From NCBI GenBank assembly GCA_903834835.1, contig CAILKO010000043.1, forward strand, positions 103,787 through 167,786: DNA of 64,000 nucleotides. Direction: 5' to 3'. A program made the position numbers and the translations under genes. The notes beneath the pieces are model-generated. The model did no database searches, was not told the DNA's origin, and was given only the letters and a program-made list of their open reading frames with translations. Below, one piece after another: positions 1 through 64,000 of this stretch. Positions within the stretch are counted from its first letter, which is position 1, and every line of letters starts with the position of its first letter. Origin of the DNA: an uncultured Pseudomonadota bacterium. Lineage in GTDB: Bacteria > Pseudomonadota > Gammaproteobacteria > Burkholderiales > SG8-39.

Positions 1-547
1 GCCTGTTCCGCAAGGCGGTGGTGTCGATGTCCACGGACACATCCATGATGGTCGTGCCACCGCTTCCGGTCCACAGGAAGATGTTGGTCGCGCCAATTTT
101 CTTTCCGAGCAAATAGAGCTCGTTCGGATTGAGCAGCATCACGTCCGCGATTTCAGGACTGCCGACGGATATCCGGGTAACGTCTTCCGGCAGGCGGAGA
201 ACGCTGGACTTTCCGAGAGTAAGACTTAGCTGTGGCGCGATAGTGGTCGGCGGCACAAGCACGGCGATTCGAGCGAGCTCCGTAGTCCTTTGGTCAGTTA
301 CTCTGGCGGGTTCCGCAGCTATCGCGTTTGTGAGGGTAAATGCAGACTTCAGAACGAGTGTCATACTGGGGCGCGGCGCCGCGGCGCGTTGCGTCAAGAG
401 CGCGGAAACCGCCTTGGCCGTCACAGTTTTTTGGCCCGCTTCTTCGGTGGTACCGGTCGCGTGGACCACACCTGGCGTGAACGTCGAAATTAGGACTGCC
501 GCAGTCCGCAGGTCCCGCAGTATGTTGAATACATTGAATGCGGCCAT
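1..547 (-). CDS. cpaC: Tad/Flp pilus secretin CpaC/RcpA, N-terminal part (the gene runs off the left edge)
   Basis: Not in the ORF track because the frame is open at the window edge. My own reverse-strand translation starts at the ATG at 545-547: MAAFNVFNILRDLRTAAVLISTFTPGVVHA (signal-like), then ...LTLGKSSVLRLPEDVTRISVGSPEIADVMLLNPNELYLLGKKIGATNIFLW..., which is the typical pilus-secretin N-terminal (pil_N/BON-like) domain. No stop codon down to position 1. It lies directly downstream of cpaB. Confidence 0.7.
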   Translation of the reverse strand, partial: MAAFNVFNILRDLRTAAVLISTFTPGVVHATGTTEEAGQKTVTAKAVSALLTQRAAAPRPSMTLVLKSAFTLTNAIAAEPARVTDQRTTELARIAVLVPPTTIAPQLSLTLGKSSVLRLPEDVTRISVGSPEIADVMLLNPNELYLLGKKIGATNIFLWTGSGGTTIMDVSVDIDTTALRNR

Positions 548-563
548 GGCTTGCTTTCTATAC

Positions 564-1439
564 TCAGCCGCGGCCATTCGGGTTCGGCGGTGGGTCGATT
601 GTCGTCCGGGTTACGCCTCGAATGACTTCAATCCCAGGCTTCCGCCGGAGCGATGTGTTTTCAGGCGTGGCCGATGCGGGCCTCGCCTCCCGCACCTTCA
701 CTTCCAGCACGGCGGTGTCTGCGCCGTACGTGTGCGGCGCGGGGCGCAGGCTGCGGACGTTCAGCAGGTCGCTCCTGCCGGCGCCGGAAGTAACAACGGA
801 CGCGCGATCGACTTGGTTGCGCAGCACCAGAGACAGGGTTCCGACGCTGCGTGCGAGATCGAGTATTTCGGCCTGCTGGGGTGTTACTTCAAGGGTGACG
901 GCATTCACGACCTTCGGCTTGGCCTCGTCGCCCTTCACGTCCTGCGCCACCGCCAGTACGAGGATTTGTTCGAGCACGATCTTCGACACGGGCCTGTTCT
1001 GCTCGTCCTGGGCGTTAACTATGACATCGACTCGGTTGCCGGGAATGGCGAAGCCGGCCACACCCACAACTTCGTTCACCTTGACCGTTATTGCGCGCTT
1101 GCCTTCGGCGATGACCGAGGATAGGCCGCCCGTACTGCCGGTCGCTGCAAGCTTGGGCTCCAGGATCGGCTCGCCCTGCAGTAGATTGGCAATGATCACT
1201 CTGGCATGGAGTGCCTTGGGATCGGAGAATGTCCCCTTAACCGCGCTGGGCGACGGCCAATCGACCACCTGCAGCATGCCAGGCTCAAGGCGAGTACCCG
1301 CATCCATATTGCTCTTCGCGACCACGACCTTGACGGTCGCCACGGAGGCCTGACGCGAGACCCACTGTGCGGCTGCAAATACCGCCGCGAGCCCTACCGC
1401 AATCGATATGGCGATAGTAGCTATGGGCTTGATATTCAT
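564..1439 (-). CDS. cpaB: Flp pilus assembly protein CpaB/RcpC
   Basis: Internal ATG of ORF 564..1916 (MNIKPIATIAISIAVGLAAVFAA...). It has an N-terminal TM anchor followed by SAF/RcpC-like sequence (VVVAKSNMDAGTRLEPGML, GEPILEPKL, RAITVKVNEVVGVAGF). The longer ORF start would overlap cpaA. Confidence 0.85.
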   Translation of the reverse strand: MNIKPIATIAISIAVGLAAVFAAAQWVSRQASVATVKVVVAKSNMDAGTRLEPGMLQVVDWPSPSAVKGTFSDPKALHARVIIANLLQGEPILEPKLAATGSTGGLSSVIAEGKRAITVKVNEVVGVAGFAIPGNRVDVIVNAQDEQNRPVSKIVLEQILVLAVAQDVKGDEAKPKVVNAVTLEVTPQQAEILDLARSVGTLSLVLRNQVDRASVVTSGAGRSDLLNVRSLRPAPHTYGADTAVLEVKVREARPASATPENTSLRRKPGIEVIRGVTRTTIDPPPNPNGRG

Positions 1440-1441
1440 AG

Positions 1442-1966
1442 CTAGAAGCGGTCTGCTGCCAGCTGTGAAACCAGCACGCCGACTGCCACCGCCACCGCGT
1501 ACGGAAGGCGGACCCGGGTTACAGGCATGTCGCCAATTCGCGGGGCGTTGCCGCTTGCCAGGTGCATGGCAGCGCTCCTCGCAAAAGCCCAGACGTTGCG
1601 CAGGGCCTGCACCAGAACGCCGGATTTCAGTCCGTAGCCGATGGCGAGAATCCCGCCCGCTGCGAACGTGGCAACGCCCGCTAGCAGTGTTGCCTTCACG
1701 CCCAGAAACGTTCCGGCCATCGCCAGAAGCTTGACGTCGCCTGCGCCCATGATGCCAAGCGCGTAGCATGGCAACAGCAGTGCAAATCCCGTGACCAATC
1801 CCATTGCCATGTCCCTGCTCCCGATGCCGGTGGGGGTGAGGCTGAAAGCAACCCCGACCAGTGCCGCGGCCACTACGAGCGTATTGGGAATCCGGTTCGA
1901 CCTGATGTCCATCCACGCCGCCGCGATAAGGAATGCCATCAACACCATGAAGTCGAGCCGGTTCAT
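1442..1966 (-). CDS. cpaA: Prepilin peptidase CpaA/TadV (A24 aspartic peptidase)
   Basis: Polytopic membrane protein with WMDIRSNRIPN and GAGDVKLLAMAG motifs, which carry the two catalytic Asp residues of the A24 family. I prefer the ATG at 1966 over the TTG at 1984. Confidence 0.8.
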   Translation of the reverse strand: MNRLDFMVLMAFLIAAAWMDIRSNRIPNTLVVAAALVGVAFSLTPTGIGSRDMAMGLVTGFALLLPCYALGIMGAGDVKLLAMAGTFLGVKATLLAGVATFAAGGILAIGYGLKSGVLVQALRNVWAFARSAAMHLASGNAPRIGDMPVTRVRLPYAVAVAVGVLVSQLAADRF

Positions 1967-2086
1967 GTGTCCGGTTGCCGGCAACGCATCGGTTGTCTGC
2001 CAGGTCGTCTAGGACCGCCCCTATGCCGGTATGAGCGGTTCTGCATCGGGTGCCTGCAACACGGGGCTCACTAAGATGGAGACACC

Positions 2087-2126
2087 GGGTTCATGCCGGT
2101 ACTTTCGGGTGAGCCGGCATGAACCC
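2087..2126 (-). other. Perfect 13-bp inverted repeat between flp and cpaA (GGGTTCATGCCGG-N14-CCGGCATGAACCC)
   Basis: Read directly from the sequence. No U-tract follows it on the minus strand, so it is more likely an mRNA-stabilising or partial-termination hairpin after the pilin gene than a canonical terminator. Confidence 0.5.
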
Positions 2127-2142
2127 AGCACCGAACAGCGGA

Positions 2143-2352
2143 TTACGTGCAAGCTGTCGTGCACGTGCCGTTGTTGGCGCCCACCATGCAATCCGCAACA
2201 CGCGTGAAAATGCATGACAGGCGGGTACCGAGCAATGATGCCGCAGTGATGATTGCAACCGCAATCAAAGCAGCGATCAATCCGTATTCGATTGCGGTCG
2301 CACCCTCTTCGTCGCGCCAAAAATCTAGTGCAAGTTGCTTCATTGTCTTCAT
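2143..2352 (-). CDS. flp: Flp family type IVb pilin
   Basis: MKTMKQLALDFWRDEEGATAIEYGLIAALIAVAIITAAS... carries the Flp signature G/ATAIEYGLI followed by a hydrophobic helix. The start is an internal ATG at 2352. The protein is 69 aa with an unusual Cys-containing tail. Confidence 0.85.
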   Translation of the reverse strand: MKTMKQLALDFWRDEEGATAIEYGLIAALIAVAIITAASLLGTRLSCIFTRVADCMVGANNGTCTTACT

Positions 2353-2539
2353 GACATTTCTCCATCGGCTGCTGAAAAAAGTTCCGGAACAAGGCGTCAG
2401 TATGGAGGAAATTGCGTGGCCGCTATGTTCGTTGCCACACATAGCACGCAAAATCAGGGGCAACGAGAAGGGGCGGCGTGTCCGGCACGCTGGCCGGGCC
2501 GCCGGTGGTCAATTCAACCGTAGCGCGCGGTTCCGACGA

Positions 2540-3943
2540 TCACTTCGCGATGCGAATCCCCGAAGCGATTTCGGCATAGCAGGACTTCAAGGCGGCTACG
2601 TCGGCGGCCCAGCAATACTTGCCAACCGGAAGATTCGGGTTGTAGCAACGCGGCAGGGAGTCAGGCGTGTTTGCCATGCACTTGAGCAGGTCTTCGCCGT
2701 TTTCATTGTCCGGTCCGGACCCGTTCTTCAGGAGGCTGCCCAAGCCAAGCGTATATACGTAAGTGCCTTCCGTCCGCGCCTTCAGGGCGACGGACTCCGC
2801 GAGGTTGCGCGCCGCTCGGTTGATGTTCGCATACCAGGCGTTCTGATAGTTCGGGGCACCGGCGGCAGCGGGCGTCGCCAGCACTTGGCGCGGCGTGTTC
2901 GTAACGACCGGGAATTCCATGTCGGTCTGGTTGTGCGCGTTGTAGTAGGCGGGAAACGGCGTGGTCACGTACCGATAGTGTCGATTCACGCCGCCCCCCG
3001 TAGTTGAAATGATGCTGTTCCCCTGGTCACAGTTTCCGGGCAGCGCCTGGCTCACTCGATCAGGGTAATACAAGCCCGTGGGCGTACCGGTTGAGCCATC
3101 TCCTGCGGAGAGCACACCCGGCGACGCGCAGTCGGAGGGGGTGTGGAATTTGAAGTACGAAGCGAACGTATTTGGCGAACCATCGGAGAAAAACACGATG
3201 ACCCGCAGACTGGAATAGTTCGCGGGTGAAATGTGGTTCTTGAGCTGATCGCGAGCGTTCCATAGCCCCTCGGAAGAATTCGTGTTTCCGGCGAAGCCAT
3301 AGCCGTTAATGCGACTATTCATCGTGCCTCTGTCAAACCCCCGGCTCTGATCCGCTTTGAAGGGAACATCCACCGTGGCGCCGTAGGCGAAATGAATCAG
3401 CGAGACCCGATCTTCCAGTTGATTGAAGAGGCTGAGGAAATAGGTCGCACCGTTCCTTACCCCGCTCCCGACGGACTGCAGCGATCCAGTCGTGTCCATA
3501 ACGAACGCCATGTCGAGGGAACGCCTGACCACTTGCGCTGTCGCGCTCACCGGCAGCAGATTGAGGCCGAACATTCCCATTATGTTGACGGGCGGGCTGG
3601 CGGTGCCCGACAGATTGATTGTCGCCTCGCCACGGGAGAACGTAACGACGGGTGTCGCGAGCGTGCCGGTCGAGCGTAGATAGCCGGCCGGATAATTGGC
3701 GTCGAAGAACTTCTGGGCCGCCTGGACCGCATTGTTGATTTGATCCGTCTGGGTGGCCCCCTGGCTTAGCGCCCGCGCTGCGGCTATCCCGGCGGCATCG
3801 ACGGCGCCCTCGAGCTTGGCTTTGACGAGATAGCCCACACCGGAATCGATGACGACACCGGCTGCGCCGATCAGCACGAGCATGATAAAGGCCGTCAGGA
3901 TCGTGATTTGTCCTTTGCTCCGGAATCGCCCGGAAGTTCTCAT
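2540..3943 (-). CDS. TadG-like pilus assembly protein with a vWA-like domain
   Basis: The N-terminus GQITILTAFIMLVLIGAAGVVIDSGVGY is the Tad_N/TadG-like pseudopilin anchor. It is followed by DMAFVMDTTGSL...SLIHFAYGA..., which is MIDAS/vWA-like. Confidence 0.75.
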   Translation of the reverse strand: MRTSGRFRSKGQITILTAFIMLVLIGAAGVVIDSGVGYLVKAKLEGAVDAAGIAAARALSQGATQTDQINNAVQAAQKFFDANYPAGYLRSTGTLATPVVTFSRGEATINLSGTASPPVNIMGMFGLNLLPVSATAQVVRRSLDMAFVMDTTGSLQSVGSGVRNGATYFLSLFNQLEDRVSLIHFAYGATVDVPFKADQSRGFDRGTMNSRINGYGFAGNTNSSEGLWNARDQLKNHISPANYSSLRVIVFFSDGSPNTFASYFKFHTPSDCASPGVLSAGDGSTGTPTGLYYPDRVSQALPGNCDQGNSIISTTGGGVNRHYRYVTTPFPAYYNAHNQTDMEFPVVTNTPRQVLATPAAAGAPNYQNAWYANINRAARNLAESVALKARTEGTYVYTLGLGSLLKNGSGPDNENGEDLLKCMANTPDSLPRCYNPNLPVGKYCWAADVAALKSCYAEIASGIRIAK

Positions 3944-3966
3944 GGCCTATCCTTGGGCTGCTGGAA

Positions 3967-4608
3967 TCAGAGGACCGTCATGGCGTACAAGTTAGGCCCG
4001 ATCTGGGGCATTCGTACGCCGAATCCGAAATTCATTGCTCCCAGGAGCATGCTGAAGCGGTAATAAGCTTCCACCGCGTAGATCACATCGCCGTCGGCGA
4101 GTTGCCCCATCATGACGTTGGCGGTCGGGGACATGGTCCCTGCGGAGGGCAGGTTTGCGCAATTGCCTTCATTGGGCCCACTGGTCAGCCAGTTCGTACC
4201 GCCGGAATCGCCGCAGGTCCAGACCGCGCTATTCGGGGAGTAAGTGCTTTGGTGCCAGCCTTGCGTCCATCGGTATTGCTCGATCACGACATTTCTTACC
4301 CTGCCACCTTCCTGATGTCCCGTGATCTTGGTGACATAGATCATTCCGTTCTGGCCCATGTCCAGTGGGGGAGTCGAGGAAGCAAGCGCAACCATGATTT
4401 GCTGGTTTGCATACTGGAGAGATGATCTCGACGCCAGGTTAGCGCCTTCCCTGCTGAGATTGACCAATATCATTTGCGCCTGTAGCGCGCGCGCAAACTC
4501 ATATATTCCGACCACGAGCAGCAACAGGAACGGCAGCACCAGCGCAAATTCCACGGCGGCCGTCCCAGCGCACTTGCTGCGACGCCCCTTGGGACGTGGT
4601 GCCGTCAC
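3967..4608 (-). CDS. TadE/TadF-like pseudopilin
   Basis: GTAAVEFALVLPFLLLLVVGIYEFA is the TadE-like N-terminal motif. Confidence 0.75.
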   Translation of the reverse strand: MTAPRPKGRRSKCAGTAAVEFALVLPFLLLLVVGIYEFARALQAQMILVNLSREGANLASRSSLQYANQQIMVALASSTPPLDMGQNGMIYVTKITGHQEGGRVRNVVIEQYRWTQGWHQSTYSPNSAVWTCGDSGGTNWLTSGPNEGNCANLPSAGTMSPTANVMMGQLADGDVIYAVEAYYRFSMLLGAMNFGFGVRMPQIGPNLYAMTVL

Positions 4609-5096
4609 TGCTGATAAGCCTCATTGCGCATGGTGGCGGCAACGCTGAAATTGTAATTTCCCGCCATGAAGTAAGGCGCGACCAGAGGGGTTGTGAGCGG
4701 CCAGAAGCAATTGAGTTGCAGCATCACAATGTCGCCGGGGCCGCCAAACATGCCGCTCGTATATTGGGTGGAATCGCCATACGTCCGGAGGGGGCCGCCG
4801 TTGATGCTGGTAGCAACAACGGGGTGAACCTGGTCGAAGAGTCCGATCGAGTTGTCTTTGATTGCCTCGATGACGGCCAGGTAGCGCTGCTGGTTCGACG
4901 CATTCGGGTCGAGATTGCTCTGGCCCGTAATCGCGTAGCGCGCGCCTTCCCTGACCGCGTATTGCATGGTCAGGTTTACCCAGAACATGATGCCACACTC
5001 GACAACGCCGAGGATGAGCAGGAAATAGACTGGTGCTAGCAGCGCAAATTCCAGCGCGGTCGCGCCGCGATTCTTCGCGCGCATCATCTGACCCAT
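4605..5096 (-). CDS. TadE-like pseudopilin
   Basis: GATALEFALLAPVYFLLILGVVECG is a TadE-like N-terminus. Its stop overlaps the next gene's start by 4 nt. Confidence 0.75.
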   Translation of the reverse strand: MGQMMRAKNRGATALEFALLAPVYFLLILGVVECGIMFWVNLTMQYAVREGARYAITGQSNLDPNASNQQRYLAVIEAIKDNSIGLFDQVHPVVATSINGGPLRTYGDSTQYTSGMFGGPGDIVMLQLNCFWPLTTPLVAPYFMAGNYNFSVAATMRNEAYQQ

Positions 5097-5414
5097 CTGC
5101 TCGCAGTCGTATTTAGGCGGATTGCTGCTGGTATATCGAACTCTACTTCAGCGCGGTTGCGCTTTATCAGTGTTCCGAATCAGATTATCACGGCAACCGC
5201 GGATAAATCTGTTCCGGTTGAAGCGGGAGTATTCTTCAAGCAGAAGCTTGGTCGGAGTCCGAATCGGGCCTCGATAGACTTGGTAGGGGTCTTGGGTTCG
5301 CATTCAATCGCGCCTGCCAAATTCCCTGGACGTACCTTCCTCTCTCGACGCTTGGCAGACCGCCCGGCACGACGCACGATGCGACGCCGCGCCGGGTCTG
5401 TGGAAGTTCGTCTG

Positions 5415-7742
5415 TCAGGCCGCGCGCGCGCCTTCGATTGCGCGCCATACCTTCTCCGGCGTGGCAGGCATGTCGATCGAGCGCACGCCGAGCGGCGCGA
5501 GCGCATCGACCACCGCGTTCATGATCGCCGGCAGGGCGCCCACATTGCCGGCCTCGCCCGCGCCCTTGACCCCGAGCGGGTTGGTCGGGGTCGGGGCAGG
5601 GATGTTCTCCATGTCGAAGTCGCAGGTGTCGTCCGCGCGCGGCAGGCCATAGTCCATGAATGAACCCGTGAGCAGCTGGCCGGAGTCCGGGTCGTAGCGC
5701 ACGTGCTCGCTGAAGCACTGTCCGATGCCCTGCACGATGCCGCCGTGGATCTGTCCTTCGAGCGTCAGGTGGTTGATGACCGTGCCGACATCGTCAACCA
5801 CCGAATAGCGCAGGATCCGTGTCGTGCCGGTCTCCGGGTCGATCTCGAGCTCGCACACGTGGCAGCCGTTCGGAAAGGTCGGGATCTCCGGGGCGAAGCT
5901 CGCGGTTTCCGCAAGACCGGTCTCCATGTCCTTCGGAATCTGGGACGGAATGTGCGCGACGCGCGCGACCTCGGCAATGCTGACCTTGCGGTCGGTGCCC
6001 GCGACGCGGAATTCACCGTCGCCGAATTCGATGTCCACGGCGGCGGCCTCAAGGATATGCGCGGCGATGCGCTTGCCCTTCTCGATGATCCGGTCGGAGG
6101 CCATCGCGCTCGCCGTGCCGCCGAGCACCGCGGTGCGCGAGGCATAGGTACCGCCGCCGTCGGGCGCGACATCGGTGTCGGACTGCGCGACGCGGATGGT
6201 GTCCGCATCGATCCCGAGACGGTCGCTCACGATGATCTTGTACATGGTTTCGTGGCCCTGGCCCTGCGAGATGGAGCCGGGAATGACGGTGCAGCCGCCG
6301 CTCGGATCGAAGCGGATCTGGATGGTCTCGCCGTAGTACATCGCGGCCTGTTCGATCACGTTGGACAAGCCGATGCCGCGCAACATGCCGCGGCGCTTTG
6401 CTTCCGCGCGGCGCGCTTCGAAACCGCTGTAGTCGGCAATCTGCAGCGCGCGCTCCAGATTGGCGGGAAAGTTGCCGCTGTCCAGCTTGTAGTTGAGGCC
6501 GGTCTGGAAAGGCATCGCGCTCGCGGGCACCGTGTTGCGGCGCCGGATCTCGGCCGCGTCGATACCCATTTCGCGCGCGGCGGTGTCGATCAGGCGTTCG
6601 ATGACATAGGCCGCCTCGGGGCGGCCCGAGCCGCGATAAGGGCCTGCGCAGCCGGTGTTCGTCAGCACCGCAGACACCTCCGCGTAGATCGCAGGCGTGG
6701 TGTAGGTGCCGGCGAGACTGCCGAAATGGGTGGAGGCGGAAATCATGCCGGCCGGGTTCATGTAGGCGCCGATGTTCGAGATGTTCGAAATCCGCGCGGC
6801 GAGAAATTTTCCATTCCGGTCGAGCGCGAGCTCGGCATAGCTGATGTGGTCGCGATCGTGGTCGTCCGAGAGCATGGCCTCGCTGCGATCGCTTACCCAC
6901 TTCACCGGGCGGCCGAGCTGGCGCGACGCCCACAGACAGACCGGATATTCCGGGAACTGGTCGTTCTTCATGCCGAAGCTGCCGCCAACCTCGCCGGAGA
7001 CGAGGCGCAGCTTGGTTTCAGGCATGTGCATGACGAGCTTGGCGATGTGGGTGCGCGTGGCGTGCGGGCGCTGGGTGCCGGCATAGAGCGTGTAGCGGTC
7101 CTCGCGATAGTCGTAATCGCCGATGCAGCCGCGCGCCTCCATGGTGCAGTGCGTGACGCGATTGAATTCCAGACGCAGCTTGGTGACGTGATCGGCGCCC
7201 GCGAAGGCGGCATCGACGCGCGGCTTGTCGCCGATGGCGAAGAAGAAGGTTTCATTGTCCGCGCAGCCGTCCCAGATCGCCGGCGTGCCGGGCTTGCGCG
7301 CACCTTCGGTATCGACCACCACCGGCAGGGCTTCGTACTCGACCGCGACCAGTTCGGCTGCATCCTTCGCCTGGTTGCGGGTTTCGGCGATGATGACTGC
7401 TACGGCCTCGCCGACGAGTTTGACCGTGTCCGCTGCGAGCAGGGCGCGTGCCGGGGCAAACATCGGCGAGCCGTCGCGCCGCTGGCGCTGCAGGAAGGGC
7501 GGCAGGGAACCGAATTTCTCGGGCACGAGATCCGCGCCGGTGTAGACAGCGAGGATGCCCGGGGCCGCGCGTGCGGCACTCGCGTCGATCGACACGATGC
7601 GCGCATGGGCGTGCGGCGAGCGCAGGAAGATCGCATGGCATTCGCCGGACAGCACGAAGTCGTCGAGAAATTTGCCACGGCCGGTGGTGAGACGATCATC
7701 CTCGGTGCGCGGCACCGACTGTCCGATTGCGAATCTGCCCAT
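5415..7742 (-). CDS. Xanthine dehydrogenase/aldehyde oxidase family molybdopterin-binding large subunit (CoxL-like, not form I CODH), paralog 1
   Basis: [23 protein letters not shown]... is the typical N-terminus, and [11 protein letters not shown] and GQGHET motifs are present. I chose the start at 7742, which is preceded by AGGAG. Confidence 0.85.
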
Positions 7743-7772
7743 GTCCTGCTCCTGTTCTGTCTCTCTAAAGGC

Positions 7773-7798
7773 CACCGGGCGACGTCAGTCGCCCGGTG
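7773..7798 (-). other. Perfect 11-bp stem / 4-nt loop hairpin between the two XDH-family paralogs
   Basis: On the minus strand the sequence is CACCGGGCGAC-TGAC-GTCGCCCGGTG, followed by GCCUUUAGAG (a weak U-tract). It sits 20 nt after the paralog 2 stop. Confidence 0.45.
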
Positions 7799-7817
7799 CG
7801 TGCATCCTGCCGTAGCG

Positions 7818-10139
7818 TTATTGCGCGGACTGGATCGCGCGCCACACCCGCTCCGGCGTGGCCGGCATGTCGAGGTGACGCACGCCGAGCGGTGACAGGG
7901 CATCGACGACTGCATTCATGATCGCCGGCAGCGCCCCGACGTTGCCGGCCTCGCCCGCGCCCTTGGCACCGAGCGGGTTGGTCGCGGTCGGCACCGGCTG
8001 GTTCTCCATGTCGAAGTCGCAGGTGTCGTCGGCGCGCGGCAGGCCGTAGTCCATGAAGGATCCCGTCAGCAACTGGCCCGTCTCGCTGTCGTAGCGCAGG
8101 TGCTCGCTGAAGGCCTGACCGATACCCTGCACGATGCCGCCGTGGATCTGGCCCTCGAAGGTGAGATGGTTGATCACCGTGCCGACATCGTCTACCACTG
8201 CATAGCGCAGTACTTTCGATTTGCCGGTTTCCGGATCGATCTCGACTTCGCACACATGGCAGCCGTTCGGATAGCTGGCGATTTCCGGGGCGAAGCTCGC
8301 CACCGCGAAGAGTCCGGTCTCGACATCCTTCGGGATGAGGGAGGGCACATGGGCGACGCGCGCGATTTCCGTGATGCCGACCTTGCGGTCGGTGCCCCCG
8401 ACGCGGAATTCGCCGTCGCCGAACTCGATATCAACCGCCGCCGCCTCGAGCAGGTGTGCCGCGATGCGCTTGCCTTTCTCGATGATCTTGTCCGCGGCCA
8501 TGCCGCAGGCGGAACCGCCGAGCACCGCCGTGCGCGAGGCCCAGGTGCCCTGTCCGTCGGAGACGACATCGGTATCCCCGAAGGAGAGCCGCACCGTGTC
8601 CGGATCGATGCCGAGGCGGTCGCTCAGGATGATCTTGTACATCGTTTCGTGGCCCTGGCCGTGCGAGATCGAACCCGCGACCAGCGTGATGCCGCCGCTC
8701 GGATCGAAACGGATTTCCATCGTTTCGCCGAGCAGGTGGGCCGCCTGCTCGATCACGTTTGCAATACCGATGCCGCGCAGCATGCCGCGACGCTTCGCCT
8801 CGGCGCGGCGCGCCTCGAAGCCGGCGTACTCGGAGATCTGGAGCGCACGTTCGAGGTTGGCGGGGAAGTTGCCGCAGTCCAGCTTGTAGGTGAGTCCGGT
8901 CTGGAAGGGCATCGCGCTCGCGGGTACGGTATTGCGCCGGCGGATTTCCGCGCGATCCATCCCCATGTCGCGCGCCGCCACGTCGATCAGACGCTCGATG
9001 ATGTAGGCCGCCTCGGGGCGGCCGGAACCGCGGTAGGGACCGGCGACGCCGGTGTTGGTGAGCACGGCCGAGACTTCGGCATAGATCGCGGGCGTGGTGT
9101 AGGTGCCCGCCAGGCTGCCGAAGTGGGTCGACGCGGAGATCGGGCCCGTCAGGTTGAGGTAGGCGCCGATGTTCGAGATGTTCGAGACCCGCACCGCGAG
9201 GAACCTGCCGTCCCGGTCCAGCGCAATCTCGGCATTGCTGATGTGGTCGCGATCGTGATAGTCGGCCAGCATCGCTTCGCTGCGCTCGCAGATCCACTTT
9301 ACCGGGCGACCGATCTTGCGCGCGGCCCACAGGCAGAGCGGGTACTCGGTGAAGTCCTCGTTCTTCAGGCCGAAACTGCCCCCGACCTCGCCGCTCACGA
9401 TGCGCAGTTTGGTCTCGGGAATTCCGAGGATGGTGCCGGCGATGCCCTTGCGCATTCCGTGGGGACGCTGATTGCCCGAATACAGGGTGTAGCGGTCCTC
9501 GCGGTAGTCGTACTCGCCGATGCAGCCGCGCGTCTCCATCGTGCAGTGCGTGATCCGGTTGAATTCCAGTCGCACCCGGCTTACATGGTGCGCCGTGGCG
9601 AAGGCAGCATCCACGCGTGCCTTGTCGCCGGCCGCGAAGAAGAATGTTTCGTTGTCCGGGCAGTCTTTCCACACGGCGGGAGTGCCCGGCCGCGCAGCGC
9701 TTTCGGTATCGACGACAACCGGCAGCGGATCGTAGTCCACCGCGATGAGCTCAGCCGCATCCTTGGCCTGGTTGCGTGTTTCCGCAATCACCATCGCGAC
9801 GCATTCGCCGAGCAGCATGACGCGTTCGTGCGCAAGCAGGGGGCGGTGGGGCGCGAAGGCAGAGGCGCCGCTGCGCCGGAAGCGCGGCATCATCGGCGCG
9901 AGCCAGCCGAATTTCTCCGGCAGCACGTCCGCGCCGGTGTAGATGGCGAGCACACCCGGGGCTACGCGCGCGGCGTCCGTGTCGACGGACAGGATGCGCG
10001 CATGGGCGTGGGGCGAGCGCAGGAATACCGCGTGGCACTCGTCAGGTAGCGTGTAGTCGTCGAGATAGCGCCCGCGTCCGGTGGTGAGGCGGTCGTCCTC
10101 GGTACGCGGTACGGACTGCCCGATTGCGAATCTGCCCAT
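7818..10139 (-). CDS. Xanthine dehydrogenase family molybdopterin-binding large subunit, paralog 2
   Basis: Collinear with paralog 1 over its whole length (same [23 protein letters not shown] start, [11 protein letters not shown] motif, and so on). The start at 10139 is preceded by AGGAGG. Confidence 0.85.
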
Positions 10140-10396
10140 CGATTTCCTCCTGATGCTGAATTTGCCCCGCGAATGTGCCCAATGCGCACGCGGCTCCCGC
10201 GTGGACGCTAACGCCGTTGGCACAGCCGGTCAAGCGCGCCGCACGCTCCTCGGGGGAGCGGGTGATATCATCGGCAGACCAAGGAAACAGCATCCTGGCC
10301 ATGCGAACAGCGGTCAGGCGACCGCCCGAGCAGACGATGACACGAACGCGAACGCAGTCCGACCACTAGGAACCGGCGGCCGACATCGGGATCACA

Positions 10397-10420
10397 GGAT
10401 GCGGCGCTGCCGCATTTTTT
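10397..10420 (+). terminator. Intrinsic-terminator-like hairpin in the thrS leader
   Basis: GGATGCGGC-GCT-GCCGCATTTTTT: 7 Watson-Crick pairs plus GU pairs, followed by a T6 run, located 78 nt upstream of the thrS ATG. An alternative pairing GCCGACATC (10379-10387) with GATGCGGC (10398-10405) would exclude it. Confidence 0.45.
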
Positions 10421-10497
10421 ATGTCCGCAGATACTCTGGCCAGGTGCCCGCCTCCGATGCGGACCGGCCGGAGCGGACCCACTCCAGGAAACAAGCA

Positions 10498-12405
10498 ATG
10501 CCTCAGATCAGATTGCCGGACGGTTCCCAGCGCAGCTTTCCGGGGCCGGTGAGCGTCGCGGAAGTGGCGCAGTCCATCGGCGCAGGACTCGCGCGTGCCG
10601 CGCTCGCCGGCCGGCTGGACGGAAAACTTGTGGATACGAGCCATCGCATCGAGACCGACGCGGATCTCGCGATCGTCACCGAGCGCGACCCCGAAGGCGT
10701 GGACATCATCCGCCATTCGAGCGCGCACCTGCTCGCGCATGCGGTGAAGGAACTCTTCCCCGATGCGCAGGTGACCATCGGCCCGGTGATCGACAATGGC
10801 TTCTACTACGATTTCTCCTACAAGCGCCCGTTCACGCCCGAGGACCTCGCGGCGATCGAGAAGCGCATGCTTGAAATCTCCAAGCGCGATGTTCCGGTCG
10901 CGCGCAGGCTCATGCCGCGCGACGAGGCGGTGGCGTTTTTTCGCGGACTCGGCGAGGCCTACAAGGCCGAGATCATCGCGTCCATCCCTTCGAACGAACC
11001 GATATCGCTCTACGAGCAGGGCAATTTCGTGGATCTGTGCCGGGGGCCGCACGTGCCCTCGACCGGCAAGCTCAAGGTCTTCAAGCTCATGCGTCTTGCC
11101 GGCGCCTACTGGCGCGGCGACTCGAAGAACGAAATGCTGCAGCGGGTCTACGGTACGGCCTGGGGTCGCAAGGAGGACCAGGACGCCTATCTGAAGATGC
11201 TGGAGGAGGCCGAGAAGCGCGACCATCGCCGACTCGGCACCCAGCTCGATCTGTTCCACATGCAGGACGAGGCGCCGGGCCTCGTGTTCTGGCATCCGAA
11301 GGGCTGGACGCTCTGGCAGCAGGTCGAGCAGTACATGCGCGGCGTGTATCGCGACAACGGCTATCAGGAAGTGCGCTGCCCGATGATTCTCGACCGCAGC
11401 CTGTGGGAGCGTACCGGTCACTGGGAAAACTACCGCGAGAACATGTTCACCACGGCCTCCGAGAACCGCGACTACGCGGTGAAGCCGATGAACTGTCCCG
11501 GGCATCTGATGATCTATACCAAGGGCGTGCGCAGCTATCGCGAACTGCCCTACCGGCTCGGTGAATTCGGTTCCTGCCATCGCAACGAGCCCTCGGGCGC
11601 GCTGCACGGTCTCATGCGGGTGCGCGGCTTTACCCAGGATGACGGCCACATTTTCTGCACCGAGGACCAGATACTCGACGAGTGCAGCGCTTTCACGCGG
11701 GTCCTTCAGGCGGTCTACGCGGATTTCGGCTTCAGCAATGTGATCTACAAGGTGGCGACCCGTCCGGCCAAGCGGATCGGGGCGGACGAACTCTGGGACA
11801 AGGCCGAACAGGCGCTGATGGAATCCCTGCGGCGCTCGAGGGTCGAGTTCGAGGTGACGCCGGGGGAAGGCGCGTTCTACGGGCCGAAGATCGAGTATTC
11901 GCTGAAGGACGCGATCGGCCGGGTCTGGCAGTGCGGCACGATCCAGGTGGACTTCAACATGCCGGGGCGCCTCGGCGCCGAGTATGTCGCAGAAGACAAT
12001 ACGCGGCGCACCCCCGTGATGCTGCATCGGGCGGTGGTCGGCTCGATGGAACGCTTCCTCGGGATTCTGATCGAGAACCACGCCGGCGCATTCCCGCTCT
12101 GGCTGGCGCCGGAGCAGGTGGTGGTCATGAATATCACCGAGCGGCAGGCCGACTACGCGGGGGAAGTTGCCCGCCAGTTGCGTGGAGCGGGCTTCCGGGT
12201 GGCGGCAGATTTGCGGAACGAAAAAATTTCCTATAAGATTCGGGAACATAGCTTGCAGAAACTGCCCTACCAGCTGGTCGTGGGGGACAAGGAAATGCAG
12301 GCTGGATCTGTAGCGGTACGCACGCGCGGTGGCGAAGATCTCGGGGCCATGCCCCTTGCTCAGTTCATCGCGAGGCTGTCCAGCGAAGTGGCAGCACGCG
12401 CGTAA
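10498..12405 (+). CDS. thrS: Threonine--tRNA ligase
   Basis: [14 protein letters not shown]... (TGS domain), [11 protein letters not shown] (editing-domain motif), class II core and anticodon-binding domain. The internal ATG at 10498 of ORF 10081..12405 is the start. Confidence 0.95.
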
Positions 12406-12597
12406 TCCTGAATCCTGCTGACGCGGTAGTGCGCCGGTCCGGGGCGGTACGGGACCGGGCAGGGCGTCATCACAGTGTGGCAACGGTTGCAGTACCGGAA
12501 TGCGTGGCGCGCCTCGAGCGCGCACGGTTCCGCGGGAAGCGTTTCCCGGACGGTAAGCGGACGCCGGCAAGTTACCGCGTTTAGAGGAGATACCCTC

Positions 12598-13239
12598 ATC
12601 GCACTCGAAAAGGCGCAGCGGCTCAACGGAGAGATCAACGCTCCCGAGGTCCGTCTGGTAGGAGAAAAGGGCGAGCAGCTCGGGATCGTTTCGATCGCCG
12701 AGGCTCAGCGGCTGGCGCAGGAGAAGGATGTCGATCTGGTTGAGATCGCTCCGACCGCCCAGCCCCCGGTATGCAAGCTGATGGACTTCGGCAAGTTCCG
12801 CTATCAGGAGCAGAAGCGGGCGCATGAGGCGAAGCTCAAGCAGAAGCAGATCCAGGTCAAGGAAATCAAGTTCCGGCCGCGCACGGACGAGGGTGATTAC
12901 AAGATCAAGGTCGGCAGGCTGACCGAGTTTCTGGAAGAGGGCGACAAGGTCAAGGTGACCCTGCGCTTCCGGGGCCGTGAAATGGCTCACCAGGAATTCG
13001 GCTTCAGAGTGCTGGAGCGGGTGAAGGCCGATCTCGAGCCCTATGGCCAGGTCGAGCAGTTCCCGAAGATGGAAGGCCGGCAGATGGTGATGGTCATCGC
13101 GCCGAAGAAGAAGATCACTACGGTGGTCCGGCCGAAGAAGGCGCGCTCGCACGACGATGCGCCGGCCGAAATGACGAGGGCGGAAGCGAAGCCGGCCGAA
13201 GCGAAGCCGGCGGAAGAGAACCCGGCGCCGGCAGCCTGA
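12598..13239 (+). CDS. infC: Translation initiation factor IF-3, probably with a non-canonical ATC start
   Basis: [25 protein letters not shown]...[13 protein letters not shown]...[12 protein letters not shown]...[10 protein letters not shown] is collinear with E. coli IF3. No ATG/GTG/TTG lies at the homologous N-terminus. An in-frame ATC at 12598 sits 7 nt after GAGGAGA. Confidence 0.8.
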
Positions 13240-13387
13240 GAGCGCCGGCCGCAACGATGAATTTGCGCCGCGAGGCGCAAAGGGGCCCGGCCTGGATGCC
13301 GGGTTCAGAAGAAGTGATGTCCGAGGTAGTTGAAGCGTCCGCGTCGCGGGCCACCCGGCGTCAAGCTAAAAGAGAGAAGGAAGCATC

Positions 13388-13588
13388 ATGCCAAAAGTGA
13401 AGACCAAGAAGAGCGCGTCCAAGCGCTTCAAGGTCCGTCCGGGCGGAACCATCAAGCGTTCCCAGGCCTACAAGCGCCACATCCTGACCAAGAAGTCACC
13501 GAAGCGCATCCGTCAGCTGCGCGGCACCGCGAACGTCCACGACACCAACATGAAGGCAGTGATGGCCATGCTGCCTTATGCCGGGTAA
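13388..13588 (+). CDS. rpmI: 50S ribosomal protein L35
   Basis: [24 protein letters not shown]... Confidence 0.95.
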
Positions 13589-13597
13589 GGAGCCGCC

Positions 13598-15119
<1,522 letters not shown>

Positions 15120-15121
15120 TC

Positions 15122-17503
15122 ATGCAGATACCCGAAAGCTGGCTGCGCAGTCTCGTGAACCCGCCGCTCTCCGGCGAGGCGCTCGCGGAGCTGCTGACGA
15201 TGTCCGGTCTGGAAGTCGAGGAGCGGCGCTCGCTCGGCAATTTCACCGGCATCGTGGTCGCCGAAGTAGTGGCGACGGAAAAGCACCCCAATGCGGACAA
15301 GCTCACGATCTGCCGCGTCGATACAGGCAGCGAAGTGCTGCAGATCGTCTGCGGCGCGCCGAACGTGCGCGCGGGGCTCAAGGCGCCGCTTGCCATGCTA
15401 GGCGCGAAACTGCCCGATGGCATGGAGATCAAGAAGGCAAAGATGCGCGGCGTGGAGAGCTTCGGCATGCTCTGCTCGGCGCGCGAGCTCGGCCTCACGC
15501 AGGATCATGCTGGTCTCCTGGAACTCGATGCGGGCGCTGAAAAAGGCACCGACCTGCGCGCGCTGCTCGGGCTGGACGAAGCGCTGCTGACGCTCAAGCT
15601 CACGCCGAACCGGGCGGACTGCCTGTCGATACTCGGGGTGGCGCGCGAAGTCTCGGCGCTCACCGGGGTGCCGCTCGTGGCGCCCGAGATCACGCCGGTG
15701 GCTGCCGTGAACGACGCGCGGCTCGCGGTGCAGGTGCGCGCGCCGGATCTCTGCGGCCGCTTCTCCGGCCGCGTGATGAAGAACGTGAATGCGCGTGCCG
15801 CCACGCCGGACTGGATGAAGCGCCGGCTCGAGCGCGCCGGACAGCGCCCGATCTCGGCGCTCGTCGATATCTCGAACTACGTGATGCTCGAACTCGGTCG
15901 CCCGACCCACATCTTCGATCTGGACAAGGTGAAGGGCGAGCTTGAAGTGCGCTGGGGCCGCGCGGACGAGAAGGTCGAACTCCTGAACGGCCAGACCGTG
16001 GCGCTCGCGCCCGATGTCGGCGTGATCGCCGACGCATCGGGCGTGGAGGCGATCGCCGGCATCATGGGCGGTGCGGCCACGGCGGTTTCGGACGACACGC
16101 GCAACATCTTCATCGAGGCCGCCTTCTGGTGGCCCGAGGCGATTGCAGGCCGTGCGCGACGCTACAACTTTTCCACCGAGGCGGCGCATCGTTTCGAGCG
16201 CGGCGTGGATTTCGCGACCACCGTGCTGCATATCGAACGGGTCACGCGTCTGGTGCTGGACATCTGCGGGGGCGAGCCCGGTCCGATCGACGACCAGGTG
16301 CTCGGCCTGCCCGAGCGCGCGCCGGTGCGCATGCGCGTCGCGCGGGCGCAGAAGGTGATCGGCGTGCCTATTGCCGCCGAGGAGATGGCGGACATCTTCA
16401 GGCGCCTCGGATTCGCGCACGCGCGCGAAGGCGAGAGTTTCGTGGTCACGCCGCCGAGTTTCCGCTTCGATCTGCAGATCGAGGAAGACCTGATCGAAGA
16501 AATCGCGCGTGTGCACGGTTTCGATCGCATCCCGGCCGAGCCGCCTCATGCGGAGGCACGTCTGCGCCTGCCCTCGGAGTCGCGTCGCAGTCTGCATGCG
16601 GTGCGCGAGCGCCTGGCCGCCGCGGACTATGTCGAGGTGATCAATTTCAGTTTCGTCGAACCGCAGCGGGAAGCCGATCTGGCCGGCGAAGAAAACCCGG
16701 TCCGGTTGCTCAACCCGATTGCGAGCCAGCTTTCCGTGATGCGCAGTTCGCTCGCTGGCGGCCTCGTCGCCAACCTGTGCCACAACCTCGCGCGCAAGCT
16801 TGCACGGGTGCGCGTGTTCGAGGTCGGCCGTGTCTTTGCGCGCGATCCGCAGGCGAAGGAGGATGCGCTCGGCGTGGCGGGTATCAGCCAGCCTCTGCGC
16901 GTGGCGGGCGCGGCCTACGGCCCCGCAGTCGATGAGCAGTGGGGTGCCGAGACCCGCGATGTGGATTTCTTCGATGTGAAGGCCGATGTCGAAGCCCTGT
17001 TCGCGCCGCGCGCGCTGCGCTTCGAGGCGGCGCCGCACCCGGCCTTGCACCCCGGGCGCTCGGCGCGGGTCCTCGCCGATGGCCGGGTCGTCGGCTGGAT
17101 CGGGGAGCTGCACCCCAGGTGGCAGCGCAAGTACGATCTGCCGCGTCCGGCGGTGCTGTTCGAGCTCGATGCCGCGGCGCTCGGCGAGAGTCCGATGCCG
17201 GCCGCGAGCCTCCCTTCGCGCTTCCCTCCGGTAGTTCGCGATATCGCGGTGCTGGTCGACGCTGCGGTGCCTGTGCAGGCCCTGCTGGACGCCATGCTGG
17301 CGGCGCGTCCCCCGATCGTCAGCGCGCTCCAGGTGTTCGATCTCTACCAGGGTGACAAGCTCCCAAAAGGGAAAAAAAGCCTTGCTTTCCGGGTAGTTAT
17401 GCAAGATACTGAACGCACCCTCACGGATGCCGAGGCAGACGCCGCAAGCGAGTTTCTGGTGGCCCTGCTGGGTCGGGAATTTGCCGCTTCACTGCGGACC
17501 TGA
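15122..17503 (+). CDS. pheT: Phenylalanine--tRNA ligase beta subunit
   Basis: MQIPESWLRSLVNP..., tRNA-binding domain (HPNADKLTICRVD), B3/4, B5 and FDX-ACB domains, 793 aa. Confidence 0.95.
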   Translation: MQIPESWLRSLVNPPLSGEALAELLTMSGLEVEERRSLGNFTGIVVAEVVATEKHPNADKLTICRVDTGSEVLQIVCGAPNVRAGLKAPLAMLGAKLPDGMEIKKAKMRGVESFGMLCSARELGLTQDHAGLLELDAGAEKGTDLRALLGLDEALLTLKLTPNRADCLSILGVAREVSALTGVPLVAPEITPVAAVNDARLAVQVRAPDLCGRFSGRVMKNVNARAATPDWMKRRLERAGQRPISALVDISNYVMLELGRPTHIFDLDKVKGELEVRWGRADEKVELLNGQTVALAPDVGVIADASGVEAIAGIMGGAATAVSDDTRNIFIEAAFWWPEAIAGRARRYNFSTEAAHRFERGVDFATTVLHIERVTRLVLDICGGEPGPIDDQVLGLPERAPVRMRVARAQKVIGVPIAAEEMADIFRRLGFAHAREGESFVVTPPSFRFDLQIEEDLIEEIARVHGFDRIPAEPPHAEARLRLPSESRRSLHAVRERLAAADYVEVINFSFVEPQREADLAGEENPVRLLNPIASQLSVMRSSLAGGLVANLCHNLARKLARVRVFEVGRVFARDPQAKEDALGVAGISQPLRVAGAAYGPAVDEQWGAETRDVDFFDVKADVEALFAPRALRFEAAPHPALHPGRSARVLADGRVVGWIGELHPRWQRKYDLPRPAVLFELDAAALGESPMPAASLPSRFPPVVRDIAVLVDAAVPVQALLDAMLAARPPIVSALQVFDLYQGDKLPKGKKSLAFRVVMQDTERTLTDAEADAASEFLVALLGREFAASLRT

Positions 17504-17557
17504 CGGCGTGACGGCGGGGAAGAAAGCAGGGAAAGAAGAAAGGGTCAGGGAGTGGGG

Positions 17558-17869
17558 ATGACGCTTACAAAGGCTGAACTGGCTGACCTGTTGTTCGAAA
17601 AGGTCGGTCTGAACAAGCGCGAAGCGAAGGACATGGTCGAGGCGTTCTTCGAGGAGATTCGCGGTGCGCTGGAGCGCGGCGAAAGCGTCAAGCTCTCGGG
17701 TTTCGGCAATTTCCAGTTGCGCGACAAGCCGCAGCGTCCGGGACGCAATCCCAAGACCGGCGAGGAAATTCCCATTTCCGCGCGCCGTGTCGTCACCTTC
17801 CACGCGAGCCAGAAGCTGAAAGCCATGGTTGAAAAGGCGCGCCATGGCAACGAATCGAAAGAAGGCTGA
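17558..17869 (+). CDS. ihfA: Integration host factor alpha subunit
   Basis: [35 protein letters not shown]...[26 protein letters not shown] is nearly collinear with E. coli IhfA. I prefer the ATG at 17558 over the GTG at 17552. Confidence 0.95.
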
Positions 17870-18227
17870 ACTCCCTCCGATACCCGCCAAGCGCTACTTC
17901 ACCATCGGTGAGGTAAGCGAGCTTTGCGGCGTCAAGCCCCATGTGCTGCGCTACTGGGAGCAGGAGTTCACGCAGCTGAAACCGGTGAAGCGCCGTGGCA
18001 ACCGGCGCTACTACCAGCACCACGAAGTCCTGCTCATCCGTCGTATCCGCGGCCTGCTCTACGAAGAAGGCTTCACCATCAGCGGGGCGCGTAACCGGCT
18101 CGATAGCGGGCTGGGCGGCGCCGAGCCTGAAACGCAGCGTCCGGCACCTGCGCCCGCCGCGGGCGAAGTGGACCTCAAGGAACTGAAGCGCGAATTGCGC
18201 GAACTGCTCGATACGCTCGGGAAGTAG
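17844..18227 (+). CDS. MerR family transcriptional regulator (the conserved partner of ihfA)
   Basis: [25 protein letters not shown]...RRGNRRYY is a MerR-type HTH. It overlaps the ihfA 3' end by 26 nt. Its effector and targets are unknown. Confidence 0.8.
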
Positions 18228-18251
18228 GGCAGGAGAATCGGGGCTTTCGGG

Positions 18252-18281
18252 ATAGATAGTAACAAATACGTTACTATTTAT
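18252..18281. repeat. AT-rich 30-bp palindrome, copy a (ATAGATAGTAAC AAATAC GTTACTATTTAT)
   Basis: Read directly from the sequence: 12-nt arms (11/12 complementary) around a 6-nt centre. It lies 24 nt after the merR stop and about 90 nt before tRNA-Pro. Confidence 0.85.
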
Positions 18282-18369
18282 TCCGTATCGATCCAGGATT
18301 CTCCCCTCGCGCCTCCGCGCATCAAAAATCGGATACCGCAGTACGCACGGCAGGCTAAAATGGGCGCTT

Positions 18370-18446
<77 letters not shown>

Positions 18447-18468
18447 GAATTCAGGATGGAAGCAGATC

Positions 18469-18494
18469 AAAAGGCCGCAGCGATGCGGCCTTTT
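18469..18494. terminator. Bidirectional intrinsic terminator (AAAA-GGCCGCA-GCGA-TGCGGCC-TTTT)
   Basis: A 7-bp GC-rich stem flanked by an A-tract and a T-tract. It sits between the tRNA-Pro 3' end and the stop of the convergent ANL ligase gene. Confidence 0.75.
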
Positions 18495-18514
18495 GCATTT
18501 CCGCTTTCGTCGAT

Positions 18515-19951
18515 CTAGGTCGAGTCATCCTTCACTCCCATCATCCGCCGTTGCACCTTGCCCGTCCCGGTGCGCGGGAAGCGATCGAAGAACGCGACTT
18601 TCACGTCTCCGAGACTGCTCTTGAGTTCGGCCGTAATGCGGCGGCGCAGGGCGGCCCTGGGTGCGGTGGCGGGCTGTTCGATGCAGACGACGACGGTGTC
18701 CCGCTGGGCGAGCAGCACGCAATCGAGCACGCCATCGATCTGCTTGATTGACTGCTCCCAGGGCGCGGGTGCGAGCTTGATGCCACCGACGTTCAGCACG
18801 TCGTCGCCGCGTCCCAGCAGCTCGAGCACACCCGGTCCCGTCATGCGTCCCAGATCGTTCGACAGGAACCAGCCGTCGCGAAAGTGGCGCGCGCTGAGTT
18901 CGGGTTCATTCAGATAGGCAAGCGTGTTCTGCGGACTTTTAACGGCGATGAGGCCGGTTTCGCCGGCTGGAAGTTCACTACCGTCCGCGGCGCGGATCTT
19001 TACTTCGACGCCGGGGTAGATGAGGCACCTGCCGTCCGCAGTCGATTCCGCGATCTGGCCGGTTTCGTTGGCGGAGTAGGAATTCACCACGCGATCGGCG
19101 AGGGTGGATTCGAGCCAGCGGCGGTTCGCGAGCGGCAGGGCCGCCCCGAGTACCCGGACGGAGTCGAGGCGGCACTGGAACGGCGCCTCGGCGTGCATGC
19201 GTGCCAGCAGTTCGACATCGCGCAGCAGCAGCGGCGCGTGGGAGTGCGGTCTTTGCTGAGCTTCCGCCGGAAACGCCTGCAGGGTCGAAAAGACGGTGCA
19301 TCCCCCGCGGTTCATCGCTGCAACCGCTGCGACGTAGGCGGCACCCACCGTCAGGTCATACAGGGAAATCAGATCGGTGACCGGCGGCTGGAAATACATC
19401 TGCCCGATCAGGCGGATCTGGCTGCACACGCCGGCCCAGGTTTCGCAAAAGAATTTCTTGCCGCCGGTCGTCGCGGAGGTGCTGCCGAGGAATGCGATTT
19501 CCTCTTCGCCGCGAGCGCGCGCAAGGCGTCCCAGGTCGGCAGGGCTTGCGGGCGCTTGCGTAATTTCGCGGATGACATCGGGTGTTATCGGGACGCAGCG
19601 GATGCCGGCGGGCGGCGTCAGATCCATGCGATCAGCGAGCAGGACGTCGCAATGCGCAAGGGCACGGTCGGAGGTCGCAGCGGACGGCGCAAGATGCGCT
19701 GCGGCGGCACCGATGACTTCCAGCGCGAATGCGAGGACCAGTCGCAGATAGCGGTCCTCGCAGGCGACCGCGACCATCATCCCCTGCGCGATGCCGCGCT
19801 CTTCGAGCGCGCGCGCGAATCCGGCGATGTGCGTGGTGAGATCGCGATAGCAGTGGCTGCGCTTGCGCCAGACGACAGCGATGCTGTCGGGCCTGTCACG
19901 CGCCCAGCGCAGCGCGGCCTGCCCGGCTGTCAGGATGCTGTTCGGAGACAT
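18515..19951 (-). CDS. ANL-superfamily adenylate-forming enzyme (divergent acyl-CoA synthetase-like)
   Basis: Degenerate but recognisable motifs are present: STSATTGGKK (A3), YSANETG (A5), GRGDDVLNVGGIKLAP (A8), FPRTGTGKV (A10). I chose the internal ATG at 19951 because the longer ORF would overlap the divergent SDR gene. Confidence 0.65.
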   Translation of the reverse strand: MSPNSILTAGQAALRWARDRPDSIAVVWRKRSHCYRDLTTHIAGFARALEERGIAQGMMVAVACEDRYLRLVLAFALEVIGAAAAHLAPSAATSDRALAHCDVLLADRMDLTPPAGIRCVPITPDVIREITQAPASPADLGRLARARGEEEIAFLGSTSATTGGKKFFCETWAGVCSQIRLIGQMYFQPPVTDLISLYDLTVGAAYVAAVAAMNRGGCTVFSTLQAFPAEAQQRPHSHAPLLLRDVELLARMHAEAPFQCRLDSVRVLGAALPLANRRWLESTLADRVVNSYSANETGQIAESTADGRCLIYPGVEVKIRAADGSELPAGETGLIAVKSPQNTLAYLNEPELSARHFRDGWFLSNDLGRMTGPGVLELLGRGDDVLNVGGIKLAPAPWEQSIKQIDGVLDCVLLAQRDTVVVCIEQPATAPRAALRRRITAELKSSLGDVKVAFFDRFPRTGTGKVQRRMMGVKDDST

Positions 19952-20174
19952 GGCTGGGGGCAGGTCATGGATATTGTCTTTACTGCACGATTGCGGCGTC
20001 GATGATACGCAAGTGTGCGGCGTCGCCGAACGTTTGCGGGCCACCATGTGGAACGAGAAGCGCCGCCAATTGACATCAAGCGCCGCTGCGGCGACCATCG
20101 CAGGCCGGCCAAGGGCCCCCCTCCGCAGGGGGCATGCGGTTCCTGGTCCCCTCAGCGTCTTATAGGAGAAACAC

Positions 20175-21005
20175 ATGGCAGGTCTGGACCCCAAGCAGGC
20201 GGGCAGAGTTCGTCTCAAGGACAAGGTATGCGTCGTGACCGGCGCGGGCCAGGGTATCGGGCGCGCGGTGGCCCGGCGCCTGGGCGACGAGGGCGGCAAG
20301 ATCGTCGTCGCGGAGCGCGTCGACGAGAGCGCTACCCGGACGACGGAAGAACTTACCAAGAGCGGCATCACGGCGATCAAGGCGCTTGCGGACGTGAGCA
20401 CCTACTCGGGCGCGCAGAGCCTGATGAAGACCGCCCTGGACGCCTTCGGGCGGGTCGACGTGCTCGTCAATAACGTCGGTGGCACGATCTGGATCCAGCC
20501 CTTCCATGAGTTCACCGAGGAGCAGATCCATCTCGAGCTGCAGCGCAGCCTGCACACGACGCTGTTCTGCTGCCACGCGGTGCTGCCGATCATGATCAAG
20601 CAGCAGGGCGGGTCGATCGTGAACGTCGGCTCGCAGTCGCCGCGCGGACTCTATCGACTGCCCTATGCGACCTCCAAGGGCGGGGTCATCGCGATGACCA
20701 AGGTGCTCGCGATGGAATACGGCCGCTACAACATCCGCGTGAACTGCGTCTCGCCGGGCGGCACCGCCGTGAACGACATGGTGACCACGCGTCTTACGAT
20801 CAAACCGGGCGAAGTGGCCAAGGCGCCGGAGTCGGAGCAGTACAAGGGCTACCGCGAAGAGATGTACAACGACATCCGCAACCAGCAGGCACTGAAGCGC
20901 TCCGGTACGCCGGACGAGCAGGCCGCGGCCATCGCCTTCCTCGCCTCCGACGATGCGTCGTTCATCACGGGTGATGTGATCAACTGCAGCGGCGGCCAGG
21001 GCTAG
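20175..21005 (+). CDS. Short-chain dehydrogenase, BenD/XylL-like (cis-diol carboxylate dehydrogenase family)
   Basis: TGAGQGIGRAVA (Rossmann motif), NNVGGTIWIQPFHEFTEEQI, YATSKGG, FLASDDASFITG. From memory it is collinear with Acinetobacter BenD. The substrate is not inferable. Confidence 0.7.
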   Translation: MAGLDPKQAGRVRLKDKVCVVTGAGQGIGRAVARRLGDEGGKIVVAERVDESATRTTEELTKSGITAIKALADVSTYSGAQSLMKTALDAFGRVDVLVNNVGGTIWIQPFHEFTEEQIHLELQRSLHTTLFCCHAVLPIMIKQQGGSIVNVGSQSPRGLYRLPYATSKGGVIAMTKVLAMEYGRYNIRVNCVSPGGTAVNDMVTTRLTIKPGEVAKAPESEQYKGYREEMYNDIRNQQALKRSGTPDEQAAAIAFLASDDASFITGDVINCSGGQG

Positions 21006-21031
21006 CCTGACGGGAGTTCAGGAGGGGGAGC

Positions 21032-22651
21032 ATGTACTGGACCGATGATCGGCCCGATCAGACGCTGGGCAGCGCGCTGGCCGGCGCCGTGGAGCGCTAC
21101 GGCGACAAGGAGGCCTATACCTTCCCGGGTCGCCGGATCAGCTTTCGCGAAGCGGATGCCGAATCGGACAGCGTCGCACGTGCCTGCCTCGCGCTCGGGC
21201 TGAAGCGCGGCGACCGGGTCGGTGTACTGATGGCGAGCCACCCGGAGTGGGTGGCGCTTTATTTCGGTCTCGCGAAGATCGGCGTCTCGATGGTGCCGCT
21301 CAATACGCGCTTCAAGGCCTCCGAAATCGAGTTCGTGCTGAAGAAGTCGGGCGTGAAGGCGCTCTTCTTCCGCAGCAGCGACATGAGCGGCAAGGATTAC
21401 GCCGCGCTGCTCGCCGAAGTCGTGCCCGAACTCGGCGCGTCACGTCCGGGCGAGCTGCACTCGGTGGCGCTGCCGGCCCTGCGCACGGTGGTCGATCTCG
21501 CCGAGCGTCCCGCAGCCGGCACGGTCCCCTATGCGGACTTTCTCGCTGGCGCTTCGGGAACGACCCGGGAGACGCTCGCTGCCGCGAGGCGCGCGGTGCA
21601 GCCGCGCGACGAAGCGCTGGTGCAGTTCACCTCGGGCACGACCTCCTTCCCCAAGGGCGCGATGCTCTACCATGCGGGCATGCTGCGTGGTGCGGCGCAC
21701 TCGATCCGGATCATGCGCGTCGGCGAGCGCGATGCGTATTTTTCGGTGCAGCCCTTCTATCACAGTGGCGGTACGCTCGGCACCATGCTGCCGCCCCTGA
21801 TCTCGGGGTGCCGCGTCGTCACGCTGGTCTACTTCGATACCGGCGATGCGCTCGAAATGATGGAGTCGGAACGCGCGACGGTCGTCGTCGGCCATCAGCC
21901 GCACTACATCGAGTATCTGAACCACCCGAGTTTTCCGCAGCGGCGCCTGACGCTCGAACGGATGTTCATCATTGCCGGTCCGGAAATCTTCAGGATGGTG
22001 AAGGAACGCACGGGCATCGACGCGCTGGTTTCCGGCTACGGCATGACCGAGTCGCATCTCTACGGCACGTACACCACGCTCGACGATCCGGAAGTCCTGC
22101 GCTTCAACACCAATGGTCGCGCGGTCGCGGGCGTGGAGGTGGAGATTCGCGATCCGGATGATGGAGTCACGGTGCTCGGCCCGGACGAGGAAGGCGAGAT
22201 CTTCCTGAAGGTCGAGCATCCGATGCTCGGCTATCTCGATGAGCCGGAACTCACCCGCGAAGTGCTGGACGAAGCCGGCTGGTATCGCAGCGGCGACCAG
22301 GGCGTGCTCGGCGCGAACGGCTACCTGCGCCTGCTCGGGCGGGTGCGGGACATGATCCGGGTCGGCGGCGAGAACCTCGCCGGGGCCGAGGTCGAGGCCT
22401 GCCTGCTGGAGCATCCGGCCGTCAAGCAGGCGGCCGCGGTGCCCGGGCCCGACCCGCGTCTGGGTGAAGTGGTGGTGGCCTTTGTCGAGCTGAAGGACGG
22501 CGCGCCGGCGGACGTCCAGGGGCTGATCGAGCACTGCAAGGCGCGACTCGCGAGCTTCAAGGTGCCGCGGGCCGTGCATTTCGTCACCGAGTGGCCGATG
22601 AGCGGGACCGGCAAGATCCAGAAGCGCCTGCTGCTGAAGTCGCTTTCCTGA
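21032..22651 (+). CDS. AMP-dependent acyl-CoA synthetase/ligase
   Basis: FTSGTTSFPKGAML, GYGMTES, YRSGDQG, RVRDMIRVGGENL, SGTGKIQK: the full set of ANL motifs. Confidence 0.85.
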   Translation: MYWTDDRPDQTLGSALAGAVERYGDKEAYTFPGRRISFREADAESDSVARACLALGLKRGDRVGVLMASHPEWVALYFGLAKIGVSMVPLNTRFKASEIEFVLKKSGVKALFFRSSDMSGKDYAALLAEVVPELGASRPGELHSVALPALRTVVDLAERPAAGTVPYADFLAGASGTTRETLAAARRAVQPRDEALVQFTSGTTSFPKGAMLYHAGMLRGAAHSIRIMRVGERDAYFSVQPFYHSGGTLGTMLPPLISGCRVVTLVYFDTGDALEMMESERATVVVGHQPHYIEYLNHPSFPQRRLTLERMFIIAGPEIFRMVKERTGIDALVSGYGMTESHLYGTYTTLDDPEVLRFNTNGRAVAGVEVEIRDPDDGVTVLGPDEEGEIFLKVEHPMLGYLDEPELTREVLDEAGWYRSGDQGVLGANGYLRLLGRVRDMIRVGGENLAGAEVEACLLEHPAVKQAAAVPGPDPRLGEVVVAFVELKDGAPADVQGLIEHCKARLASFKVPRAVHFVTEWPMSGTGKIQKRLLLKSLS

Positions 22652-22786
22652 ACGCGGCGGATGCGAAACCGGTCGGCGTGCGGGCGGCATGCCGGGGAAA
22701 ATCGACTAGTATTGGCGGTCAAGGATTCAGGAGCGGGGCGGCCGGACGCAGCCCTGCCGTATTAACGGAAGAATGAGGAGCCCATC

Positions 22787-23305
22787 ATGGCCGACGTACT
22801 GAAAACCCGGGTCCGCGAACGCGGTCCTACGGAGCACAGCATCTACGAGCGCACGCTGAAGTGGATGGTGGACTGGCGCGAGCGCGCGTTCAAGAAGGCC
22901 ATCGTGCTGAATGGCGACGAGCACGAGTGGGATTCCACCCGCCAGGGGCGGATCAAGTGGTTCATCAACCGCGAGACCGACGACAAGTGCCACGGCGTGC
23001 TGCGCGACTGGAGCGTGTTCCTGCACGACATCAAGACCCACTCGGGCGCGCACCGCCACCAGGGCGGTCTGGTGATCTACGTGATCGAGGGCGAGGGCTA
23101 TACCGAGGTGGACGGGGAGCGCAAGGACTGGCAGGAAGGCGACGCGCTGCTGCTGCCGCTCAAGCCGGACGGCGTGCTGCACAAGCATTTCAACAAGCGC
23201 CCCGGTCAGAAGGCCGTCTGGATCGCGTTCATCTACAGCCCGTACATGGACGAGCTCGGCAAATGGGTCGAGCAGAAGGAAGTCGCGCCCGACTTCCGGG
23301 GATGA
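22787..23305 (+). CDS. Monocupin protein, gentisate-1,2-dioxygenase-like (copy 1)
   Basis: ...HDIKTHSGAHRHQGGLVIYVIEGEGYTEVDGERKDWQEGDALLLP... is a cupin metal motif resembling one barrel of gentisate/1-hydroxy-2-naphthoate dioxygenases. 172 aa. Confidence 0.7.
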   Translation: MADVLKTRVRERGPTEHSIYERTLKWMVDWRERAFKKAIVLNGDEHEWDSTRQGRIKWFINRETDDKCHGVLRDWSVFLHDIKTHSGAHRHQGGLVIYVIEGEGYTEVDGERKDWQEGDALLLPLKPDGVLHKHFNKRPGQKAVWIAFIYSPYMDELGKWVEQKEVAPDFRG

Positions 23306-23310
23306 AGCAA

Positions 23311-23334
23311 GGGTCTGACCCCGGGGTCTGACCC
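23311..23334 (+). other. GC-rich near-palindrome between the cupin copies (GGGTCTGACCC CG GGGTCTGACCC)
   Basis: Two tandem copies of the 11-mer GGGTCTGACCC, which is itself palindromic. Together they can form a ~10-bp stem with a CCGG loop. Confidence 0.5.
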
Positions 23335-23367
23335 TGAGGTGACTGGCGGGCGAGCAGGGGAGTCGAG

Positions 23368-23883
23368 ATGTCCGATGCATTGAAGACCCGTGTCCGCGAG
23401 CGCGGGCCCACCGAGCACAGCATCTACGAGCGCACGCTCAAGTGGATGGTGGACTGGCGCGAGCGCGCATTCAAGCGCGCGATCGTGATCCGCGGCGACG
23501 AGATCGAATGGGAGCAGTCGCGCCAGGGGCGTCTCAAGTGGTTCATCAACCGCGAGACCGACGACACCTGTGTCGGCGCGCTGCGCGACTGGAACGTGTT
23601 TCTGCACGACATCAAGACCCACTCGGGCGCGCATCGTCACCAGGGCGGCCTCGTCATCTACGTGGTCGAAGGCGAGGGGTATACCGAAGTGGACGGCGAC
23701 CGCAAGGACTGGCAGGAGGGCGACGTGCTGCTGCTGCCGCTCAAGCCGGACGGCGTTGTCCACAAGCATTTCAATCGCCGGCCCGGCAAGAGCGCAATCT
23801 GGATGGCGTGGATCTACAGCCCCTACATGGACGAGCTCGGCAAGTGGATCGAGCAGAAGGAAATCTCGCCGGACTTCAAGTAG
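23368..23883 (+). CDS. Monocupin protein, gentisate-1,2-dioxygenase-like (copy 2)
   Basis: By my manual alignment, 143 of 171 residues are identical to copy 1, and the HRHQGGLVIYVVEGEGYTEVDG motif is the same. Confidence 0.7.
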   Translation: MSDALKTRVRERGPTEHSIYERTLKWMVDWRERAFKRAIVIRGDEIEWEQSRQGRLKWFINRETDDTCVGALRDWNVFLHDIKTHSGAHRHQGGLVIYVVEGEGYTEVDGDRKDWQEGDVLLLPLKPDGVVHKHFNRRPGKSAIWMAWIYSPYMDELGKWIEQKEISPDFK

Positions 23884-23929
23884 CGGCTTGGCGCGGGCGC
23901 CGGAGGGGAGGCCGGCGAGTCTTGTGCGA

Positions 23930-23959
23930 ATAGATGGTAACGAATATGTTACTAGCTAT
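23930..23959. repeat. AT-rich 30-bp palindrome, copy b (ATAGATGGTAAC GAATAT GTTACTAGCTAT)
   Basis: It lies 46 nt after the cupin-2 stop and 38 nt before the amidohydrolase ATG. 10/12 arm positions are Watson-Crick complementary (11/12 with a GU pair in RNA). Confidence 0.85.
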
Positions 23960-23997
23960 TTCCTGCAGCCGTTTTCCCGGTCCCCAAGTCGTATGGC

Positions 23998-25257
23998 ATG
24001 GAGAACCCCATGAGCGCACTGCCCGAGGAAATCACTGTCAATCCCGAGAACTGCTGGCGACTCGAGACGCCGGGCGCCCAGGGCTGGGAAGGCTCGGCGC
24101 GACCGGGCACGGAGAAGAAATATTTCATCATCTCCACCGACAGCCACCTCGGGCCACCGCCCACGCTGTTCCGTGATCGCATCGAGAAGAAATACGTCGA
24201 TCGTCTCCCGCGCATCGAGAACCGCGACGGCCGCCGTTACCTCGTGCTGGAAGGGCGTCGACCGATGATGCTCGTGGAGGACACACTTGATGGCGAGGAC
24301 ATGGTGCGCGCCAAGGCCGGCAGCGGCTCGTCGATCGTGTTGCTGGGCGGGGGCGCCAGTTTCGATGAGCGTATCCGCCATCTCGATCTGGACGGCATCG
24401 ACGGCGAAGTGATCTTTCCGAACGGACCGGGTCTGCTGATGTGGGGCACTCACGACCCCGAGTTCGCGATGGCTCAGTGCCGTATCTGGAATACCTGGGC
24501 CTGGGAGCTGTGCGAGGCGCACAAGGCGCGTTGCAATCCGGCAGCGGCCCTCGCCACGGGCGACCTGGAAGGCTCGATCCGGGAAGTGGAACGCGTCGCG
24601 AAGCTGGGCTACCGCGTGCTCGCGCTGCCCTGCAAGCCGATCTGGGGCCCGGGCGACGCGATGCACGTGAACTACAACCAGAAGCACTTCGACCCGCTGT
24701 GGGCGGCGATTCAGGACGCGGATCTGGCGATCACGTTTCATGTCTCGACCGGCACCGATCCGCGCGGCGCGCGTTCCGACGGCGGCGCGATCATCAATTA
24801 TGTGATCCACGCGACCGCGCCGACCATGGAGCCGGTGGTGAATCTGTGCGCCTCGGGCGTGCTTGACCGCTTCCCCGGGCTGCGCTTTGCCACCATCGAG
24901 GCGAATGCGGGCTGGCTGCCGTGGCTGCTCGATACCATGGACGAGGGCGTGCGCAAGCACCACATGTACGTGAACCCGAAGCTCAGGATGCTGCCGAGCG
25001 AGTACTTCAGGGCGCATGGCGGGGCCTCGGTCTGTGACGATCGGGCGGCGCTGTTGCTGGTCGAGAAATTCGGGCTGGAGAACAACCTGATGTTCGCGAA
25101 CGACTACCCGCACCATGAGGGGAGCTGGCCGCATTCCGCCCAGGTGATCGAGCGCAACATGGGGCATCTGCGGGAAGGGACGCGGCGCAGGATACTCGGA
25201 CTCAACGCGGCGCGCTTCTTCCGCTTCGACATTCCGGAACAGTACCGCAACGTCTGA
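23998..25257 (+). CDS. Amidohydro_2 (ACMSD/LigW-type) metal-dependent hydrolase/decarboxylase family protein
   Basis: IISTDSH..., ITFHVSTG..., NLMFANDYPHHEG is the characteristic metal-ligand pattern of the amidohydrolase-2 family. 419 aa. Confidence 0.75.
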   Translation: MENPMSALPEEITVNPENCWRLETPGAQGWEGSARPGTEKKYFIISTDSHLGPPPTLFRDRIEKKYVDRLPRIENRDGRRYLVLEGRRPMMLVEDTLDGEDMVRAKAGSGSSIVLLGGGASFDERIRHLDLDGIDGEVIFPNGPGLLMWGTHDPEFAMAQCRIWNTWAWELCEAHKARCNPAAALATGDLEGSIREVERVAKLGYRVLALPCKPIWGPGDAMHVNYNQKHFDPLWAAIQDADLAITFHVSTGTDPRGARSDGGAIINYVIHATAPTMEPVVNLCASGVLDRFPGLRFATIEANAGWLPWLLDTMDEGVRKHHMYVNPKLRMLPSEYFRAHGGASVCDDRAALLLVEKFGLENNLMFANDYPHHEGSWPHSAQVIERNMGHLREGTRRRILGLNAARFFRFDIPEQYRNV

Positions 25258-25273
25258 TCACGAGGAGCAGTCC

Positions 25274-25885
25274 ATGGATGCGAGGACCGAGAACGCACTG
25301 CAGCGCTTCGTGCGCAAGACGCGGGCGCTGTTCGCAAGCGAGGCCGACCCGGAACGGCGCTGGACCGCGCTCAGCCCCGCGTTTGCCGAGCTCCTGGCAG
25401 ATCCCGCGGTGATCGAGGCCTCGCGCAGCTGGCCTGACTGCATGCCTTCGGACGGACGCGCGGAGAATCTGCTGTTCTATGTGGATCCGGATTACGGGTT
25501 TGCGATCAACGGGCTCACGAAGGCAACCGACCAGAGCGGCGCGCCGCGCATCCACCACCATGCCCACCTCTATACGCTGTACGGCGTGCTGGACGGCCAT
25601 GAGCGCATGGAGCGCTATGAGCGGCTCGACGACGGTACGCGCGCAGGCTATGCGGAAATCCGCAGGACCGTGGATTCGACGGTGGGGCCTGGCGAAATCG
25701 ATCTCGTACGGCCCTACGAGGTGCACGCCGAGGTGACCGTAGGCGAGCGGACGGTGGCGGTGATCGTACGCAGTGAAAAGGCAGGCAGCTTCAACCAGGG
25801 GCGGTTTCTGCCCGACGAGAAGCGCTACTACGAGAGCCTGGGACCGAAGCAGACGCCTTGCGAGATGCTGCCCGCGCGCGCCTGA
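25274..25885 (+). CDS. Cysteine-dioxygenase-type-I-like cupin (double-stranded beta-helix metalloenzyme)
   Basis: ...NLLFYVDPDYGFAINGL...PRIHHHAHLYTLYGVLDGHERMERYERLDDG...VRPYEVHAE... follows the pattern of CDO_I/COG5553-like proteins. Confidence 0.6.
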   Translation: MDARTENALQRFVRKTRALFASEADPERRWTALSPAFAELLADPAVIEASRSWPDCMPSDGRAENLLFYVDPDYGFAINGLTKATDQSGAPRIHHHAHLYTLYGVLDGHERMERYERLDDGTRAGYAEIRRTVDSTVGPGEIDLVRPYEVHAEVTVGERTVAVIVRSEKAGSFNQGRFLPDEKRYYESLGPKQTPCEMLPARA

Positions 25886-25900
25886 GCGCGTTGCGGTGGC

Positions 25901-26281
25901 TTAGCGCAGAGCGGGGAAATTCGGTGCGCGGGGAGCTTCCGCGCACGCACCGCGCTGCAGCGCCTGTAGTTCTTCCAGAGGACGCGCGGTATCGTCAACA
26001 TCGCGTCCGCGTATCGAAACCACGATCCGCGGGCCCGGCACAGGTATTCGCGCGCTGTACCAGACCGGCGGCGTGCTGGACATCATCAGCGTGCCGGTCT
26101 GCGGGTCCTTCCAGCTGTACACCTGGGCTGCACAGGGGAGTGGAAGGGCAAGCATCAAGGCGGCGGGAATTGCAAATCTTGTCAAGGGAATTTCTTGTTC
26201 GGGTGCGATGGAAGAAGGCGCGCATGATGCAGCAAAATGTGGCGAAAGCCTGTGCGAAATGTAACGTTGGGGACGGTTCAC
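25901..26281 (-). CDS. DUF4124 domain protein (secreted; start uncertain)
   Basis: A signal-like AIPAALMLALPLPCAAQ is followed by VYSWKDPQTGTLMMSSTPP (DUF4124 motif). The ORF-track start is a GTG, and a later start (for example the TTG at 'LTRF') is possible. Confidence 0.55.
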   Translation of the reverse strand: MNRPQRYISHRLSPHFAASCAPSSIAPEQEIPLTRFAIPAALMLALPLPCAAQVYSWKDPQTGTLMMSSTPPVWYSARIPVPGPRIVVSIRGRDVDDTARPLEELQALQRGACAEAPRAPNFPALR

Positions 26282-26331
26282 TGCGATGAAGCTTGATCGC
26301 TACCCGGGAACTTCAGGATTGAGGAGGATGC

Positions 26332-27672
26332 ATGTCTGAAGCAGGACGACTCTTTTTCCGTTTCGCGCTGCGCGCGACCCTCGCGGTTGCGATTGCCGTC
26401 GGCCTCTGGGCGGCGGGCATTCCCGCGGAGTTCGTGCTGTTCGCGCTGACGCTCGCGGGCGTCGCGCTGCTGCACCGGCACAACCTCCAGGTTGCGCTCA
26501 CGGGTCTCGCGGTGCTGACGCTCTACAAGCTCGGCTTCGCGGAGTTCAAATCCGGGCCCGGGTTCGGCGGCCTCGTTCAGCACCTCGCGCATGAATGGGT
26601 GATTCTCGCAAACCTTTTCGCGCTGCTGCTCGGATTCGCGCTGCTCGCGAGGCAGTTCGAGGAAAGCAGGCTGCCGCTGGTACTGCCGCGCATTCTGCCG
26701 GACGACTGGCGCGGCGGTTTCATGCTGCTCGTGATGATCTTCGTGCTGTCGTCCTTCCTCGACAACATCGCGGCGGCGCTGATCGGGGGATCTATTGCCG
26801 GCACGGTGTTTCGTGGACGCGTGCATATCGGCTATCTCGCGGCGATTGTCGCAGCCTCGAACGCCGGGGGTGCGGGCAGCGTGGTCGGCGACACGACCAC
26901 CACGATGATGTGGCTGGACGGCGTCGATCCGCGCGAGGTGCTCGAGGCTTTCCTCGCTTCCGGGACGGCGGTCGTGATCTTCGGCATTCCCGCATCGCTG
27001 CAGCAGCATCGCCACTCCCCGATCACGGCGGATGCACCGGTGGGCGTAAGCATCGACTGGGCGCGGGTGGCAATCGTCGCGATGATGCTCGTCGCCGCGA
27101 TCGTGGCGAACGTGTCCGCCAACCTGGTTTTTCCCGCGCTGGCGGACGCGTTTCCGCTGCTCGGCGCTTCGGTCTGGGCGGTTATCCTGCTTACCGCGGG
27201 CTGGCGCAGGCCTGCCTGGGAATCCCTGCCCGAGGCGCTGAAGGGCAGCATCTTTCTGCTCTCGCTCATACTGTGCGCGTCCTACATGCCGGTCGAAACC
27301 CTGCCGCCGGCCGGCTGGGATACGGCATTCGGTCTGGGTTTCGTTTCGGCGGTCTTCGACAACATTCCGCTTACTGCGCTTGCGCTGAAGCAGGGCGGGT
27401 ACGACTGGGGTTTCCTTGCGTTTGCGGTCGGCTTCGGCGGTTCGATGATCTGGTTCGGATCGAGCGCCGGTGTGGCGCTGGCAAGCGTCTATCCGCAGGC
27501 GCGTTCGGTGGGTTTGTGGATCCGGCACGGGTGGCCGATTGTCGTAGCCTATGTTGCTGGGTTCTTCGTGCTGCTCGCAGTGCAGGGTTGGCATCCGCAT
27601 GCGCCGCACAAACGCGGTGCGGCGCCTGTCGTGCAGCAGGCGGTCCAGCAGGCCCAGGGCACCAGCCAGTGA
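26332..27672 (+). CDS. Ion-transporter-superfamily permease (ArsB/NhaD/CitMHS-like)
   Basis: About 12 predicted TM segments with duplicated SSFLDNIAAALI / SAVFDNIPLTALAL motifs. A GAGGAGG SD precedes the ATG. Confidence 0.65.
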   Translation: MSEAGRLFFRFALRATLAVAIAVGLWAAGIPAEFVLFALTLAGVALLHRHNLQVALTGLAVLTLYKLGFAEFKSGPGFGGLVQHLAHEWVILANLFALLLGFALLARQFEESRLPLVLPRILPDDWRGGFMLLVMIFVLSSFLDNIAAALIGGSIAGTVFRGRVHIGYLAAIVAASNAGGAGSVVGDTTTTMMWLDGVDPREVLEAFLASGTAVVIFGIPASLQQHRHSPITADAPVGVSIDWARVAIVAMMLVAAIVANVSANLVFPALADAFPLLGASVWAVILLTAGWRRPAWESLPEALKGSIFLLSLILCASYMPVETLPPAGWDTAFGLGFVSAVFDNIPLTALALKQGGYDWGFLAFAVGFGGSMIWFGSSAGVALASVYPQARSVGLWIRHGWPIVVAYVAGFFVLLAVQGWHPHAPHKRGAAPVVQQAVQQAQGTSQ

Positions 27673-28478
27673 GTACCGCCGCGCAGCTTTCGCTCATGCC
27701 GGTGACCATCTCGGATGCGGGACCGATCGAAGTGGTCGACGCGGCGGTGGCGGCGGGTTACGACTCCTACGGCCTGACGCTCTGGGGATTTTCCGGCGGT
27801 GCGAGCGCTACGCTCGGCGATCCCGCCGCGATGCGTGCGCTGGAAGCCCGGGTGCGCGATGCGGGGCTGCCGGTACTCACAATTGAAGCGGTCGGGCTTG
27901 CGCCGGATTTCAGGCTGGCGCCGCTGGAGCCGCTGCTCGATGCGGCCGCGCGCCTCTCGTGTCCCTACCTGAACGTATGCGGGGACGATCCGGACGAGGG
28001 GCGCATGACGGACAGCCTCGCGGCGCTCGCGACGCTCGCGGCCACGCGCGGCGTGCGCATCGCGCTGGAGTTCATATCGCGGCTGAAGCTGCGCAGCATC
28101 GGCCAGGCGCGCGCGATGATCGAACGGGCTGGCGTACCCGGCATCGAACTCGTCGTGGATTCGCTGCATCTGTATCGTTCCGGCGGTCAGGCGGCGGACC
28201 TCGCCGGGCTGGCGGCAGCGCAGGTCGCCTACGCCCAGCTCTGCGATGCGCCGTTGCTGCGCCCGCCGGAACCGGAGTACGTGATGGAAGGGCGCACGAA
28301 CCGGCTGTATCCAGGGGAGGGCGGCCTGCCGCTGGGCGAGTTTCTTGACGCATTGCCGCCGGGACGGCCGCTGGGTGTCGAAGTGCCGAATCTCGCGAGC
28401 AATCGCCACGCGCCGAGGGAGCGCGCGCGGCTCGCGCTCGACATGACGCGGCGGTATCTTGCCGCGCGCGGCGCCTAG
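27669..28478 (+). CDS. Xylose-isomerase-like TIM-barrel protein (sugar phosphate isomerase/epimerase family)
   Basis: Only the C-terminal 269 codons of ORF 26595..28478 are credible: ...RIALEFISRLKLRSIGQARAMIERAG...VVDSLHLYRSGG.... The GTG at 27669 overlaps the transporter stop (GTGA). An ATG at 27696 is the alternative start. Confidence 0.55.
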   Translation: MSTAAQLSLMPVTISDAGPIEVVDAAVAAGYDSYGLTLWGFSGGASATLGDPAAMRALEARVRDAGLPVLTIEAVGLAPDFRLAPLEPLLDAAARLSCPYLNVCGDDPDEGRMTDSLAALATLAATRGVRIALEFISRLKLRSIGQARAMIERAGVPGIELVVDSLHLYRSGGQAADLAGLAAAQVAYAQLCDAPLLRPPEPEYVMEGRTNRLYPGEGGLPLGEFLDALPPGRPLGVEVPNLASNRHAPRERARLALDMTRRYLAARGA

Positions 28479-28972
28479 GAGCGCGCGGGCCGGGCGCGAG
28501 CCTTCGGTTCCGGTTTTGGTATCGGGAGCGGGCTTTCCTTTAGGCAGCGCAATACGAAATTGGACTTGCTGTGCCGGATGCCTGGAATCTTGTACAGGCG
28601 TTCGCGCAGCAGCCGCTCGTAGTCGCGCGTGTCCTGGACGGCAATGCGCAGAAAATAATCGTATTCGCCGGACACGAGGTAGGCTTCCAGCACTTCGGGT
28701 ATCTGGCGCAAGGCTTTTCCGAAGTCGTACAGCGTCTCGTCCGAGTGGCTCTCCAGCGTGAGCTGCAGGATCACTGTGTCGTGCAGTCCCACCGCGTCAG
28801 GATTGATACGCGTGATATAGCCCTGGATGACGCCTTCCTTCTCAAGACGCTTGATGCGGTTCCAGCACGGTGTGGAGGAAAGGCCGACCTCGGCGCTGAT
28901 CTCCTGCAGGCTGGCGCGGGCATGTCCCTGCAGGAAGCGCAGGATCGCAAGATCGAACTTGTCCAGAGCCAT
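28475..28972 (-). CDS. Lrp/AsnC family transcriptional regulator (BkdR-like)
   Basis: MALDKFDLAILRFLQGHARASLQEISAEVGLSSTPCWNRIKRLEKEGVIQGY... is an HTH_AsnC plus RAM domain. It is divergent from the ALS-like/bkd genes. The internal ATG at 28972 is the start. Confidence 0.85.
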   Translation of the reverse strand: MALDKFDLAILRFLQGHARASLQEISAEVGLSSTPCWNRIKRLEKEGVIQGYITRINPDAVGLHDTVILQLTLESHSDETLYDFGKALRQIPEVLEAYLVSGEYDYFLRIAVQDTRDYERLLRERLYKIPGIRHSKSNFVLRCLKESPLPIPKPEPKARARPARS

Positions 28973-29082
28973 GAAAAAATCCTTCTTGTAAATGACCAAA
29001 ACAGGAAAATTTTTCCAATTCATGGAGAAGATACAGGATACTGCGGACAGTTTTTTTTCGCCGGCCGAATTACAGTAGCGCC
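28973..29082. promoter_or_regulatory. AT-rich divergent control region between the Lrp-type regulator and the ALS-like/bkd operon
   Basis: This is a locally AT-rich 110 bp (AAAAAATCCTTCTTGTAAATGACCAAAACAGGAAAATTTTTCCAATTCATGG...). It is analogous to the bkdR-bkdA1 region of Pseudomonas. No individual sites were assigned. Confidence 0.4.
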
Positions 29083-30897
29083 ATGTCCGAGACTGACACC
29101 GACACCCATCAAGCCACGAGCCCTGCAGTCGCAATGCCGCGGACCGACACCCGTACGCGCAACGGCGCCGAATGGCTGCTCGAGGGCTTGCTCGCCTGCG
29201 GCGTGGATACGGTCTTCGGCTACCCGGGCGGGGCGGCGCTGCCGATCTACGACGCGCTTTATGCCGAGCCCAGGCTGAGGCACATCCTCGTGCGTCATGA
29301 GCAGGCGGCGGTGCACGCGGCCGAAGGCTATGCGCGCACCACCGGCCGTCCCGGAGTGGTGCTTGTGACCTCCGGGCCGGGCGTGAGCAACACCATCACG
29401 GGACTGCTGGATGCGATCAGCGATTCCATCCCTGTGGTGTGCATCGCGGGGCAGGTCGCCGTGCCCTCGCTCGGCACCGGCGCGTTTCAGGAGAGCGATG
29501 CGCTCGGCATCTCGAGACCGGTCACGAAGTGGAACTGCCAGATCCGGGATGGCGCCGAGGTGCTTGCGATTGTCGCGAAGGCCTTCGAGATTGCGACATC
29601 CGGCCGGCCCGGTCCGGTCCTGATCGATTTTCCCAAGGATGTGCAGCTCGCACCGGCGCCTCAGCGTGCGATGGCTGCGCAGGTGCCATCGACCCGGCCG
29701 GCGCTGCCGGATGCCGGGCGTCTGCGGCAGGCGGTGGCGCTCATTCGGGGTGCATCGCGTCCGGTGTTCTATGGCGGAGGGGGGCTGATCAATTCGGGCC
29801 CCGGCGCGTGCGCGAAGTTCGCTGAGCTTGTGCGCCGCACGGGCGCGCCCTGCACGCTCACGCTGCTGGGGCTTGGCGCATTTCCCGCATCGGATCCCCA
29901 GTTCGTCGGCATGCTCGGCATGCACGGCAATCTCGAAGCCAATCTGGCAATGCACCATGCGGATCTCGTGGTGAACATCGGTGCACGCTTCGACGACCGG
30001 GTGACGGGAAAACTGTCGGATTTCTGCCCGCAGGCGAAGAAGATCCATGTCGACATCGACGCTTCCTCGATCAACAAGATCATCCAGGTGGACGTGCCCC
30101 TGGTCGGCGATTGCGAGGCCGTGCTCGATGCGCTGCTCGCTGAAATCGGTCCTGATCCGCTGCCGGCGGCGCGCCTCGCGTCGTGGTGGGAGCGCATCCG
30201 GCGCTGGCGCGCGGTGGATTGCCTCGCCTACACCCCGAAGCCGGATGCCATCGTGCCGCAGGCGCTGCTCTCGGCCGTGCAGCGTACGATCGACGGGCGC
30301 GATGCGATCGTCTCGACCGACGTGGGTCAGCACCAGATGTGGAGCGCCCAATACCTGCGTTTCGAACTGCCCTACCGCTGGCTGACCTCCGGCGGCGCCG
30401 GAACCATGGGCTATGGACTGCCGGCGGCGATCGGTGCGCAGATCGCGCATCCGGAGCGTCTCGTGGTCTGCGTGAGCGGCGATGCGTCGGTTCTGATGTG
30501 CATCCAGGAGCTCTCCACCGCGATCCAGCACAAGGCGCGGGTCAAGCTGGTGCTCTGCAACAACGGTTACATGGGCATGGTGCGCCAGTGGCAGGAACTC
30601 ATCCATGGCAACCGGATCAGCCACAGCTATACCGAGGCGCTGCCGGATTTCGTCGCGCTCGCGCGCGCCTTCGGCTGGGGCGCGCGATCTGTCGTCGACC
30701 CTTCCGAGCTCGACGCCGCGCTCGCCGAGTGCATCGCGTACGACGGGCCGTTCTTTCTGGATGTCAAGGTGACCGCGACCGAGAACTGTTTCCCCATGAT
30801 GCCGGCCGGCAAGGGGCATCACGAGGTGATGCTCGCGCCGGATCGCTACTACAGAGAGGACGACAACTTCAGGGAGGGCAACCCAGCGGACAGTTGA
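29083..30897 (+). CDS. Acetolactate synthase large (catalytic) subunit-like ThDP enzyme
   Basis: [14 protein letters not shown]...[17 protein letters not shown]...[15 protein letters not shown]...[14 protein letters not shown]...[13 protein letters not shown]...GDASVLM... is collinear with IlvB/IlvI. No small-subunit gene follows. Confidence 0.8.
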
Positions 30898-30902
30898 ACT
30901 GA

Positions 30903-32318
<1,416 letters not shown>

Positions 32319-32320
32319 TC

Positions 32321-33334
32321 ATGGCCGCGATGAACATGGTGCAGGCACTCAATTCGGCGATGGATGTGATGCTCGGGCGCGATCCCGACGTGCTGATCTT
32401 CGGCGAGGACGTGGGCTATTTCGGTGGCGTGTTTCGCGTGACCGACGGCCTGCAGAAAAAATACGGACGCGAGCGCGTGTTCGATACGCCGATTACCGAG
32501 GGCGGCATCGTCGCGCTCGCGGTCGGCATGGGGGCCTACGGACTGCGGCCGATCGTCGAGATCCAGTTCGCCGACTATATCTATCCCGCCATGGACCAGC
32601 TGATCTCCGAGGCCGCACGCCTGCGCTATCGATCGGGCGCGGAGTGGTTCGCGCCGATGACGGTGCGCGCGCCCTGCGGTGGCGGCATCTTCGGCGGCCA
32701 GACGCACAGCCAGAGCCCGGAGGCGCTGTTTACGCACGTGAGCGGGCTGAAGACCGTGATTCCGTCCAATCCCTACGATGCCAAAGGCCTGCTGATCAGC
32801 GCGATCGAGGACGACGACCCGGTCGTATTTCTGGAGCCCAAGCGTCTGTACAACGGACCCTTCGGCGGTCGACCCGACCAGCCGGCAAAATCCTGGGCGG
32901 GGCACCCGGACGCTGAGGTTCCGCTCGAGCACTACCGTGTCCCGCTCGGCAAGGCGAACATCGTGCGCGCGGGACAGGCGGCGACCGTGCTCGCCTACGG
33001 GACCATGGTGCATGTGGCGCTCGCTGCGGTCGCCGAATGCGGCATCGACGCGGAGGTGATCGATCTGCGCACGCTTTCTCCGGTCGATGTCGAAACGATT
33101 GCAGCGTCGGTCGACAAAACCGGCCGCTGCGTCATCGTCCATGAGGCGACGCGTTTCTCCGGCTACGGCGGGGAGCTTTGCGCGCTGGTGCAGGAGCACT
33201 GTTTCTACCGGCTGGAGGCGCCGATCGAGCGCGTTGCGGGTTGGGACACACCCTACCCCCATGCCTTCGAGTGGCAGTACTTTCCCGGCCCCGACCGGGT
33301 CGTGCAAGCCTTGCGACGCGTCGTGGAGGCCTGA
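32321..33334 (+). CDS. bkdA2: Branched-chain 2-oxoacid dehydrogenase E1 beta subunit
   Basis: MNMVQALNSAMDVML...IFGEDVGYFGGVFRVTDGLQKKYG...FDTPITEGGI...QFADYIYPA... Confidence 0.9.
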   Translation: MAAMNMVQALNSAMDVMLGRDPDVLIFGEDVGYFGGVFRVTDGLQKKYGRERVFDTPITEGGIVALAVGMGAYGLRPIVEIQFADYIYPAMDQLISEAARLRYRSGAEWFAPMTVRAPCGGGIFGGQTHSQSPEALFTHVSGLKTVIPSNPYDAKGLLISAIEDDDPVVFLEPKRLYNGPFGGRPDQPAKSWAGHPDAEVPLEHYRVPLGKANIVRAGQAATVLAYGTMVHVALAAVAECGIDAEVIDLRTLSPVDVETIAASVDKTGRCVIVHEATRFSGYGGELCALVQEHCFYRLEAPIERVAGWDTPYPHAFEWQYFPGPDRVVQALRRVVEA

Positions 33335-33337
33335 GCC

Positions 33338-34564
33338 ATGCGACATGTGTTCCGTCTGCCGGATGTGGGTGAGGGGACGACCGAAGCCGAGATCGTGAAA
33401 TGGCATGTCGCGCCGGGTACCGTGGTGCGGGAAGACGATCCGCTGGTCGATGTGGCGACGGACAAGGCGGTCGTCGAGATCCCGTCGCCTGTTTCGGGTA
33501 CCGTGGTGACGCTGGGCGCGGCGCCGGGCGATTCGCTGCCTGTCGGGGCTGAGCTTGCGGTGATCGAGTCCGGCGTCGCGGCTGACGCGCCGGCTGGCTC
33601 GAGCGACTCAGCCGCGCTGTTCGATGTTGCGCAGCCTGCTTCCACGCAGGCCTTACAGAGTGTTCCGCCCGTTGTGGCCGTGCCCGTGGCCGCGACGGAA
33701 CCGGCGCATGGGGCGGGTCGCGTCTTCGCCTCGCCGTCGGTGCGACGTCACGCGCGCGAGCTGGGTATCGACATCGGAACGATCGCGGGCAGCGGTCCCG
33801 GAGGGCGCATCGTGCATGCGGACCTCACGACGCCTGGAAAGGCGATTGCCGCGCCGGCTGCCGACACGGGCGAAATCGAGACCGTGCGCATACTCGGCGT
33901 GCGTCGCAAAATCGCCCAGCACCTGGAGGAGTCCGCGCGCCGGATCCCGCATTTCGCCTATGTCGAGGAAATCGACATGACGGAACTCGAGTCCCTGCGC
34001 CGTCATTTGAACGAGCGCCATCCAGACCGTCCGCGGCTTACGCTGCTGCCCTTCCTGATCCGGGCGATGACGCGCGCGCTGGTTTCGCATCGCGACTTGA
34101 ACGCCCGCTTCGACGACGAGGCAGGGACGCTTGTGCGCTACCGTGCTGTGCACGTCGGCATCGCCACCCAGACCCCGAACGGGCTCATGGTGCCGGTGCT
34201 GCGCGATGCCGGACAGCTCGATCTATGGGCCTGCGCCGCGGGCATTGCAAGCCTTGCTGCAGCCGCGCGCGAGGGCCGGGCTACGCGCGACATGCTGAGC
34301 GGCTCGACGATTACCGTGACGAGCCTCGGCGCGCTGGGCGGTATCGCGACGACGCCTCTTATCAACCACCCGGAGACGGCCATCATCGGCGTGAACCGGC
34401 TGGAGCCTCGTCCGGTGGTGCGCGACGGCGCAATCGTGGTCCGGACGATGATGAATCTGTCGTCGTCCTTTGATCACCGGATCGTGGACGGCTGGCACGC
34501 GGCGGAGTTCATCGGTGCAATCCGCTCGCAACTCGAGCACCCGGCGACGCTGTACATCGATTGA
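33338..34564 (+). CDS. bkdB: Dihydrolipoamide acyltransferase E2 component
   Basis: It has a lipoyl domain (PDVGEGTTEAEIVKWHV...VATDKAVVEIPSP), a subunit-binding domain (ASPSVRRHARELGIDI) and a catalytic domain (SSSFDHRIVDG). Confidence 0.9.
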   Translation: MRHVFRLPDVGEGTTEAEIVKWHVAPGTVVREDDPLVDVATDKAVVEIPSPVSGTVVTLGAAPGDSLPVGAELAVIESGVAADAPAGSSDSAALFDVAQPASTQALQSVPPVVAVPVAATEPAHGAGRVFASPSVRRHARELGIDIGTIAGSGPGGRIVHADLTTPGKAIAAPAADTGEIETVRILGVRRKIAQHLEESARRIPHFAYVEEIDMTELESLRRHLNERHPDRPRLTLLPFLIRAMTRALVSHRDLNARFDDEAGTLVRYRAVHVGIATQTPNGLMVPVLRDAGQLDLWACAAGIASLAAAAREGRATRDMLSGSTITVTSLGALGGIATTPLINHPETAIIGVNRLEPRPVVRDGAIVVRTMMNLSSSFDHRIVDGWHAAEFIGAIRSQLEHPATLYID

Positions 34565-34609
34565 GCGCGTGCGCGACGCGGTGAAGGGAGCCTGGCGGGC
34601 CTGGACTAT

Positions 34610-34639
34610 ATAAATAGTAACAAATATGTTACTAACTGT
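34610..34639. repeat. AT-rich 30-bp palindrome, copy c (ATAAATAGTAAC AAATAT GTTACTAACTGT)
   Basis: It lies 45 nt after the bkdB stop and 46 nt after the stop of the convergent thioredoxin-like gene. The core 7+7 is perfect and the outer arm is degenerate. Confidence 0.8.
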
Positions 34640-34685
34640 TCCGTCGCAGCCCGCCATGTTCCTCGGGCGGCCCGGTGGCTGCGTC

Positions 34686-35087
34686 TCAGCTGGCGAGCAG
34701 CAGGCTGCGCAGGTTCCTGTCCGTCTGCCACTGCCTGCGCTCCGGTGTCGCTAACGCATGTGCCCGGGCCTCGTCGGGTGTCTGTGCGAACAGTTCGTTC
34801 AGCAGGCGCTCGGCCTGTGCGATATACGGGGGCAGGGTGCCATAGAACAGCACCAGTTCGCCGCGCTGGACGAGGAGGGTCGGAAAGTTCTCGACCTCGA
34901 AATCGTCCACCCGCTCGGCCTCGTCCTCGACGTCCACCCATGCGAATGCCGCGCGCGGAAAGGCAGCGGCAAGCGCATTGAAGGGGGCCTGGTACTGGCG
35001 GCAGGTGTCGCACCAGTCCGCGCAGAGGCACGCCACGAGAAATTCCTTCTCGCGCAGGACTTGCGGGCTGGGCAGGGGTCCGGACAT
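34686..35087 (-). CDS. Thioredoxin-family protein
   Basis: ...FLVACLCADWCDTCRQYQAPF... carries a WCxxC motif in a thioredoxin-fold context. 133 aa. Confidence 0.7.
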   Translation of the reverse strand: MSGPLPSPQVLREKEFLVACLCADWCDTCRQYQAPFNALAAAFPRAAFAWVDVEDEAERVDDFEVENFPTLLVQRGELVLFYGTLPPYIAQAERLLNELFAQTPDEARAHALATPERRQWQTDRNLRSLLLAS

Positions 35088-35176
35088 GGGATGCGGAATC
35101 TATCGCCAATTCCGGGCTTGCGCCAGCGTTATGCGGTCGGCCCGACGGTGGCATCGGCTAGAATGCAAGCCGACAA

Positions 35177-35920
35177 ATGCGCATCCTGGTATCGAACGAC
35201 GACGGCTATTTTTCCCCGGGCATCAGCGCGTTGGCCGAGCGCCTGCGGCCGCTCGGCGAAGTCACGGTCGTCGCGCCCGAACGCGATCGCTCCGGTGCCT
35301 CCAATTCTCTGACGCTCGACCGCCCGCTCTACCTGCGCAAGGCGCCCAGTGGATTCTTCTATGTGAACGGCACGCCCACCGACTGCGTGCATCTGGCTGT
35401 CACCGGCATGCTCGAGCATCTGCCCGACGTGGTGGTCTCGGGGATCAACCACGGCGCCAACATGGGCGACGACACGATCTATTCGGGAACGGTGGCGGCC
35501 GCGACGGAGGGCTATCTTCTCGGGATTCCGTCCATTGCGGTGTCGCTGACCGGCAAACCCGGCACCCACCTCGCGACGGCTGCAGCGGTGGCCGCGCGTC
35601 TGGTCGAGCGGATCGTGCGCGAGCGGCCCGCGCAGCCGGTGCTCCTCAACGTGAACGTGCCCGATCTTCCGGAGGCTGAAATTCGCGGCATGGATGTCAC
35701 CCGGCTCGGTAAGCGCCATCGCGCCGAGCCGGTGATCAAGGTGCAGACACCGCGCGGCGAACCCGCTTACTGGGTCGGCGCGGCGGGCAGCGAACAGGAC
35801 GCGGGGCCGGGCACGGACTTTCACGCGATCGCGGCGGGTCGCGTGTCGGTGACACCCCTGCAGATCGATCTCACTCACCATGCGCAGACCGGGCTCGTGC
35901 GTGCCTGGCTTGGAAAGTAG
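35177..35920 (+). CDS. surE: 5'/3'-nucleotidase SurE
   Basis: [21 protein letters not shown]...[22 protein letters not shown]... Confidence 0.95.
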
Positions 35921-35927
35921 CCGGGCG

Positions 35928-36626
35928 ATGAGCGCAGCGCACGGTCCAAGGCAGCTCGCCGGTATCGGCATGACTTCCCAGCGCACGCGCGCGCGCATGG
36001 TAGAGCGTCTGCGCGAGCAGGGCATACGCGATGAACGGCTGCTCGGCGCCATGGGCGCCGTGCCGCGCCATATCTTTGTCGAGGAAGCGCTCGCCAGCCG
36101 AGCCTACGAGGACACCGCGTTGCCTATCGGCTTCGGTCAGACGATTTCGCAGCCTTATGTCGTTGCGCGCATGATCGAGGCGCTTGGTGTCACGGATACC
36201 GGTGCAAGGCCGCTCGGGAAGGTGCTCGAAGTGGGAACCGGCTGCGGCTACCAGGCGGCTCTCCTTGCGCAACTCGCACCGGATGTGTACTCCGTCGAGC
36301 GGCTGCGCGCCCTGAGCGATCGCGCTCGTGCCAACCTGCGCGGCTTGCGCATCTCGAATCTCAGGCTGGTGCACGGCGATGGCTATGCAGGGCTGAAGGA
36401 AGCGGCACCCTTCGATTCGATCATCGTCGCCGCGGCGGCACGGGCGATACCGGATGCGCTGGTGGAACAGCTCGCGAACGGCGGCAGGATGGTGCTGCCG
36501 CTGCACATGCCCGGGGCCGCGCGCGAGGAGCAGCGCCTCATGCTCTTCGAGCGCAACGGGCGCACCGTTCTGCAGACCGAACTGGACTCGGTGCGGTTCG
36601 TGCCGCTGACCGCGGGCAAGGGATGA
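35928..36626 (+). CDS. pcm: Protein-L-isoaspartate O-methyltransferase
   Basis: ...VPRHIFV...[24 protein letters not shown]...[13 protein letters not shown].... The start is the ATG at 35928. Confidence 0.9.
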
Positions 36627-37636
36627 ATATGACGAGACTTCCTGCAGCGGGTGTCATCGTTGGGTTACTCGCGCTTGCGGGCTGTGCCAGCAGACCGGTT
36701 TCCGCGCCGGTGACGGACCGCACGCCGCCGGCTCAGGCAGCGCAGCGCACGCCACAGGAGCCGGTGGCTGCCGGCAGCTATGTGGTGAAGAAGGGCGATA
36801 CGCTTTATGCGATCGCGCTTGAGCACGGACTCGACTACCGCGAGCTCGCGCAGTGGAACAGACTGGACGACCCCTCGCGTATACGCGAAGGGCAGGCCCT
36901 GCGTCTTGGCGATCCGCGGGCGGCGGCTGGAACTGGAAAATCTTCAGGGCAGCAGCAGGAGCCCGTCGTCTCGGTGGGTGCCGTGAATCGCCCCGCGAAC
37001 GTCGAGTCGCGACCGCTGGATGCCGGCCGGGAGAGCGGGGCGGCGGGCGGTGCCGCAGGACGCGGCGTTGCGGCGGGCGGCATCCCCACCAAGACTGAAC
37101 CGAAGGCACAGCGCCTGCCCTATACGAAAGAAAATCTGGCGCTGCTCGCGCGCGAAGAGCAGGTGCCGCCCCCGGCCGCGACCAAAGCGCCCCCGCAGAC
37201 GGCGCCAGCGCCTGCCGCCCAGCAGGCGACCCGTGTCGAGCCGCGCCCCGAATCCAGACCTGAAGGCGAGGCGGTGAGTTTCTCCTGGCCGGCCCGGGGC
37301 AAGGTGATTGCCGGATTCTCGGAGCCAGGCAACAAAGGGGTAGATATCGACGGCAAGCCGGGCGATCCGGTGCTGGCCGCCGCTCCCGGCAGGGTCATGT
37401 ACACCGGGACGGGCATCCGTGGCTACGGGAAGCTGATCGTCATCAAGCACGATGACGGCTACAACAGCGTCTACGCGCACAACCGGGAAATTCTGGTGAA
37501 GGAAGGGCAGCCCGTGACCCGGGGCGAGCGCATCGCGGAACTCGGTGATACCGATGCGGAGCGGCCGAAGCTGCACTTCGAGATCCGCAAGTCCGGCAAG
37601 CCGGTCGATCCCGCGAAGTTTCTCGAAGCGCGCTAG
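36623..37636 (+). CDS. nlpD: LysM/M23 peptidase lipoprotein NlpD
   Basis: It has a lipobox LLALAGC, LysM ([29 protein letters not shown]), a P/A-rich linker, and M23 ([22 protein letters not shown]...KLHFEIR). Confidence 0.9.
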
Positions 37637-37645
37637 GCGGCGCAG

Positions 37646-38659
37646 TCAGAAGGGCGCGCGCTCGCGCAGCGCTGCGGCGAAGTCCGCCACCGCAGAAGCA
37701 TAGAGCGCGCTGCGGTTGTAGCGCGTCAGTACCCAGAAATTGTGAAAGCCGATCCGGAATTCGCTCGCCCGGGTTGGTGTATCGAGTTCGATCAGCACGC
37801 CGAGCATGTCGTCCGGAATCGCGGGCGCGCCATCCGACGCACGCACGCCCGCCGCGCGCAGCGCGTCCATCCTGATTTTCGGAAGCACCGCGCCGTCGAT
37901 CAGGCCACGGTAGGCGTCTCCCTCCAGCACTGCCGTGCTCATCACGGGTGCGCCCGATTTCCAGCCGTGCCTGGCGAGGAAATTCGCGACGCTGCCTATC
38001 GCGTCGGCACTGCTCGCGCGCAGGTCGATGCTGCCGTCGCCATCGTAGTCGACCGCGAACCGGAGGTAGCTTCCGGGCATGAATTGCGGCATGCCGATCG
38101 CGCCGGCGTAAGACCCCAGCACGGAGAACACGTTCAGATCGGCGCCGCGGGCGTAAATCAGATAGTTCTCCAGTTCGCCCCGGAAATACGCGGCGCGCTC
38201 CGGATAGTCGAAGCTCAATGTCGTGAGCGCGTCGATGACCCGCCAGCGTCCCATATTGCGTCCGTAGAAGGTTTCCACGCCGATGATCGCGGCGATAACT
38301 TCTTCAGGTATGCCGTACTCCATGCGCGCGCGCGCGAGCAGCACGCGGTTTGCGCGTACGAATTCGACGCCCGCGTCGAGGCGTCGGGCGTTCAGAAAAT
38401 TCGCGCGGTAGCGCTCCCAGGAGCGTGCCGCCTCGCGCGGGCGTATCGCGTCGAGCGCCGCGGGGAGCGGGCGCGCGCGGAGGAACACCTCCGACAGTTC
38501 TTCGGCCCGGAAGCCGTGCTTCGCCACCATCTCGGCGATGAATGCGCGCACATCCTCGCGCTCTGCGTAGCCGGCGCGCGCCGCGGCGGGGAGGGCCGGC
38601 AGGGCAGTCGTCAGGAAGACGACCGAAAGGAGCACGCGAAGAAGGGGGGCGAGTCTCAT
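37646..38659 (-). CDS. mltB: Lytic murein transglycosylase B family
   Basis: ...IIGVETFYGRNMG...SYAGAIGMPQFMPGSY...DYDGDGSIDL.... The internal ATG at 38659 (MRLAPLLRVLL..., signal peptide) is the start, with AGGA 6 nt upstream. Confidence 0.85.
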   Translation of the reverse strand: MRLAPLLRVLLSVVFLTTALPALPAAARAGYAEREDVRAFIAEMVAKHGFRAEELSEVFLRARPLPAALDAIRPREAARSWERYRANFLNARRLDAGVEFVRANRVLLARARMEYGIPEEVIAAIIGVETFYGRNMGRWRVIDALTTLSFDYPERAAYFRGELENYLIYARGADLNVFSVLGSYAGAIGMPQFMPGSYLRFAVDYDGDGSIDLRASSADAIGSVANFLARHGWKSGAPVMSTAVLEGDAYRGLIDGAVLPKIRMDALRAAGVRASDGAPAIPDDMLGVLIELDTPTRASEFRIGFHNFWVLTRYNRSALYASAVADFAAALRERAPF

Positions 38660-38669
38660 CGGGACGTCC

Positions 38670-40706
38670 TCACTGGAGCCGAAATTCGCGCACGAGGCGG
38701 CGCAGTTCGGCAACTTGCTCCGGTTTTGGGTCGCGCCCATAGCGAAGCTGGATGTAGAGCGCTGCAATCCGGGAGACTGCACCTGCCTGGCCGGGCAGGC
38801 TCGCGGATACGCGGGCCGAGTAGTCGAGCGGCCCTTCGTTGTCCTGCCGCGCGACGCCACGTGTTGCGAGCTTCATGCAGAACGCATCCCAGGCGCGTTT
38901 GACCGGGTCGGGCAGGACCATGCGGCGCACGGCCCAGGCAAGGAGTCCGAGCGTAAGCAGTCCGAGCAGGGTGAAGAGGGCGGCGGTCAGGGTGCGCCAG
39001 TCGGCGTCCTTCATGCCAACGAAGGCGAGCAGATCGCGCTGACGGTCCGGATTGTAGCCGAGCACCCAGAGATTCCACTTGTGAGAAACCGCTTCCCACT
39101 CGTAGCGCAGGCTGCGCAGCCACTCGAGCTGGGGTCGCATGAGGTAAGGGACCGGATCGGTATTCGGCACGGAGCGCGCGAGCCCCTGTTCCACGCGGCC
39201 GGGCACCGCGAGCGCAGTGGGATCGACGCGTACCCAGCCACGGCCTGCGATATGGACTTCGGACCAGGCATGCGCGTCCGACTGGCGGACGGTGATGATG
39301 CGGTCCACAGGATTCGGCTCGCCACCCTGGTAGCCAGTCACCACGCGCGCAGGGATGCCTGCGGCGCGCATCAGGAACGTGAAGGCAGAGGAGAAGTGCT
39401 CGCAGAATCCCGCCTTCGTCGTGAACAGAAATTCGTCGACGGTGTCACGGCCCAGCAGCGGCGGTTCAAGCGTGTACGTCAGACGCTGTCCGCGCATGAA
39501 TTCGATCGCACGGGCAAGCACGGCGGAGTCGTCCCGCAGATCGCGACGCCAGCCTTCCGCGAGTTCGATGGCTTTCGGATTGACGCTGCGCGGCAGTCGC
39601 AGCGCGCGGGCGAGCGAACTCTCCCGCGCGTCCGGCATCGCGATACCCGAGGCGACCGATGAAAGGTCATAGCGTATCCGTGCGCGCACCGTATTGCGAG
39701 CGAGCAACTGACCGTCGAGCGTCATTCGGGCGCCGGCCGGCGCACTGACGGGTGTTTCGAGTGCGAACATCCAGTTCCGGTTGTGGGCTTCCAGGACTAC
39801 TGAGTAGTCGAAACGCGGTCCCGGCGCCGGATTGTCGATCCGCTCCGCAATTTCGGGAAAGCCCATGTTCCAGGTGCGGCCGTCAAAATCCCAGAGCACC
39901 GGACCGCGCCAGTAGCGCAGGCGCTGGGGCGGTGGGTCGCCCTGAAATTCCGCGCGAAAAGCAATGGAATCGGACAACGCGACCTGTGCGAGATTGCCCG
40001 GCGCCATGCTCTCCGACAGGCCCGTCACACCACTCAGACTGTCCTGAGGCACGCCCCAGAGCGGCCCTTGTACGCGCGGAAAAAGCAGGAACAGCACGAG
40101 CGCTGCGGGCGCCGCGTGTGCGAACAGCAGACCGGCGGTGCGCAGGTTGTCGCGCAAGGCGCGGTGAGGCGCGTTGAATCCGACCAGTGTCGCGGTGATG
40201 GCGAGCACGGCCAGGCACATCAGGAGCGCCGTGGGTATGGTCTGTGTGTAAAGAAAGTTCGTGATCACGAGGAAGTAGCACAGAAAGGCAATGACCGAGG
40301 CGTCTCGGTGGGTACGCGATTCGAGCAACTTCAGGCCTGCAAACAGCATCAGCAGAATGATGCCGGGTGAACGACCGAACAGCGTGCGGAACTCGAGCCA
40401 GACCCCAAACATGCCAAGCGCGGTGATCGCAAGCAGCATCCAGCGAGAGGGGAGCCCGGCACCGTTCATGGCGATACGTAGCCGCCACGCAAAAAGCAGC
40501 GCCGTCAGCACGCCCAGCCACCAGGGGGCACGCAGCGCGTGAGGAGCCGTTACGAGCACAAGCGACACCAGAAGCCCGACGATGTCGGCAAGCGAAATCG
40601 GGCGCTGTTCGGGAATCAGCGGGTGACCTAAGGCGCGCAAGGGATCACCGCTCCGCCGAGGGCTGTTAGGGTCATGTCGCTGCCAGCGGGCGACCATGCA
40701 TGGCAA
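38670..40706 (-). CDS. tgpA: TgpA-type transglutaminase (DUF3488 membrane domain plus transglutaminase core)
   Basis: A multi-TM N-terminal half is followed by ...KAGFCEHFSSAFTFLMRAAGIPARVVTGYQGG...SDAHAWSEVHIAGRGWVRVDPT (Cys-His-Asp core). The exact start is uncertain because the ORF start overlaps the DUF58 3' end by 35 nt. Confidence 0.85.
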   Translation of the reverse strand: MPCMVARWQRHDPNSPRRSGDPLRALGHPLIPEQRPISLADIVGLLVSLVLVTAPHALRAPWWLGVLTALLFAWRLRIAMNGAGLPSRWMLLAITALGMFGVWLEFRTLFGRSPGIILLMLFAGLKLLESRTHRDASVIAFLCYFLVITNFLYTQTIPTALLMCLAVLAITATLVGFNAPHRALRDNLRTAGLLFAHAAPAALVLFLLFPRVQGPLWGVPQDSLSGVTGLSESMAPGNLAQVALSDSIAFRAEFQGDPPPQRLRYWRGPVLWDFDGRTWNMGFPEIAERIDNPAPGPRFDYSVVLEAHNRNWMFALETPVSAPAGARMTLDGQLLARNTVRARIRYDLSSVASGIAMPDARESSLARALRLPRSVNPKAIELAEGWRRDLRDDSAVLARAIEFMRGQRLTYTLEPPLLGRDTVDEFLFTTKAGFCEHFSSAFTFLMRAAGIPARVVTGYQGGEPNPVDRIITVRQSDAHAWSEVHIAGRGWVRVDPTALAVPGRVEQGLARSVPNTDPVPYLMRPQLEWLRSLRYEWEAVSHKWNLWVLGYNPDRQRDLLAFVGMKDADWRTLTAALFTLLGLLTLGLLAWAVRRMVLPDPVKRAWDAFCMKLATRGVARQDNEGPLDYSARVSASLPGQAGAVSRIAALYIQLRYGRDPKPEQVAELRRLVREFRLQ

Positions 40707-41655
40707 GCGCCTCCAGACAGGCCGCGCGGTGCGTATCGCCGCTGCCGGGCGCGATCTCCCTGCCGGGCAGGCGCAGGCCGTAGTGCAGGCCTGCCTGTTC
40801 TGCGGCGAGAACCCAGCCTGTCAGCCGGGAGAGACGCTGCTCAACGCTGTCTGACCCTGGAACCCGCGACCACTCCAGCCACAGACGCGCAGCGGAATCC
40901 CCGGTGAATTGTTTCGTGTACATCTCGCCGCTGCGCGCCAGGGTTTTCCATGCCACATGGCGAGGCGAATCGCTCGGCTGATGGCTGCGCAGTCCGGCGT
41001 AGTCGTCATTCCCGGGAGCAAGGGTCTGGAACTGCCCATCGGATGCGCTGCCCGAGGAGGGCGGCAGCGGCAGAAATTCAGGTCGGGGATACACGAGGCA
41101 CTGCGAATCCGGCTCGACATAGCTCCAGGCGCGGAACAGCCCGAGCGGGAAGCGGGTTTCGAGCATCACCCGCCCGAGCGGCAACAGGCCGCGAGTGTCG
41201 ACAGGAATCGCAAGCGGCACTTCGGTCAGGTTGCCTGCGGGAACAAGTATGACGAGTTGTGCGCCGGATTCCACGTGCCGCACCAGGATCGAGTGGCGAT
41301 CGAAGCGTACGCCGCTCTCGAGGTACAGCCGGAATCGCGCTGACTCACCGACAAATACGGGATCCGACCGTCCGGTGCTTACTGTCAGGCGTGCGAGATT
41401 TCGGAAGGTGTGCACCATGCAGGCAAGACCCATTCCGGCCAGCATGAAGGTGAGGGCGAAACCAAGGGAGAGCGCAAAGTTGATCGACCCGATCAGCATG
41501 ACAAGCAGGCTCGTCGCGTAGATCCATCCCAGTCGCGATGGAACAATGTAGACGCGCCGGTGGCCCAGATGAATGACACCGCGCTCGGGCGGCTTGAAGC
41601 CGTAGAACCAGTCTGCGATGCGCGCAGGCAGGGGCTGTGTCCGGCCGGCGGTCAT
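40672..41655 (-). CDS. DUF58 domain protein
   Basis: It has two N-terminal TM helices, then ...FPLGLFRAWSY... and ...DDYAGLRSHQPSDSPRHVAWKTLARSGEMYTKQF... (DUF58 signature). This is the usual partner of TgpA. Confidence 0.8.
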   Translation of the reverse strand: MTAGRTQPLPARIADWFYGFKPPERGVIHLGHRRVYIVPSRLGWIYATSLLVMLIGSINFALSLGFALTFMLAGMGLACMVHTFRNLARLTVSTGRSDPVFVGESARFRLYLESGVRFDRHSILVRHVESGAQLVILVPAGNLTEVPLAIPVDTRGLLPLGRVMLETRFPLGLFRAWSYVEPDSQCLVYPRPEFLPLPPSSGSASDGQFQTLAPGNDDYAGLRSHQPSDSPRHVAWKTLARSGEMYTKQFTGDSAARLWLEWSRVPGSDSVEQRLSRLTGWVLAAEQAGLHYGLRLPGREIAPGSGDTHRAACLEALAMHGRPLAAT

Positions 41656-42266
41656 GCGGTCGGCCCCTCGTACTTCCAGCGGCCGCGCCAGGCAGCGTGC
41701 ACTGCGGAGGGGTATTCGGGACGCCCGAGGCTTCCGTTGTAACGGCCAAGTGCCCGGAAGTAGTCGCCCTTCTCGATGTCGAGATAGTGCCGCAGGATGA
41801 CGCAGCCGTAGCGAAGATTCGTGCGCACGTGGAACAGGTTATCGGTCTTCTGGCCGATCAGACCGCTCCAGAACGGCATCACCTGCATATAGCCTCGCGC
41901 GCCCGCGCCGGAGACCGCGTATTTGCGAAATCCGCTCTCAACTTCGATCAGGCCGAGGACGAGTTGGGGATCCAGGCCGGCGCGGGTCGCTTCGTAGTGC
42001 ACCGACTTGAGAACGTCGGTGCGAACGACCCGGTCGGGCAGACGTTTCTGCAGGCGGCGCGACATGTCGTCGAGCCAGCGGTGAGCGTCCTCCGCCCGTG
42101 CAAAATTCAGGACCGGTGCGCTGCGGTCGCTGACCGCAGCGCTGAGCTCAGTCCGGACGCTGTTGGCGAGCGGCTCGTAGATCTGGTTGCCGGCCCGGGC
42201 GACATTGATAACGGCCGCCGCAGCGAACAGCAGCACGAGGCAGGCCGTCTGTGCCCGGTGGATCAT
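41652..42266 (-). CDS. Lytic transglycosylase (SLT domain)
   Basis: ...[30 protein letters not shown]... carries the catalytic ES motif and the AxGxMQ motif. ATGA overlaps occur at both ends, with proS and with DUF58. Confidence 0.85.
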
Positions 42267-43984
42267 GCGCTGGCGAGTGCCCTCTTCAGATGTTCGAGCG
42301 CCTCGTCGATCGGCACATTGACCGAGGACGCGTCGCGTCTGCCCTTGTATTCCGCCGTGCCGGCCTTGAGGCCGCGATCGGAGATGACCAGGCGATGTGG
42401 AATGCCAATGAGTTCCATGTCGGCAAACATCACGCCGGGCCGCTCGTCCCGGTCATCGAACAGCACGTCGACGCCTGAAGCGAGGAGCGCATCGTAAAGT
42501 TTCACCGCGGTCTCCATGACCGCCGGATTCTTCGCGCCGCCTATCGGCAGGATCGCGACGCTGAATGGCGCGATCTGCGCAGGAAACACGATCCCCTTGT
42601 CGTCGTGACCTTGTTCGATCGCGGCCGCGACGATGCGTGACACGCCGATTCCGTAACACCCCATCACCATCGGGCGACTCGTGCCGGACTCGTCGAGGTA
42701 CACGGCTTTCATCGCCTCGGAGTATTTCGTGCCGAGCTGAAAGATATGGCCTACTTCGATGCCGCGGCAGATCGCGAGCTTTCCGGTTCCGTCAGGACTC
42801 GCGTCGCCATCGACCACGTTGCGGATGTCGGCAACCAAATCGGGCTCGGGCAGATCGCGTCCCCAGTTGACATCCTTGAGGTGGAAGCCTTCCTCGTTCG
42901 CACCGCATGCGAAATCCGACAGCGCTGCCGCCGAGCGATCCGCAACCACCCGTACCTTCCTATCGGCAGAGATCGGCGGAGGGCCGATATAGCCCGGCCT
43001 GCATCCGAGGTGCTGTTCGATCTCGGCATCGGTCGCGAACCTCAGGCCGGCCATGCCGTCGATCTTGCCGGCCTTCAGTTCGTTAAGCGAGTGATCGCCA
43101 CGCAACATCAACAGGCAGAAGCCGTCGCTCCCCATGGCTGCGATCGCCTTCATTGTCTTCTCGAGCGGCAGTTTCAGGAGGGCCGCAAGATCCTCGCAGC
43201 GGGTGGTTCCCGGCGTCGCGACCTTATCGAGTGGCCGGGATGCAGGGGCGCGTCCGGAAGCGGGCGCGACGGCCTCCGCAAGCTCGATGTTCGCCGCAAA
43301 ACCGGAATCCTGTGAATAGGCGATTGCGTCTTCGCCCGAGTCGGCGAGCACATGAAACTCATGCGAGCCCGTCCCGCCGATTGCGCCGGTATCAGCCGCG
43401 ACTGCGCGGAACTGCAGTCCGAGGCGGGTGAATATGCGCGTGTACGTTTCGTACATGTTCCGATACTCGCGTTCGAGATCCGCGTGGTCCGCGTGAAAGG
43501 AGTAGCCATCCTTCATCAGGAATTCGCGGGCGCGCATTACGCCGAAACGCGGCCGGATCTCGTCCCGGAACTTCGTCTGGATCTGATACAGGTGGACCGG
43601 CAGCTGGCGGTAGCTCTTGATTTCGCGCCTGGCGACATCGGTCACTACTTCCTCATGCGTCGGTCCATAGAGGAAGGCGCGCTCATGGCGGTCTATGATT
43701 TTGAGCATCTGCGGGCCGAACGCTTCCCAGCGTCCGGTTTCTTGCCATAACTCGGCCGGGACCACGCTCGGCATCAGCATCTCCAGAGCGCCGGCGCGAT
43801 TCATTTCCTCGCGCACGATCGATTCGACCTTGCGCAGGACTCGGTGACCGAGCGGAAGCCAGGAATAGAGCCCGGAGCCGAGGCGGCGTATCAGGCCGGC
43901 GCGCAGCATGAGGCGATGGCTGACCAGTTCCGCTTCCGCGGGGGCCTCCTTGAGCGTGCTTAGGAAAAACTTTGACGTTCGCAT
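42263..43984 (-). CDS. proS: Proline--tRNA ligase
   Basis: [46 protein letters not shown]..., 573 aa, bacterial type with an INS editing domain. Confidence 0.95.
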
Positions 43985-44085
43985 GGGTAAGACACCGCGC
44001 CGGAAAAGGGTACGCGGCGCCGCATTGTCTTTGTAGGAAGGCTATGGAAAAATCAAGGCGGATTCTAACTTAAGGCGGTACGGCC

Positions 44086-44682
44086 ATGCTCGATAAGGAC
44101 GGCTACAGGCCTAACGTCGGCATCATCCTCGCCAACGCCCGGAACGAGGTGTTCTGGGGCAAGCGCATCAGGCAGCATGCGTGGCAGTTTCCGCAGGGCG
44201 GTATCCAGCAGGGTGAGACGCCCGTTCAGGCCATGTACCGGGAACTCGAAGAGGAAGTCGGTCTGGGTGCGGATCACGTACGCATTCTCGGTCGCACCCG
44301 GGAGTGGTTGAAGTACGATGTCCCCGGGCACTGGATGCGGCGCGACCGAGATGGTGACGAAGCCGGCGCCTCCCGTCGCATTGCCTACCGGGGCCAGAAG
44401 CAGCTCTGGTTCCTGCTGCGCATGGTAGGCCGGGACTGCGACGTTCGTCTGCGCGCGAGCGGGCATCCGGAATTTGACGCATGGCGCTGGCATGAATACT
44501 GGATCCCGCTTGATGCGGTGATCGAATTCAAGCGAGACGTTTACCATCAGGCACTCACCGAACTTCATCGGTTCCTCGGCGCGGACCGGAGAATGCGAGC
44601 CCGCAGGGATGGCGATCGAGCGCGTGGCACGGCAGGCCACGAGGAAACATTCGAGACTGCTGTCGGATTTTCGGAGCCCTGA
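44086..44682 (+). CDS. rppH: RNA pyrophosphohydrolase RppH (NudH)
   Basis: [17 protein letters not shown]...[28 protein letters not shown] (Nudix box). Confidence 0.9.
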
Positions 44683-44820
44683 AACAGGTTGCAGCACGAG
44701 TCTGCGACCCTTGCGTCAGACTGCGGTTTTCGGGGCCGGTCCGCGGAACTGCCATTGAAACCGGATCAAGGTGCCCCAAACTTACATCCGGTGCTATCCA
44801 ACCCGTCGGAGCAGGTACAC

Positions 44821-45405
44821 ATGTCGAAGATAACCCCGGACAGCCTGATGACGCTGGAGGCCTATTCGAAGCAGCGTAACGCCTTCCGCGCCAAGGTGAT
44901 TGAGCACAAGAATGCCCGTCGCGTCGCGATCGGGCCGCATGTGACGCTGAACTTCGAAGACGAACTCACGATTCGTTATCAGATCCAGGAGATGCTGCGC
45001 ATCGAGCGCATCTTCGAGGAGGATGGCATACGCAATGAACTTGAAGCATACAACCCGTTGATTCCGGATGGTGCCAATCTCAAGGCCACGATGATGATCG
45101 AGTATCCGGATCTTGACGAGCGGCGGCTCGCGCTCGCGCGTCTGAAGGGGATAGAGGACACAGTCTGGTTGCGTGTGGGCGACGGCGCGCGGATCTTCGC
45201 CGTCGCAGATGAGGATCTCGAGCGGGAGAACGATGAGAAGACTTCCGCCGTTCATTTTCTGCGCTTCGAACTGGATCGTGATTCCTGCGATGCGGCGCGC
45301 TCCGGCGCGCCCATCGCGATCGGTGTCGATCACGCTGAAATCAAGGTCATCGTAGATCCGCTACCCCAAGTTGCACGCGACTCTCTTGCAGGAGATCTCG
45401 CTTGA
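44821..45405 (+). CDS. DUF3501 family protein
   Basis: ...LEAYSKQRNAFRAKVIEHKNARRVAIGPHVTLNFEDELTIRYQIQEMLRIERIF...YNPLIPDGANLKATMMIEY... matches my recollection of DUF3501. The start is the ATG at 44821. Confidence 0.7.
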   Translation: MSKITPDSLMTLEAYSKQRNAFRAKVIEHKNARRVAIGPHVTLNFEDELTIRYQIQEMLRIERIFEEDGIRNELEAYNPLIPDGANLKATMMIEYPDLDERRLALARLKGIEDTVWLRVGDGARIFAVADEDLERENDEKTSAVHFLRFELDRDSCDAARSGAPIAIGVDHAEIKVIVDPLPQVARDSLAGDLA

Positions 45406-45914
45406 GTGGCGGGCGGGTGCGCAGTGTTATTGCCTGCGTGCTTGCGGTAGCCTCGACGACCGGATTGGCGCAGTCAAAGAGCGACTGGGAACTCGATCAG
45501 GAGGAGCGCTACTGGAATGAAGGGGAAGTAACCCTGCCGCCGATGCCCAGGGATACGGATCTCGTTGAATTCGAGCCCACGGCATCAAGCAGTTTCCGCT
45601 TCTTCGTTGATCGCACCACCCTCTCGATCGGAAAGGATCGCGTGATACGGTACACGCTCGTTGCACGCAGTTCGAGCGGAATTTCCAACGTGAGCTACGA
45701 AGGCATGCGCTGCAAGTCGAACGAACTGCGTATCTATGCGCTCGGCCGCGGGCCTGTATGGGCGGAACGGCCGAAGGAGTGGGTCAATATCGGCTCGAAA
45801 GGACAGCTCTGGCACAGGGCGCTGTATCGCGATTACCTGTGCAAAGTCGGAACGACACCCTTGAGCGTGGACGAAATTCTCAAGGTCATGCCGCGGGGCG
45901 GATTCCATCGCTGA
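45402..45914 (+). CDS. CNP1-like family secreted protein
   Basis: A signal peptide is followed by ...FFVDRTTLSIGKDRVIRYTLVARSSSGISNVSYEGMRCKSNELRIYA...ALYRDYLC (CNP1-like pattern). Confidence 0.65.
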   Translation: MSGGRVRSVIACVLAVASTTGLAQSKSDWELDQEERYWNEGEVTLPPMPRDTDLVEFEPTASSSFRFFVDRTTLSIGKDRVIRYTLVARSSSGISNVSYEGMRCKSNELRIYALGRGPVWAERPKEWVNIGSKGQLWHRALYRDYLCKVGTTPLSVDEILKVMPRGGFHR

Positions 45915-45958
45915 CGCGACCTTTCCGGCCGCAGCCTTGGCAGCGAGGCAGATCCGTG

Positions 45959-47077
45959 TCAGAGCAGAACGAGATTGTCCCTGTGGATCAGTTCCTGCTC
46001 GTCAACGTAGCCGAGTATCGACTCGATTTCGGTGGATGTTCGTCGCATGATCAGGCGGGTTTCGGCTGCCGAGTAGTTGATCAGTCCGCGCGCGATTTCG
46101 CGTCCCGACGCGTCTTCGCAGCTCACCACTTCGCCACGCTCGAATTCGCCGGTCACCCCGATGACGCCGATGGAAAGGAGGCTCTTTCCATCGCGCTGCA
46201 ATGCATGCGCGGCACCGGGGTCGAGGCGCAGACGACCGCCAATGCGGAGCTGGTCAGCAAGCCATTGTTTACGGGCGGCCAGCGGGACGTGCGTTGCGGT
46301 GAGCAGGGTGCCGATGTCCTCGCCTTGAGCAAGGCGGCCGAGGACATTGTCCTGTCGCCCGGATGCGATGACCGTGTGTGCGCCACTGCGGGCGGCGCGT
46401 TTTGCCGCAAGCACTTTGGTGAGCATCCCGCCGCGCGCAGTAGGACTGCCCGCGCCGCCGCACATCGCCTCCAGAACGGGGTCACCGGCGCTGCCGGTCG
46501 AGACCAGCCGGGCATTGCGGTCGTGGCGGGGGTCGGCACTGTACAGGCCTTCCTGATCAGTAAGGATCACGAGCGCGTCCGCTTCGAGAAGATTGGTGAC
46601 GAGCGCGGCGAGCGTGTCGTTATCTCCAAAGCGGATCTCCTCGGTCGCGACAGTGTCATTTTCGTTGATGACCGGTATGACGCCAAGATCGAGCAGCGTG
46701 CGCAGGGTGGAGCGTGCATTCAGGTAGCGTTCTCGGTTCCGCATGTCCGCATGAGTGAGCAGGATCTGGGCACTCGAGAGTCCGTGCTCGCGGAAACAGG
46801 ATTCATAGCACTGTGCAAGGCCCATCTGTCCGACAGCGGCCGCCGCCTGGAGTTGATGCAGCTCGTGCGGACGGCGCTTCCACCCAAGGCGCAGCATACC
46901 TTCCGCTACCGCTCCGCTGGAGACCAGAGCGACCCTGTTGCCGCGCTCGCGCATGCGGACAATCTGTGCGACCCAACGCGCGATTGCAGATATGTCCAGA
47001 CCGCGTCCTTCGTTCGTCACAAGGGACGAGCCGACTTTCACCACCCAGGACCGGCACGACGCCAGCGTGTGCGACAT
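45959..47077 (-). CDS. proB: Glutamate 5-kinase
   Basis: ...[10 protein letters not shown]...VSSGAVAEG...[22 protein letters not shown]...PUA domain. The internal ATG at 47077 is the start. Confidence 0.95.
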
Positions 47078-47088
47078 GTTGCCGGCCT

Positions 47089-48170
<1,082 letters not shown>

Positions 48171-48189
48171 TTGTCGCTTGTGTGTGATG

Positions 48190-48447
48190 CTACGCCGGAA
48201 CGATGCTCACCACTCGCTTGCTGTTCTCACCCTTGATCCCGTATAGCACGGTACCCGGCATACGCGCATACAGCGTATGGTCGCGGCCCATGCCGACATT
48301 GGGGCCGGGGTGCACGCGGGTGCCGCGCTGACGAATAAGAATCTGCCCTGCATTGACAGTCTCGCCGCCGAACACTTTCACCCCAAGGCGCTTTGACTCG
48401 GAATCGCGACCGTTTCTGGAACTTCCGCCTGCCTTCTTGTGTGCCAT
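48190..48447 (-). CDS. rpmA: 50S ribosomal protein L27
   Basis: [28 protein letters not shown]... Confidence 0.95.
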
Positions 48448-48464
48448 TTCCGTGCTCCCGCTGT

Positions 48465-48782
48465 TTAGCCCGCTGCCGAAATCTGCTCGATGCGGACTTC
48501 TGTGTAGTTCTGCCGATGTCCCTGGGACTTCATCGAGTGCTTGCGGCGACGCATTTTGAATATCTTGACCTTGTCATGGCGGCCGTGAGCAACTACGGTG
48601 GCCTTGACAGTCGCGCCGGCAACGAGCGGCGCGCCAACTTTCAGTTCCTCGCCCGTGCCGATGGCGAGCACCTGGTCGAAGGAAACTGCTGCTCCAACAT
48701 CAGCAGAAAGTGACTCTACGCGTAGCTGCTCACCGGCGCTCACGCGATACTGTTTTCCGCCGGACTTGATTACTGCATACAT
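48465..48782 (-). CDS. rplU: 50S ribosomal protein L21
   Basis: [23 protein letters not shown].... I prefer the ATG at 48782 over the TTG at 48794. Confidence 0.95.
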
Positions 48783-48895
48783 GGTGGCTGCCAATTAACG
48801 TTGGTAAAGACTTGAGATTTTACGGAATTTCGGGCGGTCAGGTCAACCCGGTGTGTTATTCTCCTCAGGCGTCCTCCCGGGGGCGGCGTGGATCC

Positions 48896-49864
48896 ATGTC
48901 TATCGTTCCTGTTCTAGAACCCATATCCGACGATTTGCAGCTGGTTGAGCGCCTCTTGCGCGACTCGCTGCAGTCGGAGGTTGCCCTGGTTGCCCAGGTG
49001 GGAGAACATGTCGTGGCCGGGGGCGGGAAGCGGTTGCGCCCTGCCCTTGTCCTGCTGGCCTCGGCCCTCGGTTCTGAGCTGCCGGCTGCCCGCTTTCAGG
49101 TGGCCGCAGCAATCGAGCTCATACATACCGCTACGCTTCTCCATGATGACGTCGTGGACGAATCCCCGCTCCGGCGCGGGCGCACTACGGCGAACTCGGC
49201 CTTTGGAAACGCGGCAGCGGTGCTTGCGGGCGACTTTCTCTATTCGCGGGCGTTCCAAATGATGGTGTCGGCGGGAAACCCCGGCGTGATGGCGATCGTG
49301 TCAGACGCGACCAATACGATCGCGGAGGGAGAACTCCTTCAGTTGATGAACTGCGGTGATCCTGATCTTGACGAGGTGGCCTGTCTTGATGTGATCCGCA
49401 GGAAGACCGCGACCCTGTTCGAGGCCTCCGCAAGAGTAGGGAGTGTGCTCGCCTCGGCCGACGCCAACGTTCAGGATGCGCTCGGTGCGTATGGCATGCA
49501 CCTCGGGACCGCTTTTCAGTTGGTCGATGATCTGCTGGACTATTCGGGAGATCCGACCGAGTTCGGGAAAAGTCTCGGAGATGACCTCGCAGAAGGCAAG
49601 ACCACGCTACCCCTCATCTGGACGATTCAGAGCAGTACACCGGATCTTGCGGAGATGGTCCGCAGTGCGATTCGCGAAGGTGGGCGCGAGCGCTTCGCCG
49701 AAGTGCTGAACGCTGTCACGGCCTGCGGCGCGATTGACTATGTGCAATCGGTCGCTCGCCGTGAGGCTCGGACGGCTGCGGAGGCGATCGCGTCTCTGCC
49801 ATCATCGAGGGCGAAAGGAATATTGCTAGAATTAGCGGACTTTGCAGTTTCACGCTGTTTTTAG
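48896..49864 (+). CDS. ispB: Octaprenyl diphosphate synthase (polyprenyl synthetase)
   Basis: ...GGKRLRPALVLL...ATLLHDDVVDES (first DDxxD)...GTAFQLVDDLLD (second DDxxD). It is divergent from rplU, as in many proteobacteria. Confidence 0.9.
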   Translation: MSIVPVLEPISDDLQLVERLLRDSLQSEVALVAQVGEHVVAGGGKRLRPALVLLASALGSELPAARFQVAAAIELIHTATLLHDDVVDESPLRRGRTTANSAFGNAAAVLAGDFLYSRAFQMMVSAGNPGVMAIVSDATNTIAEGELLQLMNCGDPDLDEVACLDVIRRKTATLFEASARVGSVLASADANVQDALGAYGMHLGTAFQLVDDLLDYSGDPTEFGKSLGDDLAEGKTTLPLIWTIQSSTPDLAEMVRSAIREGGRERFAEVLNAVTACGAIDYVQSVARREARTAAEAIASLPSSRAKGILLELADFAVSRCF

Positions 49865-49957
49865 GGTCTCCATTCAGGTCTCCCCGAAATGGCGGGCATC
49901 CGGTCCAAGCTGATGCCAAGCGCACGCATGGTAAAGAAGCTGATTTGTTGTATCAAT

Positions 49958-50034
49958 TCGGGGTGTAGCTCAGCCTGGTAGAGTACTGCGTTCGGGACGC
50001 AGGTGTCGGAGGTTCAAATCCTCTCACCCCGACC
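49958..50034 (+). tRNA. tRNA-Pro (anticodon CGG), CCA encoded
   Basis: Manual cloverleaf: CGGGGTG/CACCCCG acceptor, anticodon arm CTGCG-TTCGGGA-CGCAG, T arm GGAGG-TTCAAAT-CCTCT, then ACCA. Confidence 0.9.
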
Positions 50035-50108
50035 ATCACCCAGACGGATGTGTCCTAGTCCGGCCTGGGTTGAATGAGGTCATGGACCACATTTTTGAAA
50101 GGTAGCCT

Positions 50109-50324
50109 TTGGCCAGGCTGCTTCTTCTCGCACTAGCACTGGTAGCGCTTGTTGTCCTGATAAAGCGCTCGCTGAACCGTCGATCTCGTGCCCCCGAAAA
50201 GGCGGGAAATCTGCTTGCATGCTCAGACTGTGGAGTGCTTGTTCCAAGTACTGAGCTTGTCGGAATCGACGGACGGACGCTTTGCGGAACCTGCCGTACT
50301 GGCGAGGCGGCACGCCGAAAATGA
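50109..50324 (+). CDS. PP0621-family small membrane/zinc-ribbon-like protein
   Basis: It has an N-terminal TM helix, then CSDCGVLVP...LCGTCR (four Cys). It has a TTG start, and its stop overlaps the kinase ATG (ATGA). Confidence 0.55.
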   Translation: MARLLLLALALVALVVLIKRSLNRRSRAPEKAGNLLACSDCGVLVPSTELVGIDGRTLCGTCRTGEAARRK

Positions 50325-51931
50325 GCGGTACCCGGTTACCGCGGCTCGGAGGGCATGGCATTTCGTCCGGAGGAGCGCCCGTGGAATCGCTCTGGATTTC
50401 GCTGCGCTACTTCAATCTATACAGGATTGCGGTTGCCGGCCTGTTCTTGGGCGTGGTACTGGTTTACGACGATGTAGTACACCTTGGCTCGCAGTCGATG
50501 AGCCTGTTCCGGGCTTGCGCCGTAACGTACCTGGTACTCGGCATCGTGTTCGATGCGGTCCTGCGCAACCTGCGAGACCGCTTCCAGGTGCAGCTTTCGT
50601 TCCACGTATTCACGGATGTTGCGGCACTTACTGTTCTGATGTACTCAAGCGGCGGGTTGCGCAGCGGCCTTGGCGTGATGCTGCTGATATCCCTGGTCGG
50701 AGCCGCCCTGATTGCACCGCGCAGGCTCAATTATCTATACGCTGCGCTCGCCGCGATCGCACTTCTGCTTGAGCAGGGCTACCAGGTGCTGTTGCACGAC
50801 GCACCTACCGAAAACTTTCTGCAGCCCGGTCTTCTCTCGATAGGTTGCTTTGCCGTTGCCAGTGTCACGGGCTGGCTCGCGCAGCGCGTCGCCGCGAACG
50901 AGAGCCTCGCTCGTCAGCGGGAGCGTGAACTGGAGACCCAGATGCGCGTCAATGAACTCGTGATCGAGGATATGCATGATGGGGTTCTGGTGGTTGACGG
51001 TGAAGGCAGGACCTTGCAGCACAATCCGCAGGCGAGGCGCCTGCTCGGAATCGATGTTGCGCGGGGGCAGGAACTCGAGAGGCTGATTCCTGGATTCGGC
51101 AGGCATTGGGAGGCATGGCGTGTCGGCGAGCGAGCTCCGATCCAGATAAGTGCAGACTTCGAAGTCCGTGGCCGTGACTTGAGGCTGCGATTGCTCGAGA
51201 CGGGAACAGAGGAGGACCTCAGCGTGTTGTTCATAGAGGACATGACGCGGTCCAGAGAGGAGGCACAGCAGCTCAAACTTGCCTCCCTCGGCCGACTTAC
51301 CGCGAACATCGCGCACGAGATCCGGAATCCGCTCTCGGCAATAAGCCATGCGTCCGAGTTGCTGGCCGAGACGAGGGGTGATCGCGATCGCGAACGACTA
51401 TGCCGTATTATTCACGACAACACGCTGCGACTGGAGCGGCTCGTCCATGATGTGCTTCAGCTGAACCGGCGCGACCGGCTTGCTGCAGAGCGGCTGCATC
51501 TGAATGCGTGGTTGCGCAGTTTCGTCGAAGAATTTGTGGCCAATGAGGGAATCCCGCCACAGCGCTTCGTACTTGAGGCGGTACGCGAGGTGCATGTCGA
51601 ATTCGACCGCGAACATCTGCGCCAGATCCTCTGGAATTTGTTGCGCAATGCGGTCCGGTATGCCCGGCAGGAGCCGCGCAGCGTGAGGATCGTCCTGGGA
51701 AGTTTTGCTGATCAAGTGGAGTTAAGCGTGATAGACAACGGGCCGGGCGTGCCGGCGGCCAACCAGGGACAGCTGTTCGAACCGTTTTTTACGACTGACA
51801 GCAAGGGAACCGGGCTGGGTCTTTACCTCGCGCGGGAGCTCTGTACGGCCAATCGCGCAGTGCTCGAATACGTAAACGATGGCGCGGGCGCCCATTTCAG
51901 GCTTCTGCTGCGCGCGTCGCCCGTCAAGTGA
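50321..51931 (+). CDS. PilS-like sensor histidine kinase (NtrB family)
   Basis: It has about 6 N-terminal TM helices, a PAS-like region, the H-box LGRLTANIAHEIRNPL, and HATPase motifs (NLLRNAVRYA, DNGPGV, GTGLGLYLAREL). Confidence 0.8.
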   Translation: MSGTRLPRLGGHGISSGGAPVESLWISLRYFNLYRIAVAGLFLGVVLVYDDVVHLGSQSMSLFRACAVTYLVLGIVFDAVLRNLRDRFQVQLSFHVFTDVAALTVLMYSSGGLRSGLGVMLLISLVGAALIAPRRLNYLYAALAAIALLLEQGYQVLLHDAPTENFLQPGLLSIGCFAVASVTGWLAQRVAANESLARQRERELETQMRVNELVIEDMHDGVLVVDGEGRTLQHNPQARRLLGIDVARGQELERLIPGFGRHWEAWRVGERAPIQISADFEVRGRDLRLRLLETGTEEDLSVLFIEDMTRSREEAQQLKLASLGRLTANIAHEIRNPLSAISHASELLAETRGDRDRERLCRIIHDNTLRLERLVHDVLQLNRRDRLAAERLHLNAWLRSFVEEFVANEGIPPQRFVLEAVREVHVEFDREHLRQILWNLLRNAVRYARQEPRSVRIVLGSFADQVELSVIDNGPGVPAANQGQLFEPFFTTDSKGTGLGLYLARELCTANRAVLEYVNDGAGAHFRLLLRASPVK

Positions 51932-53298
51932 GGCGTGCTACTCGCAGCAGTGCCCTGCCCATCCTGGTCGTCGACGACGAGCCGGACATCTGCGAACTGC
52001 TTGAACTCACATTACTCAAGATGGGGTTGGGGGTCGTCATCGCGGGGACGCTGAGCGAGGCACGGGAACTCCTGCGGAGAGACCGCTTCAGGCTCTGCCT
52101 TACCGACATGCGCCTGCCCGACGGCGAAGGGCTGGACCTCGTCCGATTCATTGCTTCGAACGGTGGCGATGTTCCCGTGGCGGTGATTACCGCCTACGGT
52201 AGTGCAGAGAATGCAGTCGCAGCCCTGAAGGCTGGAGCATTCGACTACGTATCCAAGCCCGTCGGTCTGGAGCAGTTGCGCACACTGGTCCGCGCCGCGC
52301 TGGCCCTACCCGAGACGGTGGATGGACCTTCAGGCGGAAGCCAGCTGCTGGGTGATTCCGAACCGTTGCGGCAAGTACGGGAGCGGATCGGCAAGCTGGC
52401 CCGCACCCAGGCGCCTGTCCACATTTCCGGGGAGTCGGGCAGCGGAAAGGAGCTTGCTGCACGACTGATACATGAGAATGGCGCGCGACGCGGGGGGCCG
52501 TTTGTTCCGGTCAACTGCGGTGCGATTCCAGATGCATTGGTCGAGAGCGAGTTCTTCGGCTACCGGAAAGGCGCATTCACTGGCGCGGCCGATGACCGGG
52601 ACGGTTTCTTCCAGGCTGCGAACGGCGGTACGCTGTTTCTGGACGAGATTGCGGAGCTTCCGCTCGGTATGCAGGTAAAGCTTCTTCGCGCAATACAGGA
52701 AAAGCGCGTCCGCATGGTCGGTGCGCCTGCCGAAAATCCCGTTGACGTCCGGATCATATCCGCGACGCACCGGAATCTTGCAGCGTTGGTTGCATCGGGA
52801 GCTTTTCGACAGGACCTGTTTTACCGGCTGAACGTCATTGACCTGCGCATGCCGTCCTTGCGCGAGTGCCGCGATGACGTTCCATTGATCGCAAGGAGCA
52901 TCCTGGCCCGGCTGTGTCCGGAGGGGGGTGTCCGACTGACTGATGCAGCAACGGGACGGTTGACGCAGCACGATTTCCCCGGGAATGTCCGGGAACTCGA
53001 GAACATACTTGAGAGAGCGGTCGCCCTGCGGTCCTCGAACGACATATCTGAAGCCGATCTGGACCTGAATCTTCCGCTTGAGGGGGTGGATCCGGCGGGC
53101 GATGACGAGCCGGGAGGTGCTTTGCCCGAATACCTGGATGGCATCGAGCGACGCGCCATCCAGGATGCGCTTGCGAAGACATCTTTCAACCGGACAGCCG
53201 CCGCGAAACTCCTGGGGATCACCTTCCGGCAGCTCAGGTATCGGATGCAGCGCCTCGGTGTTCGCGATCCTGATGCCGGCGGCGGCAGCCAGAGCTGA
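51928..53298 (+). CDS. PilR-like sigma-54-dependent response regulator (NtrC family)
   Basis: It has a receiver domain (ILVVDDEPD...TDMRLPDG), an AAA+ domain (GESGSGKELAARLIH, GAFTGA, ESEFFGY) and a Fis-type HTH at the C-terminus. A GTGA overlap joins it to the kinase gene. Confidence 0.85.
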   Translation: MRRATRSSALPILVVDDEPDICELLELTLLKMGLGVVIAGTLSEARELLRRDRFRLCLTDMRLPDGEGLDLVRFIASNGGDVPVAVITAYGSAENAVAALKAGAFDYVSKPVGLEQLRTLVRAALALPETVDGPSGGSQLLGDSEPLRQVRERIGKLARTQAPVHISGESGSGKELAARLIHENGARRGGPFVPVNCGAIPDALVESEFFGYRKGAFTGAADDRDGFFQAANGGTLFLDEIAELPLGMQVKLLRAIQEKRVRMVGAPAENPVDVRIISATHRNLAALVASGAFRQDLFYRLNVIDLRMPSLRECRDDVPLIARSILARLCPEGGVRLTDAATGRLTQHDFPGNVRELENILERAVALRSSNDISEADLDLNLPLEGVDPAGDDEPGGALPEYLDGIERRAIQDALAKTSFNRTAAAKLLGITFRQLRYRMQRLGVRDPDAGGGSQS

Positions 53299-53299
53299 A

Positions 53300-53845
53300 A
53301 TGCCACGGCTAGATGGCTGGATTCTGGGGGTCCGGCAGGTGCCGTCGCCGAATTGCGACAACCGGCCGGACGATGAAGAAGTCAGTCTGATTGTCATTCA
53401 CAGCATAAGCCTGCCGCCCGGGATCTTCCTCGGGGATGCCGTAGAGCGCCTTTTCACGAACCGCCTCGATTCTTCTGAACATCCGTACTACGCCACGCTT
53501 GAAGGTCTGAAGGTATCAGCGCATTTTTTTGTGCGCCGCACAGGCGAGGTGCTGCAGTTCGTGCCGCTGCACATGCGCGCCTGGCATGCAGGTGTGTCGT
53601 CCTGGCGCGGACGGACGCGCTGCAACGATTTCTCAATTGGAATCGAACTCGAAGGGACCGACGCCGGCGGCTATTCTGACCCGCAGTATGCAGAGCTCGC
53701 CGGGTTGATTTCGATTTTGCGAGATCGCCTTCCTATCAGAGGTGTCGCAGCCCATAGTGAGATCGCTCCCGGACGGAAATCAGATCCTGGCCCGGGCTTC
53801 GACTGGAAGCGGATACACGCCGTTTCGCCGGCTCGAGACATCTGA
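53300..53845 (+). CDS. ampD: 1,6-anhydro-N-acetylmuramyl-L-alanine amidase AmpD
   Basis: ...SPNCDNRP...IVIHSISLPPG...VSAHFFVRRTGEVLQFV...RAWHAGVSSW...NDFSIGIELEG...HSEIAPGRKSDPG... Confidence 0.9.
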   Translation: MPRLDGWILGVRQVPSPNCDNRPDDEEVSLIVIHSISLPPGIFLGDAVERLFTNRLDSSEHPYYATLEGLKVSAHFFVRRTGEVLQFVPLHMRAWHAGVSSWRGRTRCNDFSIGIELEGTDAGGYSDPQYAELAGLISILRDRLPIRGVAAHSEIAPGRKSDPGPGFDWKRIHAVSPARDI

Positions 53846-53927
53846 GTCGTCATTCGTCAAGGTCACCGCATTGAGCGTTCCGAATCAGGAATGCTCCGAG
53901 GATGTTCGCCTATCTTGTTGCGGGTGC

Positions 53928-53956
53928 TTGCATTTTCATTTTGCAGTGGTTAAAGT
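53928..53956 (+). promoter_or_regulatory. Candidate sigma-70 promoter of nrdAB (TTGCAT-17 nt-TAAAGT)
   Basis: Hexamers were read directly from the sequence. The predicted start overlaps the first NrdR-like box. Confidence 0.4.
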
Positions 53957-53960
53957 GCGT

Positions 53961-54028
53961 ACACAATTTTTGGTATTGATTTCCCATTTAGCTACAAGAT
54001 GTTGTGGTTCTTGAAACATCTTGGTGAT
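53961..54028 (+). promoter_or_regulatory. NrdR-like boxes upstream of nrdA (two, possibly three)
   Basis: Box 1 is ACACAATTTTTGGTAT (53961-53976). Box 2 is CTACAAGATGTTGTGG (53992-54007). Their centres are 31 bp apart. Each matches about 11-12 of 16 positions of the published acaCwAtATaTwGtgt consensus. A degenerate third box, GAAACATCTTGGTGAT, lies at 54013-54028. Confidence 0.5.
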
Positions 54029-54057
54029 GTGCATACGGGCAAACAGGCGGGGGACAG

Positions 54058-56904
54058 ATGCAGATCGCGCAGGAACGCAGAAATACAACCCAAGGCGCCC
54101 CTTCCGAAATGCCGGAAGAATCGAGCGCAGTTCAGGGGAGCTATACCGAGTTCAGGGTCATCCGCCGCAACGGGGCGGTTGTCTCGTTTGAGCCGGGCAA
54201 GATATCCATTGCAATGACGAAAGCCTTCCTGGCCGTGAGCGGCAGCCAGGCGGCGGCCTCGGCGCGTATCCGAGAGGTCGTGCAACAGTTGACGGATACA
54301 GTGTTCGGCGCGCTGGTTCGGCGCCAGCCGCAGGGCGGAACGTTCCATATTGAGGACATTCAGGACCAGGTGGAGCTTGCGTTGATGCGCTCCGGTGAAC
54401 ACGATGTCGCTCGCGCCTATGTGCTGTACCGGGAGGAAAGGTCGAAGGCGCGTGCGAGCGAGAAGGCAGTTCGGGAGCAGCAGGCTGAGCAGCATCAGAT
54501 TCACGTAATCCAGGACGGACAGAGACAACTTCTGGACCTAGCCTGGCTGACGGGGGAGATTGTGGCGTCGTGCGAGGGGCTTATGCCTTCAGTGTCGCCG
54601 GAGCTGATACTCAATGCGACGCTGCGTGACCTGTACGACGGTGTTCCGCTTGAAGAGGTCCGAAAATCCTCGGTAATGGCGGCCAGGGCCATGATCGAAA
54701 AGGATCCCGCCTACACGTACGTCACAGCCCGCCTCCTGCTGAACATTGTTCGTGCTGAGGTTCTTGGCACGGAGATAAGCCAGTCGCGCATGGCGGATAG
54801 GTATGCGACCTACTTTCCCGAGTTCATCGCGAGAGGGGTGGCAGCCGAACTGCTTGATCCTCGGCTCGCCACTTTTGATCTGGATCGTCTTGGCCGCGCT
54901 CTAAAGTTCGAGCGCGACCTGCAGTTTGACTATCTCGGCTTGCAAACGCTCTACGACCGCTACTTCCTGCACACAGAGGGGACGCGGATCGAGTTGCCGC
55001 AGGCATTTTTCATGCGCGTTGCGATGGGCATCGCGCTGAATGAACAGGACAGGGAGGCGCGTGCAATAGAGTTCTACAACGTGCTTTCCTCGTTCGATTT
55101 CATGAGTTCCACGCCGACGCTCTTCAATTCGGGAACCTTGCGCTCGCAGCTTTCGTCGTGCTACCTGACTACCGTGTCGGATGATCTCGACGGAATATAC
55201 GAGGCGATCAAGGAGAATGCTCTGCTGGCGAAGTACGCCGGTGGGCTGGGCAACGACTGGACACCCGTTCGAGCTCTGGGTTCGCATATCAAGGGCACAA
55301 ACGGAAAGTCCCAGGGGGTCGTGCCGTTTCTAAAGGTTGTCAACGACACGGCTGTCGCTGTGAATCAGGGTGGCAAGCGCAAGGGCGCGGTGTGTTCGTA
55401 TCTTGAAACCTGGCACCTCGACTTGGAGGAGTTTCTCGAACTTCGCAAGAATACCGGTGACGACCGGCGCCGGACTCACGACATGAACACGGCAAACTGG
55501 ATTCCCGATCTGTTCATGAAGCGAGTGATGGAAAACGCGGAATGGACCCTGTTCAGCCCGTCGGATGCTCCAGAACTGCACGACAGTTTCGGCAAGGCGT
55601 TCGAAGAGGCCTATCTCCGCTATGAGCAGAAGGTGGATAAGGGCGAACTCAAACTGTACAAGAAGGTTCCCGCGGTTCAGTTGTGGCGCAAGATGCTCTC
55701 CATGCTGTTTGAGACAGGTCATCCTTGGATCACGTTCAAGGATCCCTGCAATATTCGCAGCCCGCAGCAGCACGTCGGGGTGGTACACAGTTCGAACCTT
55801 TGCACCGAGATCACGCTCAATACGTCAGCCGACGAAATTGCAGTCTGCAATCTGGGTTCGGTGAACCTGCCGGCACATCTCGGAAAGAACGGCCTGGACT
55901 TCGAGAAGCTCAAGGTGACGATCCGGACTGCAATGCGCATGCTGGACAACGTTATCGATATCAACTACTACGCCGTCGACAAGGCGCGGAACTCGAATTT
56001 GCGCCATCGGCCGGTCGGCATGGGCATCATGGGTTTTCAGGACTGCCTGCACCAAATGCGGGTGCCCTATGCCTCGAATGCCGCTGTAGAGTTTGCGGAT
56101 CGATCGATGGAGATGGTGGCGTTCGCGGCGTACTGGGCATCGACCGAGCTCGCGGAGGAGCGTGGCAGCTATGCGTCCTTTGAGGGATCTCTCTGGGACA
56201 AGGGCATCCTCCCTCAGGACACGCTCGATTTGCTCGCTGCAGAGCGGGGCGGGTACGTCGAAGTAGATCGCACTTCAAGCAGAGATCTTGATTGGGATGC
56301 TCTGCGCGCCCGAATCAAGGCCCATGGCATGCGCAATTCGAACTGCCTCGCAATCGCGCCGACCGCGACAATCTCGAATATTGTCGGCGTGTCCGCCTGC
56401 ATCGAGCCGACCTACCAGAACCTGTACGTGAAATCGAATCTGTCGGGTGAGTTTACCGTCGTGAACGAGCATCTCGTCGAGGACCTCAAGCGGGAAGGCT
56501 TGTGGGACGAGGTAATGATTTCGGATCTGAAGTACTTTGACGGGAACCTTGCGAGAATCGACCGCATTCCGGCGTCCGTGCGCCAGCTCTATGCGACGGC
56601 GTTCGAGATAGAGCCTAGTTGGCTGGTAGAAGCTGCGGCGCGCAGGCAGAAATGGATTGATCAGGCCCAGTCACTGAACATCTATATGGCAGGTGTCTCC
56701 GGCAAGAAGCTCGACGATACATACAAACTCGCGTGGCTGCGCGGTCTCAAGACAACCTACTACCTGCGCTCGATGGGTGCAACCCACGCGGAGAAATCCA
56801 CATCGAGGGCCGGGCAGCTGAACGCGGTGTCAGCGACCGTCGAAGCGAACGACGAACCGAAGTTCTGCGCAATCGATGATCCGGACTGCGAGGCATGTCA
56901 GTGA
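54058..56904 (+). CDS. nrdA: Class Ia ribonucleotide reductase alpha subunit
   Basis: It has an ATP-cone ([16 protein letters not shown]), SSCYLT, NLCTEI, and a C-terminal CxxxxC...C tail. 948 aa. Confidence 0.95.
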
Positions 56905-57001
56905 TCTGGCGCGTACTCAGGTTTCCGCGACTGAAAGAGTCGATCGCGATGGCCGGAATGTGTCGGCAACTCCGAAGCGCCAAAAAAGAACAACGGAGGG
57001 C

Positions 57002-58138
57002 ATGATGCTCAGCTTCGAAGAAGAGGGAAAATTCACACCGGCGGCTGGTGCCGCGGCGGCCGTGCTCGCTAGGGCACCGTCCGCGCCGCATGACAACGAT
57101 CGTACCGAAGCTGATGGATACCAGCGGGTCCGGATAGACGATAAGCGGATCATCAATTCCAAGGCTGACGTGAATCAGCTGGTTCCGTTCAAGTACAAAT
57201 GGGCCTGGGAAAAATATATTGCTGCCTGCGCCAATCACTGGATGCCGCAGGAAATCAACATGAGCCGGGACATCGCGCTCTGGAAGGATAGGAACGGACT
57301 TACTGAAGACGAACGGCGCGTCGTACGCAGAAATCTTGGATTCTTTGTGACGGCCGATTCACTTGCTGCCAATAATATTGTTCTCGGTACCTATCGGCAT
57401 ATCACAGCGCCGGAATGCCGTCAGTACCTTTTGCGACAGGCGTTCGAGGAAGCAATACATACACACGCCTATCAGTACATCGTGGAGAGCTTGGACCTCG
57501 ATGAAGGAGAAGTGTTCAACGCGTACCATGAGATACCGTCAATCCGTGAGAAGGACGAATTTCTCATCCCGTTCATACATACACTGACGGATCCGCACTT
57601 TGCGACGGGCACGCTGGAAAACGATCAGAAGCTGTTGCGCAGCCTAATCGTGTTCTCTTGCCTGATGGAGGGGCTTTTCTTCTACGTCGGATTCGCCCAG
57701 ATACTCGCTCTTGGCCGACAGAACAAGATGACGGGTGCGGCTGAACAGTACATGTACATCCTTCGCGATGAGTCCATGCACTGCAATTTCGGCATTGACC
57801 TTGTAAACCAGATCAAGCAAGAGAATCCGTCGCTATGGACCACGCAATTCAGGGAAGAAATCCAACATCTGTTCCGGAGGGCGGTCGAACTGGAATACCG
57901 TTATGCGGAAGACACCATGCCGCGGGGCGTGCTCGGCCTGAATGCGCCGATGTTCAAAGAGTATCTGCGTTACATCGCTAATCGGCGTTGCCAGCAGATC
58001 GGGTTGGATACGCTTTATCCCGGTGCAAACAATCCATTTCCTTGGATGAGCGAGATGATTGACCTCAAGAAGGAACGAAACTTCTTCGAAACCCGGGTGA
58101 TTGAGTATCAGACCGGCGGAGCTCTCAACTGGGAGTGA
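57002..58138 (+). CDS. nrdB: Class Ia ribonucleotide reductase beta subunit
   Basis: ...[10 protein letters not shown]...[13 protein letters not shown]...[11 protein letters not shown]...[10 protein letters not shown].... The ATG at 57002 follows GGAGGG. Confidence 0.95.
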
Positions 58139-58194
58139 GGTCGCAAGGGGCTGGAACGTGGGTGGCCTGAGCACACTGTACGGGTAGACGGAAA

Positions 58195-58479
58195 ATGTCG
58201 AGAGTTGTCGAATGCAGGGCAGAGCAGGGTTATCGACTCTGGGTCAGATTCGAAGACGGAGTCGAAGGCAATGTGTATCTCGGCAATTTGCTGGAGATCA
58301 GTGCGTTCCGTCTCTGGCGGGAGGCCGACGAGTTTTTCAGGGTAAGTGTCGATACGGACATCGCCACGGTTACGTGGGAAGGGGGCATCCGGTTGGATCC
58401 GGATGTGCTTTATCAGGACATCGTGTCCAGGAGAGGCGAAGAGGTTGCTGGCGTCGCAGGTGCGAATGCGACGGTGTGA
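58195..58479 (+). CDS. DUF2442 domain protein
   Basis: ...YRLWVRFEDGVEGNVYL...TVTWEGGIRLDPDVLYQ fits the DUF2442 pattern. No DUF4160 partner lies next to it. Confidence 0.6.
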   Translation: MSRVVECRAEQGYRLWVRFEDGVEGNVYLGNLLEISAFRLWREADEFFRVSVDTDIATVTWEGGIRLDPDVLYQDIVSRRGEEVAGVAGANATV

Positions 58480-58576
58480 AGGATTCGGCGTGGCTGGGAG
58501 AAATCCCGGTCAGGCCGGATAGTTCGGGCCATTTGGCACGGACTTTTCTTGTGTAACTTCCTTTTAGGAGAGAACC

Positions 58577-58951
58577 ATGGCAACGAAGAAAAAAGCGAAG
58601 AAGGCCGCAAAGAAGCCCGCTAAGAAGGCTGCAAAGAAAAAGGCTGCGAAAAAGCCCGCGAAAAAGAAGAAGAAAGCGGCTAAAAAGCCCGCCAAAAAGA
58701 AAAAAGCAGCCGGAAAGAAAAAGGCTGCGAAGAAGAAAGCTGCAGGTAAGAAGACGGCCGCGAAAGAGAAAAAGAAAAGCGCTAAGAAGAACAACAGTGC
58801 GGCCAAAAAACCTGCCAAAGCCAAGGCTAAGCCTGCGGTAAAGTCGAAGGTGGCTGCAGTTGCAGCCCCTTCGACCGCTGCGACCCCCAGCGCGCGAACC
58901 GCGCTGAATCCAGCTGCCGCTTGGCCCTTCCCAACCGGGTCTCGGCCGTAA
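58577..58951 (+). CDS. Histone H1-like lysine/alanine-rich nucleoid protein
   Basis: MATKKKAKKAAKKPAKKAAKKKAAKKPAKKKKK... consists of repeated AKKA/PAKK units and ends in ...NPAAAWPFPTGSRP. Confidence 0.7.
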   Translation: MATKKKAKKAAKKPAKKAAKKKAAKKPAKKKKKAAKKPAKKKKAAGKKKAAKKKAAGKKTAAKEKKKSAKKNNSAAKKPAKAKAKPAVKSKVAAVAAPSTAATPSARTALNPAAAWPFPTGSRP

Positions 58952-59078
58952 CCGGAGCCTGACTGGGAATGGAGACGAAGAACTCAACTCTTCGCCGGCC
59001 TATTGAAACTATGCGGACCGCCTCTGCCATTCAGTTGGATGAGGGGTTGAGGCTGGTCCGCGGTGTTTCACTTGAGAA

Positions 59079-59098
59079 CCCGGTCGGGGTCGACCGGG
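59079..59098 (+). terminator. Possible terminator hairpin after the H1-like gene
   Basis: CCCGGTCG-GGGT-CGACCGGG is a perfect 8-bp stem. The downstream tract CTCAACCTTGATTTCATTC is only moderately T-rich. Confidence 0.35.
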
Positions 59099-59196
59099 CT
59101 CAACCTTGATTTCATTCTACCGACCTTCGCTAGTCGGGTTGGACTGAGTTTCAAAAAAGCGCGTGCTATGTTGCGTTGCGGCATAAATTTCAAATA

Positions 59197-59225
59197 TTGA
59201 CAAAATACATAATATTCAATAGCAT
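59197..59225 (+). promoter_or_regulatory. Candidate sigma-70 promoter (TTGACA-17 nt-TAGCAT) in an AT-rich gap
   Basis: It has a perfect -35 hexamer, a 17-nt spacer, and a -10 with T1, A2 and T6 conserved. It would give a ~195-nt leader for the slt gene at 59427. Confidence 0.4.
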
Positions 59226-59426
59226 AACTACATTCAAGCCACGTGCTCAGAGTGGTTATTCTTGATGTCTCGTGTAATCCTAGCCGCTGCCTAGGTCACG
59301 TGTGAACCGGGGTGTTGATGCCCCGACAGTCCCAGGTTTGAATCGAAACGTGCGCCGCGCGAGTGTGTGAACCTGGCTGAGTCCGGATAGCAGAGGAGCT
59401 TCCGGCACGCTCTGAAAGGAGATGAA

Positions 59427-60086
59427 ATGCCAAACATGGAAAGGCTACGTGCGACTTGGGGCGGACGCTTGCGCGTCTTCTATCTGGGCCTCGCATGCAT
59501 TGCTGCGTTCCTCGCGAGTGTCCAGGCAATTGATGCGGGGCGCATGTTTGAACGCAGGTCGATACCGCGTGTTGTTGAGGTCGGTCCGGAGGAGACGAGT
59601 TCGCACATGCCCGCCGAGCAGCGTGCCGTGGTGGAGTTCATTTCCAAGCGCTACCGCGTGGCGGAAGCACCGCTATCCGAATTTGTTGCCGTGGCGTTTA
59701 GATCAGGGCGAGAGATGGCGCTGGACCCTCTGCTGATTCTGGCGGTGATCGCCGTGGAGTCACGCTTCAATCCCGTGGCGCAGAGCGAGTTCGGTGCGCA
59801 GGGGCTGATGCAGGTGATTCCGAGATTTCACGCCGATAAGCTTCAGGCCGTGCGCTCCCAGGCCGGACTCCTCGACCCCGAGGTGAATATCCAGGTGGGC
59901 GCGTCCATACTGCGCGAGTACATGAAGCGGTTCGGCGAGGTGGAAGATGCCCTTCAGATGTACGGCGGCGCCTTCGACGAGCCGACATCGATCTACGCAG
60001 GCAGAGTGCTCGCAGAGCGCAATCGCTTGGACCAGGTGCTGCAACGGGCGCGCAAACTGGCGAAGCAGCCCTCGCAGATGTCCTAA
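59427..60086 (+). CDS. Lytic transglycosylase (SLT domain), membrane-anchored
   Basis: ...LLILAVIAVESRFNPVAQSEFGAQGLMQVIP.... AGGAG lies 5 nt before the ATG. Confidence 0.85.
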   Translation: MPNMERLRATWGGRLRVFYLGLACIAAFLASVQAIDAGRMFERRSIPRVVEVGPEETSSHMPAEQRAVVEFISKRYRVAEAPLSEFVAVAFRSGREMALDPLLILAVIAVESRFNPVAQSEFGAQGLMQVIPRFHADKLQAVRSQAGLLDPEVNIQVGASILREYMKRFGEVEDALQMYGGAFDEPTSIYAGRVLAERNRLDQVLQRARKLAKQPSQMS

Positions 60087-61276
60087 CGCAGCTTTTCGAC
60101 GAATTTCTTCGTTCGCTCTACGCCTTCCTCCAGTTCGGACAGTGGGCGCGTGTAGGAAAATCTGACCCAATGCTTGGTGCCCTGGTCTCCGAAGTCGAGA
60201 CCGGGTGTCGCTGCGACCGCTTCCTCGTCCAGCAGACGCATGCAGAACGTACTGCTGTCCAGTCCGAAGGCTGAGCAGTCTGCATAGACATAGAAGGCGC
60301 CATTGGGTTCGGCGGGAATCCCGAAACCGAGCCCACGCAGGCTGGCGACCAGAAAGTCGCGCCGCAGGCCGAATTCAATCCGACGCTTTTCGAATATCGC
60401 GAGGGACTCGGGATCGAAGGCGGCAAGGGCCGCATATTGCGACGGAGTGGGCGGGCAAATAAAGAGATGCTGCGCCAGGCGTTCGAAGAGCGGCATCCTT
60501 TCTTCTGGTAGGACGGCCCAGCCCAGCCGCCAGCCAGTCATACAGAAGTACTTCGAGAAGCTGTTGACCAGGATGGTCTCGCCGGGCAGTCCGAATGCGG
60601 TCGTTGGCGGACTGTCATACACTAGATTCTGGTAGATCTCGTCCACGATCAAAACGCCCCCGCGACGTTCGATCAGCCCGGCGATGTCTCGCAGACTATC
60701 CTCGGGAATCAACGTGCCGCCCGGGTTCGATGGGCTTCCCAACACCAGTCCCGCGGTCTGTCGGCCCCAAGCGGCATCCACATCCCCGGCGGTCGGCTGG
60801 AAGGCGTGTTCCGCAGCGACGGGAAGTGCGCGCGGTTGCGCTTCGAGCAGGCGTACGAGGTGGCGGTAACCCGGGTATCCTGGATCAGGCACGAGGATGT
60901 CGCGGCCGGGTTCGGCGTAGAGCGCGATAGCAAGCAGCAGCGCTCCCGATGCACCGGAAGTCACCGCGATGCGGCTGGCGGGAACATTCTTCCCGAGGTG
61001 ATCCTGGTAGTGCCGGGCGATCGCCTCGCGCAATGCCGGCAGCCCAAGGGAACTCGTGTAGGTTGTATCGCCCGCCCGCAGCGCGCGGACGCCCGCCTCG
61101 ACGACGAGCGGGGCTGCGCTGAAATCGGGTTCGCCGATCTCCATATGAACAACTCGCCGCCCGGACTGCTCGATTGCATGGGCGCGAGCCAGCACCTGCA
61201 TGACATGAAACGGATGAATTTCGCTCATCCGGCGCGCAGCCGGAATGGAAGGGTATCGAGCGGCGTGGTCTTTCAT
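60083..61276 (-). CDS. Pyridoxal-phosphate-dependent aminotransferase, class I/II
   Basis: ...IHPFHVMQVLARAHAIEQSGRRVVHMEIGEPDF...LVNSFSKYFCMTGWRLGW (PLP-Lys motif)... Confidence 0.85.
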   Translation of the reverse strand: MKDHAARYPSIPAARRMSEIHPFHVMQVLARAHAIEQSGRRVVHMEIGEPDFSAAPLVVEAGVRALRAGDTTYTSSLGLPALREAIARHYQDHLGKNVPASRIAVTSGASGALLLAIALYAEPGRDILVPDPGYPGYRHLVRLLEAQPRALPVAAEHAFQPTAGDVDAAWGRQTAGLVLGSPSNPGGTLIPEDSLRDIAGLIERRGGVLIVDEIYQNLVYDSPPTTAFGLPGETILVNSFSKYFCMTGWRLGWAVLPEERMPLFERLAQHLFICPPTPSQYAALAAFDPESLAIFEKRRIEFGLRRDFLVASLRGLGFGIPAEPNGAFYVYADCSAFGLDSSTFCMRLLDEEAVAATPGLDFGDQGTKHWVRFSYTRPLSELEEGVERTKKFVEKLR

Positions 61277-61555
61277 GGGGGCGGAGGGGGGAAAGCTAGC
61301 ATCGGACCCTGACGGGAAGACAGGCCTGTCTCGGGAGATGAGGAGTTGGACTGAATTGAGTGGACTTGCCGGGCAGGGAGCTCGGATATACTTTTCCGAG
61401 TACTGCTGCGCATGGCCTGCACCGGCAATGGCGACCGTATTCGTTGACGCTTGCCCGATAGTAACCGATGGCGGCGTCCCGCGCTGGGTCGTGTTTCATC
61501 GCTACAGTGGTGACCGACTCGTTGCCCCGCGATCTCACGTACCTCTTGGAATGCC

Positions 61556-61963
61556 ATGCCCGAACACGAAGATCCTTTCGAATCCATCAGGAAAATCTGG
61601 AGCGCCATGGGTGTCCCGACTCCGGGAATGCCCATGCCGACTCTCGATCCAGCGGAAATAGAGAAGCGCCTTGGCGAACTGCGATCAGTCGAGACCTGGC
61701 TTACGCTGAACCTGAACATGCTGCGCATGACGATCCAGGGAATGGAACTGCAGCTCTCGGGCGTCAAGGCGATGAATGCCATGCCTGGCGGAATGGGCGC
61801 CGCGATGAAGTCCGCGCCTGGCCCCGCAGCGCAGGCCGCGGACGCCGGAGCCGGGATGATGAACTGGCCGTGGACTGCGATGCAGCAGTTCATGACTCCT
61901 TCCAGCTTTACGGGTACGCCACCCGGTGGCGCAACGCCGGACGACAAGAACGAGAGCAAGTGA
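61556..61963 (+). CDS. PhaM-like protein (N-terminal-domain type, lacks a lysine-rich tail); hypothetical
   Basis: ...PTLDPAEIEKRLGELRSVETWLTLNLNMLRMTIQGMELQ... resembles, from memory, the conserved N-domain of beta-proteobacterial PhaM-family PHA-granule proteins. This was not verified. Confidence 0.4.
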   Translation: MPEHEDPFESIRKIWSAMGVPTPGMPMPTLDPAEIEKRLGELRSVETWLTLNLNMLRMTIQGMELQLSGVKAMNAMPGGMGAAMKSAPGPAAQAADAGAGMMNWPWTAMQQFMTPSSFTGTPPGGATPDDKNESK

Positions 61964-61988
61964 GCAGGACTATGGGAGATGACAGGCG

Positions 61989-62960
61989 ATGATGAAGGCA
62001 ATACGGATGCACCAGCACGGTGGTCCCGAGGTCCTCAGTTACGAGGATGTCGAGATCCCCGCGCCGCAAGCTGGAGAAGTTCTGGTCAGGCACGCCGCGA
62101 TAGGCGTCAACTACATCGACACTTACCATCGAGCGGGAGCGTATCCGGTTCCGCTACCGTCCGGGCTGGGTTGTGAAGCGGCAGGGACGGTCGAGGCGGT
62201 TGGTGCCGCTGTAACCGGCCTTGAACCGGGAGACCGGGTCGCCTATGCGGTGCCGATGCCGGGATCCTATGCGCTGATGCGTGCGCTGCCGGCCGATCGC
62301 CTGGTGAAGATCCCGGATGGCATCGCCTTCGACACTGCCGCATCGATGATGCTGAAGGGGCTGACTGCACAATTTCTGTTCCATCGCACCTACGCGGTTC
62401 AAGCAGGTGACACGGTGTTGTTGCACGCTGCGGCAGGAGGGGTCGGGCTAATAGCGTGCCAGTGGCTGAATGCGCTCGGTGTCACGGTCATCGGCACGGT
62501 CGGCTCAGACGAAAAAGCGGCGCTTGCGCGTGCGCACGGCTGCCATCACACGATCGTGTATACGCGCGAGAACTTCGTGGATCGCGTAAAAGAGATTACC
62601 GGCGGCGAGGGCGTTCCCGTCGTGTACGACTCGGTCGGAAAGGATACCTTCGACGGATCCATTCAGTGCCTTCGGCAACGAGGAATGATGGTGCTGTTCG
62701 GGGCATCATCCGGGCCCGTGGCGCAGGTAAGCGTCGCCTCGCTTCAGAAGGGATCGCATTTTTTCACGCGCCCGGGCCTCTTCCACTATATTGCCTCGCG
62801 CGAAGATCTCGAGACGGGCGCACGTGCGCTGTTCGACATGGTTGGAAAGGGAAAGATCCGGATCGATGTCTCGGGACGCTACGCGCTTGCAGAAGCGGCG
62901 CAAAGCCATCGTGACCTCGCGGCTCGCAAGACGACCGGTTCGCTGTTGCTCCTGCCCTGA
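61989..62960 (+). CDS. qor: NADPH:quinone oxidoreductase (zeta-crystallin-like MDR)
   Basis: MMKAIRMHQHGGPEVLSYEDVEIPAPQAGEVLVRHAAIGVNYIDTY...AAGGVGL... Confidence 0.85.
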   Translation: MMKAIRMHQHGGPEVLSYEDVEIPAPQAGEVLVRHAAIGVNYIDTYHRAGAYPVPLPSGLGCEAAGTVEAVGAAVTGLEPGDRVAYAVPMPGSYALMRALPADRLVKIPDGIAFDTAASMMLKGLTAQFLFHRTYAVQAGDTVLLHAAAGGVGLIACQWLNALGVTVIGTVGSDEKAALARAHGCHHTIVYTRENFVDRVKEITGGEGVPVVYDSVGKDTFDGSIQCLRQRGMMVLFGASSGPVAQVSVASLQKGSHFFTRPGLFHYIASREDLETGARALFDMVGKGKIRIDVSGRYALAEAAQSHRDLAARKTTGSLLLLP

Positions 62961-63547
62961 TGCGGCTCACACCGGTCGAGATCCGGCGGCTCCTCGGCAG
63001 GGAACTGGACACCCCGCCCTATGCGGGGCGGGACGACCTGGCCATACCCGCCGATAAGCGGGCCGCGGTGCTGATTCCGATCGTCGACTACTCGGGCGGT
63101 CAGTGTTTGCTCTTCACGAGGCGTACGGCGCACCTCAGGCACCATTCCGGGCAGGTGGCATTCCCGGGGGGCAGGGTGGAGGAGCACGACCGTACGCCCG
63201 AGGAGACAGCTTTGCGCGAATCGTTGGAAGAGGTCGGCCTCGAACCCGCGCGCGTACAGGTAATCGGCAGGCTGGACGATCTGCATGCCAGTGTGAGCGG
63301 TTTTCGCATCACCCCGGTCATCGGCTTCGTCGACGGACCCGTCGAACTCAAGCCCGATCCGAACGAGGTAGCCGAGGTGTTCGAGGTACCTTTTCGGTTC
63401 CTGATGGACTCCGCCAATCACGCCCAGGAAACCCGGCAAACCGATCGTGGCACCCGGATCGTCAATGTCATCCAGTACGGTTCGCACCGCATCTGGGGGG
63501 CCACTGCATCGATCGTGCTGGAGTTACGCCGACGGCTGACAGGCTGA
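62960..63547 (+). CDS. CoA pyrophosphatase (Nudix, NudL-type)
   Basis: LLFTRRTAHLRHHSGQVAFPGGRVEEHDRTPEETALRESLEEVGL combines the NuCoA motif with the Nudix box. Confidence 0.8.
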   Translation: MRLTPVEIRRLLGRELDTPPYAGRDDLAIPADKRAAVLIPIVDYSGGQCLLFTRRTAHLRHHSGQVAFPGGRVEEHDRTPEETALRESLEEVGLEPARVQVIGRLDDLHASVSGFRITPVIGFVDGPVELKPDPNEVAEVFEVPFRFLMDSANHAQETRQTDRGTRIVNVIQYGSHRIWGATASIVLELRRRLTG

Positions 63548-63560
63548 TCCGGGTTCCGCG

Positions 63561-64000
63561 CTAGGGGCGCCGCCTGTCCAGACGCGCGAAATTCTGCAGT
63601 GAATGAAGATGGGCGTAGATCCTGCTCATGTATCCCTTTGCGACCATCACCTTGTGATTTGCTGCCTGAAGATCGCCGAGGCGGCTCTCGCTGATCCGGT
63701 ACATCCCCCCCAGGCTTAGCTGCTCTTGCTGCTCGCGTATCACCTGCATGGTGAACGGTTCGAACAGACCCAGGCGTCCGAGGGCTGCGCACATCTCGTT
63801 CGTGAGATCGAGGTCTTTTTCGAACTCGGCGAGTAGCCGTTCAATGGAGCGCCAGCGCTCGCTTGGCTCTCCGTGTTCGTCGAACAGGGACACTCCCGCA
63901 GCGTCCAGATAGGATTTTGCGACGCAGACTACCCGCTCGCTTTCAGGCTGCCCGTCACGATAAAGCTTGGAAATGCAGAACGGATAGCGCCGCACGAATG
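63561..64000 (-). CDS. Hypothetical protein (the frame stays open to the right edge, so it may be 5'-truncated by the window)
   Basis: The ORF has non-shadow-like composition (…LAEFEKDLDLTNEMCAALGRLGLFEPFTMQVIREQQEQLS…). I do not recognise a family. Confidence 0.45.
   Translation of the reverse strand, partial: FVRRYPFCISKLYRDGQPESERVVCVAKSYLDAAGVSLFDEHGEPSERWRSIERLLAEFEKDLDLTNEMCAALGRLGLFEPFTMQVIREQQEQLSLGGMYRISESRLGDLQAANHKVMVAKGYMSRIYAHLHSLQNFARLDRRRP

Follow-up and report, generated by a model that had tools for sequence, protein, structure and literature searches.

Some antitoxins of toxin-antitoxin (TA) systems bind operator-like palindromes in trans, outside their own operon, as with MqsA at rpoS and csgD, and Pseudomonas aeruginosa HigA at mvfR. 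REP elements, which are usually GC-rich and number tens to hundreds of copies per genome, and BIMEs are short imperfect extragenic palindromes, located near stop codons and often between convergent genes, and form lineage-specific families that are kept at orthologous sites in close relatives, all features that they share with the element described here. Half-sites related to those of this element are present in the TyrR/PhhR box, TGTAAA-N6-TTTACA, and in the motif of HcpR2, a CRP/FNR regulator, which has the form GTAAC-N4-GTTAC in the hcp regulons of Clostridia and Bacteroides (PMC1274295). The closest system, however, is the operator of reverse-order type II Gp49/TIGR02683 TA operons, e.g. 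that encoding the antitoxin WP_162571616.1 on plasmid 3 of Variovorax sp. SRS16. String searches of the literature for the motif were negative, and a paper on a Gp49 higBA system gives no operator sequence.

The window, i.e. the whole 64-kb stretch of DNA analysed, contains three copies of an AT-rich palindrome, at the coordinates and with the sequences given in the initial annotation: copy a (18252-18281, ATAGATAGTAAC-AAATAC-GTTACTATTTAT, with its core, TAGTAAC-N6-GTTACTA, at 18257-18276), copy b (23930-23959, ATAGATGGTAAC-GAATAT-GTTACTAGCTAT, core at 23935-23954) and copy c (34610-34639, ATAAATAGTAAC-AAATAT-GTTACTAACTGT, core at 34615-34634). All three have the same orientation, with the A-rich side of the centre (RAATAY) on the plus strand. 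The contexts described earlier, including the gaps to the preceding plus-strand stop codons, were also confirmed, with one refinement for copy b. Thus, the ihfA-linked MerR gene (17844-18227) ends 24 nt ahead of copy a, which is itself 88 nt before tRNA-Pro(GGG) (18370-18446). Copy b lies 46 nt past the stop of a cupin gene (23883), and its end is 38 nt from the first ATG of the Amidohydro_2 ORF, or 50 nt from the start used by the database protein P0001, an amidohydrolase. Copy c lies 45 nt past the stop of a 2-oxoacid dehydrogenase E2 acyltransferase gene (34564) and 46 nt before the stop (34686) of a convergent thioredoxin-like gene on the minus strand.

These are real elements, not products of chance, and they are under selection. 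When up to three mismatches are allowed, a 22-mer consensus matches the window at copies a, b and c only, the expectation from 100 shuffles being 0.00, and GTAAC-N6-GTTAC occurs exactly three times in the 64 kb; as estimated from base composition, a chance match of 14 out of 14 arm bases at 65% GC is very unlikely. In keeping with the earlier statement that no other intergenic region has the motif, neither scan finds a copy in the other 47 kb of the window. By contrast, the lone half-site reported at 61457-61465 exists, yet is within chance, with three one-mismatch matches besides the six arms of copies a, b and c, compared with 2.5 expected. The palindrome arms extend to 10-12 bp in the window copies, and the outer arms (ATAGA.../...TCTAT) are alike among the three, a resemblance that reaches beyond the TA operator. 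The T(T)CC continuation, previously taken as part of the conserved element, is present in the window copies but is missing from more distant ones (those in the contigs L090 and L038, see below).

The window is from an uncultured member of the Burkholderiales or Betaproteobacteria; its DNA is also present in ENA metagenomes (L001-L004), and the nearest named matches to its PheT are 65-68% identical. Comparisons were made with a syntenic relative, GCA_947475665.1 (L028/L032), that is 95.2% identical over 20.6 kb; with L091, of ~88% nucleotide identity and with several deletions; with L090, of ~78% nucleotide identity and 77% identity in PheT; and with the sister lineages L092 and L102 (PheT 71-73%). 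All three sites are kept in L028, and sites a and b in L091, copy b persisting there even though the amidohydrolase gene that follows it has largely been deleted. L090 retains site a within a spacer that otherwise can hardly be aligned. The spacer between the MerR gene and tRNA-Pro in L092 and L102 is ~50 nt long and has no palindrome.

The arms of copy a show 0/14 changes across L028, L091 and L090, even though ~60% of the aligned columns in the flanks of the site differ in L090, and in copy c of L028 the arms are intact, with 6/10 positions changed in the outer arms and 1/6 in the centre. Whichever pair is compared, there are 0-1/14 changes in the 7+7 arm positions (T[A/G]GTAAC and GTTACTA), whereas up to 3/6 positions are changed in the 6-bp centre and up to 7/10 in the outer 5+5 bp. 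The centres read AAATAC, GAATAT, AAATAT, ATAAAT, GTATAT and CTATAT, that of copy b alone drifting among the relatives from GAATAT to AAATAT or ATAAAT. An alignment of 11 copies shows the inner seven pairs to be invariant, except that two copies have an A-to-G change, with a G-U pair as the result, and the outer five pairs to include 14 unpaired cells versus four with double changes; for the covariation score, 28 of 500 shuffles reach the observed value. The unit under selection thus appears to be the 20-bp core, with selection apparently acting on base identity. As was originally proposed on the basis of the sequence-level conservation, invariant arms combined with drifting centres, outer arms and flanks are more readily explained by a dimeric DNA-binding protein than by an RNA hairpin, since a stem that has only to pair would not produce such a result; that proposal gains further support from the use of the identical 20-mer as a promoter-operator elsewhere. 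At site a of L090 (13150-13189) half-site and centre are repeated once more in direct orientation (ATAGCAACGTATAC, TATAGTAACGTATAT, GTTACTATA), so that three half-sites follow one another.

The pattern TRGTAACRAATAYGTTACTA was scanned against 185,579 genomes (one per species), giving 20 matches, none of them on a contig of this lineage, and against JGI metagenomes, giving 53. The centre was fixed as RAATAY in both scans, while the relatives have GTATAT, ATAAAT and CTATAT, so that both TA operators and orphan copies are undersampled, only one orphan, that in L038, being caught. Half of the matches are in GC-rich DNA; the chance occurrence of an AT-rich 20-mer in a GC-rich genome is, as estimated from base composition, very rare. 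HMMs built from the ORFs that flank the motif loci show that, at 32 of the 38 loci with a GC fraction of at least 0.5, a single TA family directly abuts the palindrome; three further loci, from Paraburkholderia, have a different Gp49-type pair. The toxin is a Gp49-domain, TIGR02683-type RelE/ParE protein. The antitoxin, of ~105 residues and with the N terminus MALTRDFKETI, is predicted from a KSLMRMLGPSGNP-like motif to be a helix-turn-helix (HTH) protein, and its family has no match in Pfam, NCBIfam or the PDB, though it occurs across phyla. Members of the antitoxin family include those in the TA loci L008, L009, L039, L062 and L077, and others, and in L112 and L113; in GenBank the antitoxin is annotated only as 'transcriptional regulator'.

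The palindrome in these TA loci is located between a -35 hexamer and a TG-extended -10 box, TACTAT, that is formed by the right arm, e.g. in L039, which has TTGACA-16-TACTAT with TG. The start codon (ATG) follows only a few nt past the -10 box, suggesting a leaderless mRNA. The same TA family is present on Burkholderiales plasmids, i.e. in Variovorax SRS16 and Simplicispira suum, with GGTAAC-CTATAC-GTCACC and GGGAAC-CTATAC-GTTACC upstream; the gene tables of these Variovorax and Simplicispira plasmids do not list the toxin upstream of the antitoxin. The core T[G/A]GTAAC-N6-GTTAC[T/C]A is matched by copies a, b and c, and that of copy b has the same 20 nt as the TA operator TGGTAACGAATATGTTACTA (the operator in L008, L013, L020 and L023), a match which, having come from a search with the window's own pattern, shows that the family exists rather than that it acts here. 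As judged from sequence, the core is the putative autoregulatory promoter-operator of the Gp49/TIGR02683 TA family in many phyla.

Comparison of the window copies with these operators reveals a close similarity in the element itself and a clear difference in setting. Both have 20-22 bp of the form a-T[G/A]GTAAC-N6-GTTACTA-t, with N6 spacing and an AT-rich centre, copy b matching at 20/20 positions, and the stretch that is constrained in the window lineage is that held in common with the operators. By contrast with the operators, the window copies have longer arms, are not accompanied by TA genes and, instead of being ahead of an operon, follow stop codons or separate convergent genes. The toxin and antitoxin HMMs find nothing in the window, L028, L032, L090, L091, L102 or L038, with tblastn likewise negative, and the 64 kb of the window and ~300 kb of related loci encode neither a TA-family protein nor an XRE-type regulator. 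There is no -35 match at any window copy, and no ATG or following ORF just past the TACTAT box; no promoter-like site was called at copies a and b, and only a weak minus-strand match at copy c. The -10 box itself is degraded in copies b (TACTAG) and c (TACTAA). With neither adjacent TA genes, nor a -35 box, nor a downstream ORF, the window copies look like orphan operators.

Two further copies were found outside the locus, one at 374-393 of L090, between the convergent ends of desaturase and ppk genes, and the other in L038, a metagenome contig of 217 kb with no relation to the window, where a gene for an RTX/Big-domain protein has its stop codon 53 nt away. The five independent sites (a, b, c, L090 and L038) are thus all extragenic, the distance to a stop codon being 24-82 nt, and three of them separate convergent genes; the density of copies is ~1 per 15-20 kb (three in the 64-kb window and two in 13.6 kb of L090). 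A BLAST search of plasmids with a 33-mer returned only noise, and a scan of viral contigs for GATAGTAAC-N6-GTTACTATC only AT-rich phage hairpins with T-runs. A contig of a Streptosporangiaceae MAG (L017, 5190-5240) has the same 20-mer centred in a perfect palindrome of ~46 bp, ctaacatgaatgtTAGTAACAAATATGTTACTAacattcatgttag, between genes for an enoyl-CoA hydratase and an AAA_16/DUF234 ATPase, with no TA genes nearby.

With regard to the genomic setting, copies a, b and c are all in or beside the 16.6-kb block (18447-35100) between tRNA-Pro(GGG) and surE. The block is absent from the sister lineages L092 and L102, in which tRNA-Pro is directly followed by surE-pcm-nlpD, and represents an insertion beside a tRNA gene, or a loss in the sister lineages; no integrase was seen. 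It encodes CoA ligases, an SDR, two cupins, the Amidohydro_2 protein, an AsnC regulator, a TPP enzyme, E1 alpha/beta, E2 and the thioredoxin-like protein. The tandem cupin genes (22787-23305 and 23368-23883), with ~85% DNA identity, are a recent tandem duplication that is present also in L028 and L091; elsewhere in the window, 5415-7775 and 7818-10223 (minus strand) are adjacent paralogues encoding large subunits of molybdopterin-binding aldehyde oxidase/xanthine dehydrogenase type (786 and 801 residues). Between copy a and tRNA-Pro there is a terminator-like hairpin with a T-run on the minus strand (18334-18352), with no obvious minus-strand transcript. The window and L028 cease to be homologous 14 nt past the right end of copy c (window 34653, L028 20647), implying that the thioredoxin-like gene is not at that position in this relative; the next 147 nt of L028 have no match in the window, and the contigs L028 and L029 end there.

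The best reading of these results, which is put forward tentatively, is that the element is a lineage-specific dispersed repeat that carries an orphan TA-type operator, to which an HTH protein encoded elsewhere would bind. The ancestral unit may have been of ~26-30 bp, close to AGATAGTAAC-N6-GTTACTATCT, and have given rise to a small family of dispersed extragenic palindromes; the resemblance of the outer arms of copies a, b and c points to common descent from such a unit, with the copies probably having multiplied by copy-and-paste and not having arisen independently at each site. The 20-bp core, T[A/G]GTAAC-N6-GTTACTA, would be the recognition site for a dimeric DNA-binding protein, the likeliest candidate being an HTH protein of the antitoxin family (MALTRDFKETI...), the partner of Gp49/TIGR02683 RelE/ParE toxins, presumably encoded elsewhere in the genome. 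It may be conjectured that the protein, once bound, serves as a roadblock to transcription or as an insulator at the ends of operons, or that the sites are decoys. Several points count against this proposal: the predicted binder is not among the proteins encoded by the window or the related loci, sites between convergent genes are unusual for transcription factor regulons, and we know of no mechanism for copying a 30-bp palindrome. The recurrence of an antitoxin palindrome elsewhere in the chromosome, where it would be bound in trans, is an idea that applies equally to MqsA and HigA, although the sites of those proteins are in the promoters of regulated genes, whereas the window copies are near-perfect, at 3' ends and probably related by descent. 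The more specific scenario, in which selection maintains copies of a TA operator that have been placed, separated from its genes, at the 3' ends of chromosomal operons in one Burkholderiales lineage, with an antitoxin-type HTH protein serving as a genome-wide roadblock or insulator or with the sites titrating the antitoxin, is unlikely as a whole.

The main rival is a REP-like element without a dedicated regulator, i.e. a hairpin repeat in transcribed 3' regions, spread or kept uniform by a RAYT-type Y1 transposase or by gene conversion, and having a structural, mRNA-stabilising or nucleoid-protein function; this is doubtful, although much in the placement of the copies favours it. The extragenic position of all five independent sites, the preference for convergent gene ends and the density are each consistent with such a repeat, as are the limitation of the family to one lineage (it is absent from the L092 and L102 spacers) and the sharing by the copies of more sequence than an operator needs, in the outer arms. 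The initial annotation had considered that a regulatory role would be weakened by REP-like scattering or by absence from orthologous loci; the former is partly borne out, in that further copies do lie outside the locus, at gene 3' ends. Orthologous sites are kept in L028, L091 and L090. In other respects, the element is unlike a REP: the stem is AT-rich and weak in a genome of 65% GC, there is no GTAG-type 5' motif beside it, no RAYT/Y1 or other transposase is encoded among the Pfam-scanned genes of the window, and the other 47 kb of the window have no copy. Furthermore, the arms are invariant to ~78% DNA identity while the outer stem decays, so that it is base identity rather than pairing that is constrained, which has the look of base-specific recognition. 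The same observation bears on the next rival, an RNA element at operon 3' ends, in which an AU-rich hairpin is a weak terminator, 3' stabiliser or processing site, e.g. separating the pheST-ihfA-merR mRNA from tRNA-Pro. All the window copies do follow plus-strand stops in the direction of transcription, the plus-strand folds of copies a (-24.2 kcal/mol, z = -7.7) and c (-17.3 kcal/mol, z = -4.4) are stable, the left-arm A-to-G changes keep G-U pairs on the plus strand only, and the same hairpin, with a T-run after it, is found in AT-rich phage contigs. However, the inner stem is invariant, rather than covarying, save for the one wobble position, the outer stem gathers uncompensated mismatches, and the fold of copy b is no better than those of shuffles (z = -1.8). 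There is neither a GC-rich stem nor a U-tract, the stems having only two G-C pairs in the inner 8 bp and being followed by T(T)CC, and neither a terminator-like call on the copies nor a match in Rfam was obtained. On balance, the RNA reading is rather unlikely.

The readings of the element as a promoter, a MerR or TyrR site, or a recombination site are unlikely. It is improbable that the copies are promoter-operator modules, with the right arm as a TG-extended -10 box (TGtTACTAT) and a repressor controlling tRNA-Pro (copy a) and the amidohydrolase operon (copy b), though the same sequence is a promoter in the TA loci, copy b is 38-50 nt upstream of a start codon, and TGTTACTAT is present in copies b and c of L028, b of L091 and a of L090. 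The absence of a -35 and the degraded -10 boxes in the window, the retention of copy b in L091 next to a mostly deleted gene, and the facing of copy c, the second L090 copy and that in L038 onto convergent gene ends, with nothing to drive, all argue against it. So does the presence before tRNA-Pro of its own conserved -10-like box, 8-9 nt from the mature 5' end, which reads TAAAAT, TAGAAT or TATAAT in all lineages (window 18357-18362; L090 13257-13262; L092/L102) and has no recognisable -35. The ihfA-linked MerR-family protein, suggested earlier as a candidate binder, has in its favour that copy a stays 24 nt past its gene across four lineages and that a dyad of 7-6-7 would suit a MerR-type site in size; yet residues 5-88 of the protein are essentially identical, with two isolated substitutions, in six lineages that include the palindrome-free L092 and L102, so that nothing ties the element to it, and no copy is inside a -35/-10 spacer of 19-20 bp, as MerR-type dyads are. 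The similarity to a TyrR/PhhR box noted initially stands with respect to the skeleton (GTAA-N8-TTAC and G-N14-C, with N6-type spacing), and, as was also noted, there is no TyrR/PhhR gene in the window, where PilR is the only sigma-54 activator. TyrR boxes have an invariant G-N14-C and are located upstream of aromatic amino-acid genes, whereas the sites here are at gene 3' ends, and the similarity does not extend further, in that only 8/12 box positions match, invariant positions differ, the inner base is C/G not A/T, the outer base is A not T, and the TAG/CTA extension is foreign to the TyrR box. Given also the location of three of the five sites at convergent gene ends, an operator for either MerR or TyrR is highly improbable. 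Among other regulators, HcpR2 does not match in spacing (6 bp here versus 4), nor is there an hcp context, and none of the IHF, Fis and Lrp consensus sequences, compared by eye, fits. The window itself encodes the ihfA-linked MerR, IhfA, an AsnC-type protein and PilR, of which the AsnC-type regulator (28475-28972) has its own divergent promoter region without a related motif. Most improbable of all is that the copies are core sites for a site-specific recombinase (arm-6 bp-arm, dif/pdif-like) that delimit modules of the 16.6-kb block; the variant of the preferred reading in which recombination at the direct repeats assembles gene modules beside tRNA-Pro is likewise less likely. The direct orientation of the three copies, their asymmetric 6-bp centres with inverted arms, the manner in which they bracket and subdivide a block absent from sister lineages, and the end of synteny with the 95% relative just right of copy c are suggestive. 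Against this, the centres are not the same in all copies and have drifted among close relatives (AAATAC, GAATAT, AAATAT, ATAAAT, GTATAT), which would block strand exchange, copy a is upstream of the ancestral tRNA, the copy next to ppk in L090 has no connection with the block, the L091 deletions do not end at palindromes, and the window has no recombinase gene.

Irrespective of how the window copies function, a by-product of this work is the definition of the operator as T[G/A]GTAAC-N6-GTTAC[T/C]A, positioned between the -35 and -10 elements of the TA promoter. Should the window copies be only REP-like hairpins, then the finding is an ordinary one, save for the unusual AT-rich composition. If, on the other hand, an antitoxin-type HTH protein binds the orphan operators, a TA operator would have spread as a free-standing repeat that is kept at operon ends, so connecting TA autoregulation with REP-like repeats and with the way in which transcription units are insulated. 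The fuller scenario, if true, would mean that a TA system has been wired into host transcription via a dispersed 'solo-operator' repeat.
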